Made by a program: the position numbers and the translations under genes. 64,000 bases of DNA from Patescibacteria group bacterium. GTDB taxonomy: Bacteria > Patescibacteriota > Minisyncoccia > Phycocordibacterales > Phycocordibacteraceae. Positions 1-64,000 of this stretch are shown here, piece after piece. Location of the stretch: NCBI GenBank assembly GCA_018969385.1, contig JAGWYL010000002.1:289-64288 (forward strand). The letters run 5' to 3'. Positions within the stretch are counted from its first letter, which is position 1. Every line of letters begins with the position of its first letter. The notes below the pieces were generated by a model that ran no database searches, was not told the origin of the DNA, and saw only the letters and a program-made list of their open reading frames with translations.

Positions 1-2064
1 CTCGGCGAACAGTCCATGAAGAGCATGCGCGGCAAGCGCAGCGAAGACCTCATCTTCGCGGGCTCTCATTCGACGCCGCGCTCGAACCGCGCGGCCGTGG
101 CCATCGTCTTCGATAATGCGAAACGCCAGTTCAAGGTTGATTTCGACGAGGTGGCCATCGAGCGCGCGGTCTTCCGCGACGGCACGAGCGAATACTCCAT
201 CAACGGCTCGCGGGTGCGCTTGCGCGATATCGAAGAACTCCTCGCGGGTGCGAACATCGGCGACACCGGCCACCACATCATCTCCCAGGGCGAGGCGGAC
301 CGCATACTGCTCGCGTCTCCGAAGGACAGGCGCGAGATACTCGAGGACGCGCTCGGCCTCAAGATATACGAATTCAAGAAACAGGAGGCGGAGAAGAAGC
401 TCACGAAGACCGAAGAGAACATCGCGCAGGTGAATGCGCTGCGCCGCGAACTCGCGCCGCATCTGCGGTTCCTTGAAAAGCAGGTGGAGAAGCTCGAACG
501 CGCGGACGAGCTGCGCCGCGAGCTTACCGCGAGCGCGGGCACGTATTTCGCCATCGAGGACGCGTACCTCGCCGCCGAGCGCGAAGCGATGCGGAAGCAC
601 CAGGCGTCATCCGCCGAGCGGCTCCGCGCCGCGTCCGCGGAACTCGCCGACCTCGAAGAACGCGCGACGACCGATGCGGAAGGTACGAAGCGCCTCGAGC
701 TCGTCCGCGCCGCCGAGCGCGAACTCGAACGCGCGACGAACGCGCGCGCGGCCCTTTCGCGCGAGATAGGCCGCGTCGAAGGCTCGCTTTCCGCCGCGAA
801 GCGTAGGAGCGCGGAGGTGGCGCGCGAGCCGTACGTGAAGGTGCCGCGCGAGGACCTCGCCGCGCTTCGCGACGAGATAGCGCGCCAAGGGGAGCAGTCG
901 TCTTCGGATTCGCTTGAGGCGCTCCGCTCCGCACTTCGCGCCGTGGCCCGCGTCGCGCAGGTATTCTTCGACCGGTTCGCGTCGCCTTCGGACGACGTGC
1001 TCGCGGACGAAGAGCAGGCGGTGTACGCGCTCGAGAACGAGCGCGGCGGCCTGCTCGGGAAGGACGCGGAACTCGAGAAGGCCGTGGAAGAAGCGAAGTC
1101 CGCGCTCGCGCGAGCGCGCGAGGCGCTCGTGGCGCACGACGAGACCGGCAAGGAATTGCGGCAGCGCGTCCTCGCGCTCGCGCAGACGAAGGCGCATGAA
1201 GAAGGAGAGGTGGCGCGCATGGCCGGGCGCGAACGCGAACTCGCGCTCCTCGCGGAAGAGCTCGAACGGGACAAGGCGGAGACGCTCGCGGTGGGCGGCG
1301 CGGCCGCGGTCTCGTACGCCGCGCTTCCCGCGCCGCCCGCGGAGGAGCGGCGCGTCCAGGAAGACCGCAAGCGCGCGCTCACGCGTCTCAAGATCCGCCT
1401 CGAAGAAGCGGGCGGCGCGGGCGAAGACATCCGCACGGAGTTCAAGGAAGTGTCCGAACGCGAGACTTTCCTCGCGGGAGAGCTTGAAGACCTCGCCAAT
1501 TCCGCCGCGGGTCTGCGGGAACTCATCAAGGACCTTGAGACGGAGCTCGGCAAGAGTTTCGCGGAAGGGCTCGCGAAGGTGAACGCTTCGTTCGGCGAAT
1601 TCTTCGCGCTCATGTTCGGCGGCGGCGGCGCGCGCCTCGCGCTCGAAGAAGCTTCGGACGACGAGGATGAGGAAGAAGAGGATGACTCCGCGCCGAAGGA
1701 GAACGCGCGTCCGGGCATCGAGATTTCCGTACACCTCCCGAAGAAGCGCGTGCAGTCCTTGGTGCAGCTTTCGGGCGGCGAGCGCGCGCTCACCTCCATC
1801 GCGCTCATCTTCGCCATGAGCCAGGTGAATCCGCCGCCGTTCCTCATCCTCGACGAGACGGACGCCGCCTTGGACGAAGCGAACTCCCGCCGCTACGGCG
1901 ACATGATAGAGAACCTAGCGAGAAAGTCGCAGCTCATCGTCATCACGCACAACCGCGAAACCATGAGCCGCGCGGGAATCCTCTACGGCGTCACCATGGG
2001 CGGGGACGGCGTCAGTAAGCTCCTTTCCGTCAAATTCGAAGAGGCCGTTGCGGTGGCGAAATAG
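1..2064 (+). CDS. smc: SMC-family chromosome segregation ATPase, 5'-truncated by window edge
   Basis: Frame open from nt 1. SMC N-lobe motifs (YSINGSRVRLRDIEELL, IISQGEADRIL), long Ala/Glu/Arg-rich coiled coil, C-terminal ABC signature LSGGERALTSIALIFA and Walker B PFLILDETDAALD. Confidence 0.85.
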   Translation, partial: LGEQSMKSMRGKRSEDLIFAGSHSTPRSNRAAVAIVFDNAKRQFKVDFDEVAIERAVFRDGTSEYSINGSRVRLRDIEELLAGANIGDTGHHIISQGEADRILLASPKDRREILEDALGLKIYEFKKQEAEKKLTKTEENIAQVNALRRELAPHLRFLEKQVEKLERADELRRELTASAGTYFAIEDAYLAAEREAMRKHQASSAERLRAASAELADLEERATTDAEGTKRLELVRAAERELERATNARAALSREIGRVEGSLSAAKRRSAEVAREPYVKVPREDLAALRDEIARQGEQSSSDSLEALRSALRAVARVAQVFFDRFASPSDDVLADEEQAVYALENERGGLLGKDAELEKAVEEAKSALARAREALVAHDETGKELRQRVLALAQTKAHEEGEVARMAGRERELALLAEELERDKAETLAVGGAAAVSYAALPAPPAEERRVQEDRKRALTRLKIRLEEAGGAGEDIRTEFKEVSERETFLAGELEDLANSAAGLRELIKDLETELGKSFAEGLAKVNASFGEFFALMFGGGGARLALEEASDDEDEEEEDDSAPKENARPGIEISVHLPKKRVQSLVQLSGGERALTSIALIFAMSQVNPPPFLILDETDAALDEANSRRYGDMIENLARKSQLIVITHNRETMSRAGILYGVTMGGDGVSKLLSVKFEEAVAVAK

Positions 2065-2092
2065 CTTGCTTCCGCCTGCCTAGGGTGAGGTG

Positions 2093-2150
2093 CTCACAGA
2101 AAGTCTGATTCGTAAGCGAAAGCGCTTAGCCTTCCGAACCGGACTTTCTG
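2093..2150. repeat. possible decayed remnant of the ~95-bp palindromic element family, just 3' of smc
   Basis: Nested inverted repeats (cagaaagtc...gactttctg; taagcg/cgctta) plus the motif gccttccgaaccgg shared with elements at 25919, 33207 and 49377. Confidence 0.2.
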
Positions 2151-2255
2151 CTCGCTCCGCGCAGTTATCCCCACCTCGGCTTTCGGGAGGGGAGTAACAT
2201 TTCTGTGAGGCAGGTGTATCTCCTGTGTACGCCATTACCCCTTCATGCCACCCTC

Positions 2256-3395
2256 ATGTCCGCATTCAACTATTTCAAAGAGAACGTCAGCCGCGCCGCA
2301 GACCTGCTCGCGCTCGGCGAAGCGGAACGGGGAGCGTTCCTCAAACCGGACCGCGTCCTGAAGGCGGACCTCGCTGTTCCGCTTGACGACGGCGGGAGCG
2401 CGACTTTCCCCGCGTACCGCATCCAGTTCAACAATGCGCGCGGACCCTATAAGGGCGGCATCCGTTTCCATCCCGACGCCGACGAAGACGAAGTCGAAGC
2501 GCTCGCGGCGATGATGGCGGTAAAATGCGCGGTGGTCGGCATCCCGCTTGGCGGAGCGAAGGGCGGCATCGCCGTCGACCCGAAGAAACTCTCCCGCGCC
2601 GAAATCCACCGGCTTTCCCGCGCGTACGTCCGCGCGTTCGCCGAGCACCTCGGTCCGGATATCGACATCCCCGCGCCGGACGTGTACACCACGCCGGAAA
2701 TCATGGCGGTGATGCTCGACGAGTACGAACGGATTACCGGCAGAAGCGCGCCGGGCATGATAACGGGAAAGCCGCTTTCCGTAGGCGGCAGCGAGGGGCG
2801 CGATACCACGAGCGTCGTGGCGTTCGCGGACTCGAAGGGAACGCTCCAAAGCGCGCGCGGACTCGACGTGGAGGTGGTGCTCGCCGCGAAGGAGGCGAAG
2901 GGTTCCGTGCGCGGCATGTACTGCGACGGTTCCGTCTGCGACGCGGAGCGTCTCGCGAAGGACGGAGCGGAAATCCTCGAGGGCGGCGCGGTCATCTCCG
3001 CGAAGGCGGACATCTTCGTTCCCGCCGCGCTCGAGGAGCAGGTCACCGGGGAGAATGCGGACAGCGTGTCCGCGGGCATCGTGCTCGAGATCGCGAACGG
3101 TCCCGTGACGCCTGAAGCGGATGCGCTCCTTGCCGCGAGAGGCGTCGCCGTGATTCCGGACGTGCTCGCGAACGCGGGCGGCGTCACGGTCTCCTATTTC
3201 GAATGGATACAAAACCGCACCGGGGAACGCTGGACGCGGCCTGACGTGGAAACGAAGATGCGCGCGGTGATGCGAAACGCGTACCGCGAAGTCGCGGACT
3301 TCGCGGGAGAACGCGGCGTCACGCTCCGTCAAGCGGCGTATGCGCTCGCGCTGCGGAGAATCACTGACGCGATGGAAGCTCGGGGACGCGTATAG
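2256..3395 (+). CDS. Glu/Leu/Phe/Val-family (glutamate) dehydrogenase, short form
   Basis: GDH hallmark KGGIRFHPDADEDEVEALAAMMAVKCAVVGIPLGGAKGGIAVDP. Start moved to ATG at 2256 (MSAFNYF), matching GDH N-termini; the track ORF started at an upstream GTG. Confidence 0.9.
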   Translation: MSAFNYFKENVSRAADLLALGEAERGAFLKPDRVLKADLAVPLDDGGSATFPAYRIQFNNARGPYKGGIRFHPDADEDEVEALAAMMAVKCAVVGIPLGGAKGGIAVDPKKLSRAEIHRLSRAYVRAFAEHLGPDIDIPAPDVYTTPEIMAVMLDEYERITGRSAPGMITGKPLSVGGSEGRDTTSVVAFADSKGTLQSARGLDVEVVLAAKEAKGSVRGMYCDGSVCDAERLAKDGAEILEGGAVISAKADIFVPAALEEQVTGENADSVSAGIVLEIANGPVTPEADALLAARGVAVIPDVLANAGGVTVSYFEWIQNRTGERWTRPDVETKMRAVMRNAYREVADFAGERGVTLRQAAYALALRRITDAMEARGRV

Positions 3396-3627
3396 GGCGC
3401 TGCCGCATCTTCTGGTATGCGAGCGCGAGCCACTGGAAACCGACGATGCCTTGGCTCGCCGCCGCAAGCCACAGGTGCAGCGTAAAGAACGTGACCGCTC
3501 CCACGAGAAGCGCGAGGCCGGTCGTGACGCTCGACGAAAGCGGCGGCTTCTCCTTGGCGAGCAGCATCGGGATGAGCGTCACGCAGAACAGTATCTGCAC
3601 GGCGGTGAGTACGTAGTCCTGCCACAT
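3361..3627 (-). CDS. small hypothetical membrane protein (2 predicted TM helices)
   Basis: 88-aa ORF with two hydrophobic stretches in the convergent gap between GDH and RNase R; no homology recognised. Confidence 0.3.
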   Translation of the reverse strand: MWQDYVLTAVQILFCVTLIPMLLAKEKPPLSSSVTTGLALLVGAVTFFTLHLWLAAASQGIVGFQWLALAYQKMRQRPIRVPELPSRQ

Positions 3628-3668
3628 GCAAGGCAGTATACCCTGTGAACGACACGTTCAGCATAGGA

Positions 3669-3763
3669 CTCGTTTCAAAACCGGCTCGGGGTGCGCGGTT
3701 TGAAAGCGAACTCCCCTTAGGCTTTCAAACCGCGCACCCGCTCGCCGGAGATTTTGAAACGAG
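3669..3763. repeat. palindromic MITE/REP-like element, copy E1, immediately 3' of RNase R
   Basis: Outer inverted repeat ctcgtttcaaaa / ttttgaaacgag; inner stem ccggctcggggtgcgcggtttgaaagc / gctttcaaaccgcgcacccgctcgccgg; 13-nt loop. About 80% identical to copies at 25919, 33207 and 49377. Confidence 0.8.
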
Positions 3764-3765
3764 CT

Positions 3766-5724
3766 CTATTCAGAGGCCGGCACGAAATCCAGCTCCTTCT
3801 CCGGCACGCGCGCAGCGGCAAGCGTGACGCGGATAGGGTCGCCGATGCGGTACTGCTTCTTCGTGCGCCGGCCTACGAGCCGGTATCCCTTCTCATCGTA
3901 ATCGAAATAGTCGTCGCCGAGGTCGCGGATGCGTATCATGCCGTCCGCATGCGTGGTCTGCTCCTCCACATACATGCCGCGGTCGGAGACGCCGGAAATG
4001 ACCGCGTCGAACGCATCGCCCACGCGTCCCGCGAGGTACTCCACCTGCTTCATCTTGATGGAGTCGCGCTCCGCTTCCGTCGCGGCAACTTCGCGTTCGG
4101 AACAATGGATGGCGAGCTGCTCGAAGCCTTCTACCTCGCGGTCGCTCATCGGTTCGCGTCCCGCGTGGTGTTTCAGCAAGCGGTGCACCACGAGGTCCGG
4201 ATACCGGCGGATGGGCGAGGTGAAATGCGTGTAGTGCGTGAAGGCGAGTCCGTAGTGGCCGATATTCTTAGTGGAGTACACGGCTTTCGCCATGGAACGC
4301 AGGGTCGCGGTCTTGATGAGGTATTCTTCCGGCTTTCCTTTCACCTTCTCGAGAAGCTCGTTGATGGCCACGCCCTTCACGTTGCCCGCATGGGTCTCAA
4401 GGTCGTAGCCGAGCACGCGCAGGAACAGGGAGAGATTCTCGATGCGGTCCGCGTCCGGCGCGTCGTGGATGCGGTAGAGGTAGCCGTGGCGCAGGTTCTT
4501 CGAAAGGTCGGCCAGGTGCTCGGCGACGGACTCGTTCGCGAGCAGCATGAAGTCTTCGATGAGCAGGTTCGTGTCCTTGCGCTCCTTGAGATGCACGGCC
4601 ACCGGCTTCCCCGCGTCATCGAGCTCGATCTTCACCTCCGCCGTGTCGAATTCGATAGCGCCGTTCGCCTGCCGCTTCTTCCGGAGCAGCTTCGCGAGCG
4701 TCCGCAGCGTGGAGAGTTCCGCGTGCAGGTCGCCCGCGCCCGCCTCAAGCGTCTTCTGGGCGTCTTCGTACGTGTAGCGGCGGTCGGAATGTATGACCGT
4801 CTCGCCGAACCACCGGTCAAGCACCTTCGCGTTCGCGTCGAGCGTGAACACCGCGGAAACGGCGAGACGGTCTTCGCCCTGCCGGAGCGAACAGAGGTCG
4901 TTCGAGAGCACTTCCGGAAGCATCGGGATGGTGCGGTCCACCAGGTAGACGGAGGTCGCGCGCTGGTACGCTTCCTTGTCGAGTTCGCCTCCTTGCTTCA
5001 CGAAGAACGATACGTCCGCGATGTGTATGCCCACTTCGAACGTGCCGTCGCCCTTGTCCTTGAAGGAGAGCGCATCGTCGAAATCTTTCGCGTCGGCGGG
5101 GTCGATGGTACAGGTCGGCACGTCGCGGAAATCGCGGCGCTCGCCGCTCGCCACGGCGCGTGCGGCTTCCTCGGCAATCATCGCGTGGCCTTCATGCTGC
5201 AGGACTTCCGCCGCCTTCACGACGGCGGGCGGGAAGGCCGCTTCGAATCCCTGTCCGAGCGCGAGCGCGCGCATCTCCGTCTCGTGAACGCCCGCGGGAC
5301 CGATGACCTGCTCGACGACGCCCCACGGAAAATCCGAACCCTCGTCCCAGCCTTTCATGCGGACGAGCACCTTGTAGCCGAGCGGACAGGGAAGCTCGCC
5401 GCGTATGTCGAGCGGCACGTACATCTTCTTGAGGTCGGGAATGAGGAGCGGGCCCTTGTCGTCCATCAGGGTGCCGACGAACGTTTCGCGCGCGCGGGCG
5501 ACGACGCGGACGACCTTCGCGGCCGCGCGCTTCTCACCGGTGCGGGCGTCCGTCTCGAAACCGTCGGGAGCGACCGTCACGACGTCATGATTGAGCGCAT
5601 GATTGAGCGACTCCTTCGGGATGATGAAATCCTCCTTCTCTTCGTCGTATGTGAAAAAGCCCGTGCCTTTGCGGGTTATGGTGATGACGCCTTCGTAGGT
5701 CTGCGCCTGCGATTCCTTGTCCAC
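3766..5724 (-). CDS. rnr: ribonuclease R (RNB-family 3'-5' exoribonuclease)
   Basis: N-terminal cold-shock/OB region, RNB catalytic motif IDPADAKDFDDALS, C-terminal S1-like domain. Confidence 0.9.
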   Translation of the reverse strand: MDKESQAQTYEGVITITRKGTGFFTYDEEKEDFIIPKESLNHALNHDVVTVAPDGFETDARTGEKRAAAKVVRVVARARETFVGTLMDDKGPLLIPDLKKMYVPLDIRGELPCPLGYKVLVRMKGWDEGSDFPWGVVEQVIGPAGVHETEMRALALGQGFEAAFPPAVVKAAEVLQHEGHAMIAEEAARAVASGERRDFRDVPTCTIDPADAKDFDDALSFKDKGDGTFEVGIHIADVSFFVKQGGELDKEAYQRATSVYLVDRTIPMLPEVLSNDLCSLRQGEDRLAVSAVFTLDANAKVLDRWFGETVIHSDRRYTYEDAQKTLEAGAGDLHAELSTLRTLAKLLRKKRQANGAIEFDTAEVKIELDDAGKPVAVHLKERKDTNLLIEDFMLLANESVAEHLADLSKNLRHGYLYRIHDAPDADRIENLSLFLRVLGYDLETHAGNVKGVAINELLEKVKGKPEEYLIKTATLRSMAKAVYSTKNIGHYGLAFTHYTHFTSPIRRYPDLVVHRLLKHHAGREPMSDREVEGFEQLAIHCSEREVAATEAERDSIKMKQVEYLAGRVGDAFDAVISGVSDRGMYVEEQTTHADGMIRIRDLGDDYFDYDEKGYRLVGRRTKKQYRIGDPIRVTLAAARVPEKELDFVPASE

Positions 5725-5838
5725 CTACGCACTCTAGCAGATTGGGCGCGATTCGCTACGCTTAAGGGTGCCGGTTCCACCCCCTTGGTTCCCGGCAGCT
5801 CAAGCCGCGAGCACTCCCCACAGTGGCGGCCTGACTTC

Positions 5839-5866
5839 GGGACTCGCTTGCGAGTCCCTCTTTTTG
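5839..5866 (+). terminator. plus-strand hairpin plus U-tract (intrinsic-terminator-like) in the rnr/rpsP divergent intergenic region
   Basis: gggactcgc-ttg-cgagtccc followed by tctttttgt. No plus-strand CDS precedes it, so it may be an sRNA or leader terminator. Confidence 0.35.
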
Positions 5867-5871
5867 TCCGG

Positions 5872-5900
5872 TGATTGACCGGGCGGGGCCGTTCTGGTAT
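5872..5900 (+). promoter_or_regulatory. candidate sigma70-like promoter for rpsP
   Basis: -35 TTGACC, 17-bp spacer, then TGgTATCGT (extended -10-like), about 11 nt before the rpsP ATG (near-leaderless). Confidence 0.35.
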
Positions 5901-5911
5901 CGTGCGCGGAC

Positions 5912-6313
5912 ATGTTGATGATCCGATTTCAGCGCATAGGCCGCAAGAACGACCCCGCGTTCCGCATGGTCGTCCTTGAGAAAGCCAGGAGCCCCAAGGC
6001 GGGCCGCCCGCTCGCGCAGCTGGGCTCCTATAATCCGAAGACCAAGGCTTTTTCGGCTGACACTGACGCCATAAAGGACTGGATGAAGAAAGGCGCGCAA
6101 CTCTCTCCTTCGCTCCACAACCTCTTGCTCGCGAAAGGTCTCATCGAAGGCAAGAAGATAAACGTTCTTCCGAAGAAGACTCCTCCCAAGAAGGAAGAGG
6201 AGGCTTCCGCCGCGCCGAAGGCCGAAGAGACCGTCGCCGCTGCGGCGCCTGAAGCTCCCGCGCAGTCGCCCGTCGAAGAGGAGGCCGCGACACCCGCAGA
6301 AGCAGCGGCGTAG
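5912..6313 (+). CDS. rpsP: 30S ribosomal protein S16 with Ala/Glu/Pro-rich C-terminal extension
   Basis: MLMIRFQRIGRKNDPAFRMVVLEKARSPKAGRPLAQLGSYNP matches the S16 family; low-complexity tail. Confidence 0.9.
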   Translation: MLMIRFQRIGRKNDPAFRMVVLEKARSPKAGRPLAQLGSYNPKTKAFSADTDAIKDWMKKGAQLSPSLHNLLLAKGLIEGKKINVLPKKTPPKKEEEASAAPKAEETVAAAAPEAPAQSPVEEEAATPAEAAA

Positions 6314-6402
6314 CGTTCGCACGCCGCCACGCTGGTATACTTACCGCGGCGGGGAGGACGGCTTACTGCTAACCGCTTCTTGTCTCCTGCCTACTATTTA
6401 TT

Positions 6403-6732
6403 ATGGAACCGGACCAGCAATTTCTCGATTACGTCGTGAAGGCCATCGTCGACCATCCGGACGATGTCGTCATCGAGCGCACCGTGGACAACATGGGCGT
6501 TCTCCTTACGCTCACCGTCCACCCGGACGATATGGGCAAGGTCATCGGCAAGCAGGGAAAGATAGCGCAGGAAGCGCTTCGTCCGCTCTTGCGCATCGTG
6601 GGCATGAAGCATAATGCGCGCGTAAACCTGAAGATAAACGAGCCCGTCGGCGGCAAGCGCCTTGAAGGAGGCATGACCACGGGCGGGGTGCTCGACGAGA
6701 TGGATAAGACCATCGAAGACCTGAAGGGATAG
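6403..6732 (+). CDS. KH-domain RNA-binding protein (YlqC/KhpA-like)
   Basis: KH core VIGKQGKIAQEALRPLL; conserved position between rpsP and trmD. Confidence 0.8.
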   Translation: MEPDQQFLDYVVKAIVDHPDDVVIERTVDNMGVLLTLTVHPDDMGKVIGKQGKIAQEALRPLLRIVGMKHNARVNLKINEPVGGKRLEGGMTTGGVLDEMDKTIEDLKG

Positions 6733-6806
6733 CTGACAGCGTACAGCTGACAGGCCATACGTCGAACATGAAACAAATCAAAGCTGTACGCTGCAAGCTG
6801 TAAGCT
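6732..6806. repeat. inverted-repeat pair of the short CAGCGTACAGCTG / CAGCTGTAAGCT motif family
   Basis: cagcgtacagct (6737-6748) and its exact reverse complement agctgtacgctg (6782-6793) flank a 33-nt spacer. Related copies at 38303-38333 and 41106-41138. Confidence 0.5.
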
Positions 6807-6812
6807 TCTCTC

Positions 6813-7502
6813 ATGCCGCGATTTCATCTCATAACCCTTTTTCCTGAAGCGTGCGACGCGTACCTCTCCGCGTCCATCATCGGCCGCGCGCGGAAGGAAA
6901 AGAAGATTTCCGTAGACTATACGAACCCGCGCGATTTCGTAACGAACAGATGGGGCAAGGTGGACGAACGTCCGTACGGCGGCGGTCCCGGCATGGTGAT
7001 GCAAGCGCTGCCGATAGTGAAGGCGACCGAGAAGGCGCTCGGAAAGCGCGCGGGGAAGAAAGCCATCGTCTGGTTCCAGCCGGAAGCGAAGCAGTTCACG
7101 AACAAGGATGCGGACGCGCTCGGGAAGTACGACGAAGTCGCATTCGTCTGCGGACGCTATGAAGGCATAGACGAACGCGCGAAAAAGATCCTGAAGGCTT
7201 TCAAAACTAGGACATCCGATGTCCTAGTTTTGAAAGCCTACGCGGTCGGCGAAGCGGTCTATACCGGCGGGGAAGTGCCGGCGATGGCGATGATAGACGC
7301 CATCACCAGGCGGCTTCCGGGCGTGCTCGGCAAGGACGCGTCCGTCGAGGAGCGCCGCGTGTCCTCGCACGAGGTCTACACGCGGCCGGAGACCATCGAA
7401 TACAGGAAGAAGAGATACAAGGTCCCGCCGGTGCTGCGCACCGGCGACCACGCGAAGATGGAGGCGTGGAAACGTAAGAAGAACGGCGCGAAAAAGAGTT
7501 AG
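6813..7502 (+). CDS. trmD: tRNA (guanine37-N1)-methyltransferase TrmD carrying a 15-codon palindromic in-frame insertion
   Basis: TrmD motifs GRYEGIDER and TGGEVPAMAMIDAITRRLPGVLG. The segment KAFKTRTSDVLVLKA between them is encoded by the 45-bp palindrome. Confidence 0.9.
   Translation: MPRFHLITLFPEACDAYLSASIIGRARKEKKISVDYTNPRDFVTNRWGKVDERPYGGGPGMVMQALPIVKATEKALGKRAGKKAIVWFQPEAKQFTNKDADALGKYDEVAFVCGRYEGIDERAKKILKAFKTRTSDVLVLKAYAVGEAVYTGGEVPAMAMIDAITRRLPGVLGKDASVEERRVSSHEVYTRPETIEYRKKRYKVPPVLRTGDHAKMEAWKRKKNGAKKS
7196..7240. repeat. 45-bp perfect palindrome (21-bp arms, 3-nt centre) inside trmD, in frame
   Basis: aggctttcaaaactaggacat-ccg-atgtcctagttttgaaagcct. Core TAGGACATnnnATGTCCTA is shared with 14730 and 55283; outer GCTTTCAAAAC arms resemble the large element family. 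Confidence 0.85.
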
Positions 7503-7623
7503 ACGGCCGAGGTTCTCCGACCCGCCACGCGCTCGATCTGTCCCCGCGAAAGAGGGTCCGATTCTAGTCTTTCGCATGAACAGCTCTTCGCGCGTGGCGG
7601 GTCTTGAAACGGATTCTAGTATT

Positions 7624-7660
7624 CCAAAAAAGAGAAGGCCGCCTTCATGGGGCGGCCTTT
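7624..7660 (-). terminator. intrinsic terminator for the minus-strand histidine phosphatase gene
   Basis: Plus strand reads aaaaaaga-aaggccgcc-ttcatgg-ggcggcctt; on the minus strand this is a hairpin followed by TCTCTTTTTT. Confidence 0.6.
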
Positions 7661-7681
7661 CGCACTGATAGGACTGGAAGA

Positions 7682-8338
7682 TCAATCGAAGTCGTCGAGG
7701 CCGATGACCTCGAGATTCCCGACGTCGGATTCCTCGCCATCACCGATTGCGAATCGGAACCCGTCGGTCTCGCCGAGAATCGTATACTCGATCGTATGGC
7801 CTTCAATCGAACCCGGGAATCCTCCGGCGAAGAGTACCATCGCTGGAATCAGGCTGCCGTGGCCGACAACGAGGATTTCGGTGCTCTCGTCGGGAAGCTT
7901 TGCGAGCTCCCTGAAGAGCGCATCCGCCGCATACAACCCGTAGCAGTTGAGCGCGGCTTTGAAAGCCGGATCTTTACAGTAGGTCGCAAGCGACGCGACG
8001 CCGTATTTCACGTACGCGTCGTCGAGCGTCTTGCCGAGCGTGGTAGACGGGTCGACGATGCCGAACGCGTCGACGCGGATGATATGCGTCTCGCTGATGC
8101 CGCTCACATATGATGCCGTCTGAACGGCGCGTTTGGCAGGCGACGCGAAGGCCGCGTGATACTTCGGCGACAAAAGCGCCTCCCGGCGGTCGGTCGATTG
8201 CCTCGCGCCGAGGAAAGACATGCTGCGAGCGTTATCCATCTCGTATGCGCTCATCCTTTCGGAGAGCGCCTTTTTCAGTTCTTCCGTCAGCGTGACGGCA
8301 TTTGCATGCCGCAGCGCGGTAATGCGACGTGTTGTCAT
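7682..8338 (-). CDS. histidine phosphatase family protein (phosphoglycerate mutase-like / SixA-like)
   Basis: N-terminal RHANA variant of the RHG motif and C-terminal VVGHGSLI. Start moved to the internal ATG (MTTRRITALRH) at 8338. Confidence 0.75.
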   Translation of the reverse strand: MTTRRITALRHANAVTLTEELKKALSERMSAYEMDNARSMSFLGARQSTDRREALLSPKYHAAFASPAKRAVQTASYVSGISETHIIRVDAFGIVDPSTTLGKTLDDAYVKYGVASLATYCKDPAFKAALNCYGLYAADALFRELAKLPDESTEILVVGHGSLIPAMVLFAGGFPGSIEGHTIEYTILGETDGFRFAIGDGEESDVGNLEVIGLDDFD

Positions 8339-8471
8339 CGGAACACTCCATATGTCAGAGGGCGCGCCGCGCCCGTTCGTCCCTACGGCCCCAGCGGCTT
8401 TCGGTCTGATTTCAACATAGCACGAAAAATTGGTATTGTCAAAATAGGGCGGAAATGCTAGCGTTTGCCGC

Positions 8472-10538
8472 ATGGAACTCATCCGTTCGTTCGCACGGAT
8501 TGGGAAGGATGATGCCGCTCTCGCCGGCGGGAAGGGCGCGTCCTTGGGAGAGATGACACGGGTCGGCATACCGGTGCCGCCCGGATTTGTCATCCTCGCG
8601 GGCGCGTTCGAGCGGTTCATCGAGGAGACGGATGTCAATGTGGAAATAGACGCGCTCCTTAGCACCGTGGATACGCGAGACATGCACACGGTGGAAGAAG
8701 CGTCCGGCAAGATTCAGTCGCTCATCCAGCAAGCGACGATGCCCGAAGACATCCGCACGGCAATCATGCAGAGCTTCACGGAGCTCGGCGCGGAATTCGT
8801 CGCGGTACGCTCAAGCGCGACCGCAGAGGACAGCGCGTCGGACGCGTGGGCCGGCCAGCTCGACACGTACCTCAACACCACGGAAGCGGATGTGGTCGCG
8901 AACGTGCAGCGGTGCTGGGCGTCCCTCTTCACGCCGCGCGCCATCTTCTATCGTTTCGAGAAGGGACTCGACGCGACGAAGATATCGGTGGCGGTCGTCG
9001 TGCAGAAGATGGTGCAGTCGGACGCAGCCGGCATCGCATTCTCCGTGCATCCGGTTACGGAGGATTACAACCAGCTCATCATCGAAGGCGGCTGGGGACT
9101 CGGCGAAGCAGTCGTTTCCGGACAGATAACGCCGGACTCGTACGTGGTCACGAAAGAACCGCGCGTCATCATCGACAAGAACATCTCCGAACAAGGTCGC
9201 GGACTGTTCCGCAAGGAAGGGGGCGGAAACGAATGGAAAGAGCTCGGCGCGAAAGGGAACGAGCAGGTGCTCTCTGACGAACAGATTCTCGCGCTTGCCG
9301 ATATCGTCATCGGCATCGAAGGGCACTACGGTTTCCCGGTGGATGTCGAATGGGCGATGGAGGACGGTACGTTCTACATAACGCAGAGCCGGCCCATCAC
9401 CACGCTCACCCCGCCGGTCGCGAAGGAGCCGCCCGATGGTGAAGAAGAACGCGCGAAAAGTGATTCTGAATCATCAACGGAGCGCGGAAACACAGCCGCA
9501 TACGTGAGAGAGATTAAAGCGCTCGATTGGTACCAGGACTGGTCCGGCCTCTATTCGCAGATAGAAGCATCGCTCGACGCCGACGCGTACTTCGGTCATT
9601 TTGAGAACGCGTGCGGCATGCAGTTCTCTCACGCGCTCGTGACTCTCATCGGGGAGACGGCTATCGGGTGGCTTCCGACGAGCGAAGGGGAAGCGATAGG
9701 TGCGCACCTCGTGCGCAAGCTTCAAGAGCCCGCGTTCTTGAAAGAGTGGACGGAGAATTTCCGCAACTATTTCGATCAGGTCAGCGCATTCCTGAAACTG
9801 CCTCGAGAAGAGCTCCTCGCCCGTTACCGGGAATATGCAGACTTATATCCGCAACTGGCTCCCTATACCATCGGCACGAAGCTTGCGTTCAATGCGCTCC
9901 CGCTCGGAAGCGAGCCTATAGCGGCGGAACTGGAGAAGGTCAGGAAATATACGGAACGAATCTATAAGGATTCGGCACTCATGACGAGCGAGCTTTGTCG
10001 CACCATAGCGGAGCGTAGCGGGTATCCGACGGGTGCGGTCCGTACGCTGACGGTCGACGAGATTTCACGATACGGGACGAACGGCACGCTTCCTTCGCAA
10101 TCTACGCTCGAAGCGCGCGCACTAGCCGGTGCCGTGTATCTCATGCCGGGCAAGAGCGTTCTTCTCTCTCGCGACGAAACTGAAGACATCCTCGCGTCAT
10201 TTACGTCCGGCGTGATGAAGGACGGCGCGCTTGTCGGGACGTCCGCGCATCCGGGTATCGTGCAGGGCACGTGCCGCATCGTCTTCGATTTTCGGGACGC
10301 GGTCATGCACGACGGCGACATCCTGGTCACGCCCATGACCAATCCGTACTTCGTCCCGCTCATGAAGAAAGCGGGCGCCATCGTCACGGACGGTGGCGGG
10401 ATGCTCTCGCACGCGGCAATCGTCGCGCGGGAACTCGGCAAGCCCTGCATTATCGGCACGAAGGTCGCGACGCAGGTACTCAAAGACGGCGACATGGTGG
10501 AAGTGGATGCGGAGAAGGGGGTCGTACGGAAGGTATGA
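8472..10538 (+). CDS. PEP-utilizing enzyme: PpsA/rifampin-phosphotransferase-like ATP-grasp + central domain + swivel phospho-His domain, no PEP/pyruvate-binding TIM barrel
   Basis: N-terminal GGKGASLGEMTRVGIPVPPGF (PPDK_N ATP-grasp); C-terminal GGMLSHAAIVARELGKPCIIGT (mobile His domain). 688 aa, so no room for a C-terminal PEP-binding domain. Confidence 0.85.
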   Translation: MELIRSFARIGKDDAALAGGKGASLGEMTRVGIPVPPGFVILAGAFERFIEETDVNVEIDALLSTVDTRDMHTVEEASGKIQSLIQQATMPEDIRTAIMQSFTELGAEFVAVRSSATAEDSASDAWAGQLDTYLNTTEADVVANVQRCWASLFTPRAIFYRFEKGLDATKISVAVVVQKMVQSDAAGIAFSVHPVTEDYNQLIIEGGWGLGEAVVSGQITPDSYVVTKEPRVIIDKNISEQGRGLFRKEGGGNEWKELGAKGNEQVLSDEQILALADIVIGIEGHYGFPVDVEWAMEDGTFYITQSRPITTLTPPVAKEPPDGEEERAKSDSESSTERGNTAAYVREIKALDWYQDWSGLYSQIEASLDADAYFGHFENACGMQFSHALVTLIGETAIGWLPTSEGEAIGAHLVRKLQEPAFLKEWTENFRNYFDQVSAFLKLPREELLARYREYADLYPQLAPYTIGTKLAFNALPLGSEPIAAELEKVRKYTERIYKDSALMTSELCRTIAERSGYPTGAVRTLTVDEISRYGTNGTLPSQSTLEARALAGAVYLMPGKSVLLSRDETEDILASFTSGVMKDGALVGTSAHPGIVQGTCRIVFDFRDAVMHDGDILVTPMTNPYFVPLMKKAGAIVTDGGGMLSHAAIVARELGKPCIIGTKVATQVLKDGDMVEVDAEKGVVRKV

Positions 10539-11986
10539 AGCTGCGCGAACGAGTGGAGGCGGTGCAGGACTGGGCAATCCTTAACAGCAGCGGAGTGCCG
10601 TACATACTAGGCGTCGCGCTCCGTCAATTCACAGAAGAAGTACGGAAGCGCTATCCCGACAATACCGTCATGCCGATGTGCGGTGCGCATTTCACGAAAG
10701 CGGGTTCGGTCATCCAGTTCCTTGCAGCCGCAGAACCGTATGGCCGCTCCTTCGAGAAGATAATCGCTGAGCCGGAGATGCTCGCTCGCGCGTATGCGGA
10801 CTTCGAAGCAGCCGAAGAATCGCTTAAGGCGTTTGCTGTGAAGTCGCAAGAGGACGAAGAGTATCGCGAGTTCCAGTACCCGGCATTCATACGGGCGTAT
10901 GATGCTATGTACGCTTCCGGACTACTGGTCGACGGCACGCTCATTTCCGGAGAGAAGGTATTCTCGTCCGTCTTGGAGCGGTACCCGGCTCATGCGCAGG
11001 CACTCCGCTCTTTCGCGCAATCCGAAGGGCTTACATTCAATGCACGATATCGCCGTGCTGAGTTGCGCTTCGCGAAAGAGATTGAAGAGGGAAGCGTGAG
11101 TCAAGCCGAAGCCGCCGTCTCGCTCGCACGGGACTTCTACTGGATGCACAACAATTACAAGAACGTTTCGGCGCTGCCCGTCTCATTCTTCGCAGGACAG
11201 CTTGAGGAAGCGCGCAAAGAGTCATCGGATAGCCGTGACACGGAGCTTGCGGAACTTGATACGTATGCGGAGCATCGCGCCGCCTTATGTGCGTCGCTCC
11301 GGCGCGAAGCTGCTCTCTCAGACGCAGACTACGAGACGCTCACGTGGTTCGGACGCATCACCTGGTGGGTCGATAGGCGCAAGGAGTGCAACCTCATCGC
11401 GAATCACCTCATAGGTAAGCATCTCACCCGTGTAGCGGCACAGCACGACATTCCTTACGAGGACGCCGCTTTTCTTCTCCCGTGGGAACTGGAAGCCGTT
11501 TTCAGCGGCAAGCGTACGATTGACTCCTTCAATCTGTCTGCGCGAAGAGAGGAGAGCATATACTTCCACGACGAAGACGGCGAAGGATTCTTCGTCACTG
11601 GAACAGAGTCCAAGGAGCTTTGGCGTAAGATATCGCCGCCTGTCTCTTCCGAGGATGCGGAAATCAAGGGCACGGTAGCCCAAAAGGGCGTGGCGCGCGG
11701 CATCGCGCGTATCGTGCCGGTCGCGCACCATCCAGGCACGTTCAATTCTGGCGATATCCTCGTCACCGGCATGACGCGGCCGGATTTCCTCGGGCTCATG
11801 AAGAAGGCCGCCGCTTTCGTCACGGACGAAGGCGGCATAACCTGCCACGCCGCCATCGTCGCCCGCGAGATGAAGAAGCCGTGCGTCATCGGGACGAAGG
11901 TCGCGACGCAAGTCCTGAAGGACGGTGACCTCGTGGAAGTGGATGCGGAGAAGGGAGCCGTGCGCATCATCGAGCGTGCGGCATAA
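10535..11986 (+). CDS. PEP-utilizing swivel-domain protein, paralog 2 (distinct N-terminal region, no ATP-grasp)
   Basis: ATGA overlap with the upstream stop; C-terminal GGITCHAAIVAREMKKPCVIGTKVATQVLKDGDLVEVDAEKG is nearly identical to genes 1 and 3. Confidence 0.75.
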   Translation: MKLRERVEAVQDWAILNSSGVPYILGVALRQFTEEVRKRYPDNTVMPMCGAHFTKAGSVIQFLAAAEPYGRSFEKIIAEPEMLARAYADFEAAEESLKAFAVKSQEDEEYREFQYPAFIRAYDAMYASGLLVDGTLISGEKVFSSVLERYPAHAQALRSFAQSEGLTFNARYRRAELRFAKEIEEGSVSQAEAAVSLARDFYWMHNNYKNVSALPVSFFAGQLEEARKESSDSRDTELAELDTYAEHRAALCASLRREAALSDADYETLTWFGRITWWVDRRKECNLIANHLIGKHLTRVAAQHDIPYEDAAFLLPWELEAVFSGKRTIDSFNLSARREESIYFHDEDGEGFFVTGTESKELWRKISPPVSSEDAEIKGTVAQKGVARGIARIVPVAHHPGTFNSGDILVTGMTRPDFLGLMKKAAAFVTDEGGITCHAAIVAREMKKPCVIGTKVATQVLKDGDLVEVDAEKGAVRIIERAA

Positions 11987-11993
11987 TAGCTGT

Positions 11994-13010
11994 ATGGAAC
12001 CCATGCATCTGACGAAAGAATACGAACGCGATATATCCGTCGTACTCGAGGAATGGTGGACACGCGGATTCGTCGACCTCATTCCTAAGCGATACGGACT
12101 TACGAATCCGGACCAGCCGTACGTCGTCTTCTATTCGACAGGAGAGAATCTCCAGATATGGGAGCATAAAGCGGCGTTCGATCGGTTCAAGGATTGGCTC
12201 CTTGGGAAGAACCAGGAAAGCCCGGCCTTCCTTGAATCCGTTATCGCCGCGTACCGTCCTGTCGCAGAGAAGGCAGCGGCTCATTTCGCGCGCGGTGCAG
12301 AAACCGAGCTGGACGCGGTCAAGGAGTACGCCGAACTCGCGCGTGAGGGCATCATGCTTTTCTCGATTTGGTATTACAGCGGGTATGACGAGCGGACACC
12401 GGAGGAGGTCCGGAAACTCGCGATAGCGCTTCGCGCGACTGACGAATTCTTCGCGCGGAACGATAAGCACATAAAGGACTCGCTCATCGCCCGCGGCGTT
12501 CCTGCGGAGTACGCCGGACTCGTCTTCCATGAAGAGTTCATTAGTCCGCCGCCGCGCGAGGTGCTTGCTACGCGCGCGGGCGGCATGGTGTCCATAGATG
12601 GCGATGTGCGTTTCAATATGACACTTACGGATTTTGCGGCTGCGCATCCCGGATATTCGTTCGAAGGACTGCACGCAGCAGGCGCTCCGGTGACGGAACT
12701 CAAGGGACAGGTGGCGCAGAAAGGGAAGGTGAGAGGTGCCGTGCGCATCGTAAAGAACAAGCGGCAGATGGAGAACGTCGCGGAAGGGGATATCCTCGTC
12801 TCGCCCATGACCACGCCTGATTTTCTTCCTGCGATGAAGAAAGCGGCGGCATTCGTGACCGATGAAGGCGGCATCATGTGCCACGCCGCCATCGTCGCGC
12901 GCGAGATGAAGAAGCCGTGCGTGATAGGGACGAAAATCGCTACGCAGGTGTTGAAAGACGGCGATCTCGTGGAAGTGGATGCGGAGAAGGGAATCGTGCG
13001 GAAGCTCTAG
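11994..13010 (+). CDS. PEP-utilizing swivel-domain protein, paralog 3 (distinct N-terminal region, no ATP-grasp)
   Basis: C-terminal GGIMCHAAIVAREMKKPCVIGTKIATQVLKDGDLVEVDAEKG; start at internal ATG (MEPMHL) 8 nt after the gene-2 stop. Confidence 0.75.
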   Translation: MEPMHLTKEYERDISVVLEEWWTRGFVDLIPKRYGLTNPDQPYVVFYSTGENLQIWEHKAAFDRFKDWLLGKNQESPAFLESVIAAYRPVAEKAAAHFARGAETELDAVKEYAELAREGIMLFSIWYYSGYDERTPEEVRKLAIALRATDEFFARNDKHIKDSLIARGVPAEYAGLVFHEEFISPPPREVLATRAGGMVSIDGDVRFNMTLTDFAAAHPGYSFEGLHAAGAPVTELKGQVAQKGKVRGAVRIVKNKRQMENVAEGDILVSPMTTPDFLPAMKKAAAFVTDEGGIMCHAAIVAREMKKPCVIGTKIATQVLKDGDLVEVDAEKGIVRKL

Positions 13011-13119
13011 GATGTCGCGACGCCTCCTTTCCTTAGTAGTTTTTGCATCGTAGTTTCGCGTTTCCCATCAGGCTGGATGCCTAGGCGGTAGCGCGGGCGA
13101 AAGTGGTACACTGGCAGGC

Positions 13120-13476
13120 ATGGAGATCCTGGTGACGCGCGAGCCGACTGATGAGAAGACGCTTCGCGCGCTCGCGGATGCGTGGTTCGGCGACATGGTG
13201 AAGGGCGCGATAGACATCGCGCGCGGCACCCTTGCGCTCGGCGGCGACTGGCACATGGATGCGAACGTAAAGCTCATAGAGGACGGCTCGTCGCAGGAGG
13301 ACGTATGGGGATTCAACGTCTATCCGGAGAAGCGCGGCGATGACGCCATCGAATACATATCGCTCATCAACATCCGTCCGCGGCAGGGGAATCGCGATAT
13401 GGAACTACAGGATCCGACCCTGCGCAGGAAGGTGCGGGAGACGGTCGCGCACGCGATACCCTTCCTCGGCCTATGA
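13120..13476 (+). CDS. hypothetical protein
   Basis: 118-aa ORF in the same orientation as neighbours; compact soluble-looking composition; no motif recognised. Confidence 0.5.
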   Translation: MEILVTREPTDEKTLRALADAWFGDMVKGAIDIARGTLALGGDWHMDANVKLIEDGSSQEDVWGFNVYPEKRGDDAIEYISLINIRPRQGNRDMELQDPTLRRKVRETVAHAIPFLGL

Positions 13477-13754
13477 ATCGCGACGCGCGCTTTTATTTCA
13501 TGAATCTGTGCGCGGACGTCGCGCGCTCGACCGCCGCGGCCGAGCGCGGGGATGAAAACGCGCTTATCAATTCGCGCGCGCGGATAGGGAAGACGCTCGA
13601 ATACCTGCGCCGCGAAAAGAATCCGGCGGCGTATGAAGAAGGACTGCTGCTCGTGCGCGGTTTCGAGCTTGCTCGCGCATCCGGAGCGCTTCCATCTTTC
13701 GGTTCGAACATGAGCGTGCTCATGCGTCCGCTCTCGTCGCGCGAACTCGTTTGA
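13473..13754 (+). CDS. hypothetical protein
   Basis: 93-aa ORF with ATGA start/stop overlap to the upstream ORF (translational coupling). Confidence 0.4.
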   Translation: MNRDARFYFMNLCADVARSTAAAERGDENALINSRARIGKTLEYLRREKNPAAYEEGLLLVRGFELARASGALPSFGSNMSVLMRPLSSRELV

Positions 13755-13930
13755 ACGCGGGACGGATTTGCGAACGCAGCGAGTCGTTGCATACTTGTCG
13801 TATCGCCCGCCTCCCTTAGGGCGGACGAGGGATGATGCAGTGTCACGGTGCGGGACTATGCGCGCGGTGACGGGGTACTGGCACTCCCATCATCCGGCCA
13901 GGACAGGCCATAACGGTAAGGAGAAGGTCT

Positions 13931-14599
13931 TTGAAGATGATAGACGTGAACAAACTCCTTGTGACGGGACAGGTGCCCGCGTACCTGGTGGCGAAGTGGG
14001 AAGAGAGGTGGGGTGTGAACCCCACGGTCATCGCGGCGAAGGTTTTCCGGAATCAGCGCATCGTTGACCGGACGAACCTCATTGCGTTCGGCATTACGGG
14101 TGCGGTTCTTATGCTGACTATCCTCTATGGCACGGCGAAGCTCATCTGGTCCCACCTGTCGCCGGATGACGTGACGTACCTGATGGCGTCGGACCTCGCT
14201 GTCGTTTTCATCTGCGGGTCCGTGGGCATGACGGCAATGATGCGGTTCAAGACGCTGGACTTCGAGCTGTTTCCGCGTGAAGCATGCGGGTTCGACGTCC
14301 TCTACAGCTGGTTCGTCTCCGCAAGCGGAAAGACCGCAGAGGAGCTTGCGCCGCAGGACGGCACCCGGCTTCGCGCCATCGCGAAGCAGATACTCGTGGA
14401 CCTCGCGCTCATGGTACTCAAGGCGGAAGCCAAGACGAGAAGCGCGGACGGGAGCGAACCCGACACGAAGCTCAAAGAAGCCGAGGTCGCGTGTCGCCGC
14501 ACCTTCGACAAGGGTCTCATCGAGATGCAGCGTCTCTTGCCCATTGATGCGGACAAGAACGTCTACTACCGCGAAGCGAGAAAGCAATTCGCTTCGTGA
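13931..14599 (+). CDS. hypothetical membrane protein (2 TM), distant paralog of 14990..15625
   Basis: AAGGAG-like RBS upstream; two hydrophobic helices; C-terminal helical region with weak similarity (ELAPQDG..LRAIAKQILVDLA vs ELPKDSE..LRMLADKVLFDAA). Likely true start is the ATG (MIDVN) 6 nt downstream of the track TTG. Confidence 0.55.
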   Translation: MKMIDVNKLLVTGQVPAYLVAKWEERWGVNPTVIAAKVFRNQRIVDRTNLIAFGITGAVLMLTILYGTAKLIWSHLSPDDVTYLMASDLAVVFICGSVGMTAMMRFKTLDFELFPREACGFDVLYSWFVSASGKTAEELAPQDGTRLRAIAKQILVDLALMVLKAEAKTRSADGSEPDTKLKEAEVACRRTFDKGLIEMQRLLPIDADKNVYYREARKQFAS

Positions 14600-14613
14600 G
14601 CCCTCATAGGGCG

Positions 14614-14647
14614 GGGCGGACCATCAATGGCCCGCCTTTCTTTTTAT
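14614..14647 (+). terminator. intrinsic terminator (GC hairpin + TTTCTTTTT), near-identical to the one at 15646
   Basis: ggggcggaccatcaatggcccgcc followed by tttctttttatt, immediately after the stop at 14599. Confidence 0.6.
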
Positions 14648-14729
14648 TCCGAAGTCCGGCCGCGCGACTGAAAGAGCAGGGAAATTGCGGGCAAGATGTT
14701 AACGACTCACCGCGTTCGCAAATCCGTCC

Positions 14730-14764
14730 CATAACGCTAGGACATCGGATGTCCTAGCGTTATG
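14730..14764. repeat. 35-bp palindrome with TAGGACAT-N3-ATGTCCTA core
   Basis: cataacgctaggacat-cgg-atgtcctagcgttatg; same 19-bp core as in trmD (7196) and at 55283. Confidence 0.7.
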
Positions 14765-14827
14765 TCCTCACTGATTGCGCTCGCGCGTTCGCGGTCATGC
14801 GAGCAGGTAAGCGGCAAGGCACAGAAG

Positions 14828-14856
14828 TTGCGTCCGTGCTAATTTTATGGTATAGA
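14828..14856 (+). promoter_or_regulatory. candidate sigma70-like promoter for the 14990 gene
   Basis: -35 TTGCGT, 17-bp spacer, -10 TATAGA preceded by TGg (TGGTATAGA); then a structured leader (ccacctc...gaggtgg, ccgcagc...gctgcgg). Confidence 0.4.
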
Positions 14857-14989
14857 TTTTCCACCTCGTGTCTTGCCTTAGACAGAGGTGGATGTTGAAA
14901 GTTCCGCAGCTTCCTTGAAGCCTGCTGCGGATGAGGGTTGAATCCTCGATACGTCCGGCGGTTGAACGCCTATAGGCTTGGAGTGAACC

Positions 14990-15625
14990 TTGATGAAACT
15001 GAGATATCTCGTCCACTGTGCGGACAGACGGGAGATTCCCGAAACGCTCGAACTGAACTGGGCGAAACGTACCGGTTTCATGCCGGTGAAAGACGCTATC
15101 AGGCTCGAGCACGGCTGTGCGAACTACCGGCTCGTCGGCTATGTGCTCTGCTTCCTGCTTGCGACACAGCTCATCACGCTGTTCGGCCTGCGGCAAGAAG
15201 ATATGTATCTGTCTTCCGGCGTTGCTCACTTCATCGGCATATCCGTGGGAGTTCTCATCGCGAGCATCGTCTTAGCTTTCGTCTGGGGCTACGGCCGGAT
15301 AGCGGAAGTCGGCGACAAGGCGAGGTATGAAGACGCGAAAGCATTTGCCGCAGCGTTCGCTGCGTTCCTCGAGTGGACCTGCAAGTGGCCACAGGAGTTG
15401 CCGAAGGATTCCGAGGAACTCCGCATGCTTGCGGACAAAGTGCTCTTCGACGCTGCGGGACAGCTTCAGGAACACGAAGCGAGCGACCACACGGCAAAAG
15501 GCTACCTTGCGCACCACGGCGCGCTCCATGCGGAGTTCACGAAGCGGCACACGGCGCTCGTCATGATGGGGCTTGCCGTCCCAGACTGGTCTGACTATTT
15601 CAAGAGCGGCGCAAAGGCCGCGTAA
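14990..15625 (+). CDS. hypothetical membrane protein (2 TM), distant paralog of 13931..14599
   Basis: Same architecture (short N-terminal region, 2 TM, ~110-aa helical C-terminus) and weak sequence similarity to the upstream gene. Confidence 0.55.
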   Translation: MMKLRYLVHCADRREIPETLELNWAKRTGFMPVKDAIRLEHGCANYRLVGYVLCFLLATQLITLFGLRQEDMYLSSGVAHFIGISVGVLIASIVLAFVWGYGRIAEVGDKARYEDAKAFAAAFAAFLEWTCKWPQELPKDSEELRMLADKVLFDAAGQLQEHEASDHTAKGYLAHHGALHAEFTKRHTALVMMGLAVPDWSDYFKSGAKAA

Positions 15626-15645
15626 ACGGTTTCTTTCGCTTTTTT

Positions 15646-15680
15646 GGGGCGGACCAGCGATGGCCCGCCTTTCTTTTTGT
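15646..15680 (+). terminator. intrinsic terminator, near-identical copy of 14614..14647
   Basis: ggggcggaccagcgatggcccgcc followed by tttctttttgtt; 3 mismatches over 38 nt versus the copy after the upstream paralog. Confidence 0.6.
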
Positions 15681-15939
15681 TCCCAGCACCCTTGCCCACG
15701 CCGCTTGCGCATCGGCCCTTGGCCGTGAGCGTTGTCCACAACGCGGAAGCGGGTGTGGGGGCTTGCGCCTATGCACGGAGGCTGGTATCTTTAGGACTAC
15801 CAGAGCGGATTGAGTAACGGTGGGGCATCTGGGGGCCACATTTTAATTACCAAGAAGCGTCTCGATATGACGAGAGACGTCCTCCGTACCTGCGCGGAGC
15901 TTTCGTTATTTTCCGACCTTCTCTAAGGACCTTTCCTCT

Positions 15940-18900
15940 ATGCAGAACAAGCCCCTTACCCAGAAGACCTTCGGCGCATACCGCGCGCCGCGCGTCGAGT
16001 TCCCGGACCTCGTCGGCCACCAGCGCGAGTCTTTCGCGTGGTTCCTCAAGGAAGGAATCGGCGAGCTCCTCAAGGAGTTTTCGCCGATTCAGGACTATTC
16101 CGGCAAGAAATTCTCCCTCTCGTTCGAAGGATTCGAGCTCGGAGAACCCAAGTATGACGAGCAGTTCGCGCGCGAGAACCTCCGCACGTACGAGGCGCCC
16201 CTCAAGGTTTCCGTGAAGCTCCTTAATAAGACGCTCGGCACCGAGAAGACGCAGGACATCTTCTTGGCCGATATACCCGTGATGACCCCGCACGGCTCGT
16301 TCATCGTATCCGGCGTCGAGCGCGCCATCGTCCCCCAGCTCGCGCGCTCCTTCGGCGTCTTCTTCCAGTCCGAGCTCATCCGCGGCAAGCAGTACTTCGG
16401 CGCGAAGATAATCCCCGCACGCGGCGCGTGGATAGAGATAGATTCCGAAGCCGACGGCGCCATCTCCGTGAAGCTCGACCGCAAGCGCAAGTTCCCCATA
16501 ACCTCGCTCCTGCGCGTGTTCGGCGCGGAGACGGATGCCGCCATCCTGAAGCTGTTCGCGGGCAACGACGCCGTGCTCTCTTCGATGAAGGCCATGCTCG
16601 AGCACGACCCCGCGAAGACCGTCGAGGAGGCGTACGTCGAGATACACCGCCGCATGCGCGACGGCGACCTCGCCACCGCGGATAACGCGAAGACGTACGT
16701 GAACAGCCTCTTCGCCCCCGAACGCTACGACCTCTCCAAGGTGGGACGCTTCCGCCTGAACCAGCGCTTCGGCCTTTCGACGGCGGAGAAGGACCTCAAG
16801 AAGAAGTCGCTTTCCATCGAGGACCTCGTCCGCATCATCGCGGAGATGGTCCGGCTCAACATCGACCCGTCCGCCGAAGCCGACGACATCGACCACCTCG
16901 GCTTCCGCCGCGTCCGCTTCGTGGGCGAACTCATCCAGCAGCGCCTGCGGGTCGGCATGTCGCGCATGAAGCGCAATATCCAGGACCGCATGAGCACAAT
17001 CGAGAGCGACACCACGCTCCCGATGTCGTTCGTGAACCCGCGTCCGTTCGCCGCGTCCGTGAAGGAATTCTTCACGGCGAACCAGCTTTCGCAGTTCATG
17101 GACCAGCAGAACATCCTCGCGGAACTCGAGAACATGCGCACCCTCTCCGCGCTCGGCCCCGGCGGCCTCACGAGAGAGCGCGCGGGCTTCGAGGTGCGCG
17201 ACGTCCATCCCTCGCACTACGGGCGCCTCTGTCCAATCCATACGCCGGAAGGACAGAACATCGGCCTCATCCTGCGCCTTGCGACGCACGCGCGCACGAA
17301 CGACTTCGGCGTCATCGAGACGCCGTATGCCAGGGTCAAGAACGGCAAGGTCACCGAAGAGATCGAATACCTGAACGCGCTCGACGAAGCGAACGAGATA
17401 ATCGCGCACGGCGCGACGGAAGTCGACGAGAAGGGACGCATCGTCCCCGAGACGCTCGAAGCGCGCCGCGGCGGCGAACCGGCGGTGGTGGCCCGCGAAG
17501 AGGTCACGTTCATCGACGCCTCCACCTACCAGATGTTCTCCGCGGCGACCGCCATGATCCCGTTCGTCGACCACGACGACGCGAACCGCGCGCTCATGGG
17601 TTCGAACATGCAGAAGCAGGCGACCCCGTGCCTCATCCCCGAGGCTCCCTTGGTCGCGACCGGCATCGAAGGGCATGCGGCCCGGAACACCGGACGCCTC
17701 ATCACCGCCGAGGAAGCGGGCGAAGTGTCGTTCGTCGACGCGCGCCGCATCGCGGTGAAGAACAAGGACGGGAAGGCGAAAGAGTACCGCCTCCAGGGAC
17801 TCACGCAGACGAACCAGAACTCCGCATTTAGCCAGCGCCCGTCCGTGCGCCTCGGCGACAAGGTGAAGAAGGGCGATGTCATCGCGGACGCCTCTTCGAG
17901 CGATCGCGGACAGATGGCGCTCGGCCAGAACGCGCGCGTGGCGTTCATGAGCTGGTCCGGCGCGAACTACGAGGACGCCATCATCATCAGCGAGCGGCTC
18001 GTGGAGCAGAGCAAGTTCACGACGGTCCATATCGAAGATTTCGACTGCGTCGTGCGCGACACGAAACTCGGCAGCGAAGTCACGACGCACGACATCCCGA
18101 ACGTCGGCGAGATGCGCCTCAAGAACCTCGATGAGGAGGGCGTCGTGCGCATCGGCGCGGAAGTGCGTCCCGGCGACATACTCGTCGGCAAGGTGACGCC
18201 GAAAGGCGAGACCCAGCTTACGCCGGAAGAGCGGCTCCTCCGCTCCATCTTCGGCGACAAAGCGAAGGACGTGAAGGACACGTCGCTCAGGATGGAAGGC
18301 GGCAAGCGCGGCCGCGTCATCGGCGTCCGGGTGTTTTCGAGGGAAAAGGGCGATCAGCTCGAGAGCGGCACCATCAAGAAGATAGTCGTCACCGTGGCGC
18401 AGGTGCGAAACGTATCCGTGGGCGACAAGCTCGCGGGACGCCACGGCAACAAGGGCGTCATCTCCCGCGTGCTTCCGGTGGAAGACATGCCGTACGACAA
18501 GGACGGCAATCCCATCGACGTCATCCTGACGCCGCTCGGCGTCCCGTCCCGCATGAACCTGGGACAGATACTCGAACTCCACCTCGGGCTTGCGGCGCAT
18601 ACGCTCGACTATCAGGCCGTCGTGCCGCCGTTCGCCGGACCCACCGCGGACGAGATTCACGGCGAGCTCGAGAAGGCGGGCTTCCCGCGTTCCGGAAAGA
18701 TGACGCTCTATGACGGCCGCACGGGCGTCGCGTTCGGCCAGCCTATAGCCGTCGGCTACATGTACATCCTGAAGCTCCATCACATGGTGGAGGACAAGAT
18801 TCACATGCGCTCCATCGGTCCATACTCGCTCATCACGCAGCAGCCCTTGGGCGGCAAGGCGCAGAACGGCGGCCAGCGCTTCGGAGAAATGGAAGTCTGG

Positions 18901-19131
18901 GCTCTCCTCGGCTACGGAAGCGCGTACACGCTCCGCGAGATGCTCACCATCAAGTCCGACGACATCCCGGGACGCTCCGCCGCGTTCGATGCCATCGTGA
19001 AGAAGGAGCCCATCAGCCACACCGGCACGCCGGCGTCGTTCTCCGTTCTCACCAACCAGATACGCGGCCTCGCGCTCGACGTCGACCTCATGGAGACCGC
19101 TCCCGACGAGGACGAGCACTTTAACTCTTAA
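15940..19131 (+). CDS. rpoB: DNA-directed RNA polymerase subunit beta (compact, 1063 aa)
   Basis: Full-length match to RpoB conserved blocks, including the rifampicin cluster region and the C-terminal clamp. Confidence 0.95.
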   Translation: MQNKPLTQKTFGAYRAPRVEFPDLVGHQRESFAWFLKEGIGELLKEFSPIQDYSGKKFSLSFEGFELGEPKYDEQFARENLRTYEAPLKVSVKLLNKTLGTEKTQDIFLADIPVMTPHGSFIVSGVERAIVPQLARSFGVFFQSELIRGKQYFGAKIIPARGAWIEIDSEADGAISVKLDRKRKFPITSLLRVFGAETDAAILKLFAGNDAVLSSMKAMLEHDPAKTVEEAYVEIHRRMRDGDLATADNAKTYVNSLFAPERYDLSKVGRFRLNQRFGLSTAEKDLKKKSLSIEDLVRIIAEMVRLNIDPSAEADDIDHLGFRRVRFVGELIQQRLRVGMSRMKRNIQDRMSTIESDTTLPMSFVNPRPFAASVKEFFTANQLSQFMDQQNILAELENMRTLSALGPGGLTRERAGFEVRDVHPSHYGRLCPIHTPEGQNIGLILRLATHARTNDFGVIETPYARVKNGKVTEEIEYLNALDEANEIIAHGATEVDEKGRIVPETLEARRGGEPAVVAREEVTFIDASTYQMFSAATAMIPFVDHDDANRALMGSNMQKQATPCLIPEAPLVATGIEGHAARNTGRLITAEEAGEVSFVDARRIAVKNKDGKAKEYRLQGLTQTNQNSAFSQRPSVRLGDKVKKGDVIADASSSDRGQMALGQNARVAFMSWSGANYEDAIIISERLVEQSKFTTVHIEDFDCVVRDTKLGSEVTTHDIPNVGEMRLKNLDEEGVVRIGAEVRPGDILVGKVTPKGETQLTPEERLLRSIFGDKAKDVKDTSLRMEGGKRGRVIGVRVFSREKGDQLESGTIKKIVVTVAQVRNVSVGDKLAGRHGNKGVISRVLPVEDMPYDKDGNPIDVILTPLGVPSRMNLGQILELHLGLAAHTLDYQAVVPPFAGPTADEIHGELEKAGFPRSGKMTLYDGRTGVAFGQPIAVGYMYILKLHHMVEDKIHMRSIGPYSLITQQPLGGKAQNGGQRFGEMEVWALLGYGSAYTLREMLTIKSDDIPGRSAAFDAIVKKEPISHTGTPASFSVLTNQIRGLALDVDLMETAPDEDEHFNS

Positions 19132-19141
19132 TCGCACCACC

Positions 19142-22100
19142 ATGGCTTTCACACCGATGACCCCCCGCAAGCGCCTGCCCTCCGGCCCCGACTGGAACGC
19201 GCTCCGGCTCACGCTCGCGAGCCCGGAACGCATCCTCGCGTGGTCCCATGGCGAGGTGACGAAACCCGAGACCATCAACTACCGTACGCAGCGTTCGGAG
19301 AAGCACGGCCTCTTCGACGAGAAGATATTCGGTCCCGAGAAGGACTACGAATGCTACTGCGGCAAATACAAAGGCATCCGCTACAAAGGCATCGTCTGCG
19401 ACAAGTGCGGCGTGGAAATCACCCGTTCCATCGTGCGCCGCGAACGCATGGGCCACATCGAGCTCACGAGCCCGGTGGCGCACATCTGGTTCCTCCGCTC
19501 CGTGCCCTCCCGCATGGCGCTCGTCCTCGGGACGAGCGCGGCCGACCTCGAGAAGGTCGTGTACTTCGCGGGCTACATCGTGACGAAAGTGGACGAAGCG
19601 ATGAAGAAGCGCTTCCTTTCGGAACTCGAGAGCGAGTACAAGACGAAGTACAAGTCCGTGAACACGGACGCCGAGCGCGACGCGCTCAAGGAGAAGATGA
19701 CGCATGCGCGCCAGGAGATCGAGAACGTCGTGTCCGGCCGCGTCTTCGACGAGATAGAGTACCACCGGCACTCCGTGAAATACGGCTCGCTCTTCGAGGC
19801 GCGCACGGGCGCGGAAGCCATCTACGATATCTTCCGCACGCTCGACCTTTCCGCGCTGAAGGCGACGCTCGAAGCGCGCTATGAGCACGCGGGCGCCGCG
19901 GAACGCGAGAAGCTCGCGAAGCGCATCTCGCTCATCTCCGGCATGCTCGCCGCGAACGTCCGCCCCGAGTGGATGTTCCTCACGCGCATCCCGGTCATCC
20001 CGCCGGCGCTCCGGCCCATGGTCGCTCTTGAAGGCGGCCGCCACGCCACCTCCGACGTGAACGACCTCTACCGCCGCGTCATCAACCGCAATAACCGCTT
20101 GAAGAAGCTGAAGGACATCCACGCGCCGGAAGTGATTCTCAGGAACGAGAAGCGCATCCTCCAGGAAGCGGTGGACGCCTTGCTCGACAATTCCATCCGG
20201 AAGGGCGGCGCATCCGCCGGCGCCATGACGCCCGCGCAGCGCCGGCCTCTGAAGAGCCTTGCGGACTACCTGAAGGGCAAGCAGGGCTACTTCCGCCAGA
20301 ACCTGCTCGGCAAGCGCGTGGACTATTCTGGCCGTTCCGTCATCGTCGTCGGTCCGGACCTCGAGCTCGACGAGTGCGGTCTTCCGAAGCACATGGCGCT
20401 CGAGCTCTTCCGCCCGTTCGTCATCGCGGAACTGCTCGCGCGCGAATTCGCGTTCAACATCCGCGGCGCCGGCCGTCTCATCGAAGACGGCGTGCCTGAG
20501 GTGTGGGAAATCCTCGAAGAGGTCATCAAGGGCAAGCACGTGCTCCTCAACCGCGCGCCTACGCTTCACCGCCAGGGCATCCAGGCGTTCCGTCCGCGGC
20601 TCATCGAAGGCGACGCCATCCAGCTGCACCCCTTGGTGTGTCCGGCGTTCAACGCGGACTTCGACGGCGACCAGATGGCCGTGCACGTCCCGCTCTCCGA
20701 AGAGGCGCAGTGGGAGGCGGCGAACATCATGAGCGCGAACAAGAACATCCTGAAGCCGGGTTCCGGCGAGATGATCGTGCTCACCCAGAAGCCGCTCGAC
20801 ATCGTGCTCGGCTGCTACTGGCTCACGAAGGAGATTACGGGCGCGAAGGGCGAAGGCAACTACTTCCCGAATCCGAACGCGGCCATACTCGCGTACGAGT
20901 ACGCGGGCATCGACCTGCGCGCGAAAGTCTTCGTCATGCCGACCGCGGATAAGGCGAAGTACGCGCACTTCGAAGGGAAGCCCTTCGAGACGACGGTCGG
21001 CCGGCTCCTCTTCAACACCGTCCTCCCGTCGGACTATCCGTTCGTGAACGACGCCATCACGAAGAAGGTGCTCTCGAAGATCGTGAACGATTCCATCGAG
21101 CGCTACGGACTCGACCGCGTGCCTTCCATCGTGAACAAGGTGAAGCGCTTCGGCTTCGAGTATGCGACGCGTTCCGGCATCACGTGGGGCATCGACGACG
21201 TGTCGGTTCCCCCCGGCAAGGAAGCGGTCATCGGCGCGGCGCGCGGGAAAGTGCTCGCCATCGACGAAGACTTCAAGAACGGCCTCCTTTCGGCGGATGA
21301 GAAGCGCCGCATGGTCATCGAGATATGGCACGGCGCGCGCCAGGAGGTGGAGAAGCTCGTTGAAGAGACGCTCGACCCCTTGGGTTCCGTATCCGACATG
21401 GTGCGCTCGGGAGCCCGCGGTTCCGTGGGTAACCTCACGCAGATGGTGGGCATGAAGGGGCTCATCCAGTCCACCTCCGGCGACACCATCGAAGTGCCTA
21501 TCACGTCCTCCATGAGCGAGGGCTTGAATCCCATCGAGTACTTCATGTCGACGCACGGCTCCCGCAAGGGTCTCACGGACACGGCGCTCGGCACCGCGAA
21601 GGCGGGATACCTCACGCGCCGCCTCTTCGACGTCGCGCAGGATTCCATCATCACGGAGCAGGATTGCGCCACGAAGCGCGGCATCTCCATCAACCGCACG
21701 TCCGCATCGGGCATCCACATAAACTTCGCCGAAGCGGTGCGCGGGCGCTACCTCGCCGCGGACGCGGTCGCCAAGGACGGCGCCGTCGTCGCGAAGAAGG
21801 GAACGTACCTTGAGGCGGAAATCGCGAAGCAGCTCGCCGATTCGGATATCCAGACGGTCACCGTCCGCTCCCCGATGTCGTGCGAGACGCGCTTCGGCAT
21901 CTGCGCGCACTGCTACGGCATGGACCTGACGACGCAGCGGCTCGTCGACCTCGGCGAAGCCGTCGGCACCGTGGCCGCGCAGGCCATCGGCGAACCGGGC
22001 ACCCAGCTCACGATGCGTACCTTCCACGCGGGCGGTACGGCATCGGTGGGCGGCGACATCACGCAGGGTCTCCCGCGCGTGGAAGAAGTGTTCGAGAAGC

Positions 22101-22870
22101 GCTCGCCGAAGAACTCGGCGGTCGTCTCGAAGTCCGACGGCATCGTCGTCGAGATACGGGAGGAAAGCCGCGAGAAAGTCATCGTCGTCGCTCCTGCGGC
22201 GGGCCAGGGCAAGAAGGACGGCTCGTCGTTCGAGTATCTCGCGCACTATCCGCGCCAGTCGCTCGTGAAGCCGGGGCAGGAGGTCAAGAAGGGCCAGATA
22301 CTCACGGACGGTTCCGCCGACCTCGACGAGCTGTTCGAGCACGCCGGCCGCGCCGCGACGCAGGAGTACATCATCGCGGAAGCGAGCAAGATCTACGAGC
22401 TCCAGGGCGCATCCGTCTCGCGCAAGCACCTCGAGGTCATCGTGAAGCAGATGTTCTCCCGCGCGCGCATCACGGAGCCCGGAGACACGGACTACTCCGT
22501 CGGCGATGTCGTCGAGGACTGGGAATTCAATGATGCGGTGAAGGCGCTCGCGGATGCCGGCAAGATAGAACCGAAAGCGAAGTCCATCGTGCTCGGCATC
22601 AAGGAGTCCGCGCTTTCGCGCCGCTCCTTCCTCTCCGCGGCGTCCTTCGAACAGACGACGAAGATACTCATCAACGCCGCGCTCAAGGGAAGCGTGGACC
22701 GGCTGAAGGGACTCAAGGAGAACGTCATTCTGGGGCGGCTCATCCCCGCCGGCACCGGCTTCCCGGGAAGCCGGAAGTTCGCGGATGTCGCCGTCCTCGC
22801 GGAGAGGCGCCGCCGCGACCGCGAAGCATCCGAAGTGGCGCTGCCGGTCCAGAAGGCGCGGGCGGTTTAG
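19142..22870 (+). CDS. rpoC: DNA-directed RNA polymerase subunit beta-prime
   Basis: N-terminal zinc finger CYCGKYKG...CDKCG, catalytic NADFDGDQMAVH, C-terminal Zn site SCETRFGICAHCYG. Confidence 0.95.
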   Translation: MAFTPMTPRKRLPSGPDWNALRLTLASPERILAWSHGEVTKPETINYRTQRSEKHGLFDEKIFGPEKDYECYCGKYKGIRYKGIVCDKCGVEITRSIVRRERMGHIELTSPVAHIWFLRSVPSRMALVLGTSAADLEKVVYFAGYIVTKVDEAMKKRFLSELESEYKTKYKSVNTDAERDALKEKMTHARQEIENVVSGRVFDEIEYHRHSVKYGSLFEARTGAEAIYDIFRTLDLSALKATLEARYEHAGAAEREKLAKRISLISGMLAANVRPEWMFLTRIPVIPPALRPMVALEGGRHATSDVNDLYRRVINRNNRLKKLKDIHAPEVILRNEKRILQEAVDALLDNSIRKGGASAGAMTPAQRRPLKSLADYLKGKQGYFRQNLLGKRVDYSGRSVIVVGPDLELDECGLPKHMALELFRPFVIAELLAREFAFNIRGAGRLIEDGVPEVWEILEEVIKGKHVLLNRAPTLHRQGIQAFRPRLIEGDAIQLHPLVCPAFNADFDGDQMAVHVPLSEEAQWEAANIMSANKNILKPGSGEMIVLTQKPLDIVLGCYWLTKEITGAKGEGNYFPNPNAAILAYEYAGIDLRAKVFVMPTADKAKYAHFEGKPFETTVGRLLFNTVLPSDYPFVNDAITKKVLSKIVNDSIERYGLDRVPSIVNKVKRFGFEYATRSGITWGIDDVSVPPGKEAVIGAARGKVLAIDEDFKNGLLSADEKRRMVIEIWHGARQEVEKLVEETLDPLGSVSDMVRSGARGSVGNLTQMVGMKGLIQSTSGDTIEVPITSSMSEGLNPIEYFMSTHGSRKGLTDTALGTAKAGYLTRRLFDVAQDSIITEQDCATKRGISINRTSASGIHINFAEAVRGRYLAADAVAKDGAVVAKKGTYLEAEIAKQLADSDIQTVTVRSPMSCETRFGICAHCYGMDLTTQRLVDLGEAVGTVAAQAIGEPGTQLTMRTFHAGGTASVGGDITQGLPRVEEVFEKRSPKNSAVVSKSDGIVVEIREESREKVIVVAPAAGQGKKDGSSFEYLAHYPRQSLVKPGQEVKKGQILTDGSADLDELFEHAGRAATQEYIIAEASKIYELQGASVSRKHLEVIVKQMFSRARITEPGDTDYSVGDVVEDWEFNDAVKALADAGKIEPKAKSIVLGIKESALSRRSFLSAASFEQTTKILINAALKGSVDRLKGLKENVILGRLIPAGTGFPGSRKFADVAVLAERRRRDREASEVALPVQKARAV

Positions 22871-22875
22871 GGCGC

Positions 22876-22902
22876 GCGGCGGCCCCGCTGCGGGGCCGCC
22901 GC
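22876..22902 (+). terminator. GC-rich perfect 27-nt palindrome immediately after the rpoC stop (U-tract-less terminator candidate)
   Basis: gcggcggccccgc-t-gcggggccgccgc; no downstream U-run, as in I-shaped terminators of high-GC bacteria. Confidence 0.35.
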
Positions 22903-22938
22903 TTACGTGCCGGTCGAACGCGATAAAACTTCACACTA

Positions 22939-24636
22939 ATGGCAACCGACACCGTACAGAAGATAAAAGACAGGCTGTCGATTATCGATGTGGTGACGCC
23001 GTATGTGAAATTGACGAAAGCGGGACGGTACCATAAGGGACTCTCGCCGTTCAACAAGGAGAAGACGCCGTCGTTTTTCGTATCTCCTGACCGCGGTTCG
23101 TACTACTGCTTCTCAAGCGGGCAGGGAGGCGACATGTTCACGTTCATCGAGAAGATGGAGGGCGTTGATTTCAAGGGCGCGCTCGCGATTCTCGCGGAGA
23201 AGGCGGGCGTGGAGCTCGTCTACGAGCGCGGCGCCGACCGTTCGAAGAACGACCGGCTCTTCGAAGCCGTCGCGCGAGCCGAGCAATCCTTCGCGCGCGG
23301 CCTCACCCCGGAAAGCGGCGCATACGCGTACGCCCGCTCGCGCGGCCTCACGGACGCGACGATTCGCGCGTGGAATCTCGGCGTCGCGCCGGACGCCTGG
23401 CGCGCGCTCCTCGAAGAGGAGACGGGACTCGGGTTCTCGGTTCCGGAGCTGGTCGCCGCAGGCCTCGTGAAGGAAGCGGACGGCAAGCCGGGAACGTTCT
23501 ATGACCGCTTCCGGAACCGTCTCATGTTCCCGATACGGGATACGGCGGGACGCGCCGTCGCGTTCACGGGACGCGCGCTCGATGCGGGAAACGAAGCGAA
23601 GTACCTTAACAGTCCGGAGACGGACCTGTTCAAGAAATCGGAGGTGCTCTTCGGCATGCACGCGGCCAAGGATGCGATACGCACGCGCGGCTTCGCGCTC
23701 CTCGTCGAGGGTCAGATGGACCTCCTGCATGCGCACCAGGCGGGATTCGCGAACACCGTCGCGCTCTCCGGGACGGCGCTCTCCGAGCGGCACATAGCGC
23801 TCATCATGCGCTATAGCGAGAATCTCATGCTCGCGCTCGACGCGGACCGCGCGGGCATCACTGCAGCCGGCAAGAGTGCCGTGCTCGCGCTCCGGAAGGG
23901 CATGCGCGTGAAAGCGGTGCGCCTGCCGAAAGGGCAGGACCCCGCGGACGTCATCGGTAAGGACCCGGAAGATTTCGCGCGGCGCGTGCGGGACGCGAAG
24001 CCCATCGTCGAGTTCTACCTCGACACGCTCGTCGAGAGCGAAGGGGACCCGCACCGGCTCGTGCTCGCCGCGGAGCGGCTCGTGCTCCCTCTCGTGCGCG
24101 CGATGCAAAGCCCGATGGAGCGCGAACATTTCATCGGCGTCATCGCGCGGAGGCTCGGCATCGCGGAAACCGGCGTGCGCGGCGCGCTCGCCCGGCTTCC
24201 GGAAGATGCCGTGCCTATAGGACGAGCGCCGGAGGCGGCGGCGCTTCCGGAAGCGGACGAAGACCCCGCCGCGCTCATGCTCGCCGCCGCCGCGCGCGCA
24301 TATCCGGGTACCGCGCTTGAAAAGCACGTGAAAAGTGAGTACGCTCGTATTACCGGGATGCCGCTTGATGATGCGGCGAACATTCCCGAACGCTATCTCT
24401 TCGAGGCCGAGGCGGTCATCGGGGAGGCGCCGGAGCCCGCGAGCGCGGCTGACCTCGTGCTTCGGTTCGAGCGCGCCTACGTGCGGAGCCTCCTCAAGGC
24501 CGCGGGCAAGAGCATCGCGCTTTCGGAAGCGGCGGGCGACGCGAACGAGCTCGCCGCGGCGACCGCGCGGTGGAGCGAGCTCGCGAAACGCGTCAAGGAA
24601 ACGGAGGCGCAGCCGAGCCCGAAGCCGCATCACTAG
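22939..24636 (+). CDS. dnaG: DNA primase DnaG with degenerate zinc-ribbon ligands
   Basis: TOPRIM region [20 protein letters not shown]...EGQMDL present. N-terminal ZBD reads SPFN...CFSSGQGG instead of CPFH...CFGCG. Confidence 0.9.
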
Positions 24637-24655
24637 CAATTACTATCACACGCAT

Positions 24656-25915
24656 ATGGCAAAAGCCGCACGAACCAAAGCGAAGAGACGTCCGTCCGCA
24701 CGCAGCGCGAAGCCGGCTGCCCGGCGGAGCTCGCATAAGCCCGCTCCGAAGAAGTCGAAACGGCCGGTGAAAAAGACGAGAGCCGCCGCGAAGCCCAAGA
24801 AGGCGGCGCATCCCGCCGTGAAGCCTTCCGCGAAGAAGGCGCCGCGCGGCGGGGACCGCAACGCGCTCGCGGACGCGCTCATTGCGAAGGGGAAAGAGCG
24901 CGGCTACATCACCTATAACGAGATACTGAAGGAGTTCCCGACCATCGAGAACGACATCTCGTTCCTCGACACGCTCTACGAGCGTTTTTCCACGGCCGGC
25001 ATCGACATCCTCGAAGGCGGCATGCTCGAAGATAACGCCGACGAATACCTCGCGACCCGCAACATAAAGAGCCGCGAATCGTCCGGATACGATTCCATTC
25101 AGATCTATCTGCGCGAGATAGGCCAGTATCCGCTCCTCACCGCGGCGGAAGAGCGCGAGCTCGCACAGCGCATCGCGGCGGGCGACGACGAGGCGAGGAA
25201 CATCCTCGCGCGCTCGAACCTGCGCCTCGTGGTTTCCATAGCGAAGAAATACGTAGGCCGCTCTCCGGACCTCACGCTTCTCGACCTCATCCAGGAAGGG
25301 AACCTCGGCCTCTTCAAGGCGGTCGACAAGTTCGACTGGAAGAAGGGATACAAGTTTTCCACGTACGCGACGTGGTGGATACGCCAGGCCATCACCCGCG
25401 CGCTCGCGGACCAGTCCCGTACCATCCGCATCCCCGTGCACATGGTGGAGACCATCGCGAAGTACAAGCAGGTGTCCCGCCGCCTCGCGCAGGCCTTGGG
25501 CCGCGACCCGCAGCCCGAAGAGATAGCGGTGGAGATGGGCGTCGAGCCGGAGAAGATATACCAGATCGAGAAGATAAATCAGGACACGCTTTCGCTCGAG
25601 AATCCGGTCGGTTCGGACGACGACGAGAAGTCCACGCTCGGCGACTTCATCGCGGACGACAAGATTCCCTCGCCCGTGCAGGAATCCTCGGAGCGCATCC
25701 TCGGCGAACAGGTGCGCGACATCCTCGGCGACCTCTCGCCCAAGGAGCGCAAGATACTCGAGATGCGCCACGGGCTCCAAGACGGCGTCTACCACACGCT
25801 CGAAGAAGTGGGGAAGGAGTTCGGCGTGACTAGGGAGCGCATCCGGCAGATCGAAGCGAAGGCGCTCGAGAAGATACGCACGCACGACAAGTCCCGCCGG
25901 CTGAAGAGCTACTAG
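24656..25915 (+). CDS. rpoD: RNA polymerase sigma-70 factor, primary-like
   Basis: Lys/Ala-rich N-terminus; region 2 ([45 protein letters not shown]) and region 4 ([24 protein letters not shown]). Start moved to ATG at 24656. Confidence 0.9.
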
Positions 25916-25918
25916 AAC

Positions 25919-26005
25919 CCGTTTCAAAAACCGGCTCGGGGTGCACGGTTCGGAAGCGAACTCTCTTCAGGCTTCCGAACCGTGCACCCCGAGCCGGACG
26001 TTTTG
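25919..26005. repeat. palindromic MITE/REP-like element, copy E2, immediately 3' of rpoD and 5' of the hydrogenase-like cluster
   Basis: cgtttcaaaaaccggctcggggtgcacggttcggaagc - gaactctcttcag - gcttccgaaccgtgcaccccgagccgg - acgttttg; perfect 28-bp stem. Confidence 0.8.
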
Positions 26006-26062
26006 CACACGGTACGCCCTGGACATTCGCTTCGCGCAGGCATAGAGTACTCCGCATCCGTC

Positions 26063-26584
26063 ATGCTTTCGCTTCTCGCCAAGATAGTCGCGACCGGCTC
26101 GATTACCGAGCCGGTTTCGACATTCCCCGAACCGGAACTCGGGGAAACGGGAGAGAACCTGAAGGCGGCCATAGGAGCGCTCTACGGCGGCCGCTCGCTC
26201 CATATCCGGCATGTGGACGCCGGCTCGAACAACGGGGAAGAGTACGAGATGACGGCGCTCGGGAACGCCTTCTATGACGTCGAGCGCTTCGGGCTCTCAT
26301 TCGTGGCATCGCCGCGGCACGCGGACATCCTTACCGTTTCCGGTCCGGTGACGCGCAACATGGAACACGCGCTCCGTACCGCGTATGAACTCATGCCCGC
26401 GCCGCGCATCGTGGTCGCGGTGGGCGACGGCGCCGTGACGGGCGGCATCTGGAAAGGCTCGTACGCCGTCGTCGGCCCCGTGGACTTGGTGATACCGGTG
26501 GACGTGCGCATCCCGGGCGACCCGCCCGCGCCCGCCGACATCCTCGCGGGCCTTCTCGCCGCGGTGCGCAAGGGGCGCTCCTGA
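26063..26584 (+). CDS. NuoB/HycG-like small subunit homolog lacking all [4Fe-4S] cysteine ligands (Ehr-type)
   Basis: Conserved NuoB blocks FVASPRHADILTVSGPVT and IPVDVRIPG present. The Cys motifs CNGCE / GSCA / PGCPP read SNNGEE / GDGA / PGDPP. Start set at ATG 26063 (the track GTG start lies inside element E2). Confidence 0.8.
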   Translation: MLSLLAKIVATGSITEPVSTFPEPELGETGENLKAAIGALYGGRSLHIRHVDAGSNNGEEYEMTALGNAFYDVERFGLSFVASPRHADILTVSGPVTRNMEHALRTAYELMPAPRIVVAVGDGAVTGGIWKGSYAVVGPVDLVIPVDVRIPGDPPAPADILAGLLAAVRKGRS

Positions 26585-26594
26585 CGATTCGCGT

Positions 26595-28583
26595 ATGGCT
26601 CCCTCCGTTTTCGGACTGCTGTTCGTCGCTGCGCTCGTGCTGCCGCTTCTCGGGAGCGCCGCGGCGCTCCTTGCGCGCCGCGCGGGGTGGGGCAATGCGC
26701 TTTCCCAATACCTTTTCATGCTTTCGGGCGTCCTAGGACTCGCCGCGCTCGCCGGCTACTTCACGGCGCTTCACGCCGCATCCTCGGTCGTGCTTCTTAG
26801 TTCGCCCGTCCTCGCGTTTTCGGTGACGCCGCTTAGCGCGTTCTTCCTCCTCATCGTGTACCTCGGGACGTTCATCACGTCGCTCTACGCGCTCGGCTAT
26901 CTGCCGCTCTATGCGGACGCGTATTCGGTGCCGCTTACGAACGCGGTGTCCGGCGTATTCCTCTTCGCGCTCGCCGCGGTGCTTCTTTCGACGACGGTAT
27001 TCACCTTCCTCCTGTCCTGGGAACTCATGTCGCTTTCGGCATACTTCCTCGTCATCGCCGACCGGAGCCCCGAGTCGCTTTCCGCCGGCTTCCTGTACCT
27101 CGTGATGACGCACATCGGGTTCGCCTGCCTTTCCGCCGGCTTCCTGCTCCTTAGCGGAGGCCACGCGTTCATCTCGTTCGACGGCGTGCGCGAGGTGGCG
27201 CGGCAGCTGAATCCGGCCGCGCTCGCCGCAGCGTTCGCGCTCCTCTTCATAGGATTCGGCTCGAAGGCGGGTCTCGTGCCGCTCCATCAGTGGCTCCCGT
27301 ACGCGCATCCGCAAGCGCCGAGCCACAGCTCCGCACTCCTTTCCGGAACCATGCTCAAGGTCGCGCTCTACGGCTTCCTTCTCGCGCTCACGCTCTTTCC
27401 CGGCATACCGGCATCCTGGGCGTTTACGGTCGCGGCGGTCGGCCTCATCTCCGCCTTCTTCGGCGCTCTGTCCGCCGCCGTCGAGCATGACGCGAAGCGG
27501 CTCCTCGCGTGGAGCAGCGTCGAGAACATGGGGCTCATCTTTTCCGGCGTCGGCATAGCGCTCGTCCTCCACGGCCTTTCCATGCCGCTTTCGGGCGCGC
27601 TCGCCGCCGCGTTCGCGCTCTTCGTCGCGTTCCATGTCCTCAATCATTTCGCGTTCAAGACCGGACTCTTCCTCGCGACCGGCGCGATGGTCGCGAAGAC
27701 GCATACGCGCGACCTCGACCTCTACGGCGGGCTCGCGGGGAAGTGGCCGGCGTTTTCCGGCGTCTTCCTCGTGCTCGTCATCGCCGCCGCCGCGCTCCCG
27801 CCTTCGGGGACCTTCTTCGGCGAATGGCTCTACCTGCAATCGCTCGCTGCGGCGCTCCGCTTCTCGTCGCCGCTTCTCGTCGCTTCGGCCGCCGCGGCGC
27901 TCGGCCTTGCGGCGCTCGTCGGCGGCCTCGCGCTCTTCGCGTTCGTGAAGTTCTTCAGTGCCGCGTTCCTCGGCAGAGCGCGGAGCGAACATGCGGAAGC
28001 GGCGGAACCGATGCCCGTCCTGCTCCTCGTCCCGCCGCTCCTATGCGCCGCGTTCTCGGTCCTGCTCGGCCTGTTCGGCCTGCCCGTACTTTCCGCTGCG
28101 ACTGCGGGGTTCGGTTCACTCGTCCCCGTCACCACGGTCGTACCCGGCGCGTCGATGAGCGCCTGGTTCGTGTTCGCGCTTCTCGCCTTCGCGTCCGCTT
28201 TCGCGTTCATCGCTTATCGCGTCTTCGCCCGGAACCGGACCGTGCGCCGGACTGAAACCTGGGACTGCGGTACGCCGCTTACGCCGCGCATGGAGTACAC
28301 GGCGACCGGGTTCTCGGCGCCCATGCGCTTCTTCTTCCGCGGGCTGGTCATGGCGCAGAAGGAGATACTCGCGGAAGCGGTCGTGCCCGGGAATCCGTGG
28401 ATCGCGAACCGGCGCATCGAGTGGAGCATCGCTTCCGTCTGGGAGGCGTGGCTGTACCGGCGCATCGCTCGCGGCATCGTATCCGTCGCCGCGTTCGTGA
28501 AGCGGCTTCAGAACGGCGTCATCCAGCTCTACCTCTTATTCGTGCTCCTCGCGCTCATCATCGTCGTACTCGTCGCCCTATGA
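26595..28583 (+). CDS. NuoL/HyfB/MrpA-like antiporter-type membrane subunit
   Basis: 662-aa polytopic membrane protein with the complex-I antiporter-like fold (LPYAHPQAPSHSSALLSGTMLKVALYG). Confidence 0.85.
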   Translation: MAPSVFGLLFVAALVLPLLGSAAALLARRAGWGNALSQYLFMLSGVLGLAALAGYFTALHAASSVVLLSSPVLAFSVTPLSAFFLLIVYLGTFITSLYALGYLPLYADAYSVPLTNAVSGVFLFALAAVLLSTTVFTFLLSWELMSLSAYFLVIADRSPESLSAGFLYLVMTHIGFACLSAGFLLLSGGHAFISFDGVREVARQLNPAALAAAFALLFIGFGSKAGLVPLHQWLPYAHPQAPSHSSALLSGTMLKVALYGFLLALTLFPGIPASWAFTVAAVGLISAFFGALSAAVEHDAKRLLAWSSVENMGLIFSGVGIALVLHGLSMPLSGALAAAFALFVAFHVLNHFAFKTGLFLATGAMVAKTHTRDLDLYGGLAGKWPAFSGVFLVLVIAAAALPPSGTFFGEWLYLQSLAAALRFSSPLLVASAAAALGLAALVGGLALFAFVKFFSAAFLGRARSEHAEAAEPMPVLLLVPPLLCAAFSVLLGLFGLPVLSAATAGFGSLVPVTTVVPGASMSAWFVFALLAFASAFAFIAYRVFARNRTVRRTETWDCGTPLTPRMEYTATGFSAPMRFFFRGLVMAQKEILAEAVVPGNPWIANRRIEWSIASVWEAWLYRRIARGIVSVAAFVKRLQNGVIQLYLLFVLLALIIVVLVAL

Positions 28584-29527
28584 CCTTCTTCCTCGCCATC
28601 CTTGACGGGCTCATCGTCCTCCTTCTCGCGCCGCTTACGGTCGGCTTCGTCCGGCTCGCGAAAGCGCGTTTCCAGAACCGCCGCGGCGCGCCCGTCTACC
28701 TTCCGTACCTCACGCTCCTCTCTCTCATGCGCAAGGAGATGACCGTGACGAAGCACAGCTCATGGGTATTCGCCGCCGCGCCGTTTTTCGTACTCGCCTC
28801 CGCTATCGCGCTCGCGTTCATCGTTCCGACCGCCGCCGCGGGCGTTCTTCCCGATTTCGCGAGCAACCTGTTCCTCGTCGGCGGCATCGCGGCGTTCGGC
28901 TCCGTCTTCCTCGCCATGGGCGGCATGGACGCGGCGAGCACGTTCGGCAACATGGGCGCAAGCCGCGAGATGACGCTCGCGGCGTTCGTCGAGCCGGCGT
29001 TCTATATGGGATTCTCGGCGCTCGCGCTCGTCGGCGGGACGTGGAGCCTCGACGGCATCCTCCGGCATCTCGCGTCGCTCCCGTGGAGCGCGGGCGTTCC
29101 CGCCGCGAGCATCGCGCTCGTGGCGCTCGTGTTCGTCACGCTCGCGGAGAACGCGCGCTATCCGGTCGATAATCCGGCGACGCATCTCGAGCTCACGATG
29201 GTGCACGAAGCGATGCTGCTCGAATATTCCGGACCGTCGCTCGCGCTCCTCGAATACGCGTCGGCGGTGAAGCTCACGGTGATGCTCGGGCTCGTCGCGA
29301 GCCTCTCCCTGCCGTTCTTCCTCATACAGCCGCCGGTCACCGCGCTCGGCCTCGTGCTCGGCGTTCTCGCGCTCATCGCGAAACTCGCGCTCGCCGCGTT
29401 CGTGCTCGCGTTCATCGAGTCCACGTTCGTGAAGATGCGCTTCTACCGCATGCAGGAATACTTCTCGCTCGCGTTCATCGTCGCGCTCGCCGGACTCCTG
29501 CTCGCGCTCATAAGCATGACCCGCTGA
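28580..29527 (+). CDS. NuoH/HyfC/HycD-like membrane subunit
   Basis: ATGA overlap with the upstream stop; MTFFLAILDGL N-terminus and polytopic profile typical of formate hydrogenlyase subunit 4. Confidence 0.8.
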   Translation: MTFFLAILDGLIVLLLAPLTVGFVRLAKARFQNRRGAPVYLPYLTLLSLMRKEMTVTKHSSWVFAAAPFFVLASAIALAFIVPTAAAGVLPDFASNLFLVGGIAAFGSVFLAMGGMDAASTFGNMGASREMTLAAFVEPAFYMGFSALALVGGTWSLDGILRHLASLPWSAGVPAASIALVALVFVTLAENARYPVDNPATHLELTMVHEAMLLEYSGPSLALLEYASAVKLTVMLGLVASLSLPFFLIQPPVTALGLVLGVLALIAKLALAAFVLAFIESTFVKMRFYRMQEYFSLAFIVALAGLLLALISMTR

Positions 29528-29530
29528 CCT

Positions 29531-30172
29531 ATGACTCCCACCGTCCTATCCGCTTCCTTGCTCGGCGCCATGCTGGTCGCGTCTTTGCTCATGGAAAGCC
29601 GCATGCGCCTCACGTCCTTGGTCACGCTCTTCCGCGTGCAGTCGGCGTTCCTCGGTTTCTACGCGCTCTTGCTCGCGTATGCGGAAGGAGCGATACATCT
29701 TGCGGTCATCGCGCTCCTCATACTCGCCTTGAAGGCGTTCGTCATACCGGAATTCCTGCTCAGGGTCGCGCGCGCGAGCGGCGCGTCCGAGCGGCTCGAG
29801 GCGTACGTGCGCCCGACGACGCTCTCGTTCGCAGGCCTCCTCGTCGTCGGACTCGCGTTCGCGGCTACGAACCTGCTCCTGCCGGACGGCCACTACTTCG
29901 CCGCCGCCGTGTCCCTCTCGCTCGTGATGCTCGGGTTCTTGCTCCTCGTTTCCCGCAAGGACATGTTCGGGCAGGGAATCGGTTTCCTCGGCATGGAGAA
30001 CGGCATCTTCATATTCGGGCTCGCGCTCACGGGCGGCATGCCGCTTCTGGTGGAGCTCTCCGCGCTGTTCGACCTGCTCATCCTCTTCATCCTCGTCGCC
30101 GCGCTCGTGCGCCGCGCGCAGCACGAGCACTCCTCCGTGGGGACGGACCTCTTGCGGACGCTTACCGACTAA
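29531..30172 (+). CDS. HyfE-like small membrane subunit
   Basis: 213-aa polytopic protein in the position and size of hydrogenase-4 component E. Confidence 0.7.
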   Translation: MTPTVLSASLLGAMLVASLLMESRMRLTSLVTLFRVQSAFLGFYALLLAYAEGAIHLAVIALLILALKAFVIPEFLLRVARASGASERLEAYVRPTTLSFAGLLVVGLAFAATNLLLPDGHYFAAAVSLSLVMLGFLLLVSRKDMFGQGIGFLGMENGIFIFGLALTGGMPLLVELSALFDLLILFILVAALVRRAQHEHSSVGTDLLRTLTD

Positions 30173-30185
30173 TCGCGATTTCCGT

Positions 30186-31658
30186 ATGACGATACTCGCG
30201 CTCATCCTCCTCTCGATACTCTCCGGCGTCCTGCCGTTCTTCGCGCGGCGCTTCGAGACCGTTACGGCGCTCGCGCTTCTCGGCAGCTCCGGCGTCGCCG
30301 CGCTGTCCGCCGTCGTCGGCATGCCGGCGCTGCTCGGCGCCTCGGCGCTTTCGGGCGGCGGCCTCTGGTACGTCGATCCGTTCGGCGGCCTCCTGGTGCT
30401 CCTCATCGGATTCATGCAGTGGACCGCGACGATGGCGAGCGTGCCGTACCTCGGCGAGGAAGTCCGGAAGGGCATCACGTCTCTTGCGCGCACGAAGCGC
30501 TATTTCGCGCTTCTCGCGCTCTTCGTCCTTTCGATGCTCGTCACCGTCGTCTCGAACAACCTCGGCTTCATGTGGGTGGCGCTCGAAGCGACGACGCTCA
30601 CGACGACGCTCCTCGTCGCGTTCTACGACCGCAAGGGTTCGGTGGAAGCGGCCTGGAAGTATCTCATCCTGTGTTCGACCGGCATCTCCCTCGGTCTCAT
30701 CGGCCTCCTCATGACCTACTACGCCGCATCCTCCGTGATGGCCGGCGGCGCGACGCTCGACTGGACGACGCTTGCCGCTTCTGCGCACGCGTTCCCGGCG
30801 AGCATCATGCGCATCGCGTTCGCGTTCATCCTCATAGGCTTCGGCACGAAAGCCGGCCTCGTGCCGATGCATGCCTGGCTCCCCGACGCGCACTCGAGCG
30901 CGCCGTCGCCCGTGTCGGGCCTGCTTTCGGGCGTGCTCCTCAACGCCGCGCTCTTCGCCGTGCTCCGCTACAAGGCGCTCGCCGACCTTTCCGCCGGGGG
31001 AAGCGGATGGACGAACGGCCTCCTCCTCGGGTTCGGCGTGCTTACCGTGGCGGTACCGGCGGCGTTCATCATCTTCCAGGCGGACTACAAGCGGCTCCTC
31101 GCGTACTCGAGCGTCGAGCACATGGGACTCATCACGTTCTCGACCGGTCTCGGCGTCGCGGGCCCTCTGATAGCGGTCATCCACATCATCGGCCACGCGC
31201 TCACGAAATCGATGCTCTTCATCGGTGCGGGGAACATCCTGCATCGCTATGAGAGCACGAAGTTCGCGAATGTCGGCGCGGTCATGCGGGTGCTTCCGTA
31301 CACCGGCGCGTTCTTCCTCGCGGGCATACTGCTCCTCCTTGCCGCGCCGCTCTCTCCGCTCTTCGTGAGCGAGTACTTCATAGTGTCCGCCGCCGTCGCG
31401 ACGCATCCGCTCTACACGCTCATCATCCTCTTCGCGCTCTCCGTCATCTTTGCCGGGTTCCTGCATCTTTTCGCGCCGCTCCTCTTCACCGCGCCTTCGC
31501 GCGGCGCCGAAGCGCTCGCGGAAAAGACGGGAGAGCGCTGGAATATCTCCCACACCGCCATGCTGCTCCACATCGTGCTCCTGCTCGCGTTCGGCGCGTT
31601 CCTCCTCACGGGCGCGGCGTACCCGCTCCTTGAGCATGTCGCCGCTTCCATAACCTGA
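30186..31658 (+). CDS. NuoN/NuoM/HyfF-like antiporter-type membrane subunit
   Basis: 490 aa; LVPMHAWLPDAHSSAPSPVSGLLSGVLLNAALF matches the NuoM/N conserved core. Confidence 0.85.
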   Translation: MTILALILLSILSGVLPFFARRFETVTALALLGSSGVAALSAVVGMPALLGASALSGGGLWYVDPFGGLLVLLIGFMQWTATMASVPYLGEEVRKGITSLARTKRYFALLALFVLSMLVTVVSNNLGFMWVALEATTLTTTLLVAFYDRKGSVEAAWKYLILCSTGISLGLIGLLMTYYAASSVMAGGATLDWTTLAASAHAFPASIMRIAFAFILIGFGTKAGLVPMHAWLPDAHSSAPSPVSGLLSGVLLNAALFAVLRYKALADLSAGGSGWTNGLLLGFGVLTVAVPAAFIIFQADYKRLLAYSSVEHMGLITFSTGLGVAGPLIAVIHIIGHALTKSMLFIGAGNILHRYESTKFANVGAVMRVLPYTGAFFLAGILLLLAAPLSPLFVSEYFIVSAAVATHPLYTLIILFALSVIFAGFLHLFAPLLFTAPSRGAEALAEKTGERWNISHTAMLLHIVLLLAFGAFLLTGAAYPLLEHVAASIT

Positions 31659-31664
31659 TCCGCC

Positions 31665-33206
31665 ATGACCATCGACTCGCTGCGTTCTTCGCTCCGGCTT
31701 CCCGCGCTTACGCTCTTCGGCGCGACCGTCGTCCCCTCGGCCGAACTTCCGGCCTACGCCGACGCCTGCGCGGCGCACGGCGCGCCGCTCGTGTTCATGT
31801 ACGGGACGGACGAGCGCGCGGCGGGAATCGGATTCGCGGTGCATGCGGTCTTCGCGCTTCCCGGAAGCGGCTTCGTGACGCTCCGCAGCGTGCTTCCCGC
31901 CGAGAAACCATCCTATCCTTCGCTCACGCGCACCATAATGGCGGCGCACTGGTTCGAGCGGCTCATGCAGGACCAGTTCGGCATCATCGCCGAGGGACAT
32001 CCGGACCCGCGCCGTCTCATCCATCACGAGAACGTGCCGGAAGGAACGTATCCGCTCCGGAAGGATTTCGCCTGGGATGCGAAGCTTCCGCACGCGGACG
32101 TCCCGTATCCCATGCACCGGGTCGAGGGGCGCGGCGTCTACGAGATTCCGGTCGGACCGATACACGCGGGAGTCATCGAGCCCGGCCACTTCCGTTTCAA
32201 CGTACGCGGCGAGCGCATCCTCTCGCTCGAAGGGAAGCTCTTCTTCACGCATAAGGGGGTCGAGAAGCTCGTCGAAGGGAAGACGCCCGCCGAGGCGCTC
32301 CCGTTCATTGAGCGTATCTCGGGCGACATGCCGGTAGCGCATACGCTCGCGTTCGCCGAAGCGGTCGAACGGGCAAGCTGCATCAGTGTGCCGAAGCGCG
32401 CGCGCATGCTCCGCGTCGTCTGGAGCGAGCTCGAGCGCATCACCATGCATCTTTTCGATATGGGAAATATGGGCGGGAACGGGACCGGGTTCACCTTCAT
32501 GGCTGCGCAAGGATTCCGCATGGTGGAGGAGATGCGGCGGATGCACGCGTCGCTTGCCGGACATCGGTACCTCCGCGGCGCGGTGACGCCGGGAGGCGCG
32601 CACGACCTTTCGCAGGAGGCCGCGGCAGGCATGCTTAGGACGCTCGCGCGTATCGAGCGGGACATGAAGGACGTGCTCAAGATCGCGTACGGGACGGACG
32701 GTCTCATGGAGCGGTTCGAGACGACCGGCGTCCTGTCGCGCGCCGCCGCGCTGGCCTACGGCGCGCGCGGCATAGCCGCGCGCGCATCCGGCGTCGACAC
32801 GGATGCTAGGCGCGATTACCCCTACGCGGCCTACGACGAGCTCGCGGTGAACGTCGTCACCGAGAAAGCGGGCGACGTGGCCGCGCGCTTCAAGGTCCGC
32901 GCGCGCGAATTCGAAGAATCGCTCCGGCTCGTCCGCGCCGCGCTCGCCGCGCTCCCGGAAGGGAAGGCGCAAGCCCCGGCCATCGCCAAGGAAGGCGCCG
33001 CGCTTGCCGCCGTCGAAAGCTGGCGCGGCACGATATACGACTGGGTGCGCATCGGCGCGGACGGGCGCATCGACCGCGCTGCGATTTCGGATCCCTCGTT
33101 CTCGAACTGGCCGCTATTCGGCGAGATAGGTCCCGGCAATATCGTCCCTGATTTCCCGCTCTGCAACAAGAGCCTCAACCTCTCTTACTCAGGCACGGAC
33201 TTGTAA
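31665..33206 (+). CDS. NuoC-NuoD fused / HycE-like large subunit homolog lacking NiFe-binding cysteines (Ehr-type)
   Basis: N-terminal NuoC-like AAHWFERLMQDQFGIIAEGHPDPRRLI. L1 motif region reads RISGDMPVAH (canonical RxCGxCxxxH) and the C-terminal L2 region reads SLNLSYSGTDL (canonical DPCxxCxxR). Confidence 0.85.
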   Translation: MTIDSLRSSLRLPALTLFGATVVPSAELPAYADACAAHGAPLVFMYGTDERAAGIGFAVHAVFALPGSGFVTLRSVLPAEKPSYPSLTRTIMAAHWFERLMQDQFGIIAEGHPDPRRLIHHENVPEGTYPLRKDFAWDAKLPHADVPYPMHRVEGRGVYEIPVGPIHAGVIEPGHFRFNVRGERILSLEGKLFFTHKGVEKLVEGKTPAEALPFIERISGDMPVAHTLAFAEAVERASCISVPKRARMLRVVWSELERITMHLFDMGNMGGNGTGFTFMAAQGFRMVEEMRRMHASLAGHRYLRGAVTPGGAHDLSQEAAAGMLRTLARIERDMKDVLKIAYGTDGLMERFETTGVLSRAAALAYGARGIAARASGVDTDARRDYPYAAYDELAVNVVTEKAGDVAARFKVRAREFEESLRLVRAALAALPEGKAQAPAIAKEGAALAAVESWRGTIYDWVRIGADGRIDRAAISDPSFSNWPLFGEIGPGNIVPDFPLCNKSLNLSYSGTDL

Positions 33207-33298
33207 GATTCCGGAACTCGCCGCGGGATGCGCGGTTCGGAAGCCTGAAGAGAGTTCGCTTCCGAACCGCGCATCCCTGGCCGAAGGCTTGAAATACG
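33207..33298. repeat. palindromic MITE/REP-like element, copy E3, immediately 3' of the hydrogenase-like cluster, inverted relative to E2
   Basis: Stem gggatgcgcggttcggaagc / gcttccgaaccgcgcatccc; loop ctgaagagagttc is the reverse complement of the E2 loop. Confidence 0.8.
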
Positions 33299-33312
33299 CT
33301 TCCGTCTGCTTA

Positions 33313-33356
33313 TAAAAAACTCGTGCCTCCTCCCGAACATTCGGAGAGGAGGCACG
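33313..33356 (-). terminator. intrinsic terminator for the minus-strand gene 33375..34058
   Basis: 11-bp stem cgtgcctcctc / gaggaggcacg with loop ccgaacattcgg, preceded on plus by aaaaaa (U-tract on the minus strand). Confidence 0.6.
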
Positions 33357-33374
33357 TATGCTTTGAGGGGTCGC

Positions 33375-34058
33375 TCAAGCGGCTTTCGCCTTCTCGAACG
33401 CCCCGCCGACGTACTGTTTGATCTCGCTTTTCTTCTTGGCCAGCGACCAGGAAGTCGCGAGGCGCAACGGGACGTGCTGTCCGGTATTCGGGTCGTAGTA
33501 GTGCTTCATCACCGTCTGTTCGTTGTTCACGAACCTGACGACGATGTCGCGCTCGCCGACCCGGCGATGCCGCATGCAGATGGTGTCCACGTCGGGCTGC
33601 GGCGGGATGATGTAATACGGAGGTACGAGGTACCCGGCCTTCTTGAGTTCCTTCACCATGGAGTGATGGACCCCGAGTACGGCCAGGATTTCCTCTTCGC
33701 TCATGCATGCGGCACAAGCGTTCAACGCTACATCAAGCCCGTTCCCTAGCGTGACGGGAATCTCTCCCGCCGCCAGGCATTCGAGTATGCGCTTCCAGAG
33801 CAGCACGTAGTGGCCCCACGCCTTGTAGAGTGCGGGAATGGGCTCTAGGTCCCACTCGCCGCGGTCCTCCGCAAGCGGGTGCGGTATCGGTTCGCAGGCG
33901 GCGCCCAGAAACCTAAAAGTATTCTGAGGAAAGGCTTCCTCAAGGATAGGTCTAAGTTCCTGGTCGTAGAATGTCCGGCGGCCGGAGTTGCGCGGTCCGC
34001 CGACGGACAGTACTACCGCCCCGTTCAAAAGATCATTTCCAAACGTCATTCGTCTCAT
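33375..34058 (-). CDS. hypothetical protein
   Basis: Start moved to the internal ATG (MRRMTF) preceded by a purine-rich RBS (gagggtgaagg); followed by a terminator; no motif recognised. Confidence 0.5.
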   Translation of the reverse strand: MRRMTFGNDLLNGAVVLSVGGPRNSGRRTFYDQELRPILEEAFPQNTFRFLGAACEPIPHPLAEDRGEWDLEPIPALYKAWGHYVLLWKRILECLAAGEIPVTLGNGLDVALNACAACMSEEEILAVLGVHHSMVKELKKAGYLVPPYYIIPPQPDVDTICMRHRRVGERDIVVRFVNNEQTVMKHYYDPNTGQHVPLRLATSWSLAKKKSEIKQYVGGAFEKAKAA

Positions 34059-34162
34059 TACCTTCACCCTCACTTGATTGACGTACTCGGGAGTATGCCT
34101 CAAATGCGGCCAGAAATCAACGGTTTCGGCCTGGATATCCCGTGCGGTACACTCATAGGGAC

Positions 34163-36991
34163 ATGCCCACCACTCCCGCATTCGAAGAAGCGTACGCGAA
34201 GCTCAACGCCAAGCAGAAGGAGGCCGTCGATACGGTCGAAGGGCCGGTGATGGTGCTCGCGGGTCCCGGCACGGGGAAGACGAGCATCCTCACGGTCCGC
34301 GTCGCGAACATACTCGCGAAGACGGGCGCGAAGCCGGACGAGCTCCTCGTGCTCACGTTCACCGATTCCGCCGCGCGCACGGTCGCCGCGCGGCTCGCGG
34401 GACTCATCGGCGAAGAGGTCGCGCGCAAGGTGAACGTGTACACGTTCCATAGCTTCGCGAACGAGGTCATCCGCACGCATCCTGAAGCGTTCCCGGAACA
34501 TGTCGACCGGCGCCAGATGAACGAGCTCGAACAGGTGCTCGTGTGGCGCGCCGTGCTCGAGAAGCACGGGGACCCGCTCCTCTCGACGCCGAAGTCGCCG
34601 TTCCACTACCTCAAGGACCTGAAGCAGCTTGAGGACGAGATGACGCGCGAATGCTTCTCGACGGACGCGTACCGCGCGTGGCTCGATGCGGAAGAGGAAC
34701 GCATCAAGGAGGACCCCGCTTCCCGGTACGCGAAAGGCGGGAAGGGCGGTGCCGCGGGAGAACTCAATCCGAAGGGTCGTGAGAGGCTCGCGCGGCTCGC
34801 GAAGGGACGTGCGGCCGCGAAGCTCATCGACGCGTACCGCGCGGAAAAGGACGCGCGCGGGCTCTACGGCTACACCGATGTCCTTCGCGTCGTCGTCGAC
34901 GCCATCGCTTCCGACGAGGCCTTGCGCGCGGAACTGCAGGAACAGTACCAGTACGTGCTCGCCGACGAGCACCAGGATGCGAACGCGCTGCAGCATGCGC
35001 TCGTCGACGCGCTCGCGTTCGACGACCATCCGAACCTCTTCATCGTGGGTGACGAGAAGCAGGCGATATTCGGTTTTCAGGGCGCGGACGTCTCGCACTT
35101 CGGGTCGTTCCTTGAGCGCTATCCGCGCACCGCGCGGATAGCGCTTTCCGAGAATTACCGTTCGTACCAGGAAGTGCTCGACGTGGCCGAAGGGCTCCTC
35201 GCGGAATTGCCGAGCGCAGTCGGCGCGCATGCGCCGCTTACGGCTACGCGCGGCGCGGGCGGCCGCATCCGCCTCCTCGCCGCACCCGACCCGCTCGCCG
35301 AGCGCGACCAGGTGGCGACGCTGGTGGAAGAGGCTATAGCCGAAGGCGTGCCGCCGCACGAGCTTGCGGTCATCACGCTCAAGAATAAGACCGCGGACCT
35401 TTTCGCATTGCACCTACGCGCGCGCGGGATTCCCGTGCTTCGCGCAGGCGATATCGACCTCGACGGGAGGCCCCTCGTACGCACGCTCTTCGCGCTCATG
35501 CGCGCGACGGGCGACCCGACCGACGCGAGCGCGCTTCGCGAAGCGCTCCTTGCGCCGTGGTGGAACGTGCCGCTCGCCGAGCGCGCCCGGTTCTTGCGCA
35601 CCACGAATGACCGGGAACTGGAAACGGTCCTTGAGGAAGCGTTCCCGGCTGTCGCGGGAATCATCGCCGCCTTGCGCGAGGAAGCGCTCGCCGTGCCGCC
35701 CGCGAACTTCTTCTCGCTCCTCCTCGCGCAGTCGGGAGCGCGCGACTACCTGCTTTCGCATGCCGATGCGCTTACTGAAGACGTACCTCTCGTACGGAAA
35801 GTCATGCAGTACGTGGAAGAGCTCGTGCGCCGCGCGCCGAGCGCGACGTTCGCGGAAGTGGTCGCCGAGTTCGAGCAGGCGCGCGAGCATGAGGTCGGCG
35901 CGCTAACCACGTCGCGCACGCGCGCGGAAGGCGCGGTAACGGTCATTACCGCGCACAAGGCGAAGGGCATGGAATTCGCGCGCGTGTTCGTGACCGCGCT
36001 TACGAAGAGCGAGTGGGAAGGGCGGGGGAAAAGCGCGCTCGTGCCGTCGCCCTTCGACGGCAAGCGCGAGCACGACGAGCTCATCCGCCTGTTCTATGTG
36101 GCGACGACGCGCGCGAAAGACGCGCTCGTGCTCTCCTATGCCGCGGAGAACGGCGACGGGAAAGAGCAGCCGCCGTTCTCTCTCATGCCGGCCGGGCTCG
36201 AGACCCTCTCTGTCCCGTCCGATCCGCTTCCGAAGCTCTTCACGGTCGTCGAGCCGACCGCGCTCCTACGCGAACTCACGGAGCGTTACCTCGTGCATGA
36301 CGGCCTTTCGCCCTCGGCGTACAACGAATATCTCGAGAGTCCGCCCGCCTTCTTCGCGAAGCGCGTGCTGCGCCTTTCCGAGCCTGAGACGCGCGCCATC
36401 GCGGCGGGGAATGCGGTGCACGCGGCGCTCGCGCGATTCCTCAAGACGCGGGATGCGGACGAGGCGCACGCCGAACTCGCCCGCGCGTTCCGCCAATCGC
36501 TCCTGCCGCGCGGCGATACGTTCGATGCGCTCGTCCGTCACGGGTCGGCGCTCCTTCGCGCGGCGCTTGCCGACCCGTTCTTCGCAGGGGAGGCGCTCGC
36601 TATCGAGGAAACGTTCAAGGCGAAACGCGTCGTACGCGGCACGGAGGTGGCGCTCAAGGGGAAGATAGACGCGCTCATGCGGACGGATGAAGGCCTCTGC
36701 ATCGTGGATTTCAAGACGTCGAGCTCGATAGAGAAGGAAGAGAAGGAGCGGTTCGCGCGGCAGATAGCCTTCTATGACCTCTTGCTGCGCGCGAACGGAC
36801 ACGAACCGGTCTCCGGGCGCATCGTGCGCCTTTCCGAGGAAGGCATCGAAGAGCACCGCGTGCTGCTCGCGAAGGAGATGCGCACGGAGCTCGAAGCGAC
36901 GCTCGATGCCGTGCTCGAAGAGCTCCTTACGGGCCGGTGGCGCGCGGGCGCTCCTTCCGACTACGACGCGCTCTTTCGCCTCTTGGCGTGA
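34163..36991 (+). CDS. UvrD/PcrA-family helicase with C-terminal PD-(D/E)xK (RecB/Cas4-like) nuclease domain
   Basis: Walker A VLAGPGTGKTS, helicase motifs YQYVLADEHQDANALQ and VTVITAHKAKGMEF; C-terminal GKIDAL...CIVDFKTS...QIAFYDLL nuclease motifs. Confidence 0.85.
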   Translation: MPTTPAFEEAYAKLNAKQKEAVDTVEGPVMVLAGPGTGKTSILTVRVANILAKTGAKPDELLVLTFTDSAARTVAARLAGLIGEEVARKVNVYTFHSFANEVIRTHPEAFPEHVDRRQMNELEQVLVWRAVLEKHGDPLLSTPKSPFHYLKDLKQLEDEMTRECFSTDAYRAWLDAEEERIKEDPASRYAKGGKGGAAGELNPKGRERLARLAKGRAAAKLIDAYRAEKDARGLYGYTDVLRVVVDAIASDEALRAELQEQYQYVLADEHQDANALQHALVDALAFDDHPNLFIVGDEKQAIFGFQGADVSHFGSFLERYPRTARIALSENYRSYQEVLDVAEGLLAELPSAVGAHAPLTATRGAGGRIRLLAAPDPLAERDQVATLVEEAIAEGVPPHELAVITLKNKTADLFALHLRARGIPVLRAGDIDLDGRPLVRTLFALMRATGDPTDASALREALLAPWWNVPLAERARFLRTTNDRELETVLEEAFPAVAGIIAALREEALAVPPANFFSLLLAQSGARDYLLSHADALTEDVPLVRKVMQYVEELVRRAPSATFAEVVAEFEQAREHEVGALTTSRTRAEGAVTVITAHKAKGMEFARVFVTALTKSEWEGRGKSALVPSPFDGKREHDELIRLFYVATTRAKDALVLSYAAENGDGKEQPPFSLMPAGLETLSVPSDPLPKLFTVVEPTALLRELTERYLVHDGLSPSAYNEYLESPPAFFAKRVLRLSEPETRAIAAGNAVHAALARFLKTRDADEAHAELARAFRQSLLPRGDTFDALVRHGSALLRAALADPFFAGEALAIEETFKAKRVVRGTEVALKGKIDALMRTDEGLCIVDFKTSSSIEKEEKERFARQIAFYDLLLRANGHEPVSGRIVRLSEEGIEEHRVLLAKEMRTELEATLDAVLEELLTGRWRAGAPSDYDALFRLLA

Positions 36992-37007
36992 CCACTTTCC
37001 ATGCGCG

Positions 37008-37688
37008 CTATTTCGTCGACTGGATGGCGTTATCGACGAGCGTCTTCAGCTGGTCGAGGGGAAGCGCGCCCGGAATCGCGACGGGCGTATGGCCTTTGAC
37101 GAGGAGGACGCTGAAGGGCGTGCCTTGCGCACCCGCGGAAAGCGCATCCTGCCGCTCGCCGGCCACGAGCGTCGCGGTGTCGCCCTGGCTCATGCAGGCA
37201 TCGAATTGCGAGGAGTCGACGCCGACCTTCGCGAGGAGCGCGGGATACGCGCTCGGGTTCGTGGGCTGTCCGCCGAAGAGAAGGTCGCCGAATTTCCAGA
37301 AGGCGTCGCTGCCGCCGACGCGCGCGACGCACTCGGCGGCTTCGGCGTGCTTCGCCGCATTCGGGTGGAGTTCCGTGAGCGGGAACTCGCGCATCACCCA
37401 CGCCACGTCCCCGTTCGTCCCGTAGGACGCCATGAGTTGGTGCAGGGTGTCATGGAATTGCTTGCAGAACGGGCAGTCAAAATCGGAATACTCGATAATG
37501 ACGACGGGAGCGGCGGGATTCCCGAGGATATGGTCCGCCGAAGTGACCGGAGGTATGAGGCTCAAGTCCGCCGTCGGCGAAACCGTGGAGGGTTCCTGGC
37601 CGGCCTGCATGCGCAGGTGGATGTACACGCCGCCTGCGATGAGTATGCCCGCAACCGCTATCGCGCCCGGAATGATGAAGTCTCGCAT
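37008..37688 (-). CDS. DsbA-like thiol:disulfide oxidoreductase, membrane-anchored
   Basis: N-terminal TM segment; thioredoxin-fold active site DCPFCKQFH. Confidence 0.8.
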   Translation of the reverse strand: MRDFIIPGAIAVAGILIAGGVYIHLRMQAGQEPSTVSPTADLSLIPPVTSADHILGNPAAPVVIIEYSDFDCPFCKQFHDTLHQLMASYGTNGDVAWVMREFPLTELHPNAAKHAEAAECVARVGGSDAFWKFGDLLFGGQPTNPSAYPALLAKVGVDSSQFDACMSQGDTATLVAGERQDALSAGAQGTPFSVLLVKGHTPVAIPGALPLDQLKTLVDNAIQSTK

Positions 37689-37717
37689 AGGATTCCAGTA
37701 TACCGCGCGTTGTACCG

Positions 37718-38296
37718 CTAGAGCGGCAGGGTGTGCGTCAGCGCGGTCTGCCCGCCGCGCTTCTTCCAGGAACCGACCTCGAGCTTGATATCGCGGACTT
37801 CGGAGAGGTCCTTGTAGCGGAGCTTCTTGTTCTCGCGCGCGTAGTCATACAGTTCTTTCGTGATGCGCACGTCCTCGATGCAGTACTCGCGCACCTTGTC
37901 GACGAGCCCTTCCTTCCACCACTCCACGGATTCGAGCCCGCTGCCTTTCTTGCTCTTGCCGAGCGTCGCTTCCGCGAGCGACTGCAAGCGGATGCGCCGG
38001 CCGAGCACCTTCTGTACCTCGACGAGCAGGTCGAGGCTCGGTATCTTCGTCAGGTCGCCCGGATAGTAGCGGTCGAGGAGCGGAATATCGAACGTGTCGG
38101 AATTGAAGCCGACGAGAAGTTCCGCGCGCTCGAGGATGGGCCAGAGCGCGGGAAGCTCTTCCTTCACGTAGGACGTGTACGCGTCGGTTTCGGAATCGTA
38201 GATGGCGACGAGCGCGAGTTCGAGCCGTCCGATGTCCGAACGGGCGAGAGTAGGGAATGTGTTCGCGGTCTCGATGTCAAAAACGATGGTTCGCAT
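37718..38296 (-). CDS. DEDD-family 3'-5' exonuclease (DnaQ/RNase T-like)
   Basis: Exo I FDIETAN, Exo III YCIEDV; RNase H-like fold. Confidence 0.7.
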   Translation of the reverse strand: MRTIVFDIETANTFPTLARSDIGRLELALVAIYDSETDAYTSYVKEELPALWPILERAELLVGFNSDTFDIPLLDRYYPGDLTKIPSLDLLVEVQKVLGRRIRLQSLAEATLGKSKKGSGLESVEWWKEGLVDKVREYCIEDVRITKELYDYARENKKLRYKDLSEVRDIKLEVGSWKKRGGQTALTHTLPL

Positions 38297-38302
38297 GGAA
38301 AT

Positions 38303-38333
38303 AGCTTACAGGTTACAGCTGCGCTGACAGCAG
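38303..38333. repeat. copy of the short AGCTTACAGCTG / GCTGTCAGC motif family
   Basis: agcttacaggttacagctgcgctgacagcag; related to the inverted copies at 6732-6806 and 41106-41138. Confidence 0.35.
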
Positions 38334-38338
38334 ATACG

Positions 38339-39640
38339 TCAGGAAAGAATGCGGGAAGCGACGTCGTCGACCGGAAGGGACTCTTCCGCGCCCGTAAAGA
38401 GCGTTTTCAGCTTGAGCATGCCGCTCTTCGCTTCTTCGCTCCCGACCGCGGCGAAGTACGGGATGCCGCGCTTCACCGCATCCTTGATCTGGTCGCTAAG
38501 CGACTTGTCCGTGAGGTTCACGAAGACGCGGACGCCCTGCTCGCGAAGCGCGCGCGCGAAATCCTGCGCGGCCGTGCGGTCCGCCGTCGGCGTGCCGAGG
38601 TAGAGGTCGGCTTGCGCGCCGGCGAATCCGGGCAGGAGGCCATGCGTCTCCAGGAAGTCGATGAAGGTGACGTCGCCGAACGCGAAGCCGACCGCGGGGA
38701 TGGGGTCTCCGCCGAAGAGCGCGACCAGGCCGTCATAGCGCCCGCCGCCGAAAAGCGCGCGCGGATTCTTGATGTCGGTATCGAACACCTCGAAGATGAC
38801 GCCGGTGTAGTAGTCGAAGCCGCGCACGATGCCCGGGTCGTATACCGCATTGCCGACGCCGCCCGCGGCGAGCGCATCGATGAGGGCGTCGAGCTTCCGC
38901 TTTTCCTCCGCCACCGCCGGCTCGGTCCCGTCCTCGACTATCTTGAGCGGGTCGCCCGGCATGCTTCGCCGCGCTTCCTCGAACGCCTCGGGCGTCATCT
39001 TCGATCGCTTGTCGAGAAGCTGCCAGTACACCCGCAGGCTCTCGTCGTCGAGCCCGGCCGCCTTCGAGGCGGCGGCAAGGAGCTTGCGCGAGTTTATCCG
39101 GATGATGAAATCCGTCTCCTTCGCGCCGAAGGTCTTCAGGATAGCCGATGCGAGCGACACTATCTCGATGTCGGCATCGCCCTCCGGAAGGCCGACGAGG
39201 TCTATGTCCGTCTGGAAGAATTCGCGAAGCCGTCCGCGCTGCGGACGCTCGTAGCGGAAACGGTTGCCGATGTTGTACCACCGGAGCGGGAAGGGAAGCT
39301 CGCGCCGCTTCGCGGACACCATCCGCGCCAAGGTCGGGGTCATCTCAGGGCGGAGCGTGACGCGGCGGTCTCCCCGGTCCGTGAACGTGTAGGTCTGCTC
39401 GTTGATGATTTCCTCGTTTCCCTTGCTCTCATAGAGTTCCGAACGCTCCAAGGGCGAAGCGTTGTACTCCTCGTAGCCGTACGATTCGAGGAGGCCGCGC
39501 ACCTTCTTGAAGACGCCCGCAAGCCGCCGCCAGTCCGCGGGATAGAAGTCGCGCACGCCCTTATACGGTTCGGTAGACGGAGTATCGGCCATCAGGCCGA
39601 TTTTATCATGAGTTCCGCTATGAAAAGAGCGCGTGGCCAT
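38339..39640 (-). CDS. hisS: histidine--tRNA ligase
   Basis: Class II motif 2 FRYERPQRGRLREFFQTDID; C-terminal anticodon-binding domain. Confidence 0.9.
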   Translation of the reverse strand: MATRSFHSGTHDKIGLMADTPSTEPYKGVRDFYPADWRRLAGVFKKVRGLLESYGYEEYNASPLERSELYESKGNEEIINEQTYTFTDRGDRRVTLRPEMTPTLARMVSAKRRELPFPLRWYNIGNRFRYERPQRGRLREFFQTDIDLVGLPEGDADIEIVSLASAILKTFGAKETDFIIRINSRKLLAAASKAAGLDDESLRVYWQLLDKRSKMTPEAFEEARRSMPGDPLKIVEDGTEPAVAEEKRKLDALIDALAAGGVGNAVYDPGIVRGFDYYTGVIFEVFDTDIKNPRALFGGGRYDGLVALFGGDPIPAVGFAFGDVTFIDFLETHGLLPGFAGAQADLYLGTPTADRTAAQDFARALREQGVRVFVNLTDKSLSDQIKDAVKRGIPYFAAVGSEEAKSGMLKLKTLFTGAEESLPVDDVASRILS

Positions 39641-39766
39641 CCTGTGGTACGCCGCCCCGCCTCCGCCGTCGCGGAATCATAGTCGCCTCACCGTGCCGCC
39701 GAACGGAATACTTTGCTGAAGACAGTCTCACGTTCCATTCGGCGCTCTCTGTAAAACCAGGCGAAG

Positions 39767-40351
39767 CTACACCCCGCCGGTCGCGTTCGGATTCAGCTTC
39801 TGCACGCGCGCCACTTCCTGGAGGATGACGTCGCGGAGCGCTTTCGGGTTCGGCACGCCGCGCATATGGAAGCGTTCGATGGTGCCCGCGGTCTGGACGT
39901 GGATGTTCCCGAAATCGATGAGGGTCGCCAGCACGCCGTTCACGTCCGTCGTCACGTCCTGTACGCGGTCAAGCAGGAGCGAGGAAACCTCGCGCCGGAA
40001 GAAGCCGTGCTGGTCGATGTCGACGATGCGCTCGTTCGTGATGAGCCACGCCTTGAGGAAGTAGTTCGTGAAGAGGTTGAACGCGGCAAGCCAGACGAAA
40101 AGCCACCAGGTGCCTACCATGAGCCGCATGAGCGGCGAACCGAAGAGTCCCGCGCGCGCGAAATCGACGAGCGGCGCGTAGAGCGGCGCGCCCGCGGGCG
40201 TGTTCGCCATGAGGAACTTCGCGAGCGGCACGAGCAGGAACGGGAGCGCGGCGAGGATGAGGAACGGGATGAATTGCAGGACGAAGACGAACCAGTGCTT
40301 GCGCACCAGCCGCAGTATCTTCTCTCCCGGCTCAAGTTCGAAGTCTTCCAT
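39767..40351 (-). CDS. bacterial PH-domain (bPH_2/YdbS-like) membrane protein
   Basis: Two N-terminal TM helices followed by a PH-like domain (WLITNERIVDIDQHGFF). Confidence 0.7.
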   Translation of the reverse strand: MEDFELEPGEKILRLVRKHWFVFVLQFIPFLILAALPFLLVPLAKFLMANTPAGAPLYAPLVDFARAGLFGSPLMRLMVGTWWLFVWLAAFNLFTNYFLKAWLITNERIVDIDQHGFFRREVSSLLLDRVQDVTTDVNGVLATLIDFGNIHVQTAGTIERFHMRGVPNPKALRDVILQEVARVQKLNPNATGGV

Positions 40352-40354
40352 GCG

Positions 40355-40597
40355 CTAATGCAGGAGCGCGCCCGCGCCCGCGAGTATGAGCAGGAAGCTC
40401 GAGACGAAGAGGTGGGCGACGATAGCCGGGATGATGACGATGGAATGCCGGCTGTAGCGGAACCAGTGGTAGAAATTTATGAGCGTATAGAGCACCCAGA
40501 GGAACAACACGGCGAGGAGCACGTAGCCGGAAATCACCGCTACGCTCGGAAGCGCGAACGAGAGCGCGGGTCCCGCAAACGGTTGGACGGGCTGCAT
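40355..40597 (-). CDS. small hypothetical membrane protein (2 TM)
   Basis: 80-aa hydrophobic ORF tightly packed between prmC and the bPH gene. Confidence 0.45.
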   Translation of the reverse strand: MQPVQPFAGPALSFALPSVAVISGYVLLAVLFLWVLYTLINFYHWFRYSRHSIVIIPAIVAHLFVSSFLLILAGAGALLH

Positions 40598-40599
40598 GC

Positions 40600-41337
40600 T
40601 TAAAAATATGACACGACCAGGCGCTTGCGGCCATACGGGTCGGTGCGCAACTCGCTTCGTTTCGCTCCGCTCCGACGGGCGAGCGTAAGCGCCTGATCCG
40701 CGTTCGATTCATCGCACTCGAGCCAAAGCTCGCCGCCTTCATTCATGTGCGTCGCAGCGTCCGCGCATATCCGACGGATGAGGTCGAGCCCATCCGTGCC
40801 GGAGAAGAGCGCCCCGTTCGGCTCGTAGTCCGTAACGTTCGCGTCGAGGGTGCGGCCCGCGGGGACGTATGGCGGGTTCGCGGCGATGATGTCGAACCGC
40901 TCGTCCTTAAACGGCGCGAAGAGGTCGCCGATGCCGATGGATGCGCGCGAAGCGTCGAGTCCGTTCTCGCGGATGTTTTTCCGGATGGTGTCCTCGTGCG
41001 CAGGGTCGAGTTCGCCGAAACGGACTTTCGCATGGGGAAGACGCGCGAGCGCGGCGCAGCCGATGGCGCCCGAACCCGCGCACAGGTCGAGAAAAGAAAG
41101 AGGAGTGTCTGTACGCTGTACGCTGTCAGCTGTAAGCTCTTCTGCCCACCATTCCGTTTCGGGGCGGGGGATAAGCGGCCGTGAGTCGAGGTGGATGCGA
41201 AGTCCGAGGAACGGCTGCCACCCGATGACATAGGCAAGCGGCTCGCCGCGGGCGAGCCGCTTGCGATCGGCGTCGAATGCATCGCATTCGACGCCGCCGT
41301 ATTTCTCGTTCACCAGCCACCGCTCGTCCTTCTCCAT
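40600..41337 (-). CDS. prmC: release factor glutamine N5-methyltransferase (HemK/PrmC)
   Basis: LDLCAGSGAIG SAM-binding motif and catalytic NPPY (IIAANPPYV). Confidence 0.85.
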   Translation of the reverse strand: MEKDERWLVNEKYGGVECDAFDADRKRLARGEPLAYVIGWQPFLGLRIHLDSRPLIPRPETEWWAEELTADSVQRTDTPLSFLDLCAGSGAIGCAALARLPHAKVRFGELDPAHEDTIRKNIRENGLDASRASIGIGDLFAPFKDERFDIIAANPPYVPAGRTLDANVTDYEPNGALFSGTDGLDLIRRICADAATHMNEGGELWLECDESNADQALTLARRSGAKRSELRTDPYGRKRLVVSYF

Positions 41338-41547
41338 GCGCGTACGCTACCACGGCGCGCGCGATGCGGATTCTCGACACTCTGTATTTTGCGTGGTATA
41401 ATACACAGGAAAGTACGCCAGGACTCGTTTCAAGGCGTACGGCGAGCGACAGGTGTGCGATTCGGAAGCCTTGTATGGGCTCGCTTCCGCATCGCATGCC
41501 TGGAGCAAGCCGTTCTTGAGACGAGTCCAAGAAAATATGGGTAATGC

Positions 41548-42225
41548 GTGGGGCTCATCCGGAAAAACTGGAGGGTTCCCATGATGCAGACATTCACGAA
41601 TGACAACAAGCCGGACCGCCCGCTTGCATCGAGCAGGCTCGGCAGCCCCGAACGCGCATCCGAGTTCATCGGGCTCCTCTTGCGCGGGTATTCGTATTCG
41701 CAGATAGCGAAGCGTATGCCGGACGTGCTGCCGACTATCGGTACGGTCGCAGCGCTCTGTCGCGACCACAAGGACGAGATAGAGCATGCGAAGAAAGCCT
41801 ATGTCGCGCAGTACGGCATGCCGGCGAAAGAGGGACGGAGCTGCAGCTTCAAAGCGGGAACCGCGCGCTTTGTTACCGACTCGCACTGGTATCTCGGTGA
41901 CGAGACCGACGTGTCGTCGCTCTCACGTGCACCCGAACCGGGTCCGGAACTTCCGCCGAGGGATGCGTTGCCAAAGATGCTCGCCGAACTCATCGACGCC
42001 TGCGGTCCGAATGGCAACGTGTACGAACATGCTGCGCGAGGTCTCAAGGTCCTGAAGGGCGGACGTAATGATATGGACGCGGAAGCGATCAGGCGGTACG
42101 TCGCAACGTCAGGCGGACTTGAACGGCTCCTCGTTGCTCACGGATGTTCGGCTGTACGGGCGGTGGGAATCGGCAAGCACATGCGACAGTTGCTGCATGG
42201 CTCGCCGCCACCGCGCGACCGGTGA
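41548..42225 (+). CDS. hypothetical protein with possible HTH (GYSYSQIAKRM)
   Basis: 225-aa ORF followed by a strong terminator; the true start may be the internal ATG at ~41581. Confidence 0.5.
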   Translation: MGLIRKNWRVPMMQTFTNDNKPDRPLASSRLGSPERASEFIGLLLRGYSYSQIAKRMPDVLPTIGTVAALCRDHKDEIEHAKKAYVAQYGMPAKEGRSCSFKAGTARFVTDSHWYLGDETDVSSLSRAPEPGPELPPRDALPKMLAELIDACGPNGNVYEHAARGLKVLKGGRNDMDAEAIRRYVATSGGLERLLVAHGCSAVRAVGIGKHMRQLLHGSPPPRDR

Positions 42226-42252
42226 CGGACATGCTTGAGAATCGTCTCAATG

Positions 42253-42290
42253 GGCGGCATCACTGGTGATGCCGCCCATCTCTCTTTTTA
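42253..42290 (+). terminator. intrinsic terminator for 41548..42225
   Basis: Perfect 12-bp stem gggcggcatcac / gtgatgccgccc followed by atctctcttttta. Confidence 0.7.
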
Positions 42291-42312
42291 TGCGTGCATG
42301 AGAATGGATACA

Positions 42313-42351
42313 GAGAAACCGCCGCGCCCCGTAGGGGCGCGGCGGTTTCTC
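42313..42351 (-). terminator. 18-bp perfect GC hairpin downstream of the minus-strand RRM gene (convergent terminator)
   Basis: gagaaaccgccgcgcccc-gta-ggggcgcggcggtttctc. Confidence 0.5.
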
Positions 42352-42464
42352 CAAACGGAGCGAGGGATCAGTATCCGCCGCGGCCGTAAGCTTTGCTTGC
42401 AAGCTTTCTAGCTACACTCGCCTCGGATAAGCGCATGGTATGCGCTTATCGCTCGGCTCGCTTG

Positions 42465-42803
42465 CTAGTAGCCGCCGCGGCCGTAGCCGCCGCCGAAACC
42501 TCCGCGATCACCGCCGCCGCTTCGTTCGCGGCGCTCACCCTGCGGGCGAGCGAGCGAGACCGAAAGCGTGCGGCCGTCGAACTCCTTGCCGTCCCAGCGC
42601 TCGATTGCCGCCTGGGCCTCCGCTTCGGAAGACATCTCGACGAAGCCGAAGCCGCGCGAACGGCCCGTCATGCGGTCGCTGATAATGCTCACCGACGTCA
42701 CCGTGCCGGCCTCCTCAAAGGCCTTGCGGATATCATCTTCGGTCGAGCGATAAGGGATGCCGCCCACGTAGAGCTTGGCTCCCGAAACACCTGCATTGTC
42801 CAT
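42465..42803 (-). CDS. RRM-type RNA-binding protein with Gly/Arg-rich tail
   Basis: RNP-2 LYVGGI, RNP-1 RGFGFVEM; C-terminal GGGDRGGFGGGYGRGGY. Confidence 0.85.
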   Translation of the reverse strand: MDNAGVSGAKLYVGGIPYRSTEDDIRKAFEEAGTVTSVSIISDRMTGRSRGFGFVEMSSEAEAQAAIERWDGKEFDGRTLSVSLARPQGERRERSGGGDRGGFGGGYGRGGY

Positions 42804-42982
42804 GCTGTTCTCGATGACTTGAATAACCCTCGCCGATGCCGAACACTACGGGTCTTCTGGGACGCACGGAGTTTCTTCACAACCTGCGAGTAACATAACC
42901 ATACTACCGATTACCGGGTATGACAAGGGCGCTGTGGATTACGCTCGCGCACGTCCGTGCGCGACGAAATGGCAGGGCGGGC

Positions 42983-43066
42983 TCTAGCCGAAGAGGGCGG
43001 GCAGGAGCACCGCAATCATGCCGATGATGAGCAGTACCGTTATGGCTATGGCGACCGCACGTTTCA
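42983..43066 (-). CDS. candidate 27-aa hydrophobic small protein (below the ORF-track size cutoff)
   Basis: MKRAVAIAITVLLIIGMIAVLLPALFG: one TM helix with basic N-terminus, in an otherwise empty intergenic stretch between two minus-strand genes. Confidence 0.2.
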
Positions 43067-43137
43067 TTGCTTCTTGTATAGCACACGTGCGCAGCCGTGG
43101 AAACGGCCGCGCACGAAAGCCGAGCCCGTACGCGCTA

Positions 43138-43626
43138 TTATCCGCCCGCAGCCGGCATCATCGGCGCATTCGCGCCCGCCGGACGTATCTGGATGAGCGT
43201 CGCGGTGATGCTCCCGTCGCTGTTCGTCGTGCCGCTTACTATGACGTCGCTCCCTGCCGAAAGGTCTGAAAGAGAACCCGTGACGCTCTTCGCGACCGTG
43301 GTCGAGGGGCTCATAAGCACGACGTGCGAGTTCCCGTCACGCGTATTTACCGTGATGGAGGTCGCGCTCGCCTGCGCGACGGTGCCGCTCACGAATCCGC
43401 CGCCCGCCTGCGCGCCCGCGCCGCCGCGCGTGAACATGACGCCGCCCGCGCCGCCTTGCGAGAGATTTCTTCCGAACGAAGGGGTCGGCTTCGCGAATGC
43501 GGTCGCTCCCCAATAGCCCGCGCCGAGCCCCACGATGAGGGCGACGACTCCCGTGATGATGCTGTGCTTAGTCATGTGACGTGAAAGATGAGTATGTAGG
43601 TAGTACGCGTCCGCGCGCTTTTTCAT
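43138..43626 (-). CDS. exported/periplasmic Gly/Ser/Thr-rich protein, last gene of the ABC efflux operon
   Basis: ATGA overlap with the FtsX permease stop; signal-anchor-like hydrophobic segment IITGVVALIVGLGAG. Confidence 0.55.
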   Translation of the reverse strand: MKKRADAYYLHTHLSRHMTKHSIITGVVALIVGLGAGYWGATAFAKPTPSFGRNLSQGGAGGVMFTRGGAGAQAGGGFVSGTVAQASATSITVNTRDGNSHVVLMSPSTTVAKSVTGSLSDLSAGSDVIVSGTTNSDGSITATLIQIRPAGANAPMMPAAGG

Positions 43627-44858
43627 TCATAGCGCAACGCGTCGATGGGGTTCAGGTTCGCCGCGCGCCGCGCCGGGTACCAGCCGAAGGCGATGCCGAT
43701 GGCGGCGGAAACGCCGAAGGCGAGCACCACCGAAGAGAGCGTCACCTGCGCGGCCACGATGCCCATCGCGGTCACCGCGTATGCGGCGGACCAGCCGAGC
43801 GCGACGCCCGCCGCGCCGCCGATGAACGTGAGCGCGACGGCTTCGGCGAGGAACTGCCGGTTTATGTCCGCCTTCGTCGCGCCGATGGCCTTCCGGAGCC
43901 CGATCTCGCGCATGCGCTCCGTCACGTTCGTGAGCATCATGTTCATGATGCCGATGCCGCCGACGAGGAGCGAGATGCCGGCGACGGCCGCAAGGAGCGT
44001 GGTGAACGTTCCGGTCACGCTCGAAGCCGCGGAGACCAGGTCCTGCTGATTGAGGATGCTGAAGTCAGCTTTCGCGGGGTCGCTCACCCCGTGGCGGGAA
44101 AGCAGGAGCGCGGTGACGTCGCTTTGCACCTGCGACATCGACTGCTGCGTCGCCGCCTGTATGTCTATCGTCGAGAGGAACTGATTGCCCGTTCCGGCGA
44201 AATACTGGAGCGCGGTCCCGAGCGGTATGAATATCTCGTTGTCCTGGCTGCCGAAGCCCGAACCGCCCTTCGTCGCCATGAGGCCGATGACGGTGAACTG
44301 CATGTTGTTCACGCGGATGTTTTTTCCGACCAGGTTCGTGGAGGTGGCGTCCGTACCGAAGAGGTCGGTGGCGACCGTGGAGCCGATGACGGCGACTTTC
44401 GAAAGGGAGAGCGACTGGCTGTCCGTGATGAACGCTCCTTGGTCCATGGAAATGTTCCGGATGCCCGCATAGCTCCCGTTCACGCCGTCGACGGTGGTGT
44501 TCGTATTCGCGCCGGCGACGGTGACCTGGTAGCGGGAGGAGTATTCGCCGGAAACCGCCGCGACGTTCGCGACGCCCATGATGGCGGTCTCGTCGCCCGG
44601 CGTAAGCGACTTCGCGGAGCCGCGGCCGCTTGAAGCGCCGAAACCTATCATGCGCACCGCGCCGGGCATCACCTCGAGCAGGTTCGAACCGAGCGAGTCT
44701 ATCGAGGCGGAGATGGAGTTCTGCGCGCCCTGGCCTATGGCGGTGAGCGCGATGACCGACGCGATGCCGATGACGATGCCGAGTATGGTGAGGCCCGAGC
44801 GGGTCTTGTTCGCGGAAAGCGCCGCGTGGGTCTCTTCGAAGAGGTCGCGCGTGGTCAT
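43623..44858 (-). CDS. ABC transporter permease, FtsX/MacB-type
   Basis: 4 TM helices with a large periplasmic loop; start moved to the ATG (MTTRDL) 4 nt after the ATPase stop. Confidence 0.85.
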   Translation of the reverse strand: MTTRDLFEETHAALSANKTRSGLTILGIVIGIASVIALTAIGQGAQNSISASIDSLGSNLLEVMPGAVRMIGFGASSGRGSAKSLTPGDETAIMGVANVAAVSGEYSSRYQVTVAGANTNTTVDGVNGSYAGIRNISMDQGAFITDSQSLSLSKVAVIGSTVATDLFGTDATSTNLVGKNIRVNNMQFTVIGLMATKGGSGFGSQDNEIFIPLGTALQYFAGTGNQFLSTIDIQAATQQSMSQVQSDVTALLLSRHGVSDPAKADFSILNQQDLVSAASSVTGTFTTLLAAVAGISLLVGGIGIMNMMLTNVTERMREIGLRKAIGATKADINRQFLAEAVALTFIGGAAGVALGWSAAYAVTAMGIVAAQVTLSSVVLAFGVSAAIGIAFGWYPARRAANLNPIDALRYE

Positions 44859-44862
44859 ACGG

Positions 44863-45597
44863 TCATACGGTGGCGTCGTCGTAGAGCGCGGTTTCCCGCG
44901 TCGCGTCGCGCGGCGCGGGATTCTTCTCGTCGGAGATGATGCGGCCGTCCTTGAGCCGTATGATGCGGCCCGCGTGTAGGGCGATATCCGGCTCATGCGT
45001 GATGAGCACGATGGTGCGTCCGTGCGTACGGTTCAGCGTCTGGAGCGTACCGAGGACGACGAGGCTCGTCTTGCTATCGAGGTTGCCCGTCGGTTCGTCC
45101 GCGAGGATGAGCGCGGGGTCGTTCACCAAAGCGCGCGCGATGGCGACGCGCTGGATCTGGCCCCCTGAAAGCTGGTTCGAGAGGTGGCCGAAATGGTCTT
45201 CGGGGAGTCCGGCTGCGAGAAGCGCGGCGGTCGCGCGCTTCTCGCGCTCATGCGGCTCGACATCCGCATACACGAGCGGCAGGACGACATTCCGGAGCAC
45301 GGTGGTGCGCGGGAGGAGATTGAAAGCCTGGAAGACGAATCCTATCTTGTCCTTGCGGATTTCCGCGAGCTCGTCGTCCGTCATCGTCGAGACGTCCCGG
45401 CCGTCGAGCACGTACGTGCCCGAGGTCGGCGTATCGAGGCAGCCGACGATGTGCATCAGGGTCGACTTGCCGCTTCCGGAAGGGCCCATGATGGCGACGA
45501 ATTCGCCCTCGTCGACCGAGAAGCTGATGCCCTTGAGCGCGGTGTACGCCTCGGGTCCCGATCCGTACGTCTTCTCGATATCCTTGAGCTCTATCAT
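44863..45597 (-). CDS. ABC transporter ATP-binding protein (MacB/LolD-type)
   Basis: Walker A GPSGSGKST, signature LSGGQIQRVAIARAL, Walker B ILADEPTGNLD. Confidence 0.9.
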   Translation of the reverse strand: MIELKDIEKTYGSGPEAYTALKGISFSVDEGEFVAIMGPSGSGKSTLMHIVGCLDTPTSGTYVLDGRDVSTMTDDELAEIRKDKIGFVFQAFNLLPRTTVLRNVVLPLVYADVEPHEREKRATAALLAAGLPEDHFGHLSNQLSGGQIQRVAIARALVNDPALILADEPTGNLDSKTSLVVLGTLQTLNRTHGRTIVLITHEPDIALHAGRIIRLKDGRIISDEKNPAPRDATRETALYDDATV

Positions 45598-45602
45598 GAC
45601 GG

Positions 45603-47414
45603 TTATCCGCCGACGGCGCGGAACACCGCTCCGCCGCCGCCCGCGCGCACCGCGCCGCCGCGGGCGCCGGCGGCGTTGAAGATGGACGGCGCTGCCGATG
45701 CGGACGTTTGCGCCGTCCCCGCTATTGTCGAGGTCACCACCTGCTCGCCGGCCGAAAGCCCGGCGGTGATGAGGGTCTCGGTATTGTCGGTAAGGCCGGC
45801 GGTCACCATGACGCGCGAAGGCGGAACCGGACTCTCCGCGCCGCCCGGCGCAAAACTTCCGGAAAGCGGGGGAGTGAAGACCTCCACGTAACTCTGCGTG
45901 CCCGCCGTCTTCACCGCGCTTGCCGGGACGACGAGTCCCGTCCCGCTATCGACGATGACGTTCGCGGTCGCGCTCATGCCGGGCTTCACCGCCGCATTCG
46001 CCGTGTCGAAAGTGATGGTCGCATCGTAGGAGACCACGCCCTGCGAGACGGTGCCGAGCGTGTCTATCTCGCTTACCGTGCCCGCGAGCGTCACGCCGGG
46101 AAGCGCGTCGAACGTGACCGTCGCCTTCTGTCCCGTCTTGAGCTTCGACGCGTCCACCTCGTTCACGGATATCGTGAGCGTGTTCTGGTCCGTGATGAGC
46201 GTAGCCATCGTCGTGCCGGACGAAGCTTGGTCGTACACCTTCACGGGAACCGACGCGACGGTGCCGGAGAACGGCGCGACGACCGTGTAGTCAGAAAGAT
46301 TCTGCTTAGCGGTCGTGACCGCTTCCTGCGCTTTCTTGAGCGTGAGCGCCGCGGACTGGAGCGTGAGCGCGTTCGCGCCGCCCTCCGTCATGTCGAGCGT
46401 GTTTTGCGCCACCGCCACCGCTTGCTCCGCGGAAATGATATCCGTCTTCACCGTGAGCGCGTTCGAAAGGTCGGTCGTGACCGTCGCGGTGTAGCCGTTC
46501 ACGGACGTGATGAGCCCCGCGAGTACGGAGGAAGACTGATAGTTGTACAGCGTGTAATCCGTGCTTACGCGGTCGAAAAAGTCATGCGCGTCCTTCACGG
46601 CGTCGGCGACGGTCTCGGTCGCCGCGTAGGTCTGCTGCGCGAGCGTCGTGAGCTCTTCGTCCGTCGCGGAGCGCGGCGTGGCCTTGTACGCCAGGACCGC
46701 CGTATCATATGCGGCGACCGCGGCGTCATAGGACGACTGCGCGGAGGTCTGGAAAGGATTGATGTTCGTATCGTTCGCGGAAACGATGTCCCGGTACGCG
46801 TTGAGGTTCGTCTGGCTCGTGCGGCCGGTCACGTTGTAGCCGTGGAGCACGGTATCAAGGCCATTCAGGACCGTGGCGAGGTCCGTGTAGACGCTCGCGA
46901 TGGAAGCGTACGAGCTGTCGCGGGTCTTGGCGAGCGACGTCTCGGCATTCGTGACGCCGTTTTGCGCCGTGAGCAGGTTGAGCGAAAGCGTCGAGGTAGC
47001 CGTGTCTTGCGCGTACGTAAGTTCCGCGGTCTGCAGCGAAAGTTCCGCGTCGGCAAGCGCCTGCTTCGCGTCGGTCGCGTCGAGCTGCCCGATGACCTGT
47101 CCGGCGCTCACATGCTCTCCGGGCGTGACGTACATCCCGACGATTTCTCCCGACGCCTGCGGCGTAAGCGCGAGTTCGCGCGACGCGCTCACCTGGCCTG
47201 TCTCGGAAAGCGTGGCGACGACCGTGCCCGTGGCGACCGTCGTCGTCACATAGCGCGTCGCCGTTGAAGGCGCGGTCACCATTCCGTACGCAGACCAGCC
47301 GCCCCAGAGCACCGCGACGAGAACGATGCCGCTTACGAGCTTGTGTGCGGCCGCGTATGCGCGAAGCGCGGCGACCTTTGCGCCAAGCGAGGCGCGTAGA
47401 GGAGCGGGTTCCAT
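45603..47414 (-). CDS. HlyD/MacA-family periplasmic adaptor with long coiled-coil region
   Basis: N-terminal membrane anchor, biotinyl-lipoyl-like hairpin (VSAGQVIGQLD), long helical middle, beta-barrel C-terminus. Confidence 0.75.
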   Translation of the reverse strand: MEPAPLRASLGAKVAALRAYAAAHKLVSGIVLVAVLWGGWSAYGMVTAPSTATRYVTTTVATGTVVATLSETGQVSASRELALTPQASGEIVGMYVTPGEHVSAGQVIGQLDATDAKQALADAELSLQTAELTYAQDTATSTLSLNLLTAQNGVTNAETSLAKTRDSSYASIASVYTDLATVLNGLDTVLHGYNVTGRTSQTNLNAYRDIVSANDTNINPFQTSAQSSYDAAVAAYDTAVLAYKATPRSATDEELTTLAQQTYAATETVADAVKDAHDFFDRVSTDYTLYNYQSSSVLAGLITSVNGYTATVTTDLSNALTVKTDIISAEQAVAVAQNTLDMTEGGANALTLQSAALTLKKAQEAVTTAKQNLSDYTVVAPFSGTVASVPVKVYDQASSGTTMATLITDQNTLTISVNEVDASKLKTGQKATVTFDALPGVTLAGTVSEIDTLGTVSQGVVSYDATITFDTANAAVKPGMSATANVIVDSGTGLVVPASAVKTAGTQSYVEVFTPPLSGSFAPGGAESPVPPSRVMVTAGLTDNTETLITAGLSAGEQVVTSTIAGTAQTSASAAPSIFNAAGARGGAVRAGGGGAVFRAVGG

Positions 47415-47527
47415 GGAAGCAAGGGTGGTGAGGGGATAGGTGATAAGGCCGCGGAAGCGGTATGCCTCTTAGTACGCGGTATGGCCGGATTTGTTTGGAG
47501 GACGCGGGCAGGCGGAGGAACGAAAGA

Positions 47528-47569
47528 GCGGCGGCTTCCTTGCACCCGAAGGTGCATGGAAGCCGCCGC
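47528..47569. other. nested hairpin between two minus-strand genes
   Basis: 12-bp stem gcggcggcttcc / ggaagccgccgc enclosing inner stem tgcacc / ggtgca. Confidence 0.4.
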
Positions 47570-47580
47570 ATCGGGACCGC

Positions 47581-47883
47581 CTAGTCGACGAATCCCCATC
47601 GCTGCGCCTTGTAGCCCTTCCCCTTCATGTTCGGAAAGGCGACGAGCACGACGAGGTCGCCCTCTAGCGGCCTGCGGCGCTGCGGCCGGTTCGTTATGTA
47701 CGGCCTGTCGTGCCCTTCTTTCGGCGCTTCGACCACCTTGCAACGGTCGAAGAAGCACTTCACGTCCCGCTCCTCGTCGCGTCCGTTTATCGGACGCACG
47801 AAGCAGAAAGACGAATCTGCGCCCGCGTCGTCGTATATCCTCGCGACCCTTCCGTACGCGAATAGGTACTCGGTGCTGGCCAT
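47581..47883 (-). CDS. hypothetical protein
   Basis: Start moved to internal ATG (MASTEYLFAYGRV); ~100 aa; no motif recognised. Confidence 0.4.
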   Translation of the reverse strand: MASTEYLFAYGRVARIYDDAGADSSFCFVRPINGRDEERDVKCFFDRCKVVEAPKEGHDRPYITNRPQRRRPLEGDLVVLVAFPNMKGKGYKAQRWGFVD

Positions 47884-47987
47884 CGGCGTTCCCTCCGTCA
47901 GGCTGATGAAAAAAGATTCCGTGCGCACACTAGCATACCGCGCGCGCGGAACAAGACGCGCGCGGTGCGCGAAGCGCCCGTCCGGAC

Positions 47988-49796
47988 TCACTCGCTCGCC
48001 GTGAGCATGTACCGCTTGATGTCTTCGAAGGTGCCGCCGACTTTCTTGCCGGGGTTGAGGATGTTCTCGGGATCGAACGCCTTCTTCACTTCTTCGAACA
48101 GCGCGACCATCTCCGCGCCGAAGAGCATGGGGAGGTACGGCGTGCGGATGATGCCGTCATTATGCTCGCCGGTCGTCGTGCCGCCGTACTTGATGACGAG
48201 CTCGTAGACTTTCGGCGCGAGTTCGAGGATGGTCTCGCGGGAAATGGGCTTCGAGAGGTCCATGAGCGGGATGATGTGGAAGTTCCCGTTGCCGATGTGG
48301 CCGGCGATGGTGTAGATGAAGCGGTCCTGATACTGCGCAAGGAGCGCGGATAGTTCCGGCAGGAATTTCGGGTATGACGCAGGCGGCACGACGAAGTCGT
48401 CGATGAAGGGGGAGGCGTAGTAGCCGTGGAGCGACTTGCGCAGGAGCGCGAAGCTCTCGCGCCGGACTATCCAATATTTCTCGCTCTCGGCCTCATTTTT
48501 CTCTATCTTCGTCTCGAGATGGAACTCGGCGAGCGCGTCCTGCGCCGCCTTCGCCTTCGCGTCCGCTTCTTCGATGGTGTTCTCCGCGAACTCGGCCATG
48601 AGGATGAGCTTCGGCACGCCGCCTACGAGCACCGTTTCCACTTCCGGCAAGAACTCGATGCCGAGGTGCACGGCCTTCGCGAGCCCCATCTGCTTGAGGA
48701 GGTCGAAGAGGAACCGCGTCGCGAACGTGAAGGTCTTGTCGTCGTAGCTTTCGAACGATTCGGGATTGAGCGGCAGCACCTTCGCGACGATGTCCGGCAA
48801 CGGCGCGAGGTCATGGAGGAAGATGACGAGCATGGCGCGGTGCGGCTTGTCCTTCACGAGCCCGAGCCGCGCGCGCGTCCACAGCGCGAGCGTGCCCTGG
48901 CTGCCGCAGATGAGCTTCGCGAGGTTCACGCCGCCGTCCGGCGTGCGCACGTTCCAGAGCGCGTAGCCCGCGGAGTTCTTCGAAACCTCCGGCTTCTTTT
49001 CGGCGATAAGGTCGGCGTTCTTCGTGATGACCTCATCGACCGTGCGATAGATGGAACCTTCGAGCGTCTCGAGTTTCTTCTTCTCGTCGAGCTCGGCGCT
49101 CGTGAGCGCTTTGAATGTCGCCTTCGAGCCGTCCGAAAGCACGACCTCCATCTCCTCTATATAGTCTTCCGTCTTGCCGTACTCGAGCGTGCGCTCGCCG
49201 CCGGAATTATTCGCGACGATGCCGCCCATGGCGCAGAGCTCGCGGCTTGCGGGGTAGGAGGGGAGTATGAGGTCCTGCTTGAGGGTCTCCTTCTCGAAGT
49301 CGCGGTAGAAGACGCCGGGTTCCGTGATGGCGTATCCGGCGACATGCGCGCTTTGCAGTCCGTTCGCGTTCAAAGCGGAACTCGTTTCAATACCGGCTCG
49401 CGGTGCATGGTTCGGAAGAAGCCCATTCAAGTCTTCCGAACCATGCACTCCCTCGCCGGAAGTTTTGAAATGAGTTCCGTCGGCAGCGCCGACCTCGCCC
49501 ATGTGATTCATATATCTGGTGAATGAGATGACGACGCCGTCCGTGAGCGGGCCGCCGGACATGTCCGTGCCGGCCGAGCGCGCGGCGAGCGCTACCTGCG
49601 CGCCGCCCTCCCGGGCGGCGCGCACCACCCTTACCGCCGCCGCCACGTCATCCGCATCCTTCGGAAATACCACCAGCTTCGGCATCCGCATGAAAAGGGA
49701 CGTGTCCCTGCTCGCCTTCGCGAGGTCCTCCGGCGCGTCCGACACGTCGCCTTTCACTACGTCTGTCAATCTCGATTTCAGTTCTTGTACATCCAT
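47988..49796 (-). CDS. FAD-linked oxidase (GlcD / D-lactate dehydrogenase family) carrying an in-frame 34-codon palindromic-element insertion
   Basis: FAD-binding PCMH region (FPKDADDVAAAVRVV...GTDMSGG) and C-terminal FAD-oxidase domain (HIGNGNFHI). Continuous 602-aa ORF spans element E4. Confidence 0.85.
   Translation of the reverse strand: MDVQELKSRLTDVVKGDVSDAPEDLAKASRDTSLFMRMPKLVVFPKDADDVAAAVRVVRAAREGGAQVALAARSAGTDMSGGPLTDGVVISFTRYMNHMGEVGAADGTHFKTSGEGVHGSEDLNGLLPNHAPRAGIETSSALNANGLQSAHVAGYAITEPGVFYRDFEKETLKQDLILPSYPASRELCAMGGIVANNSGGERTLEYGKTEDYIEEMEVVLSDGSKATFKALTSAELDEKKKLETLEGSIYRTVDEVITKNADLIAEKKPEVSKNSAGYALWNVRTPDGGVNLAKLICGSQGTLALWTRARLGLVKDKPHRAMLVIFLHDLAPLPDIVAKVLPLNPESFESYDDKTFTFATRFLFDLLKQMGLAKAVHLGIEFLPEVETVLVGGVPKLILMAEFAENTIEEADAKAKAAQDALAEFHLETKIEKNEAESEKYWIVRRESFALLRKSLHGYYASPFIDDFVVPPASYPKFLPELSALLAQYQDRFIYTIAGHIGNGNFHIIPLMDLSKPISRETILELAPKVYELVIKYGGTTTGEHNDGIIRTPYLPMLFGAEMVALFEEVKKAFDPENILNPGKKVGGTFEDIKRYMLTASE
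49377..49478. repeat. palindromic MITE/REP-like element, copy E4, inserted in frame within the FAD-linked oxidase CDS
   Basis: gaactcgtttcaataccggctcgcggtgcatggttcggaaga...tcttccgaaccatgcactccctcgccggaagttttgaaatgagttc. 102 nt; the minus strand reads GTHFKTSGEGVHGSEDLNGLLPNHAPRAGIETSS with no stop. Confidence 0.8.
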
Positions 49797-50044
49797 GGAG
49801 CCAGTATACCCCTTACGCTACGCTATACTGAGTGCATAGTATGCCGTTCTCCGAACGACCGGCAAGGCAGAGCGATATTCCTTGGTTCTTTTCTTGCGCG
49901 TCCTCGCTCGCCATACTCGCGGCTAAGGAAGTGCGCTTGAGCGAGAGTTCGACCGACGGTTCTCATCTAGAGCTCATGCCGAGAGACCCTGCGCCTCAAG
50001 GACCGGAAACGACGGAACCAGGCCCCTTGCCCGAGCCTTCGCAC

Positions 50045-50078
50045 CTGCCGTGACGGATTTGCATTGGTATAGAATAGG
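50045..50078 (+). promoter_or_regulatory. candidate promoter with TGGTATAGA extended -10 giving a near-leaderless transcript for the 50082 gene
   Basis: gtgacg...TTGCAT...TGGTATAGAAT ends ~6-10 nt before the ATG. Confidence 0.3.
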
Positions 50079-50081
50079 AAT

Positions 50082-50786
50082 ATGAGTACGAACGAGAACC
50101 TCACTAGGCAGGTGATTGCGGGTATAGGGGCGCTCCTCCTCGTGCTTATAATCTTTGTCTGGGCCGCGGATGCGAATATGCGTAAGACAGCGACGCCGGC
50201 GTCGCCGACGACGACGCCCGAGGGTGCCTACGGAGGACAGACCGTCACCACGCCGGGCGGCATCACGTTCGCCTATGGCGGTTCGTACGGGCTTGCGGTG
50301 ACCGAAGACCAGGTGCTCACGAAGGCGTACATTCCCCCGTGCGACCCCGGGTTCGACTACTGCCTCTACCGAACCGGCGAGGCCTATGCGAATACGAATT
50401 TCGAAAGCGCGGGACTGCGCATCGAAGAGCGCAAGGACCTGACGACGGAAAGCGCCTGCCTTAGCACGCCGCCAGCGGGCTATGCGGATTTCACGCCGAC
50501 CATACAGACGCACAGCGACTATTCGACGAGCGTTTTCTCGCCGCTCGGCGACGCGGGCGCGGGACACTATGCGCAGGGCGCGCTCTACCGGCTCTATTTC
50601 GGTACGACCTGCTACGAATTCGAGACGCGCATCGGGCAGACGCAGTTCGCGAACTATCCGCCGGGCGCGATACAGGAGTTCACGAAGGACGACCTCGCCG
50701 CCGTTTCCGCGGAACTCGCGGGCATGCTGGATTCCGTGACCATAGCCGCCACCGGCGAGCGCGTCGCGTTTCCTGAAACTCCGTAA
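50082..50786 (+). CDS. hypothetical exported protein (N-terminal signal anchor)
   Basis: TM/signal segment VIAGIGALLLVLIIFVWA; Thr/Pro-rich linker; Cys-containing globular part. Confidence 0.55.
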   Translation: MSTNENLTRQVIAGIGALLLVLIIFVWAADANMRKTATPASPTTTPEGAYGGQTVTTPGGITFAYGGSYGLAVTEDQVLTKAYIPPCDPGFDYCLYRTGEAYANTNFESAGLRIEERKDLTTESACLSTPPAGYADFTPTIQTHSDYSTSVFSPLGDAGAGHYAQGALYRLYFGTTCYEFETRIGQTQFANYPPGAIQEFTKDDLAAVSAELAGMLDSVTIAATGERVAFPETP

Positions 50787-50809
50787 GCCTTCGCGCGGTT
50801 ATTCCCGGT

Positions 50810-51430
50810 ATGAGGAATAGTAATCGCGCTTCGCGCGTCCTGTGGAAATTCCTGCCGCTTGCGCTTATCGCCACGGGCGCGGTGGGATACGCGATGCTCG
50901 CAACGCAGCAGGTATACCGGCAATCCCTGAACGACCCGCAGGTTGAGATGGCGGAAGACGCCGCCGCATACCTCGCGAAAGACTACGCGCCCGCCGCGCT
51001 CTTCACGCGCGGCGCGGCACCGGTGGACATTTCCACGAGCCTCGCGCCGTGGCTCGCCGTGTATGACGCTTCCGGCACGCCGCTCGAATCGGACGGCGTC
51101 TACCAGGGCGCGCCGCCGCGGCTTCCGCAGGGCGTCTTCGATACGTCGAAGTGGAACGCGCGCATCATCGGGCATCACATGAACAATGCGCCCGCGAATG
51201 AAAACCGTTTCAGCTGGCAGACCGCCTCCGGCGTGCGGGAAGCGGTAGTGCTCGTCGCGTTCACGGATGCGAACGGGAATCCCGCGTACGTCGCCGCGGG
51301 CCGCAACATGCGCGAAGCGGAAAATAGGGAAGCGGCGGTGCAAGCGCTCGGATTCGCGGCGCTTGGCGCCATCCTCATCGCGCTCCTTGCGCTCCTCACC
51401 GTCCTCGATTTCATCCGTCACCGCGCCTAA
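50810..51430 (+). CDS. hypothetical membrane protein (N- and C-terminal TM helices)
   Basis: Hydrophobic segments at both ends flanking a ~140-aa extracytoplasmic domain. Confidence 0.5.
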   Translation: MRNSNRASRVLWKFLPLALIATGAVGYAMLATQQVYRQSLNDPQVEMAEDAAAYLAKDYAPAALFTRGAAPVDISTSLAPWLAVYDASGTPLESDGVYQGAPPRLPQGVFDTSKWNARIIGHHMNNAPANENRFSWQTASGVREAVVLVAFTDANGNPAYVAAGRNMREAENREAAVQALGFAALGAILIALLALLTVLDFIRHRA

Positions 51431-51458
51431 GGCAGCCGCGGCGCGGTATACTTTCCCG

Positions 51459-52244
51459 ATGACCGACGCGTTCGCCGCGAAAGTGTTCGCTATCGTGCGC
51501 GGCACGCGCGCGCTTTCCTTGCCGCAGTGGGGAACCGCTGCCGTGAAGGAGAAGAAGGGCGAGCGCGGGGACAGCATCGTTACGGAAGCCGACCTTGCCG
51601 TCGAGCGGCAGCTTGCGGACGAGCTCGGCAAGCTGGATTCAGGCGTCAGCTTCGCGGGCGAAGAGTACGGCGGCAGCCGGGACGCGGCGCGGCTCTGGCT
51701 CGCGGACCCTATCGACGGAACCGCGCACTACGCGCGCGGCCTGCCATTCTGCACAACCATGCTCGCGTACATCGAGGACGGGGAAGTGCGGCTCGCCGCG
51801 ATATACGATTTCCTGAACGACGCGCTCTACCACGCGGTCAAGGGCGGCGGCGCTTTCCGGAACGGCGAACCTATCCGCGTCTCCGAACGGCCGTACGACA
51901 GCGCATACGTGGGATGGGAATCGCATCTCGCGAAACCGGAAAACCTCGCCCGCTATTTCGCGATGTTCGGACGGGCGCTTCCGTTCAAGACCATCTGCGC
52001 GGGTTACGAATTCGCGCTCATCGCTTCGGGAAAGCTCGAGGGCCGCGTGCAGTTCGACCCGCACGGGAAAGATTATGACTTCGCGCCCGGCTCGCTCCTG
52101 GTAAAGGAAGCGGGCGGCGTCGTCGCGAATCTGGGGAAGCGCACGTACGACTATCGCGAACTCGATTTCATCGCCGCGAACCCGCACGTTTTCGCCGCGC
52201 TTACCGAAGGCGCGGACGCTGCGTTTCCGATAACGGAAGGCTAG
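51459..52244 (+). CDS. inositol monophosphatase family protein (SuhB/IMPase-like)
   Basis: Metal-binding motifs FAGEE..., WLADPIDGT and WDFAPG-like region; start moved to internal ATG (MTDAF). Confidence 0.85.
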   Translation: MTDAFAAKVFAIVRGTRALSLPQWGTAAVKEKKGERGDSIVTEADLAVERQLADELGKLDSGVSFAGEEYGGSRDAARLWLADPIDGTAHYARGLPFCTTMLAYIEDGEVRLAAIYDFLNDALYHAVKGGGAFRNGEPIRVSERPYDSAYVGWESHLAKPENLARYFAMFGRALPFKTICAGYEFALIASGKLEGRVQFDPHGKDYDFAPGSLLVKEAGGVVANLGKRTYDYRELDFIAANPHVFAALTEGADAAFPITEG

Positions 52245-52297
52245 GAGCGCGGTAAGGGCCGCGCAGGTCCCGAACCGCCATTTGCTATACTGGACGC

Positions 52298-52864
52298 ATG
52301 AAAGCATACGTCGTCGCCGGTCTCGTCGCGGCCGTCATCATCGGCGGCGCGGCGGGCTACCTCCTCGTTCGCGCGAATCCGCCGGCCGCGGGAGGAACCG
52401 CCACCTCGACCGATGCAGGCGCGCCCGTAGCCGGAGCGGGCGAGCACTGCGGCGGATTCATCCGGAATGCGCCCGTCTGCGCCGCGGGCTTCCACTGCGA
52501 GCTTGCCGCTCTCCGACCGGACACCGGCGGAACCTGCGTCGCGGATACGGCTACGTCGACTACGGGCGTGAACGGAACCGTCCTACTTGGACCGACCTGT
52601 CCGGTCGAGCGTTTTCCGCCCGACCCTGCGTGCGCGCCGAAACCGTATCCGTCCACCGTGCGCGTGTACCGCGCGGGGTTGACGGACGCATTCGCGTTCA
52701 CGATGTCCGCCGATGGCACGTATTCGTTCCCGCTTCCGCCCGGAACGTACACGCTCACTGCGACGGGCGGAAATCCGTATCCGCGCTGTACGGAGGCGAG
52801 CGTAGAGGTGCCGGAAAGCGGCTACGTCACGGCGAATATCTCCTGCGATAGCGGCATCCGCTAG
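52298..52864 (+). CDS. secreted Cys-rich protein with C-terminal carboxypeptidase-regulatory-like beta domain
   Basis: Signal/TM anchor then CGGFIRNAPVCAAGFHCE, TCVAD, CPVERFPPDPAC; C-terminal YSFPLPPGTYTLTATG. Confidence 0.55.
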   Translation: MKAYVVAGLVAAVIIGGAAGYLLVRANPPAAGGTATSTDAGAPVAGAGEHCGGFIRNAPVCAAGFHCELAALRPDTGGTCVADTATSTTGVNGTVLLGPTCPVERFPPDPACAPKPYPSTVRVYRAGLTDAFAFTMSADGTYSFPLPPGTYTLTATGGNPYPRCTEASVEVPESGYVTANISCDSGIR

Positions 52865-52999
52865 GGATGCGTCCGCAGAAAACGGAAAGGGAAATATCCG
52901 TGCCCGCATGAACGGACGGCGAACGCCTGCGCTGCAAGCGACTGCTCGGATTTCGCCTCATATTTTTTTCATGTTCGCGCGGGCATGTATAATCGGCGG

Positions 53000-54688
53000 A
53001 TGACGCAGGCCGACGCACTCTCCATACTGAAGACCGGCGCGAACGTATTCCTCACCGGCGAACCCGGAAGCGGGAAGACGCACACCGTGAACGCGTACAT
53101 CGCGTGGCTCCGCTCTTGCGGCATCGAACCGGCGGTGACGGCGGCAACCGGCATCGCGGCGACGCACGTGGGAGGGGCCACCATCCACTCGTGGAGTGGC
53201 ATCGGCATCAAGGAATATCTTTCGCCCGCGGATGTCGATGCCATCGCCTCGAAGGAGCATGTCGCGCGCCGCATCCGGAAGGCGAAGGTGCTCATCATCG
53301 AAGAGGTTTCCATGCTGTCCGCGGCGACCTTCGGCATGGCGGACGCGGTGTGCCGCGAGGTGCATCAGCGGGACGCGCCGTTCGGCGGCATGCAGGTGAT
53401 TCTCGTCGGGGATTTCTTCCAGCTTCCGCCCGTCTCGCGCGGGAAGGAGGTCCTGTTCTGCTACGCTTCGCCCGTATGGCGGGAACTCTCCCCGCTCGTC
53501 TGCTATCTCGAAGAACAGTACCGCCAAGAGGATGGCGCATTCCTCGGTGTGCTCTCCGCCATCCGCGCGAATGCGGTGGAGGACGAGCACTATGAGACGC
53601 TCGCCGAAAGACGCACGGATGCGGATGCGATTCCGGAAAACGTACCGAAGCTGTTCTCGCACAATGCGGACGTGGACCGGATAAACGCGGCGGAGCTCGC
53701 CAAGCTGCCGGGATTCGCCATGCGGTTCCTCATGAAAAGCGCGGGCGGCGCGTCGTCCGTCGAAGGCCTCATCCGCGGCTGCCTTTCTCCCGAGACGCTC
53801 GAACTCAAGAAGGGGGCGGCGGTCATGTTCACGAAGAACGACCCGGCGGGCCGGTTCGTGAACGGCACGCTCGGCGTCGTCGTCGATTTCGCGAAGGCGG
53901 ACAATACGCCGGTGGTGGAGACGCGGGACGGCAAGCGCGTGTACGTGGAGCCTGCGGATTGGAAATTGGAAACGGACGGGAAGGTGCGCGCGAGCATCAC
54001 GCAGCATCCGCTGCGGCTCGCATGGGCCATGACGGTGCATAAGAGCCAGGGGCAGAGCCTCGATGCGGCGGTCATCGACCTCTCCCGCGCGTTCGAGTAC
54101 GGGCAGGGATACGTCGCGCTCTCGCGCGTGCGGACGCTTTCAGGGCTGTATCTTCTCGGGCTCAATAATCGCGCGCTTTCCGTGCATCCTGAAATCATCG
54201 AGAAAGACGCGGACTTCCGCGCATCAAGCCGCGCGGCCGCGGCGGCGTTCACGGACATGCCCCGGGATGAGCTTCAGGACATGCAGAAGCGTTTCGTGAA
54301 GGCGGCGGGCGGCGCGTGGATGGACGAGGAGCAGGGAAGCGACGCGGGGAGCCGGCATGAATCCCGCGGCGGCTTTGCCGCCGCGGGATTCATGCCGGGC
54401 AGGCTCGCGGAGACGCTCGAGGCCGTCCGCGACGCCCGCACACTTTCCGAAGCGGCGGATGCGCGCGGCCTTGCCGTTTCCACCATCGTGCATCACCTTG
54501 AGGAACTCTCCGCGCTCGGCGTGCTCGCGAAAAAGGATTACGAACACCTGCTTCCGGAAGACGAAGCGCTCGAAGAGATTCGCGCAGCGCTTGCGGAATC
54601 GGAGGACGAAAAGCTCGCACCGGTCTTCCGCGCCCTCGGCGGCCGCCACTCGTTCGAGGTCATCCGCCTCGCGCGTCTCGCGAAGTAG
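53000..54688 (+). CDS. Pif1/RecD-family 5'-3' DNA helicase
   Basis: Walker A LTGEPGSGKT, Walker B LIIEEVSM, motif VI AMTVHKSQGQSLD. A perfect TATAAT lies 8 nt upstream of the ATG at 53000, giving a leaderless-like start. Confidence 0.85.
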   Translation: MTQADALSILKTGANVFLTGEPGSGKTHTVNAYIAWLRSCGIEPAVTAATGIAATHVGGATIHSWSGIGIKEYLSPADVDAIASKEHVARRIRKAKVLIIEEVSMLSAATFGMADAVCREVHQRDAPFGGMQVILVGDFFQLPPVSRGKEVLFCYASPVWRELSPLVCYLEEQYRQEDGAFLGVLSAIRANAVEDEHYETLAERRTDADAIPENVPKLFSHNADVDRINAAELAKLPGFAMRFLMKSAGGASSVEGLIRGCLSPETLELKKGAAVMFTKNDPAGRFVNGTLGVVVDFAKADNTPVVETRDGKRVYVEPADWKLETDGKVRASITQHPLRLAWAMTVHKSQGQSLDAAVIDLSRAFEYGQGYVALSRVRTLSGLYLLGLNNRALSVHPEIIEKDADFRASSRAAAAAFTDMPRDELQDMQKRFVKAAGGAWMDEEQGSDAGSRHESRGGFAAAGFMPGRLAETLEAVRDARTLSEAADARGLAVSTIVHHLEELSALGVLAKKDYEHLLPEDEALEEIRAALAESEDEKLAPVFRALGGRHSFEVIRLARLAK

Positions 54689-54754
54689 GAAAAAGAAATC
54701 GGCGTCGGATGTGTTCATCCGGCGCCGATTGATTGCGCGTTCGCTGGCGGCAGC

Positions 54755-55093
54755 TCACGCGGCCAGCAGGAGTCGCTTGAAAAGGTAGATGATTCCGCGG
54801 ATCAGGAGCGCTGTGAGGCACCCCAGCCCGAACGTGAAAGAAACGGCCAGCGCGACGACGAGAACGCGGGCCATTCCGTTCACCGCTACCAGATACCACG
54901 CATAGTCAGGCGCGTGATAGCCGACGGTGCACGTAGCTGCAAAGAGCAGCACTTCCGTGAACCGAAGGTTGTCCTCGCTCCATCTCGGCTTAACCCCGAA
55001 GTGCCCGTGATGATACAAGGAGACAAGCGTGGTGGCGATAAGCAGGGTCACGGAGACCCACTCTATTGGCGTGTGCATAAAGAACTCCTCCAT
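54755..55093 (-). CDS. small hypothetical membrane protein (3 TM)
   Basis: Hydrophobic 112-aa ORF preceded by a strong sigma70-like promoter; alternative start MHTPIEW at 55078. Confidence 0.5.
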   Translation of the reverse strand: MEEFFMHTPIEWVSVTLLIATTLVSLYHHGHFGVKPRWSEDNLRFTEVLLFAATCTVGYHAPDYAWYLVAVNGMARVLVVALAVSFTFGLGCLTALLIRGIIYLFKRLLLAA

Positions 55094-55108
55094 TTCGCAC
55101 GTAGACGC

Positions 55109-55137
55109 ATCATACTACATATGACATGGTATGTCAA
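55109..55137 (-). promoter_or_regulatory. sigma70-like promoter (TTGACA-17-TATGAT) with overlapping TGACAT-N3-ATGTCA palindromic operator
   Basis: Minus strand reads TTGACAtaccatgtcatatgtagTATGAT, 15 nt before the ATG at 55093; the palindrome tgacatggtatgtca overlaps the -35 and spacer. Confidence 0.55.
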
Positions 55138-55282
55138 TACCCGTGTCGGATACGCGCGCTCTAGGAAAAACCGTATATACGCGGCCTTTTGGACTGCGGA
55201 ACGAGAAAATAAAAAGCCGCCCTATTATGAAGCCGGGGCGGCGCGGCTGTTGGAACGGACTTCCCAAGTACGACACACTTAT

Positions 55283-55307
55283 ACGTAGGACATAGTATGT
55301 CCTACGT
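55283..55307. repeat. 25-bp palindrome with TAGGACAT-N3-ATGTCCTA core, 24 nt 3' of the P-type ATPase stop
   Basis: acgtaggacat-agt-atgtcctacgt; shares its core with 7196 and 14730. Confidence 0.6.
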
Positions 55308-55330
55308 AACATGCTGGGTGTGCCGCCGCG

Positions 55331-57730
55331 CTACGCGGAAGCGTGCGCGAGCGGCGGCGCGTTCGGCTTCACGCCCGGTTTCGGGCTCATCATCTTGAAT
55401 ATCTCGGCTATCTGCATCCAGAAGAAGGACCAGACCCAGACGAACGCGATAAGCCACAAGGGAAGCGGCGCGGTGAAGATGCCGAAGAAGGCCCACGCGG
55501 TGGCGAGCAGCTGCGTGAAGGTGACGGCGCTCACGACCGGAAGGCTCGGGAGGAAGCGGAACCAGCGGGAGGACGTGTGCGCGACGTACACGAGCAGGTG
55601 TCCCGAAACGACGAGCTTCAGGAAGAAGAGCGTCTGGATTTCCGCCCACGGAAGGCGCAGGTATCCGTACGCGAACATGAGCATGAAGATGCTGTTCGCG
55701 ATTCCCGAGAGTCCGTAGAGTATGGAAAGCTTCGCGCGGCGGCGGCCGTCGATGCTCGAAGGCGCATGCGGAACGTGCACGCGGTCGAACGCGATGGAGA
55801 TGATAGGGACGTCGTTCAGGAAGGCGAGCAGGAGCACCTGGATAGGCGTGAGCGGATAGTTCCCGATGGAGACGCCGATGATGGCGATGGTGAGGATGAG
55901 CCGGAAGCTTTCCGACATGCGGTAGACGGAGTAGTGGTAGAGGCGGACGAAGACCTTGCGCGCTTCCGTGATGGCGGTGGCGATGACCGAGAGCCCGTTC
56001 GAGAGGAGGACGATGTCCGCGGTCTCCCGCAAGGCGTCGACCGAACCCGCGACCGCGATGCCGACGTCCGCGTCCGCGACGGACGGCACGTCATTCACGC
56101 CGTCGCCGGTGACGGCGACGCGCGATACCTTCTTCGCCGCTTCGACCGCGGCATACTTATCTTTCGGCAGCACTTCCGCGAAGGCGGCCGTGTGCGGGAG
56201 CGCGGCCGCAAGCTTCGCCGGGTCGTCGAAGATGTCGCGCGTGTACACGTCGCCGACGAGCCCGAGCTCGTCGGACACCTCGTGCGCGATGGCGTCATCG
56301 TCGCCCGTGAGCATCGTCACCTTGATGCCTTCCTCGCGCATCGTCTCTACGGTCGCCTTCGCGTCTTCCCGCAGCGTGTCCGCGAGGAACAATAGGCCGA
56401 CGGGCTCGAGACCCTCCTCCTTTTCCGAACCTTTGCGGACGGATACGGCAAGCGTGCGGTCGCCGCGCTTCGCCGCGCCGAGGACGGCGTCCGTGAACGC
56501 CGTGCGCTCCCCGGCGGAGAATTCGGAGCGGCTCTCGAGCACGGACGGGGAACCGAGCACGACCATCCAGGACTCGCCATCCCTCGTCACCGTCGCGGTC
56601 GCGCGCTTGCGTTCCGAGTCGCCCGGGATGAACGCTGACTGCGGATACATGGGCGCGCCCGCATCCTTCGCCGCATCGCGCACGGCCTCCTCAAGCGGAT
56701 TATTGTCCGCGGGGTCCGTGGCGGACGCGCCGAACGAGAGGAGGTCGGCCTTCGCGTACGCGCCGAAGAGCTGCACCTCCGCGACCCGTATGTGATTTTC
56801 CGTGAGCGTGCCGGTCTTGTCGGAAAGGAGCAGGTTCACGTTCGCGAGGTCCTCAAGCGAAGAGAGACGCCGCACCACGGCTCCGCTTCTCGCGAGGACC
56901 AGCACGCCGGCGCTGATGATGAGGCTCATGACGGTGGGAAGCGCCACCGGGATGCCCGCGATGAGGAGCGATATGTCGAGCGTGGCGATGTCCGCATATG
57001 AGTTCGAGTGGAGCAGGAGCGCGCCCGTGAGGACGACCATCGCGCCGATGGCGAAGAAGGACAGGTAGCGGGAGATGGCGAGGATGTCATGCTCGAGCGC
57101 GGAACGCTTGCGCGCCATCTCCACGGTCTTCACCGTGGTGCCGAAGTACGTCCGCGCGCCCGTTGCGGTGACGAGCGCGTTCGCGGACCCCGTCACCACG
57201 AACGAGCCGGAGTAGAGGATGTCGTCCTTCGCCTTCTCTTTCGGGAGCGATTCTCCCGTGAGCATGGACTCGTTAATCGAGAGGTTCGAGCCCGAAAGCA
57301 CCTTCGCGTCCGCGGGGACGATGGAGCCGACGCGAAGCGCGATGAGGTCGTCGGGAACGAGTTCCGCCGCCGGTACGGTCTTCCACGCGCCGCCGCGCAG
57401 CACGTTCGCGGAAACGGCAAGGTGCTCTTCGAGCTTCGCGACCGCCTGGTCGGCCTTATGCTCGTGCCAGAGCTGCACGCCGTAGTTAGCGAGCAGGAGG
57501 AAGAGGATTATCCAGCCGTCCGGAATCTTGCCGCTCGCGAACGAGAGCGCCGCCGCCGCGACGAGCATGAGCGGGATAGGGGAGAAGAACCACTTGATGA
57601 ACTTCTCGATGCCGCTCTTCTTCTTCGCAGCGATGGCATTTTCTCCCACGCGCGCGCGGACGCGCGCGGCTTCCTCGTCGGTGAGACCGGCGAGTACGCG
57701 AGGCGCGTCCGCTAGAGGGGCATCGCTCAT
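55331..57730 (-). CDS. cation-transporting P-type ATPase (P2/P3-like; no heavy-metal CPC motif)
   Basis: Phosphorylation site LLSDKTGTLTEN, hinge TGDGVNDVPSVADADVGIAV, ~10 TM helices. Confidence 0.9.
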   Translation of the reverse strand: MSDAPLADAPRVLAGLTDEEAARVRARVGENAIAAKKKSGIEKFIKWFFSPIPLMLVAAAALSFASGKIPDGWIILFLLLANYGVQLWHEHKADQAVAKLEEHLAVSANVLRGGAWKTVPAAELVPDDLIALRVGSIVPADAKVLSGSNLSINESMLTGESLPKEKAKDDILYSGSFVVTGSANALVTATGARTYFGTTVKTVEMARKRSALEHDILAISRYLSFFAIGAMVVLTGALLLHSNSYADIATLDISLLIAGIPVALPTVMSLIISAGVLVLARSGAVVRRLSSLEDLANVNLLLSDKTGTLTENHIRVAEVQLFGAYAKADLLSFGASATDPADNNPLEEAVRDAAKDAGAPMYPQSAFIPGDSERKRATATVTRDGESWMVVLGSPSVLESRSEFSAGERTAFTDAVLGAAKRGDRTLAVSVRKGSEKEEGLEPVGLLFLADTLREDAKATVETMREEGIKVTMLTGDDDAIAHEVSDELGLVGDVYTRDIFDDPAKLAAALPHTAAFAEVLPKDKYAAVEAAKKVSRVAVTGDGVNDVPSVADADVGIAVAGSVDALRETADIVLLSNGLSVIATAITEARKVFVRLYHYSVYRMSESFRLILTIAIIGVSIGNYPLTPIQVLLLAFLNDVPIISIAFDRVHVPHAPSSIDGRRRAKLSILYGLSGIANSIFMLMFAYGYLRLPWAEIQTLFFLKLVVSGHLLVYVAHTSSRWFRFLPSLPVVSAVTFTQLLATAWAFFGIFTAPLPLWLIAFVWVWSFFWMQIAEIFKMMSPKPGVKPNAPPLAHASA

Positions 57731-57822
57731 ATGCTCATACTAACAGCCATCCCGCATCATGCGGGAGGGGATACGCGTTTGCGGCGAGGCTTCTCCGGTA
57801 TCGCGAATCGAACCGAGCACGT

Positions 57823-58311
57823 TCAGCGTTTCGTCTTAAGCGCGAAGTGGAAGCTGGTATAGGAGAGGTAGCCGGTGATGATGACGCCGATCCAGGACAG
57901 CCACATCGGCACCTCGAACGTCCCGAGCGCGACGTCCACGTTGAACGCGAGGCGCATCAGGTGGACGATGGCGACCGCGGCGAAGACGATGCCCGCGATA
58001 TAGAGGAGGTTGCGCTCGCTCGGCGACTCGAGCGGAAGCTTCATGCTCCAGCCGTAATGGACGAGGAGGATGAGGAGCGCGCCGTCAAGCACGATGATGG
58101 GCAGGATGGCATCCGCGGTCCACGTGACGCCGAGGATGGTGAGCGGGAAGAAACCCGCTGCGCCGAGCCAGAGCGCGCTGATGAGGTCCGCGGCGACGAG
58201 GCCGGACGCGAACTTCGCGATTTCCCGAAGGGTACGATGATTCATAGGACGAACGTAATGGTTACGGAAGGATAACGTCCTCATTATGGCGCGCAACGCG
58301 CGCCTGTACAC
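57823..58311 (-). CDS. hypothetical integral membrane protein (4 TM)
   Basis: Hydrophobic profile; probable start at the internal ATG (MNHRTLREIAKF) at ~58245. Confidence 0.5.
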   Translation of the reverse strand: MYRRALRAIMRTLSFRNHYVRPMNHRTLREIAKFASGLVAADLISALWLGAAGFFPLTILGVTWTADAILPIIVLDGALLILLVHYGWSMKLPLESPSERNLLYIAGIVFAAVAIVHLMRLAFNVDVALGTFEVPMWLSWIGVIITGYLSYTSFHFALKTKR

Positions 58312-58339
58312 GGGATATGCACAGGGGTGCGGCCGCGGG

Positions 58340-58368
58340 TTGACAGGCGCAGCCGCATCCGTTAATAT
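58340..58368 (+). promoter_or_regulatory. sigma70-like promoter for the HlyD-HlyD-MFS-MarR efflux operon
   Basis: -35 TTGACA, 17-bp spacer ggcgcagccgcatccgt, -10 TAATAT, ~30 nt upstream of the ATG at 58398. Confidence 0.5.
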
Positions 58369-58381
58369 TTAGGTAACCTAA
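58369..58381. promoter_or_regulatory. 13-bp palindrome TTAGGT-A-ACCTAA abutting the -10, candidate MarR operator
   Basis: Perfect 6-bp arms; lies between the -10 and the start codon of an operon whose last gene encodes a MarR regulator. Confidence 0.4.
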
Positions 58382-58397
58382 CTAATAGACGTCTTGC

Positions 58398-59933
58398 ATG
58401 CCGAAACGACTTATCGCATCCCTAGCCGCGCATCCCGTGACCTCGGTGGTCTCGGTGGCCGCCGTCGCGCTCGCCATCACCGGCGGCATCGCGCTCCATA
58501 CGCTCGTCCGGCCGACCGTCACGGCGGTTCGCGTCGCTCTCGGGCCGCTCACGGAAGTCGTGAGCGCTGACGGGGTCGTGCGCGCCTCGGAGGCGGCCGA
58601 CCTTTCGCTCCAGACGAGCGGCCGCGTGACGGCAATACCGGCGAGCGTCGGCGAGCACGTGTACGCGGGACAGACGCTCCTCCTTACGGATGACGCGAGC
58701 GCCGCAGCGGCGCTCGCGTCCGCGAAGGCCGCGCTCGCCGTCCAGGAGGCGAAGCTCGCTTCCCTTGAGACCGGCACCCGTCCCGAACAGCTCGCGCTCG
58801 ACCGGACGGCGGTGACCGACGACCAAGCCGCGCTTCGCGACGCGATCCGGAGCGCCTATGTCTATGCGGACGACGCCGTGCACGTGCGCGCCGACGCGCT
58901 CTTCACGAACCCGCGCACGAACGCGCCGACGCTCGCGTTCACGGTTTCCGACTCCGTACTCGCGAATACGATACAGACCGACCGCGTCACGATCGAGTCG
59001 ACGCTCGCGAAGCTCGCGGCGCTCGTGAACGCGCCTTCGTTCGCGACGGACGATCCGCGCAGTACGGCTTTTGCCGCGAGCGCCTCGCTTTCGTCCGTAG
59101 TCTCGTTCCTCGACGAGCTCGCGAAGGCGCTCACGGCGGCGCCGACCGGCGCGACGCTTTCGTCCGCCGCTCTCGCGGCGGACCAGGCGAGCATAAACAC
59201 GGGACGGCTGAACGTCTCCGCCGCGCTCACCGCGCTCACGTCCGCCACGACCGCACTCTCCAATGCCGAAGGAACCCTCACGCTCGCGTCTTCCGGCGCG
59301 ACGGCCGAAGACCTCGCCGCGCAGAAGGCGCAGGTGGATGTCGCCGCCGCCGCGGTGGACAGCGCCCAAGCGGAGCTCGACAAGACCGCGCTTGCGGCGC
59401 CGTTTGCCGGCACCGTCTCGCGGCAGGATGCCCAGGTCGGGGACACGCTTTCGCCCGGACAATCCGTCATCTCCGTCGTTTCGGACGCGCACTACCGCAT
59501 GGACGCCTACGTGTCCGAAGCGGACATCGGCAAGATCGCCGTCGGCGACGCGGCAAGCGTCACGCTTGCCGCGTATCCGGACTCCGCGCCTCTTCCGGCG
59601 ACGGTGTCTGCGGTCGCTCCGGCCGCGGAGCAGGTGGGAGGCATCCTCGCCTACAAGGTCACGGCCGTCCTCACGGATAACGACCCGCGCGTGAAAGCCG
59701 GGCTCTCCGGTTCGCTTTCGGTGACGACGAAGCATCTCGATTCGGTCCTCCAGGTTCCGGCAAGCGCGGTCATCCGCAACGGCACGGACCATTTCGTCAT
59801 GCGCGTTCTCGCGAACGGCTCCGCCCTCCAGGTTCCGGTCACCGTGGGAGCCACGGGGTCGAACGGGAACACGGCAATCCTCTCCGGGCTTTCCGAGAAC
59901 GATTCGGTAGAAACTTTCGGCAGCGCCAAATGA
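58398..59933 (+). CDS. HlyD-family periplasmic adaptor / membrane fusion protein (long form)
   Basis: N-terminal anchor, lipoyl-like hairpins (VYAGQTLLLTDD, VGDTLSPGQSVISVV), extended Ala-rich coiled coil. Confidence 0.8.
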   Translation: MPKRLIASLAAHPVTSVVSVAAVALAITGGIALHTLVRPTVTAVRVALGPLTEVVSADGVVRASEAADLSLQTSGRVTAIPASVGEHVYAGQTLLLTDDASAAAALASAKAALAVQEAKLASLETGTRPEQLALDRTAVTDDQAALRDAIRSAYVYADDAVHVRADALFTNPRTNAPTLAFTVSDSVLANTIQTDRVTIESTLAKLAALVNAPSFATDDPRSTAFAASASLSSVVSFLDELAKALTAAPTGATLSSAALAADQASINTGRLNVSAALTALTSATTALSNAEGTLTLASSGATAEDLAAQKAQVDVAAAAVDSAQAELDKTALAAPFAGTVSRQDAQVGDTLSPGQSVISVVSDAHYRMDAYVSEADIGKIAVGDAASVTLAAYPDSAPLPATVSAVAPAAEQVGGILAYKVTAVLTDNDPRVKAGLSGSLSVTTKHLDSVLQVPASAVIRNGTDHFVMRVLANGSALQVPVTVGATGSNGNTAILSGLSENDSVETFGSAK

Positions 59934-60619
59934 CCGCACCTATGACTACACCTATGACCGCACCCGCTACCATGCAATCACAAGACGCTCGTCCCGGCAT
60001 ACCGCGCACGTTCTTCATCGCGGGCGGCCTCATCGTGCTCATCATCCTCGCCGCAGGCGTCGCTTCGTATCTCCTCATCACCGGAGGACAGGTGTATACG
60101 GACAAGGCGCAGATAACCGCGCCTCTCATCAACCTCGCGCCCGCGACGGGCGGCACGCTGAATCGCGTGTACGTGAACCCGGGGGATAGCGTGCCTGCGG
60201 GCGCGCCCGTGGCGCTCGTGGGGAACGAGCTCGTGAAGACGCAGATTGCCGGAACCGTCGCCTCGACGGAAACGAACATCGGCGAGCTCGTGAATCCCGG
60301 ACAGGCCGTCGTCACCATGCTCGATCCCGCCGCGCTGCGCCTCGTCGCGCAGGTCGATGAGAACAAGGGACTGTCGTCCCTGCGGGTCGGCGACCGCGCC
60401 ACGTTCACGGTCGATGCGTTCGGCGGCGAGACCTTCACGGGCGTCGTCGACGAGGTGAGTCCCACTTCGCACGCTTCGGGCGTCGTCTTCAATATCAGCG
60501 GAGAGCGGCAGACGCAGACCTTCGACGTGAAGATACGCTACGACGTCACCGCGCATCCGGAACTCAAGAACGGCATGAGCGCGCGGCTGACCGTGTACAC
60601 GGGGAATAGTCAGCAGTAA
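59930..60619 (+). CDS. HlyD/EmrA-family membrane fusion protein (short form)
   Basis: ATGA overlap with the upstream stop; TM anchor then YTDKAQITAPLINLAPATGGTLNRVYVNPGDSV and a beta-barrel C-terminus. Confidence 0.75.
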   Translation: MTAPMTTPMTAPATMQSQDARPGIPRTFFIAGGLIVLIILAAGVASYLLITGGQVYTDKAQITAPLINLAPATGGTLNRVYVNPGDSVPAGAPVALVGNELVKTQIAGTVASTETNIGELVNPGQAVVTMLDPAALRLVAQVDENKGLSSLRVGDRATFTVDAFGGETFTGVVDEVSPTSHASGVVFNISGERQTQTFDVKIRYDVTAHPELKNGMSARLTVYTGNSQQ

Positions 60620-60656
60620 GCGGTAGGCAGTCAGCGGAAGCGCGAAGACTTCACCC

Positions 60657-62165
60657 ATGCGTGAGAACGGAGAAAGCAGACTCGGGAAGCCCTGGCTCGT
60701 CCTCGTGACGGTCATGGTGGGGACGCTCCTCATCGGCCTCGACCGGACGGTCGTGAACCTTGCCGTCCCGAGCGTCATCAGCGACTTCGGCATCACCGTC
60801 ACCACGGCCGCGTGGATAGCGACCTCCTACATCATCACGAACGCGGTGTTCGTGCCGGTGTTCGGGAAGCTCGGCGACCTCTACGGCAATCGCATCATCT
60901 ACGTGTGGAGCTTCATCGGCTTCATCGTCATGTCGGTCCTGACCGGACTCTCCTGGAATTTCCCGTCGCTCATCTTCTTCCGCGCGGCGCAGGGGCTCGT
61001 GGGCGCGGCCATCTATCCGACCGCCATGTCGCTCATCGCGAAATCGTTCACGAAGCCCAAGGACCGCGCGCAGGCGCTCGGCATCTGGTCGTCCTCTTTC
61101 GCGGTTTCCGCCATCATCGGCCCCTTGCTCGGAGGCTTCCTCATCGACAATTTCTCCTGGCGGATGATTTTCTATATCAACCTGCCCATCGGCATCGCGG
61201 GACTCATCATGACGCTCATCTTCCTGCCGCATGACCGCCCGGAAGAGCGCGGCTCGTTCGACTGGTTCGGTTCCGTCCTCTTGGCGGGCGCCATCACGAG
61301 CATGGTGCTCGTCCTCGACCAGGGTCAGACGTGGGGCTGGACGTCCGCGGCGTCGCTCGCGTGCTACGCGGGCGCGGTGGTCTTCGGCTGGCTGACCTAC
61401 GTATGGGAGACGCGGCATACGCATCCCATCATCGACTTCAAGCTCTTCAAGAATCCCACCATCGTCTCGGTGCTCATCGTCTCGTTCATCTCCTTCGGCG
61501 GCATGATGGGCGCGATGTTCCTCCTGCCGGTCTTCACGCAGACGTTCCTCGGGTACGACGCTATCCAGACGGGGCTCCTGTTCGTGCCGATGGGCCTCGC
61601 GCTCCCGTTGTTCGCGCCTCTCGGCGCGCGGCTCGCGCTTCGGTTCCATCCGCGCTACACGGTGTCGTTCGGCATGGCGGTCGCGGCGTTCTCGTTCTTC
61701 ATGCTGCGCACGCTCGACCCCGGCATGGCCTACGGCGACTTCATCATCCCGCTCGCCTTGTTCGGCGCCGGCCTCGGCCTCGGCATGGCGCCCTTGACCA
61801 CTGCCGCGACGACCGCGGTTCCGCTCCACGAGGTGGGCATGTCTTCCGGCCTCTTGAACCTCACGCGCAACATCGGCGGCGCGTTCGGCATCGCGCTCTT
61901 CGGCACCGTACTCGCGAACGCCACGAACGCGAACGTGCTCCAGGTGGCGCAGCAGTCCGTCATACGCGGCACGGGCGCCACGGCGCACGCGATAGGCACG
62001 AGCCTCATCATCCTCAAGGCCGACCTTCTCGCATACGGCACGGTGTTCGTCTGGGCTGCGGGAGCCATGCTCGCGGGCGGCATCGCGGCGCTGCTTCTGT
62101 TGCGGGCAAGCGGCGAAGAGATGGAAATCCCGCCCGAGGTGCGCGCGGAAGCGATGGCCGGCTGA
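60657..62165 (+). CDS. MFS drug:H+ antiporter, 14-TM EmrB/QacA family
   Basis: Motif A-like GKLGDLYGNR; 14 predicted TM helices. Confidence 0.9.
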   Translation: MRENGESRLGKPWLVLVTVMVGTLLIGLDRTVVNLAVPSVISDFGITVTTAAWIATSYIITNAVFVPVFGKLGDLYGNRIIYVWSFIGFIVMSVLTGLSWNFPSLIFFRAAQGLVGAAIYPTAMSLIAKSFTKPKDRAQALGIWSSSFAVSAIIGPLLGGFLIDNFSWRMIFYINLPIGIAGLIMTLIFLPHDRPEERGSFDWFGSVLLAGAITSMVLVLDQGQTWGWTSAASLACYAGAVVFGWLTYVWETRHTHPIIDFKLFKNPTIVSVLIVSFISFGGMMGAMFLLPVFTQTFLGYDAIQTGLLFVPMGLALPLFAPLGARLALRFHPRYTVSFGMAVAAFSFFMLRTLDPGMAYGDFIIPLALFGAGLGLGMAPLTTAATTAVPLHEVGMSSGLLNLTRNIGGAFGIALFGTVLANATNANVLQVAQQSVIRGTGATAHAIGTSLIILKADLLAYGTVFVWAAGAMLAGGIAALLLLRASGEEMEIPPEVRAEAMAG

Positions 62166-62653
62166 TGGCAAGACCTATGGCACGACGCGAACGCACCAAG
62201 CTCCTCGAAGAACTCCGGCCCATGCTGTTCGGCATGCGCCGCCTGATGCGTTCGCGCCTTTCGCCGGGACCTTCCCAGCATGACCCGCACGTGTGGCTGC
62301 GGCTCGAGGTGCTCTTCTATATCGCGAAGATGAACGCTCCGACGATGCACGACATCGCGCGGCAGTTCGAGATTACGCCGCCGTCCGCGACGACGCTCAT
62401 CCGGCATCTTCTCAAAGAGGGGCTCGTGGAGCGCACGCGCGGCAAGAGTGACAAGCGTGTCGTGCGGATAACGGTGACCGGCAAGGGCGCTACGACGCTT
62501 GCTGCGAAGGCGCGCCTGGCCGCGCTCGTCATCCGCAACGTCACGCGCGACCTTTCCGAGGCGGAAATCGCGAGCCTCACCCGGCTGCTCCGGAAGGTGC
62601 ACGCGGCGAACGAGACATTCGCGAAGCCGCACAAACCCTGCCGCGAGGCGTAG
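62165..62653 (+). CDS. MarR-family transcriptional regulator
   Basis: Winged-helix region MHDIARQFEITPPSATTLIRHLLKEGLVERTRGKSDKRVVRITVTGKG; start overlaps the MFS stop (TGATG). Confidence 0.85.
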   Translation: MARPMARRERTKLLEELRPMLFGMRRLMRSRLSPGPSQHDPHVWLRLEVLFYIAKMNAPTMHDIARQFEITPPSATTLIRHLLKEGLVERTRGKSDKRVVRITVTGKGATTLAAKARLAALVIRNVTRDLSEAEIASLTRLLRKVHAANETFAKPHKPCREA

Positions 62654-62661
62654 TACTCCAT

Positions 62662-63456
62662 ATGGATGCCGCGATACGCGTAGAAAACCTGGTGAAGAAG
62701 TTCGGCGATTTTACCGCCGTGGATGACGTCTCCTTTTCCGTCCGGAAGGGAGAGATATTCGCGTTCCTGGGCCCGAACGGGGCGGGGAAGTCGACGACGA
62801 TAAAGATGCTCACGACCTTGCTTGCGCCCACGTCCGGTTCCATCTCCCTGTTCGGCGCGGACCCGGTGACGGATGCGAACGCCGTGCGGCATTCCTTCGG
62901 CATCGTGTTCCAGGACCCTTCGCTCGATGACGACCTCACCGCATACGAGAACCTGGAATTCCACGGCCTCCTCTATAACGTGCCGCGCGCGCTGCTCCAT
63001 GCACGCATCGAAGAGATGCTCGCGTTCGTCGAGCTGTCCGACCGCCGCGACTCTTTCGTGCGCGACTTTTCGGGCGGGATGAAGCGGCGGCTCGAGATAG
63101 CGCGCGGACTCCTGCATCACCCTAAGGTTATCTTCCTCGACGAGCCGACCCTGGGACTCGACCCGCAGACGCGCAACCATCTCTGGAGCTACCTCAAGAA
63201 GCTGAACGAAGACGAGGGCATCACGGTTTTCTTCACGACCCACTATATGGAGGAGGCGGACCGCATCGCGGACCGCATCGCCGTCATCGACGGCGGGAAG
63301 ATCGTCGCGTCCGGCACCGGAGCGGAGCTGAAGTCGAGGACGAAGACGGAAACGCTCGAGGACGCGTTCCTCGAACTCACGGGGCACGCGATACGCGAAG
63401 AGGAAAGCTCTTCGCTCGACCGCATGCGCACCATGCGGCGCGCGCACGGACGCTAG
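62662..63456 (+). CDS. ABC transporter ATP-binding protein (ABC-2 type)
   Basis: Walker A GPNGAGKST, signature FSGGMKRRLEIARGL, Walker B IFLDEPTLGLD. Confidence 0.9.
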   Translation: MDAAIRVENLVKKFGDFTAVDDVSFSVRKGEIFAFLGPNGAGKSTTIKMLTTLLAPTSGSISLFGADPVTDANAVRHSFGIVFQDPSLDDDLTAYENLEFHGLLYNVPRALLHARIEEMLAFVELSDRRDSFVRDFSGGMKRRLEIARGLLHHPKVIFLDEPTLGLDPQTRNHLWSYLKKLNEDEGITVFFTTHYMEEADRIADRIAVIDGGKIVASGTGAELKSRTKTETLEDAFLELTGHAIREEESSSLDRMRTMRRAHGR

Positions 63457-63458
63457 GT

Positions 63459-64000
63459 ATGATGAACGCCATCTACGTGATGTGGCTCCGGGAAGTGAAG
63501 CGGTTCATCCGCTCCAAGTCCCGCATCGTGGGCTCTCTCGCGCAGCCGCTCCTGTTCCTCCTCGCGTTCGGCTACGGCTTCGGCGCGGTGTACGCGAAAG
63601 CGGGGCAGGGCAATTACATCGAGTTCCTCGGTCCCGGCATCATCGGCATGTCCATCATCTTCACGTCCATCTTCAACGGCATGCAGGTCATCTGGGACCG
63701 GCAGTTCGGATTCTTGAAGGAGACCTTGGTGGCGCCCGTGCCGCGGCTCGCCATCATGTTCGGGCGCACCTTGGGCGGCGCGACGGTCGCATCCTTGCAG
63801 GGCGTCATCGTGCTCATTGCCGTCATCGCCGTCGGCTTCCGTCCAGACTCGTGGCTCCTCGTCATTCCGGCGATATGCATCATGCTCTCCGTCGGCCTCC
63901 TCTTCAGCGCGCTCGGCATCATGGTCGCGTCACTCCTGCGCGACATGCAGGGCTTCCAGCTCATCATGAACTTTCTCGTGATGCCGCTCTTCTTCCTCTC
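63459..64000 (+). CDS. ABC-2 family transporter permease, 3'-truncated by window edge
   Basis: Starts 3 nt after the ATPase stop; hydrophobic ABC-2 permease profile (MMNAIYVMWLREVKRFIRSK...); no stop before the window end. Confidence 0.7.
   Translation, partial: MMNAIYVMWLREVKRFIRSKSRIVGSLAQPLLFLLAFGYGFGAVYAKAGQGNYIEFLGPGIIGMSIIFTSIFNGMQVIWDRQFGFLKETLVAPVPRLAIMFGRTLGGATVASLQGVIVLIAVIAVGFRPDSWLLVIPAICIMLSVGLLFSALGIMVASLLRDMQGFQLIMNFLVMPLFFL

Follow-up and report, generated by a model that had tools for sequence, protein, structure and literature searches.

Rickettsia palindromic elements (RPEs) are palindromes of about 100–150 nt scattered through a small genome. They lie in intergenic DNA and also in frame within protein genes, which they do not destroy; to our knowledge, no transposase is known for them. 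Correia elements of Neisseria, ERIC/IRU sequences of enterobacteria and bacterial MITEs are imperfect palindromes of ~100–150 nt with terminal inverted repeats. Their copies are numerous and intergenic, frequently sit in transcribed DNA beside stop codons or promoters, and can form long RNA hairpins. The target duplicated by Correia elements and by MITEs of the IS630/Tc1 type is TA. In composite transposons and integron cassettes, repeats border a gene block on both sides, and the attC site of a cassette is a palindrome directly after a stop codon, with the core-site consensus GTTRRRY and RYYYAAC. REP/BIME sequences, which are moved by RAYT (IS200/IS605-like) transposases, are extragenic palindromes that follow stop codons, lack a target-site duplication and have been proposed as mRNA 3' stabilisers and terminators. 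REPs measure 20–40 nt, and one of their ends is tagged with GTAG or CGTC (PMC3733652).

The window, by which we mean the whole 64-kb stretch of DNA analysed here, from an ultra-small bacterium of the Patescibacteria, contains five copies (E1 to E5; Table 1) of a self-complementary repeat of ~95–110 nt, located at ~3.7, 25.9, 33.2, 41.4 and 49.4 kb and so 7–22 kb apart. The layout is a terminal inverted repeat (GGAACTCGTTTCAA), then a GC-rich inner stem of 20–27 bp and a loop of 13 nt. A covariance model scores the five copies at 69–110 bits and the next best match at 27 bits, and the core pattern, matched in 0 of 100 shuffles, would not be expected by chance. Compensatory changes are present at 11 of 40 base pairs, 97% of inner-helix cells are paired across the copies, and the folding energies of the hairpins run from -61 to -70 kcal/mol (z-scores -6 to -11).

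Judged on these five copies from one species, the repeat is RPE-like in size, in its scatter and in lying both between genes and, at E5, in frame inside one; for it, too, we know of no transposase, and none is encoded in the window. Unlike RPEs, with which it has no sequence relationship and whose hosts belong to a different phylum, it has only one of five copies in a gene. It shares its form, terminal inverted repeats, placing and hairpin potential with Correia, ERIC and MITE sequences, but TA is found on both sides of E1 only (E3, E4 and E5 lack it), and we know of no parent insertion sequence. Like REPs, copies follow stop codons (three of the five begin within 0–6 nt of one) and show no consistent target-site duplication; unlike REPs, the repeat is ~100 nt long, has no GTAG or CGTC tag by eye and is not accompanied by a RAYT gene in the window. 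Its termini, GTTTCAA and TTGAAAC, depart from the attC core-site consensus. We found no filled/empty polymorphism and no copy in any public collection scanned, and as far as these scans can tell the family is confined to one species. The repeat appears to be MITE- or RPE-like, specific to this lineage and inserted within it.

Table 1. Repeat copies and neighbouring features (positions in the window)
Feature	Position	Strand	Basis or remark
E1, full-length copy	3664–3770	+	covariance model, 110 bits
rpoD (sigma-70)	24656–25915	+	Pfam Sigma70 regions r1.1 to r4; gene call in L001
E2	about 25913–26014	+	covariance model, 92 bits; bounds refined by homology to full-length copies
Ehr operon promoter, sigma-70-type, TGGACA-17-TAGAGT	26020–26048	+	only promoter-like match in 25500–34500
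Ehr small subunit (NuoB/HyfI-like)	26063–26584	+	Pfam Oxidored_q6; NCBIfam NuoB matches below family cut-offs
HyfB/NuoL-like antiporter-type membrane subunit	26595–28583	+	Pfam Proton_antipo_M; NCBIfam hydrogenase 4 subunit B, 463 bits, below cut-off
HyfC/NuoH-like membrane subunit	28580–29527	+	Pfam NADHdh; gene call in L001
HyfE-like small membrane subunit	29531–30172	+	NCBIfam hydrogenase 4 membrane subunit, E 3e-13, below cut-off
HyfF/NuoN-like antiporter-type membrane subunit	30186–31658	+	Pfam Proton_antipo_M; NCBIfam hydrogenase 4 subunit F
Ehr large subunit (fused NuoC-NuoD/HyfG-like)	31665–33206	+	Pfam Complex1_30kDa, Complex1_49kDa, NiFeSe_Hases
E3	about 33207–33306	-	covariance model, 69 bits on minus strand, 50 on plus
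Terminator hairpin, ordinary, GC-rich with T-run	33322–33356	-	sequence; folds of orthologous spacers
Convergent gene, 224 aa	33375–34049	-	no Pfam or NCBIfam match
E4, diverged copy, second loop type	41419–41532	+	covariance model, 76 bits
FAD-linked oxidase gene carrying E5	47988–49796	-	
E5, full-length copy	49376–49480	+	in frame within FAD-linked oxidase gene

Between E2 and E3 lie six genes that fit the description of Ehr, a complex of group-4 hydrogenase/complex-I-like subunits without metal-binding cysteines, and an earlier sequence-only reading was correct in describing them as a metal-less hydrogenase-like cassette. The small subunit contains no cysteine and therefore cannot hold a 4Fe-4S cluster. 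In the large subunit, other residues stand in for all four Ni-Fe cysteine ligands (RISGDMPVAH in the N-terminal motif, NLSYSGTDL at the C terminus), at positions that we take to correspond to the HycE/HyfG motifs. CPR sequences of this kind are reported to form a monophyletic Ehr subclade lacking the cysteines, and Ehr genes to have a patchy distribution across CPR lineages (PMC7304191). The nearest homologues are in Kaiserbacteria and other Parcubacteria. The Ehr of the window is an ordinary member of a complex already described in CPR bacteria and is not part of the repeat.

Both repeats beside this operon are real elements, at the positions that reading had given (25919–26005 and 33207–33298). 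E2 has a perfect 27-bp stem (25931–25957 / 25971–25997) with the loop gaactctcttcag, folds at -69.9 kcal/mol (z -10.8) and ends in a diverged right terminus followed by ACGTTTTG; with refined bounds, the rpoD stop codon TAG (25913–25915) abuts or overlaps its first base. E3 follows the large-subunit stop codon TAA (33204–33206) directly, has a perfect 20-bp inner stem and has lost ~15 nt from one outer arm. The claim that the two flank the operon exactly is subject to one qualification: the 48 nt that separate the refined end of E2 from the first Ehr start codon (57 nt if counted from 26005) include the promoter of the operon. The E3 loop, ctgaagagagttc, is, as had been proposed, the exact reverse complement of the E2 loop. 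The inverted orientation deduced from this stands for the loops and depends almost wholly on them, because the elements themselves are palindromes: E2 and E3 are 76% identical in direct and 83% in inverted alignment. For a palindrome, opposite orientation has no functional meaning.

Related copies with matching loops in opposite orientation at both operon borders could mark the ends of a transposable unit, i.e., a composite or MITE-flanked cassette in which the 7.2-kb Ehr module was brought in or can be removed. The repeat family is probably mobile, given that E5 lies within a gene, and the reported patchy distribution of Ehr across CPR lineages (PMC7304191) would suit such a history. Several observations speak against it, and we give this reading almost no credence. 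Bracketing is not special, since the spacing of the copies places E3–E4 and E4–E5 (~8 kb each) around gene blocks in the same way, and the E3–E4 block holds housekeeping genes in conserved order. Outside the E2–E3 unit there is no target-site duplication (the best shared word is 3 nt, null probability 0.99), and the window contains neither a transposase nor an integrase of the kind found with composite transposons or integron cassettes. The composition of the cassette is native: its GC content is 0.65–0.68, against 0.60–0.68 in the 8 kb on each side, and its pooled codon usage lies at an RSCU distance of 0.045, where random six-gene sets give 0.050 +/- 0.014. The bracket also encloses the operon promoter, which is situated between E2 and the first gene; its -35 (CT(G/A)GAC) and -10 (TAnAnT) elements are conserved in all seven aligned relatives, which lack the repeat.

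Gene order, too, contradicts this reading. The order rpoD, Ehr, downstream gene is kept in four relatives (L013, L005, L012 and L014), and no repeat copy was found by the covariance model in 153 kb of relatives' loci. In L013, a 55-nt spacer separates rpoD from the six Ehr genes, and one of 76 nt separates these from a minus-strand gene of 222 aa; UvrD/PDDEXK, DsbA, RNase H, HisRS, bPH, an 85-aa gene, MTS and RRM come next, an order that matches 24656–42803 of the window. In L005, L012 and L014, rpoD (preceded by dnaG where the locus extends so far) is followed by 2–5 small genes, Ehr, a minus-strand gene of ~190–245 aa and a PDDEXK gene. The downstream side is common to three further relatives, L007 and L015 among them; the ~190–245-aa minus-strand gene follows Ehr in six of seven relatives, and L003 has a 561-aa minus-strand gene instead. 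The convergent gene of the window is only 25–27% identical to its counterparts.

The spacers themselves record the difference. Between rpoD and Ehr the window has 147 nt against 55 nt in L013, and between Ehr and the convergent gene 168 nt against 76 nt; each is exactly 92 nt longer, E2 and E3 are absent from L013, and the adjoining coding DNA aligns well. L013, the closest relative, is distant (60% amino-acid identity in HisRS). Loss of the repeats from all relatives is rejected by parsimony only. Since the operon occupies this locus in relatives that lack the repeats, the repeats landed beside the operon and did not carry it. E2 and E3 are thus very probably independent insertions of a lineage-specific, non-coding repeat beside an ancestral, vertically inherited Ehr operon, and the mobilisation or acquisition suggested by the sequence-only reading is not supported. 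That reading had itself named two observations that would count against mobilisation, namely relatives with the cassette at the same locus without flanking elements and no compositional difference; both were made.

In this history, the Ehr operon would have been present before the repeats, and repeats and operon would not make up a composite transposon. One insertion of ~92 nt would have entered each of the two short spacers: E2 between the rpoD stop codon and the operon's own promoter, and E3 between the large-subunit stop codon and a terminator that was already in place and that the operon shares with the convergent gene. The family would count among the small mobile elements that are non-autonomous (MITE-, Correia- or RPE-like), persisting where it is harmless: immediately behind stop codons, within an untranslated leader and, in one case, as an in-frame part of a variable protein loop.

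Alternatively, the five copies could have evolved where they stand, as immobile stem-loops with a regulatory role (terminators, attenuators or protein-binding sites) whose similarity is maintained by selection or gene conversion. The position of copies just past stop codons would fit, as would the strong conservation of pairing with compensatory changes and the ordinary hairpins that relatives carry at both of the same junctions. E4, which sits between an extended -10 promoter-like site (TGgTATAAT, ~41393–41401) and a 225-aa gene, keeps its pairing only on the strand read from that site: the plus-strand RNA folds at -72.4 kcal/mol with five G-U pairs and the minus strand at -58.5 with none. 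We nevertheless consider this origin very unlikely. The shared non-pairing loop and terminal repeats are not expected from evolution in place, and the clean 92-nt length differences from L013 also speak against it. Orientation relative to transcription is inconsistent, with E2 sense and E1 and E3 antisense to the upstream gene; at its right end, E1 directly adjoins the stop codon of a gene resembling RNase R/II (3766–5724, minus strand). E5 contributes 34 codons within 49–50 extra residues in a variable loop of a conserved enzyme and is absent from all homologues examined: the L014 orthologue lacks these residues, the loop has 0–13 residues in 11 aligned close homologues, and it has 7 residues in the PDB homologue 9qgz_A against ~54 in the window. 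Searching with repeat-encoded peptides brought up no second protein that carries an insertion of this kind. Finally, E3 adjoins an intact ordinary terminator; in relatives, a single hairpin corresponds to it in the spacer that separates the large subunit from the convergent gene (spacer folds, seven relatives). Since this terminator is intact and no U-run follows E3, E3 may be functionally idle.

Independent insertion retains part of the other suggestion of the sequence-only reading, that the copies are separate 3' hairpins of two adjacent operons: their position and independence stand. As for function, E2 and E3 would at most act as 3' hairpins. As RNA, they would form very stable stem-loops on the rpoD and Ehr transcripts that could slow 3' exonucleases, and E2 could block read-through from rpoD into the Ehr promoter region.

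A second strain (L001, 99.3% identical) carries E2 and E3 without a single difference. Across 25421–34326 (8.9 kb, including E2, Ehr and E3) the two strains differ at only 2 sites, whereas the flanks differ at 8–51 sites per kb (rpoC 3' end 24, rpoD 8, UvrD-like gene 51 from 34327 on). A recent exchange or sweep probably took in the whole stretch as a unit. The Ehr module could accordingly move between strains by homologous recombination through its flanks, with the block from E2 to the 224-aa gene recently imported or swept; this is compatible with independent repeat insertion, and we regard it as possible though doubtful. The block borders do not lie at the repeats but 493 nt to the left of E2, in rpoD, and ~1 kb to the right of E3, in the UvrD-like gene. 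Both sequences are metagenome consensus assemblies in which strains may be mixed, and other difference-free stretches, such as 22890–24239, point to a general mosaic.

Two copies of a self-complementary repeat, E2 and E3, stand at both borders of the six-gene Ehr operon (26063-33206, plus strand) that follows rpoD. An earlier sequence-only reading took them either for the ends of a mobilised cassette or for hairpins used independently at the 3' ends of two adjacent operons. Its description of the site is accurate: the rpoD stop codon TAG occupies 25913-25915 and the start it gave for E2 is 25919, and the large-subunit stop codon TAA (33204-33206) is followed directly by E3 at 33207. E2 forms a perfect 27-bp stem with the 13-nt loop gaactctcttcag, E3 forms a perfect 20-bp stem with the loop ctgaagagagttc, and the two loops are exact reverse complements, as had been claimed. 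The inverted orientation proposed for the pair holds for these loops; because the elements themselves are palindromes, it rests almost wholly on them (E2 and E3 are 76% identical in direct and 83% in inverted alignment).

The operon encodes a NuoB/HyfI-like small subunit, HyfB-, HyfC-, HyfE- and HyfF-like membrane subunits and a fused NuoC-NuoD/HyfG-like large subunit. [NiFe] hydrogenases carry two CxxC motifs. Here the small subunit has zero cysteines, and the two ligand-motif positions of the large subunit, which we place from HycE and HyfG, carry RISGDMPVAH and NLSYSGTDL. Judged from the protein sequences, neither catalytic subunit is predicted to bind metal, and the six genes, with the subunits of an Ehr complex and no Ni-Fe or Fe-S cysteine ligands, are assigned to the Ehr type. 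With a cysteine-free small subunit and replaced ligand motifs, the earlier label "metal-less hydrogenase-like" was apt. The cassette is of an already known Ehr type; a published study reports that Ehr sequences without these cysteines make up one monophyletic subclade in the CPR (PMC7304191). The closest homologues of the operon proteins are from Kaiserbacteria and other Parcubacteria (55-73% identity). The sole promoter-like site in 25500-34500 (TGGACA-17-TAGAGT, 26020-26048) lies between E2 and the first start codon, and each of the seven relatives whose loci we compared (L003, L005, L007, L012, L013, L014 and L015, of which L013 is the closest) keeps the -35 and -10 boxes of this site in front of the operon. 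A gene without a family match (33375-34049, minus strand) converges on the operon. It has counterparts in all of these loci except L003, about 190-245 aa long and only 25-27% identical to one another, and may be a fast-evolving partner of the Ehr complex or merely a conserved neighbour.

If E2 and E3 had mobilised the whole module, the cassette might differ in composition from its flanks, be missing at this locus or located elsewhere in relatives, or be enclosed by a target-site duplication. None of these was found. The GC content of the cassette is 0.65-0.68, compared with 0.60-0.68 in the 8 kb on each side; its pooled codon-usage (RSCU) distance from the other genes is 0.045, compared with 0.050 +/- 0.014 for random six-gene sets; and its dinucleotide signature is inside the range of other 7.2-kb windows. 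The longest word common to the 20-nt flanks outside E2 and E3 is 3 nt (null probability 0.99), and domain scans of window proteins revealed no transposase.

The operon is also in place in the relatives, in all of them without the repeat. In L013, a spacer of 55 nt separates rpoD from the six Ehr genes and one of 76 nt separates these from a 222-aa minus-strand gene; genes for UvrD/PDDEXK, DsbA, RNase H-like, HisRS, bPH, an 85-aa product, a methyltransferase and an RRM protein follow. This is the gene order of 24656-42803 in the window. L005, L012 and L014 have rpoD (preceded by dnaG wherever the locus extends that far), 2-5 small variable genes, Ehr, the minus-strand gene of about 190-245 aa and a PDDEXK gene, and L007 and L015 have the downstream side in common with the window. 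At least the downstream neighbours of the operon are conserved in all seven loci, and rpoD upstream in four. The repeat model detected no copy in 153 kb of these loci. In L013 the coding DNA flanking both spacers aligns well with the window, and each spacer is exactly 92 nt shorter (55 versus 147 nt between rpoD and Ehr, 76 versus 168 nt downstream). One strong GC-rich hairpin follows the large subunit in six of the seven relatives, the seventh, L003, having only a weak 6-bp hairpin in an 18-nt spacer; in the window an ordinary GC-rich hairpin of this kind (33322-33356) accompanies E3.

The sequence-only reading had itself named synteny without flanking elements and a lack of compositional difference as observations that would count against a composite or MITE-flanked cassette. 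Both were made, and we reject that origin. Its other proposal, independent copies at the 3' ends of adjacent operons, agrees with the positions, and we infer no more than a possible function as 3' hairpins. It is very likely that E2 and E3 inserted independently of each other, as copies of a palindromic repeat specific to this lineage, on the two sides of an ancestral, vertically inherited Ehr operon. On this reading the operon is an old resident of the rpoD-UvrD region and not a recently mobilised cassette.

Positions of the repeat copies, and differences between the window and the second strain, L001
Feature	Position	Differences, window versus L001
E1 repeat copy	3664-3770	
3' end of rpoC		24 per kb
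rpoD	24656-25915	8 per kb
Tract including the Ehr operon (8.9 kb)	25421-34326	2 in total
E2 repeat copy	25913-26014	0
E3 repeat copy	33207-33306	0
UvrD-like gene	from 34327	51 per kb
E4 repeat copy	41419-41532	
E5 repeat copy	49376-49480	

The window holds five dispersed, non-coding-type copies of the repeat in 64 kb (E1-E5; see table), 95-114 nt long, with full-length copies of 105-114 nt. Successive copies are 22, 7.3, 8.2 and 8.0 kb apart, so gene blocks bracketed by repeats are the normal state here. Because this part of the window has one copy every 7-8 kb, the bracketing of the operon by E2 and E3 is expected by chance, and repeats that flank an operon are no evidence of mobility where the repeat is dense in the genome. 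E1, E2 and E3 start 0-6 nt past the stop codons of an RNase R/II-like gene (minus strand), rpoD and the Ehr large subunit, respectively, in no consistent orientation relative to the upstream gene.

Full-length copies are bounded by the terminal inverted repeat GGAACTCGTTTCAA; within it come an outer stem and a small internal loop, and then a 20-bp inner stem that carries the 13-nt loop. The loops are of two types, one in E1, E2 and E3 and the other in E4 and E5, which are in mutually opposite orientations. A covariance model built from the five copies scores them at 69-110 bits and the next best match in the window at 27 bits. In the window the core pattern has two exact occurrences and a third with three mismatches; shuffled sequence is expected to contain none. 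All five copies fold at -61 to -74 kcal/mol (z-scores of -6 to -11 versus shuffles). Compensatory two-sided changes in 11 of 40 base pairs, together with 97% of inner-helix cells being paired, indicate that the complementarity of the repeat is maintained.

Three candidate further copies (24150-24219, 7514-7608 and 54337-54420) score 20-27 bits with the model and were taken as other hairpins. The one at 7514-7608 (22 bits) is a long hairpin ending in ...TTGAAACGG shortly 3' of the stop codon of a tRNA (m1G) methyltransferase gene (6813-7502); it could be a very diverged relative of the repeat or an unrelated terminator. Within a PIF1-like helicase gene (52985-54688), 54351-54400 holds a perfect 22-bp palindrome, CCGGCATGAATCCCGCGGCGGC-TTT-GCCGCCGCGGGATTCATGCCGG, in coding sequence for the linker from the helicase core to the HTH_40 domain. 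Possibly a palindrome of a different family has inserted into a gene here as well.

E5 lies in frame and without a stop codon inside the gene for an FAD-linked oxidase (GlcD/D-lactate dehydrogenase-like; 47988-49796, minus strand). The insertion (region 49335-49484) adds about 50 residues to a loop that alignment places as a variable loop of the FAD-binding domain. Its repeat codons, GGA ACT CAT TTC ... ACG AGT TCC, stand between GAC and GCT, and 34 of the extra residues come from the 102-nt repeat. The orthologue in L014 (54% identity over the full length) is without 49-50 residues at this site, and in the solved homologue 9qgz_A a stretch of 7 residues takes the place of about 54 in the window protein. 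At 602 aa the oxidase exceeds the 119 closest homologues listed, which are mostly of 550-570 aa (range 540-600). Eleven aligned homologues, including the longest and one from the L013 contig, have 0-13 residues at the loop and no insertion. Empty sites are therefore available in L013 for E2 and E3, and in L014 and these 11 homologues for E5, in comparisons between species, not strains. Taken with the clean length difference of 92 nt at both E2 and E3, the in-frame E5 shows, at the level of sequence comparison, that this lineage gained the repeat and that the stem-loops did not evolve in place.

No consistent fixed-length target-site duplication was found at single copies; TA stands on both sides of E1 only (TA frequency in the genome, 0.022), and no parent insertion sequence is present in the window. 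The repeat appears to insert without target duplication, beside stop codons and even in frame within a gene. The perfect 27-bp stem of E2 and the identical loops of E2 and E3 would point to recent activity. We propose only tentatively, and hold to be rather doubtful, that the repeat represents a recently active family of palindromic mobile elements, the first on record for Patescibacteria; if true, an enzyme still to be found would act in trans in a genome otherwise with very little mobile DNA.

Several known kinds of element resemble the repeat in part. Like MITEs, it is small, has terminal inverted repeats and occurs in several dispersed copies, but a MITE is expected to have a fixed-length target-site duplication at each copy. 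Rickettsia palindromic elements (RPEs) insert in frame and leave a conserved gene open, and E5 in the FAD oxidase parallels them. REP/BIME elements are palindromes of 20-40 nt with a GTAG or CGTC tag at one end (PMC3733652), and are associated with a RAYT gene. The present repeat is about 100 nt long, with no GTAG or CGTC tag seen at its ends and no RAYT gene in the window, and we rejected a REP identity on these defining motifs. Integron attC core sites read RYYYAAC and GTTRRRY; the repeat ends in GTTTCAA and TTGAAAC, the window has no integrase and the neighbours are housekeeping genes, and an attC site was likewise rejected. Patescibacteria genomes are very small and contain little repetitive DNA. 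The interest of the repeat lies mainly in its RPE-like in-frame copy and in how seldom such repeats occur in genomes as small as these.

Rfam has no family for the repeat, and at gathering thresholds it matched nothing in the window. Permissive thresholds gave generic hairpin families (microRNA precursors) and sub-threshold matches of CRISPR-DR15 and CRISPR-DR10 to single arms; CRISPR-DR15 scores 18 and 15 bits against the E1 arms (3672-3706 and 3722-3760), its gathering score being 36. Each arm is about 36 nt long, starts with GTTTCAA and ends with TTGAAAG, resembling many CRISPR repeats. As a far weaker extension, each arm might derive from a CRISPR-type repeat. The likeness is confined to the GTTTCAA...GAAAC termini and no cas genes or CRISPR arrays were seen in the window; we give it little weight and do not take it as evidence of origin.

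Scans of genome, metagenome and viral collections recovered no member of the family from outside this species. Across 185,579 species-representative genomes the inner-stem pattern gave a single chance match, in a Bacteroidales genome, and in JGI metagenomes it gave four chance matches; in viral contigs, the inner-stem and outer-repeat patterns gave weak matches of 12-28 bits, compared with 69-110 for true copies. With the concatenated open frames of the five copies as query, a peptide search returned the FAD oxidase of the window and nothing else. The 50-residue E5 insertion, searched exhaustively, gave three marginal matches (E ~1e-3), two of them spurious ORFs across CRISPR arrays, and the peptide searches revealed no other protein with such an insertion. 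A full-text literature search found no paper pairing Patescibacteria with palindromic repeat families.

Once in place, some copies may have acquired a role at transcript ends. An intrinsic terminator is a GC-rich stem followed by a U-run; the E2 stem is followed by ACGUUUUG, whereas E3 has no U-run. The terminator scanning tool cannot call either element, since their loops exceed its 8-nt limit. E2 ends 6 nt before the Ehr -35 box. The stretch from rpoD to the Ehr promoter is free of hairpins in L013, so E2 may now insulate rpoD transcription from that promoter. E3 may be neutral, because it lacks a U-run and adjoins an intact terminator. Asymmetry of folding by strand was seen only in E4, an older copy (plus strand, -72.4 kcal/mol with five G-U pairs; minus strand, -58.5 kcal/mol with none), and hints at selection on RNA there. 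E4 is flanked by an extended -10-like site (TGgTATAAT) and a 225-aa gene without a family match (41393-42225 in the window). In L013, which is otherwise collinear, the methyltransferase and RRM genes have neither E4 nor this gene between them.

The second strain of the species, L001 (GCA_028865695.1, JAGWJQ010000023.1), is 99.3% identical to window positions 21663-35023 over 13.4 kb and has both E2 and E3 unchanged, with differences spread very unevenly (see table). The nearly invariant tract that includes the operon looks like the product of recent recombination or a sweep. The uneven differences could also be a mosaic from strain mixing in metagenome assembly. The tract borders lie 493 nt to the left of E2 and about 1 kb to the right of E3, both inside genes, so the repeats are not the breakpoints. 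Near-identity across 8.9 kb, with flanks that differ by 1-5%, makes the two strains a handle on recombination in natural populations.

Elsewhere in the window, 8472-13004 contains a 222-nt stretch three times (at 10311, 11747 and 12783; about 74% identical), the first copy in a PPDK_N-type gene, within its PEP-utilising mobile domain. The pattern is suggestive of paralogues in tandem or of duplicated domains.

Follow-up and report, generated by a model that had tools for sequence, protein, structure and literature searches.

Energy-converting (or Ech-) hydrogenase-related complexes, reportedly named Ehr by Coppi in 2005 and by Marreiros and colleagues in 2013, form a branch of the group-4-hydrogenase/complex-I superfamily. 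Ehr of the Geobacter/Nitrospira type have six subunit types, a large subunit without both CxxC NiFe motifs and no HycF-like ferredoxin subunit. The function of Ehr is given as unknown (PMC10284858; bioRxiv 10.1101/765248). For CPR bacteria, the main text of Jaffe et al. 2020 (BMC Biol, PMC7304191) describes a monophyletic, CPR-specific Ehr large-subunit clade without metal-binding cysteines that 'likely cannot interact with H2'. That main text covers the large subunit alone and contains nothing on small-subunit Fe-S loss, membrane-residue conservation, or an ATP synthase or carbonic anhydrase neighbourhood. By annotation only, a matching six-gene order is also found in Mycobacterium tuberculosis rv0082-rv0087 (hycD/P/Q/E), tabulated as oxidoreductase, oxidoreductase, HycD, HycP, HycQ and HycE and considered a putative [NiFe]-hydrogenase (PMC6901956).

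The locus described here lies in a 64-kb stretch of DNA (the window) and shares these features of Geobacter/Nitrospira-type Ehr. A sequence-only reading had placed a six-gene hydrogenase/complex-I-like module at positions 26063-33206 of the forward strand; the module is present there, and the Pfam and NCBIfam families agree. Its six co-directional ORFs form a tightly packed operon (intergenic gaps of -4 to +13 bp) and are translationally coupled, with the NuoH-like gene start overlapping the preceding stop by 4 bp. A NuoB/HycG-like small subunit of 173 aa (26063..26584; PF01058, E = 2.9e-26) is followed by a HyfB/NuoL/MrpA-like antiporter-type subunit of 662 aa (26595..28583; PF00361; NCBIfam 'hydrogenase 4 subunit B', E = 2e-138), a HycD/NuoH-like subunit of 315 aa (28580..29527; PF00146 (NuoH), E = 6.6e-34; HycD 7z0s_D, E = 1.4e-29) and a HyfE-like small membrane subunit of 213 aa (29531..30172; NCBIfam 'hydrogenase 4 membrane subunit', E = 3.4e-13). 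Next come a HyfF/NuoN/MrpD-like antiporter-type subunit of 490 aa (30186..31658; PF00361; NCBIfam 'hydrogenase 4 subunit F', E = 8e-112) and a fused NuoC-NuoD, HycE-like large subunit of 513 aa (31665..33206; PF00329, PF00346 and the N-terminal part of PF00374). This order, S-L-H-E-N-CD with the small subunit first, differs from the L-H-E-N-CD-S of Nitrospira-/Terriglobia-type Ehr. Since the NCBIfam scores of the operon subunits all fall under the equivalog cut-offs, these are divergent relatives, not orthologues. The setting also matches the earlier description of a cluster between rpoD and an unrelated convergent gene: rpoD (sigma-70 domains) lies upstream, and a convergent P-loop-like gene, then UvrD, downstream. 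A weak candidate promoter (26020..26048, forward strand) lies in the 147 bp that separate rpoD from the small-subunit gene; it is the only sigma-70-like match in 25700-34300, a count no higher than in shuffled sequence.

The S, H and CD subunits match Escherichia coli formate hydrogenlyase (7Z0S) and MBH (6CFW) best in sequence and fold, and the membrane subunits resemble those of Hyf. Unlike group-4 [NiFe]-hydrogenases, however, the operon lacks all eight metal-ligating cysteines, a HycF-like subunit and an FdhF partner. In alignments of the large subunit to HycE (7z0s_E, 6e-64) and MbhL, RISGDMPVAH falls on RvCGiCgfAH and NLSYSGTD on DpCysCtd, confirming the proposed L1 and L2 replacements (RISGDMPVAH, SLNLSYSGTDL); the four NiFe ligand positions are occupied by S219, M222, S507 and G510. 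The former L2 motif is followed at once by the C-terminus, and the quinone-ligand Tyr of NuoD is replaced by Gly. Across 120 homologues with identity down to 55%, the motifs ERxSGDMxxxH and SLNLSYSGTDL hardly vary, and the pattern is thus not a product of chance or artefact. An AF2 model of the large subunit (pLDDT 79, pTM 0.83) has HycE as its top fold match (TM 0.82); confidence is low at residues 147-196 and 483-513, exactly the conserved loops, so the model supports no structural statement on the former active-site chamber.

The small subunit has undergone a parallel loss. The four cluster cysteines of MbhJ (6cfw_J, 3e-29) and HycG (7z0s_G, 3e-26) align by phmmer to N56, E59, G123 and D153, and the 173-aa protein has no cysteine at all, making the loss of ligands independent of alignment register. 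The claimed disappearance of its Cys motifs is thus borne out, and the earlier worry that cysteines might be present but displaced is settled: the translations contain every motif string quoted in the sequence-only reading, and profile alignments give the same register. Small subunits of clade 3a vary little or not at all at E59, D122, G123 and D153, and across many independent 50%-identity clusters the former cluster positions read NEGD, SEGD, DAAD, DVDD, DEDS, DDDS and others. The same reading had singled out complete metal-site loss as unusual. Both sites are indeed lost, but large subunits without the cysteines are already reported for a CPR Ehr clade (Jaffe et al. 2020, PMC7304191), and, going by that main text, the large subunit studied here very probably belongs to the same clade.

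Phylogenetically, the large subunit groups apart from true group-4 hydrogenases, the nearest of which (Sporomusa, Desulforamulus, Chloroflexota) show 41-48% identity to it, and it shares the derived residues S219, D221, D476, S507 and G510 with Nitrospira-type Ehr large subunits. These residues uphold the proposed Ehr-type assignment, but the operon is not a typical Ehr: it is a further-reduced variant, because Nitrospira-type Ehr retains the [4Fe-4S] ligands of the small subunit (all four cysteines, in GSCNACEME, GDCA and PGCPP, also in the Terriglobia type), whereas CPR-type clades have lost them. On the reading we prefer, the operon encodes a cofactor-free member of the Ehr branch. It falls in a Kaiserbacteria-like sub-clade of clade 3a; its large subunit is 100% identical to a protein from a Patescibacteria MAG, and its relatives come from Kaiserbacteria, Uhrbacteria and Moranbacteria. 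The host itself is a tiny, groundwater-type Patescibacteria (CPR) bacterium. The most conserved of the six proteins are the two soluble subunits (small subunit, mean identity 64% and 36% invariant columns; large subunit, 58% and 30%), while the membrane subunits show mean identities of 34-52% and 6-21% invariant columns, lowest in the HyfE-like subunit (34% mean identity). The family is under strong purifying selection.

The membrane arm is intact, with two antiporter-type subunits, a NuoH-type and a HyfE-type subunit. In the HyfB-like subunit, E143, K224, H238, K255, K301, E310, K355 and E410 are invariant across true hydrogenases, Nitrospira-type Ehr and clade 3a, and the HyfF-like subunit has invariant E134, K158, K222, H229, K302, E311, K341 and E396. 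Within clade 3a the NuoH-like subunit keeps R129, E130, E138, E190, D197, H202, E204, H209, E210 and E215, its conserved acidic residues aligning to the HycD stretch EmgklPfDlaeaEqEl. K68, E156 and E175 are conserved in the HyfE-like subunit, the Uhrbacteria orthologue of which has a weak PF00420 match. No charged residue that true hydrogenases keep invariant in their membrane subunits varies in clade 3a. We found no literature description of this full retention, of the small-subunit cluster being lost in the CPR-type clade while kept in Nitrospira-type Ehr, of a ferredoxin-type subunit missing from all 50 related loci, or of two 'dead' soluble subunits being the most conserved of six.

Could such a complex still be driven by redox chemistry, through a dissociable partner encoded elsewhere or a cofactor on non-Cys ligands at the remodelled sites, such as an Asp/Glu/His-ligated metal or a flavin? 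Acidic residues, Ser or Asn recur non-randomly at the former cluster positions, where they could make up a mononuclear metal site; the former NiFe site has conserved D221, D476 and H226; and formate dehydrogenase partners have been hypothesised for other Ehr (PMC6349859; PMC7894505). Against this, intact copies of the six-gene unit are found in genomes of CPR, Acidobacteriota and Chloroflexota, between unrelated flanks and with no redox partner, and no Fe-S, flavin or molybdopterin gene adjoins the 50 CPR-type loci or the Acidobacteriota and Chloroflexota copies. The search at this locus spanned the 64-kb window, in no frame of which a CxxCxxCxxxC motif occurs, though the rest of the genome could still encode an input partner. 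ORFs with this ferredoxin-type motif are found at 15 of 16 true hydrogenase loci, at 0/19 Nitrospira-type Ehr loci and at 0/50 CPR-type loci. The claim that no HycF/NuoI-like input subunit lies nearby thus extends from the window to 50 related loci. To our knowledge, a single carboxylate-ligated metal serves as an electron relay nowhere in the superfamily, and quinones and respiratory chains are generally missing from CPR genomes; the quinone-ligand Tyr is missing as well. Redox driving consequently seems improbable, and the label 'redox-blind' given earlier to the complex is as well supported as sequence allows (no Cys ligands, no ferredoxin-type ORF, Tyr replaced by Gly). A role outside transport, as a membrane scaffold, sensor, regulator or decaying hydrogenase relic, is equally doubtful. 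The loss of all catalytic ligands gives the look of a pseudo-enzyme, and no Ehr has a demonstrated function (PMC10284858; bioRxiv 10.1101/765248). However, the module has spread intact to other phyla, and for scaffolding alone there would be no need to keep all the conserved Lys/Glu of both antiporter modules plus the NuoH-like acidic residues. More than 100 homologues have intact ORFs, the replacement motifs are near-invariant and the membrane-subunit residues invariant, which excludes a decaying relic.

Another candidate role comes from the genomic neighbourhood. DabAB and NDH-1MS with CupA have reportedly been described as energy-coupled carbonic anhydrases (by Desmarais and colleagues in 2019 and Schuller and colleagues in 2020, respectively), in which antiporter modules of complex-I type are combined with a carbonic anhydrase-like protein; NDH-1MS is redox-driven. 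By analogy, an ion gradient could make CO2 hydration (or HCO3- dehydration) vectorial, if the complex withdrew or provided the proton of a CsoSCA-like beta-carbonic anhydrase acting as its partner. A CsoSCA-like protein of ~345 aa (PF20686 at 7e-8; PDB 2fgy at 1.5e-9), a different type from DabA (PF10070) or CupA, is encoded co-directionally beside the cluster in 9/37 complete clade-3a loci (10 with a partial locus). Seven copies lie upstream of the cluster and three downstream, 45-434 bp away. In this protein C44-x-D46-x-R48, H104 and C114 are invariant and fall on pCaDGRl and yHfS...hsGC of CsoSCA, stretches that we take to hold the Zn ligands and catalytic dyad. In a survey centred on this carbonic anhydrase, ~10 of 58 metagenome loci carried an Ehr cluster, in varying relative order, and family members elsewhere adjoin a DabA plus PF00361 cluster (in a Thiodiazotropha genome) and SulP-family transporter genes. 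Yet tblastn found no homologue in the 64-kb window, and the gene is missing from the vicinity of the cluster in some three quarters of the clade-3a loci, among them all those of the Kaiserbacteria-like sub-clade. It also lies beside ATP synthase operons without any Ehr, and the link may thus be to ATP synthase or pH homeostasis instead. We also know of no evident need for a carbon-concentrating mechanism in CPR bacteria. Coupling to carbonic anhydrase is accordingly unlikely, if slightly less so than the two preceding alternatives.

The explanation we prefer, at a probability of about 0.5, is that of a redox-independent, ion-gradient-linked translocator. An ion-translocating role is supported by the invariant charged residues in all four membrane subunits; of the earlier suggestion of an 'ion-translocating or scaffold' module, we retain the first half as a putative activity, whereas a mere scaffold is unlikely given that conservation among the six is strongest in the two soluble subunits. 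The analogy we favour, one of function and not of family membership, is with Mrp-type Na+/H+ antiporters, which are redox-independent and whose MrpA/MrpD-type (PF00361) subunits share the conserved Lys/Glu pattern. In place of MrpB/E/F/G-type subunits, none of which Pfam or NCBIfam detected in the operon, there are a NuoH-like subunit and a NuoB/NuoCD cap. That absence counts against translocation, as the Na+ path proposed for Mrp and MBH runs along these subunits. A plain antiporter also has no obvious need for a highly conserved soluble cap, and we know of none in Mrp antiporters.

As a translocator, the complex would need no redox chemistry to move H+, and perhaps Na+ as well; it would be either a secondary cation/proton exchanger or a conformational machine driven by an ion gradient. 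The chamber of the former active site, now with conserved carboxylates (D221 and D476 of the large subunit; E59, D122 and D153 of the small subunit), may act together with the conserved large-subunit stretch VGPIHAGVIEPGHFRF, presumably the β1-β2 loop region of complex I structures, and the NuoH-like acidic stretch as a protonation- or ion-sensing coupling site replacing the catalytic site. ATP synthase genes lie within 3 kb of 15/37 complete clade-3a loci, with the Ehr cluster directly 3' of the F-type ATP synthase operon; none do so at 3b, Nitrospira or hydrogenase loci, and the window has no ATP synthase operon. Most c-subunits of the adjoining ATP synthases look H+-type, and an obligatory Na+ cycle is therefore not indicated. 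In fermentative CPR cells, for which we know of no respiratory chain, the complex would most likely act side by side with the F1Fo-ATPase, setting or converting the ion-motive force and cytoplasmic pH.

Judged by its sequence, the complex encoded by the six genes at 26063-33206 (+) is a complex-I-type membrane assembly that is intact and under selection, with no Cys ligands for Ni-Fe or Fe-S, no quinone-ligand Tyr and no electron-input subunit encoded nearby. On these grounds the redox-independent interpretation put forward in the sequence-only reading holds overall, with ion translocation as the part that we infer. The genes are co-directional and tightly spaced: neighbours are 3-13 bp apart, except for one pair that overlaps by 4 bp. 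Pfam and NCBIfam searches return the six subunits in the proposed order: a NuoB-family small subunit (PF01058, 2.9e-26), a HyfB/NuoL-like subunit (PF00361; NCBIfam 'hydrogenase 4 subunit B', 2e-138), a NuoH/HycD-like subunit (PF00146), a HyfE-like subunit (NCBIfam match, 3e-13), a HyfF/NuoN-like subunit (PF00361; NCBIfam 'hydrogenase 4 subunit F', 8e-112) and, at 31665-33206, a fused NuoC-NuoD large subunit (PF00329, PF00346 and the start of PF00374). No score reaches its NCBIfam equivalog cut-off, which marks the six proteins as divergent relatives. The closest solved structures are HycE, HycG and HycD of E. coli formate hydrogenlyase and the P. furiosus MBH. In agreement with the suggested NuoC- and NuoD-like folds, the large subunit as modelled by AF2 (pLDDT 79, pTM 0.83) has HycE as its top fold match (TM 0.82). 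Residues 147-196 and 483-513, its two most sequence-conserved segments, have pLDDT values below 50. The first is the VGPIHAGVIEPGHFRF region and the second, at the C terminus, the former L2 motif; the low values may reflect a need for the small and NuoH-like subunits in folding.

Metal ligands are missing from both soluble subunits, which confirms the sequence-only observation in full. In phmmer alignments against MbhJ and HycG, the four [4Fe-4S] Cys columns are occupied by N56, E59, G123 and D153 of the small subunit, and none of its 173 residues is a Cys (the six proteins together contain 7 in 2,366 residues). A small subunit wholly without Cys rules out an alignment-register error, and with the phmmer alignments in agreement, a mistaken by-eye register was rejected. 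In the large subunit, HycE RvCGiCgfAH aligns with RISGDMPVAH and HycE DpCysCtd with NLSYSGTD, which bears out the register of the L1 and L2 motifs read by eye (RISGDMPVAH and NLSYSGTDL); the four NiFe Cys ligands of group 4 [NiFe]-hydrogenases are thus lacking. The small subunit also lacks the cluster N2 ligands of complex I NuoB. Yeast NUCM RldYvs aligns with RisGdm of the large subunit, placing Gly in the column of the quinone-ligand Tyr of NuoD (the RLDY Tyr, Y87 in T. thermophilus Nqo4). One large-subunit Cys, C500 (PLCNKS), lies just upstream of the former L2 motif and is invariant in a 30-sequence alignment and in 119/120 homologues; its column holds Ile in HycE and Thr in a Chloroflexota copy.

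The surroundings of the cluster likewise offer no redox partner. No CxxCxxCxxxC motif occurs in any frame of the 64-kb window, ferredoxin-type ORFs are found in 0/50 loci of the two CPR-type Ehr clades (3a, which includes the window, and 3b), and neither a HycF/EchF-type 2x[4Fe-4S] subunit or domain nor a NuoE/F/G/I electron-input module was found in the window or in related loci (50 of them for the former). The reported absence of a nearby HycF/NuoI-like subunit therefore extends to these relatives, and a ferredoxin-type or other redox partner nearby was rejected as a candidate. Among 27 scanned window proteins, a part of the ORFs of the window, there was no Hyp-family match. The genes rpoC, dnaG and rpoD lie 5' of the cluster; 3' of it, a convergent gene at 33375-34181 (-) precedes a UvrD/PD-(D/E)XK helicase, so the placement between rpoD and a convergent gene is correct. 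The convergent gene belongs to a small family, found only in close relatives, that has no Pfam match. Its P-loop-like motif, GPRxSG[KR]T, is degraded to GRRT in the window copy. It was rejected as a hidden Cys-rich partner, as none of its seven Cys is conserved. Elsewhere, the window encodes a P-type cation ATPase (55331-57730, -), an FAD-linked oxidase with FAD_binding_4 and FAD-oxidase_C domains (47988-49796, -), a PEP-utilising enzyme of the PPDK/PEP-synthase type (8472-10538, +) and a Glu/Leu/Phe/Val dehydrogenase (2205-3395, +). With the exception of the FAD-linked oxidase, which lies ~15 kb from the cluster, these genes give no hint of a redox partner.

The same six-subunit set (NuoL-, NuoH-, HyfE-, NuoN- and NuoB-like proteins plus the large subunit) recurs in more than 80 loci. 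The window large subunit matches a protein of a 'Patescibacteria group bacterium' MAG at 100% identity and has 55-73% identical relatives in Kaiserbacteria, Uhrbacteria, Moranbacteria and further CPR lineages. Comparison of 80 genome loci and five others, with ORFs of the 70% GC Acidobacteriota loci called using a GC3 filter, yielded four groups. True group-4 hydrogenases (Chloroflexota, Sporomusa, Desulforamulus, Planctomycetota) have the large subunit and then the small subunit after the four membrane subunits (L-H-E-N-CD-S), keep all eight Cys, and carry a ferredoxin-type ORF or domain in 15/16 loci. The Nitrospira/Terriglobia Ehr share this gene order and have lost the NiFe Cys; the four small-subunit Cys are kept in all 19 proteins wherever the sequence is complete, and a ferredoxin subunit occurs in 0/19 loci. 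Clade 3a comprises most CPR loci and three long Acidobacteriota contigs; the small-subunit gene comes first (S-L-H-E-N-CD), and the ligand positions read [T/N/S], E, G, D. In clade 3b, from Staskawicz- and Magasanikbacteria, they read D, C, D, D, and a Chloroflexota genome with a small-subunit-first six-gene unit has D, A, A, D. More broadly, about 35 of the best 150 small-subunit cluster representatives (50% identity) lack at least three of the four Cys, the replacements being mainly Asp, Glu, Ser or Asn. In the large subunits, S219, D221, D476, S507 and G510 are derived residues common to all Ehr groups, and a neighbour-joining tree sets all Cys-less clades apart from hydrogenases, without resolving the deep branching or deciding between one and two Fe-S losses. 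Both results support the assignment of the cluster to Ehr. The graded series offers a clean evolutionary course of cofactor loss, from hydrogenase (NiFe and three clusters) through Nitrospira-type Ehr (one) to CPR-type Ehr (none).

Two variants were seen among the homologues. P0294 (269 aa; cluster members P0418 and P0419) is a small-subunit homologue in which all four Cys are gone (D, V, D, S). Its JGI name, 'small subunit/ferredoxin', suggests a fused ferredoxin domain, which would point to a different intermediate state of cofactor loss. In Moranbacteria-type loci (L024, L027-L029, L031, L033-L036, L038 and L042, at ~6600-8400 in each), the NuoH-like and HyfE-like subunits are fused into one ~530-aa ORF.

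Conservation argues against a decaying hydrogenase relic. The Cys-less L1/L2 pattern is kept in 120 large-subunit homologues, in which ERxSGDMxxxH, SLNLSYSGTDL and VGPIHAG[IV]IEPGHFRF are near-invariant. In clade 3a, the two soluble subunits are the best conserved of the six, with mean identities of 64% (small; 36% invariant columns) and 58% (large; 30%), against 34-52% (6-21%) for the membrane subunits. The near-invariant replacement motifs and this subunit conservation exclude a relic. Charged membrane-subunit residues that are invariant in true hydrogenases are all invariant in clade 3a too: E143, K224, H238, K255, K301, E310, K355 and E410 in the HyfB-like subunit; E134, K158, K222, H229, K302, E311, K341 and E396 in the HyfF-like subunit; E130, E138, E190, D197, H202, E204, H209, E210 and E215 in the NuoH-like subunit; and K68, E156 and E175 in the HyfE-like subunit.

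Two kinds of neighbouring gene recur in clade 3a. The ATP synthase genes atpG/D/C lie at most 3 kb upstream in 15/37 complete, non-redundant loci, and none were found within 3 kb at 3b, Nitrospira or hydrogenase loci. A ~345-aa CsoSCA-like beta-carbonic anhydrase (CA; PF20686 7e-8, PDB 2fgy 1.5e-9) is co-directional beside the cluster, upstream or downstream, in nine of the 37 (10 with a partial locus), and its invariant C-x-D-x-R, H and C align with the corresponding CsoSCA stretches. In a search from the CA side, ~10 of 58 metagenome loci had an Ehr cluster, 13 an atp operon and 3 a SulP transporter. Neither atp genes nor the CA were found in the 64-kb window, which retains only the Ehr-x-UvrD synteny that it shares with Uhrbacteria. 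The c-subunits near Ehr or CA are mostly of the H+ type (AFAEAIAIY), and one from Moranbacteria near Ehr (L031:13772-13993) is Na+-type-like (ITESTGIY). In some CPR genomes the CA sits directly beside F-type ATP synthase operons where there is no Ehr cluster (L086:7888-11684; L087:9001-16082; L091, L099, L105, L128, L143 and L144), in one case in the order atp - CA - CA - SulP. In Candidatus Thiodiazotropha (L089:9001-19062), it is convergent with four PF00361 antiporter-type genes and a 1105-aa DabA.

The small-subunit-first, fully Cys-less module also reaches beyond CPR: it lies on long contigs from large Chloroflexota (L148:10001-17536, SHYO01000004.1) and Acidobacteriota (L026, L030, L037) genomes. 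The Acidobacteriota copies are flanked by genes for peptidases, an ABC ATPase, Ku and a methyltransferase; the Chloroflexota copy lies between two opposite-strand genes, radical-SAM upstream and DUF362 downstream. These unrelated flanks point to a self-contained module of six genes, whose horizontal transfer as a unit is implied by the long non-CPR contigs.

A monophyletic CPR clade within Ehr is on record from Jaffe et al. (2020; PMC7304191): its large subunits lack metal-binding Cys and 'likely cannot interact with H2'. The function of Ehr complexes from other phyla is given as unknown in the literature. Ehr as a kind and the Cys-less CPR large subunit are thus already known. The literature search, with Marreiros et al. 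(2013) outside its scope, found no statement on the small subunit, membrane-subunit residues or gene neighbourhood of the CPR clade, and nothing relevant linking CPR Ehr with carbonic anhydrase, ATP synthase or Fe-S loss. Apparently undescribed so far are the total lack of redox cofactors, the stepwise loss, the pattern of conservation and the neighbourhood of ATP synthase and CA genes.

Set against known systems, the window complex resembles Ehr in its NuoL-, NuoH-, HyfE- and NuoN-like membrane subunits, its NuoB-like small subunit and its large subunit, which is without the L1 and L2 CxxC NiFe motifs and groups with Ehr rather than with true hydrogenases. Nitrospira-type Ehr, however, keeps the four proximal [4Fe-4S] Cys where the window has N, E, G, D. 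Group 4 [NiFe]-hydrogenases have a proximal [4Fe-4S] cluster and a HycF/EchF-type subunit, whereas the window cluster has neither, and the N2 ligands, quinone-ligand Tyr and NuoE/F/G/I module of respiratory complex I are all missing. Like Mrp antiporters, the complex has MrpA/MrpD-type subunits (PF00361 twice) and conserved membrane Lys/Glu. Unlike them, it lacks MrpB, C, E, F and G, having only the HyfE-like subunit (weak PF00420 match in one orthologue), and includes NuoH, NuoB and NuoCD instead. DAB and NDH-1MS encode a carbonic anhydrase-like subunit with the antiporter module; the window has none, but 9-10 of ~40 related loci have the CA alongside.

The favoured reading, to which we give roughly even odds, is that the complex acts as a redox-free ion translocator, either by secondary exchange or as a conformational machine linked to an ion gradient, together with the F1Fo-ATPase. 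H+, and perhaps another cation too, would be moved across the membrane without redox chemistry, the F1Fo-ATPase would work alongside in fermentative CPR cells, and conserved carboxylates in the former active-site chamber would form a coupling or gating site. The strong conservation of the cap suggests that something still happens there. This is also the main weakness of the favoured reading, as a plain Mrp-like antiporter would not need a conserved cap. A cryptic redox function seems improbable, and a non-transport role equally so.

Coupling of the complex to the CsoSCA-like CA, by analogy with DAB or NDH-1MS, is the most interesting alternative. The recurrent, though minority, adjacency of the CA to Ehr clusters speaks for it, but the CA is missing from the window and its whole sub-clade and is linked independently to atp operons, which leaves such coupling unlikely, if somewhat less so than the two preceding options. 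In its boldest form, and with similarly long odds, cofactor-free CPR-type Ehr would join DabAB and NDH-1MS/CupA as a third class of energy-coupled carbonic anhydrase machine, with an evolutionary origin of its own, or, more generally, would be a complex-I-type engine whose redox chamber has turned into a carboxylate-lined proton/ion chamber. If true, ion-motive force from the neighbouring F1Fo-ATPase would be coupled to CO2/HCO3-/H+ handling in cells without a respiratory chain.

Complex I, membrane-bound hydrogenases and Mrp antiporters have one ion-pumping architecture in common, and how chemistry in the soluble cap drives distant pump modules is still debated. CPR-type Ehr is a natural version without a redox cofactor, in which the cap, conserved loop residues of the large and NuoH-type subunits and the two antiporter-type modules are under strong selection. 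It poses directly the question of what else can drive or gate a complex-I-type machine, and represents a stripped-down system for coupling studies that the features described here make experimentally approachable. The family occurs widely in CPR bacteria, a group with a poorly understood energy metabolism, and the ATP synthase operon next to Ehr in many lineages suggests a role in managing the membrane potential and pH of these minimal cells.

Follow-up and report, generated by a model that had tools for sequence, protein, structure and literature searches.

How does a hairpin-forming repeat come to lie in frame inside the gene of a conserved enzyme? The question is raised by a 64-kb stretch of Patescibacteria DNA (the window), in which a palindromic element, E4, is read through by a gene for a FAD-linked oxidase. 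Patescibacteria, or CPR, are ultra-small bacteria whose genomes generally pass for streamlined and poor in repeats, and the insertions found in their proteins and rRNAs are a recognised oddity without a clear source. Several lines of evidence make it very probable that E4 is a copy of a non-autonomous, REP/REPIN/RPE-like family of about 92–107 nt that became part of the FAD-oxidase gene and is tolerated there as a loop.

The host gene and its reading frame

The host gene (47,988–49,796, minus strand) encodes a 602-residue FAD-binding oxidoreductase of the VAO/PCMH family, composed of FAD_binding_4 and FAD-oxidase_C. Pfam detects both FAD-oxidase domains intact and nothing else, and the closest solved folds are those of D-lactate and D-2-hydroxyglutarate dehydrogenases. 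That this ORF runs straight through E4 is borne out: the element (49,377–49,478) is a 102-nt near-perfect hairpin, its minus strand reads GGA ACT CAT ... AGT TCC from 49,478 to 49,377, and it supplies residues 107–140 as 34 in-frame codons free of stops, with the translation GTHFKTSGEGVHGSEDLNGLLPNHAPRAGIETSS. It folds as one long hairpin with a perfect inner stem of 17 bp. The predicted RNA fold has an MFE of -72.7 kcal/mol (z = -7.6), and none of 200 shuffles is equally stable.

The original prediction stressed that the element is a multiple of three in length and stop-free in the host frame. Both points are correct, but they are not statistically remarkable, as a random insertion would be in frame and stop-free with a chance of about 1/3 x 1/2, or 1 in 6. 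Two of the six frames of E4 are open, as are four of six in each of two other copies of the family, E2 and E3. An open frame alone is thus weak proof that the gene is intact, and it could be argued that the oxidase is a pseudogene, or the junction an assembly artefact, with a frame that is open by chance. This is very improbable in view of the remainder of the protein. The 450 residues downstream of the insert conform to the family at all invariant columns, as does the whole window oxidase in an alignment of 20 sequences, both Pfam domains are intact, and the AlphaFold2 model (mean pLDDT 79.6) is confident outside the loop. The 602-residue protein is identical in two MAGs (MBU6323164.1 and MDE1965808.1); the contig of the second is 99.96% identical over 5.2 kb, with both differences located outside the oxidase gene. 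The ORF is undisrupted in both. Furthermore, E4 has diverged by 21–38% from its relatives without a frameshift or a stop, which indicates long-term purifying selection on the frame. The oxidase is presumably made and active; one tryptic peptide expected from it is TSGEGVHGSEDLNGLLPNHAPR. Removal of the insert as an intron, an intein or a structured RNA was considered and rejected: there is no Rfam match, Pfam reports only the FAD domains, and 34 residues are too few for an intein.

The codon usage of the insert sets it apart from its host. GC3 is 0.44 in E4 as compared to 0.87 across the remainder of the oxidase gene, where the lowest value of any 34-codon window is 0.71. This is a clear non-coding codon signature.

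A family of dispersed hairpins

E4 was assigned from the outset to a palindromic family, and this assignment is confirmed by DNA-level homology to intergenic copies. The window contains at least five full copies of about 92–107 nt, and one of the five examined, all of them from these 64 kb, is intragenic (E4). An nhmmer profile of the copies matches positions 3,666–3,765, 25,915–26,008, 33,206–33,297, 41,422–41,528 and 49,378–49,476 with E-values of 1e-19 to 4e-27 (3e-25 for E4), and the family core pattern has eight matches (four copies, both strands) against none expected. E4 displays 62–79% identity to E1, E2, E3 and E5 and aligns with these four dispersed copies from end to end, asymmetric bulges included; it shares with E5 the loop variant CTTG[A/T]ATGGGCT. 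In the family orientation E4 matches the plus strand of E1, and it is therefore antisense to its host gene.

The other copies are intergenic. E1 (3,666–3,768, plus strand) adjoins the stop codon (3,766–3,768) of the RNase R gene (3,766–5,724, minus strand) and has the next ORF of the minus strand downstream of it. E2 (25,915–26,008, plus strand), with a perfect 27-bp stem and a degenerate right outer arm, begins at the TAG stop of rpoD (24,335–25,915, plus strand), and E3 (33,205–33,298, minus strand), in which one outer arm is partly deleted, begins at the TAA stop of a NuoCD/[NiFe]-hydrogenase-like gene (31,665–33,206, plus strand). These three copies thus start 0–1 nt from the respective stop codons, and the earlier view that the family serves as 3' hairpins elsewhere holds, "3' hairpin" being a descriptive term. 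The more diverged E5 (41,421–41,527, minus strand) is located between a strong promoter-like site (41,374–41,402) and the gene at 41,548–42,225 (plus strand), and is probably part of a 5' leader. A partial or degenerate fragment (2,105–2,155, plus strand; nhmmer E = 0.0008–0.006) retains the inner stem only, with the GGTTCGGAAG motif.

The family architecture is a single hairpin of about 100 nt formed by two arms of about 43 nt and a loop of 13–15 nt, neither arm by itself being a recognisable REP palindrome. Across the five copies, 13 of 37 stem pairs carry compensatory double changes, so that it is the hairpin itself that is conserved. The termini GGAACTCGTTTCAA and TTGAAACGAGTTCC pair with each other as terminal inverted repeats of the MITE type do, and small size, absence of an own ORF and presence in five copies are MITE-like as well. 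The copies end in ATAG (E1), CTAG (E2), CAGG (E5) and GCGG/ACGG (E4); the conserved GTAG tag is not present at these ends. Nor is the CGTC tag, with the exception of E5, as copy ends read ...ACTCGTTTC. The consensus scan calls no copy as an intrinsic terminator, given overlong loops and a run of only four T. On the sense strand, this four-T run after the consensus inner stem is broken to TATTG in E4. Rfam yields no family match anywhere in the window.

A check for target-site duplication was suggested at the start. Comparison of the flanks of E1–E5, by eye and by alignment, reveals no consistent direct repeat; a possible TA duplication is seen at E1 only. CGTTCA occurs to the left of both E1 and E4, probably by chance. 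A Pfam scan of about 40 ORFs of the window detects no transposase (Y1_Tnp or other), no RAYT and no parent IS. Mobility of the family is therefore deduced only from its dispersal.

The family was also sought in other genomes. The degenerate core pattern GGTTYGRAAG-N12-17-CTTYCRAACCRYGCA has no match in 185,579 GTDB species-representative genomes. A single match in JGI metagenomes was dismissed as due to chance, being located where a glycosyltransferase gene begins. With the five-copy nhmmer profile, a search of 1.3 Mb covering 80 other Parcubacteria loci gives no match. The E family hence looks lineage-restricted.

The insert in the light of its orthologs

Alignment of 20 sequences identifies the loop as the sole notable indel site, N-termini aside. 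E4 had been placed directly between the conserved ...RYMNHMGEV and AGYAITEPGV blocks, which is not accurate: the four residues GAAD precede the element and the 12 residues of ALNANGLQSAHV follow it. The lineage-specific loop therefore counts 50 residues (103–152; 49,341–49,490, minus strand); the 34 that were attributed to E4 do come from it, and the remaining 16 are not explained by it. The non-element loop DNA includes two small hairpins, GTCGGC-GCT-GCCGAC (49,479–49,493) and GCTTTG...CAAAGC (49,350–49,376). In the AlphaFold2 model, residues 109–149, which are located between strands 99–104 and 154–158, have a pLDDT below 50 and are devoid of secondary structure. The expected surface loop would fit this prediction, in which the insert is an unstructured loop at a β-hairpin turn of the FAD-binding domain.

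None of the 113 orthologs scored, among 120 listed close orthologs, contains the insert, nor does any of 80 species-representative loci. In 77 of the 113 (about 68%) the loop is minimal, reduced to a single residue; the others have 4 to 17 additional residues, as compared to 49 in the window oxidase. Orthologs from other lineages are thus devoid of the 34 residues, which disposes of an ancient loop shared with them. Among 5.8 billion proteins, the nearest non-self ortholog shares about 70% identity with the window oxidase over its whole length, a value that rises to 75% when the gap is not counted, and close relatives provide no empty-site allele for E4. At such a distance, the comparison does not fix the precise ends of the insertion or those of a target duplication.

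The 34 residues might still represent an old loop specific to this lineage, with a secondary or chance similarity to the repeats, or a palindrome generated by local fold-back (template-switch) duplication. The hypervariability of the loop in orthologs would be compatible with this, and the window does contain at least one other palindrome, in a helicase (54,352–54,398), that resembles native sequence duplicated locally in inverted orientation. Such an origin is nevertheless hardly credible and is already effectively refuted by the end-to-end alignment of E4 with the four dispersed copies (E = 1e-19 to 1e-27), by the nhmmer profile and by the non-coding-like GC3; moreover, neither E4 arm corresponds to native ortholog sequence.

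Other palindromes at the same loop

The same loop harbors other in-frame palindromes in other Parcubacteria. They belong to two further families, ACTTGG...CCAAGT and (G/C)TAGGAC...GTCCTA, so that palindromes have repeatedly landed, or been retained, at the oxidase loop in orthologs. For the ACTTGG family, a filled allele (P0046, with an insert of 51 nt) and an empty sister (P0084) are 95% identical, which shows gain or loss of inserts of this kind at the oxidase loop. The two alleles also differ by a divergent upstream tract that matches another filled allele, P0093. Not every long ortholog loop is a palindrome: those of P0028/L005 (HAFPTGPHRPTGEV), L009/L041 (VSLDSARDE-) and several others fold like shuffles. 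A match of L037 to the ACTTGG palindrome was set aside, as the DNA there looks like normal coding sequence of a lipase and chance may account for the match.

These observations bear on how E4 reached the gene. It may not have transposed here at all: a segment already containing it could have been imported by homologous recombination, the loop behaving as an allele cassette. The P0046/P0084 pair, with its 51-nt insert and its upstream tract shared with a filled allele, and the scattering of loop types over the ortholog tree would fit such an exchange. For E4 itself it is rather unlikely, since the E family is confined to one genome lineage among everything searched and the donor must consequently be a very close relative; besides, an original insertion event is still needed somewhere.

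The hairpin could also be retained by selection because it functions within the gene at the RNA or DNA level, as a translational pause, a processing site (for RNase III, for instance), or a signal in replication or recombination. The E4 palindrome is almost perfect despite its divergence from its relatives and stems covary across copies, other lineages keep palindromes at the same loop, with compensatory changes between those of L003 and L004, and the replacement of the four-T run by TATTG would fit selection against in-gene termination. A function of this kind is unlikely all the same. The oxidase gene needs no hairpin, given that an insert is lacking in 68% of the orthologs scored; Rfam has no match; three unrelated palindrome families at one loop favor permissiveness over a specific signal; and arm-to-arm templated repair can maintain palindromy without any function.

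The explanation that best accommodates these data remains that of a repeat absorbed by a permissive site. The E family normally occupies DNA that is transcribed but non-coding, immediately behind stop codons, and one copy, E4, joined the FAD-oxidase gene at the β-hairpin tip of the FAD-binding domain. It would have survived there because it spans a whole number of codons, it is stop-free in the host frame and the turn is the one position that tolerates extra residues. Its 34 residues would form an unconstrained, disordered surface loop, as suggested by the structure model, and its palindromic character would be maintained at the nucleic-acid level and not by selection on the protein. E4 would then be selfish or neutral cargo, having arrived by direct transposition or by homologous-recombination import of an already-filled allele.

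A broader process may also be envisaged, tentatively and with some doubt. In high-GC Parcubacteria (Kaiserbacteria and Paceibacteria relatives), several short palindrome families might repeatedly invade the same loops of proteins, or regrow there, their pairing being kept by compensatory change in coding DNA. The loops affected are the hairpin turn of the FAD oxidase, the variable block of PrmC, TrmD and the linker of the Pif1 helicase. Coding palindromes, 17 in the window, are in excess relative to shuffles that do not preserve codon structure, and the complementarity of Ala, Gly and Arg codons, in a genome rich in GC, probably accounts for part of this excess.

Relationship to known palindromic repeats

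The RPEs of Rickettsia were proposed as a parallel. According to the accounts cited here, they are palindromic repeats of about 100–150 nt, found between genes as well as in frame in conserved genes of housekeeping or metabolism, where they add a peptide segment that the fold tolerates (Ogata et al. 2000 Science, summarised in PMC10969869 and PMC3733652), and those of R. conorii bear a CGTC end tag (PMC3733652). As far as these accounts go, the E family likewise consists of repeated stable hairpins of similar size, with copies between genes and in frame in a gene; like an RPE, it has no transposase of its own, and E4 adds to a conserved metabolic gene a peptide that would be compatible with the fold. 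Differences from the RPEs as outlined there are the lack of the CGTC end tag apart from E5, the host, a free-living or epibiotic Patescibacterium instead of an obligate intracellular alphaproteobacterium, and the proportion of intragenic copies, one of five observed as compared to about half in some RPE families. There is also no sequence relationship, as judged by the core-pattern search. The parallel is hence valid in the sense of "works like", and does not extend to family membership, as the CGTC tag is missing and no GTDB species representative contains the core motif.

REPs and REPINs are GTAG- or CGTC-tagged palindromes, REPIN doublets being mobilised by RAYT (Di Nocera et al. 2013, PMC3733652; Bertels & Rainey, PMC3337134). 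REP hairpins lie no more than 20 bp from the 3' ends of ORFs (PMC3733652), a location shared by E1, E2 and E3, and occasional in-frame copies in known genes encode 20–80 residues (PMC3733652), as E4 does. Different REPs occupy about one site of recB across Xanthomonas species, a situation similar to that of the oxidase loop, and the long hairpin built from two inverted arms is reminiscent of a REPIN. In contrast, the E element measures about 100 nt instead of 20–40 nt, it ends in ATAG, CTAG, CAGG or CGG in place of the conserved GTAG of REPs, and no RAYT gene is detected in the window. No REPs from Patescibacteria are reported in the searchable literature.

Intragenic in-frame copies are also known for bacterial MITEs, such as ERIC/RU elements, BOX and the Anabaena MITEs (PMC2759123, PMC10969869). 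The E family resembles them in being small, non-coding and multi-copy, with terminal inverted repeats and the possibility of in-frame fusion. It differs by the absence of a detectable target-site duplication and of a known parent IS, and by its organisation, as the whole element is one hairpin whereas a MITE has TIRs flanking a core. Coding palindromes have been described in mitochondrial genes of Nematomorpha (Mikhailov et al. 2019, PMC6649704), where long near-perfect inverted repeats within functional protein genes are both transcribed and translated, with structure and coding kept together, as would hold for E4. There, however, both arms encode conserved native protein sequence, while in E4 both arms are additional to the protein: orthologs lack them, and they stem from a dispersed repeat. 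E4 is therefore best described as an RPE-like or intragenic-REP-like element, a further case of a known phenomenon from a phylum new to it.

Biological significance

In-frame palindromic inserts of this type inflate apparent protein novelty, and can break MAG assemblies or gene calls. The presence of three palindrome families at one loop offers a tractable test of "permissive site" versus "targeted site". If palindromes do recurrently enter the same loops, loop building from selfish hairpins would be active, possibly hairpin-targeted or recombination-driven, and a streamlined phylum would host an ongoing process and not a single accident filtered by selection. E4 extends the "selfish DNA in proteins" of Rickettsia to a very distant, non-intracellular lineage. 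A hairpin family caught both at gene 3' ends and inside the frame of a conserved enzyme provides one concrete origin of lineage-specific protein loops in Patescibacteria.

The E4 repeat in the oxidase gene

E4 (49377-49478), the intragenic copy of a dispersed palindromic repeat family, lies within a minus-strand ORF of 602 amino acids (47988-49796) that possesses FAD_binding_4 and FAD-oxidase_C domains and that NCBI, in a Patescibacteria MAG, annotates as a FAD-binding oxidoreductase. Translation and folding confirm the original prediction that this ORF runs through E4 as a stop-free, in-frame hairpin: read on the minus strand (GGA ACT CAT TTC ... ACG AGT TCC), E4 encodes residues 107-140, GTHFKTSGEGVHGSEDLNGLLPNHAPRAGIETSS, and its 102 nt fold as one long hairpin with a perfect inner stem of 17 bp (MFE -72.7 kcal/mol, z = -7.6; 0 of 200 shuffles as stable). 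E4 had also been placed directly between two conserved blocks. It does belong to the loop that separates them (residues 103-152), but it is flanked there by GAAD (four residues) and ALNANGLQSAHV (twelve residues), and therefore 16 extra loop residues are not accounted for by E4. These may combine the remnant of an older loop of ~10 amino acids with a small second hairpin; loops of that size, AALDKARGEI and VSLDSARDEM, are seen in P0009, P0052 or L041 (orthologs and a locus of other Parcubacteria). To note, small hairpins border E4 on both sides: GTCGGC-GCT-GCCGAC (49479-49493, encoding VGAAD) and GCTTTG...CAAAGC (49350-49376, encoding ALNANGLQS). The insert is still non-coding-like, because its GC3 is 0.44 as compared to 0.87 in the remaining gene, where the lowest value of any 34-codon window is 0.71.

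Among the matches listed, the loop is minimal (...MNHxxEV-G-DGYAxTEPGV) in 77 of the 113 closest scored orthologs and longer by 4-17 residues in the other 36, against 49 in the window protein. A similar insert is absent from all 80 species-representative loci compared. Orthologs carrying the same 34 residues would speak against an insertion, and none is found among the 113 proteins or the 80 loci. In a 20-sequence alignment, notable length variation is confined to the N-termini and the E4 loop position, and the 450 residues 3' of the insert retain all invariant columns. The AlphaFold2 model (mean pLDDT 79.6, pTM 0.83) is confident outside the loop and matches D-lactate and D-2-hydroxyglutarate dehydrogenases. 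As the original prediction had proposed to check, the location of the insert was modelled: residues 109-149 (pLDDT < 50) are predicted to lack secondary structure and to form an unstructured loop at the turn that joins strands 99-104 and 154-158. An identical protein is encoded in a second MAG (GCA_028865695.1); identity between the two contigs is 99.96% across 5.2 kb, with both differences outside the gene. Despite 21-38% divergence from its relatives, E4 contains neither stop nor frameshift, which argues for long-standing selection on its frame. From its sequence and model, the gene looks intact and live.

The dispersed repeat family

Inverted-repeat and profile (nhmmer) searches of the window identified the family copies, with E-values of 1e-19 to 4e-27 for the full ones. 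Of these, E1 (3666-3768), E2 (25915-26008) and E3 (33205-33298) each start at a distance of 0-1 nt from a stop codon, namely that of RNase R, RpoD and a NuoCD/hydrogenase-like gene, respectively; E5 (41421-41527), also full, is preceded by a strong promoter-like site and followed by the next gene, and a fragment occupies 2105-2155. Pairwise identities are 54-82%, E4 being closest to E2 (79%), followed by E1 (73%), E5 (71%) and E3 (62%), and sharing a loop variant with E5. Comparison of the five copies reveals double compensatory changes in 13 of 37 consensus stem pairs; the hairpin itself is therefore the conserved feature of the family. Canonical intrinsic terminators are not called at any of the copies, and none of these matches an Rfam family.

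With their first bases, E1, E2 and E3 adjoin or overlap the stop codons at 3766-3768 (RNase R), 25913-25915 (RpoD) and 33204-33206 (NuoCD-like), respectively, and in E1 and E2 the TAG stop can be read as belonging to the terminus of the element (TAG-A[G/A]C[T/C]CGTTTC). Judging from these junctions, the stop codon of the host gene may be provided by the element or be its target. Upstream of E5 (41374-41527 region) is a promoter-like site of the extended -10 type that is close to consensus (TCGACA-17-TATAAT, including TG), and downstream starts an unannotated 225-aa ORF; the ~100-nt E5 hairpin would sit in a putative 5' leader.

Other palindromes at the same loop

The oxidase loop holding E4 bears different in-frame palindromes in other Parcubacteria. 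An ACTTGG...CCAAGT family is found in loci L003 (2311-2360), L004 (850-897), L012 (1233-1260), L018 (10311-10337), L029 (10311-10337) and L035 (198-251), with perfect stems of up to 22-23 bp (22 bp and -51 kcal/mol in L003) and peptides of the type xNLxxxxPS, such as SNLAVSPPS or SNLAARHLSNLGVSPPS. Stem differences between L003 and L004 are compensatory. A third type, GTAGGAC...GTCCTAC (AATGTAGGACGTAGTACGTCCTACATT, peptide NVGRSTSYI), occurs in L027 (3364-3396) and L068 (16-40), its GTAG-like head resembling classical REPs. Loop types are scattered across the ortholog tree.

The filled P0046 (L004, ~846-900) and the empty P0084 (L086, ~2355-2365) share ~95% identity when the insert is disregarded, or 92% when the alignment is taken in full; they differ by a clean palindromic insert of 51 nt, flanked by GTCG and GTG. 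The divergent tract upstream of the P0046 insert resembles P0093, another filled allele, which suggests that this loop moved by homologous recombination. E4 itself may have arrived through recombination with an allele that already contained it.

Palindromes elsewhere

In L018, the PrmC (HemK) methyltransferase contains an in-frame ACTTGG-type palindrome (19855-19896, TNLEAKLPIGSFASK) that is absent from the window PrmC; another is intergenic in L041 (8959-8998), directly 3' of a gene. The same variable block of L009 PrmC reads AATGTCGGGACGTCGTACGTCCCGACATT. The whole window contains 29 perfect palindromes (stem >= 10 bp, loop <= 20 nt) versus ~2 in shuffles, 17 being in coding frames; examples are 41234-41264, 41268-41296, 49597-49624, 35115-35145 and 58692-58720. 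Codon complementarity in GC-rich sequence, for which the shuffles used do not control, may explain part of this excess. Several coding palindromes belong to native conserved sequence of unchanged length, as in KRLARGEPLA (PrmC) and VRAAREGGAQ (the oxidase).

Two further examples of coding palindromes have perfect 22-bp stems. In TrmD (6813-7502, plus strand), the palindrome at 7195-7239, AGGCTTTCAAAACTAGGACATC-C-GATGTCCTAGTTTTGAAAGCCT, encodes KAFKTRTSDVLVLKAY in frame and adds ~11 amino acids relative to solved TrmDs. In a Pif1-like helicase (52985-54688, plus strand), that at 54352-54398 encodes SRHESRGGFAAAGFMPG in a hypervariable linker; its right arm contains the conserved MPG codons, so that it resembles an inverted duplication of local sequence more than an inserted mobile element. 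A TAGGACRT...AYGTCCTA core is common to the TrmD palindrome, the L027 oxidase loop and short intergenic palindromes (window 14730-14764 and 55282-55308; L013 20630-20648; L026 9408-9426). The window holds 7 occurrences of TAGGACRT where 1.3 would be expected, and E-family termini (TAGGACTCG in E1) are similar to the core.

Origin and significance of E4

On the best-supported reading, a hairpin repeat whose usual locations are 3' UTR-like became part of the coding region at a β-hairpin turn that is uniquely permissive, and would now persist there in the form of a disordered loop. For this family, about one insertion in six would be in frame and free of stops, so selective filtering is sufficient and special adaptation of the element need not be assumed. 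The flanks of E4 were examined for the target-site duplication that the original prediction had raised, and none is seen; the window ORFs scanned include no transposase. Less probably, the intragenic hairpin would act at the nucleic-acid level, with which its near-perfect stem and the interruption of the sense-strand T-run after the inner stem would be compatible, but the majority of orthologs lack any insert.

In-frame palindromic repeats are established from Rickettsia palindromic elements (RPEs) and, in several phyla, from intragenic GTAG/CGTC REPs; different REPs occupy the same site in recB of two Xanthomonas species, and REPs are known within 20 bp of ORF 3' ends (PMC10969869, PMC3733652). 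Mitochondria of Nematomorpha provide a further case of coding palindromes (PMC6649704). The E element works like all of these but belongs to none by sequence, and differs from RPEs and REPs in having no CGTC or GTAG tag. No REP-associated transposase (RAYT) is seen in the window, the family core is absent from all GTDB representatives, and full-text literature searches returned no REP, MITE, RPE-like element or in-frame palindrome from Patescibacteria. The RPE-like interpretation is supported by membership of E4 in a dispersed family, its absence from orthologs and its intact frame. E4 is a further case of an already known phenomenon, whose interest would grow if the repeated colonisation of the same loops by multiple families reflects, in this phylum, a process that is targeted or active.
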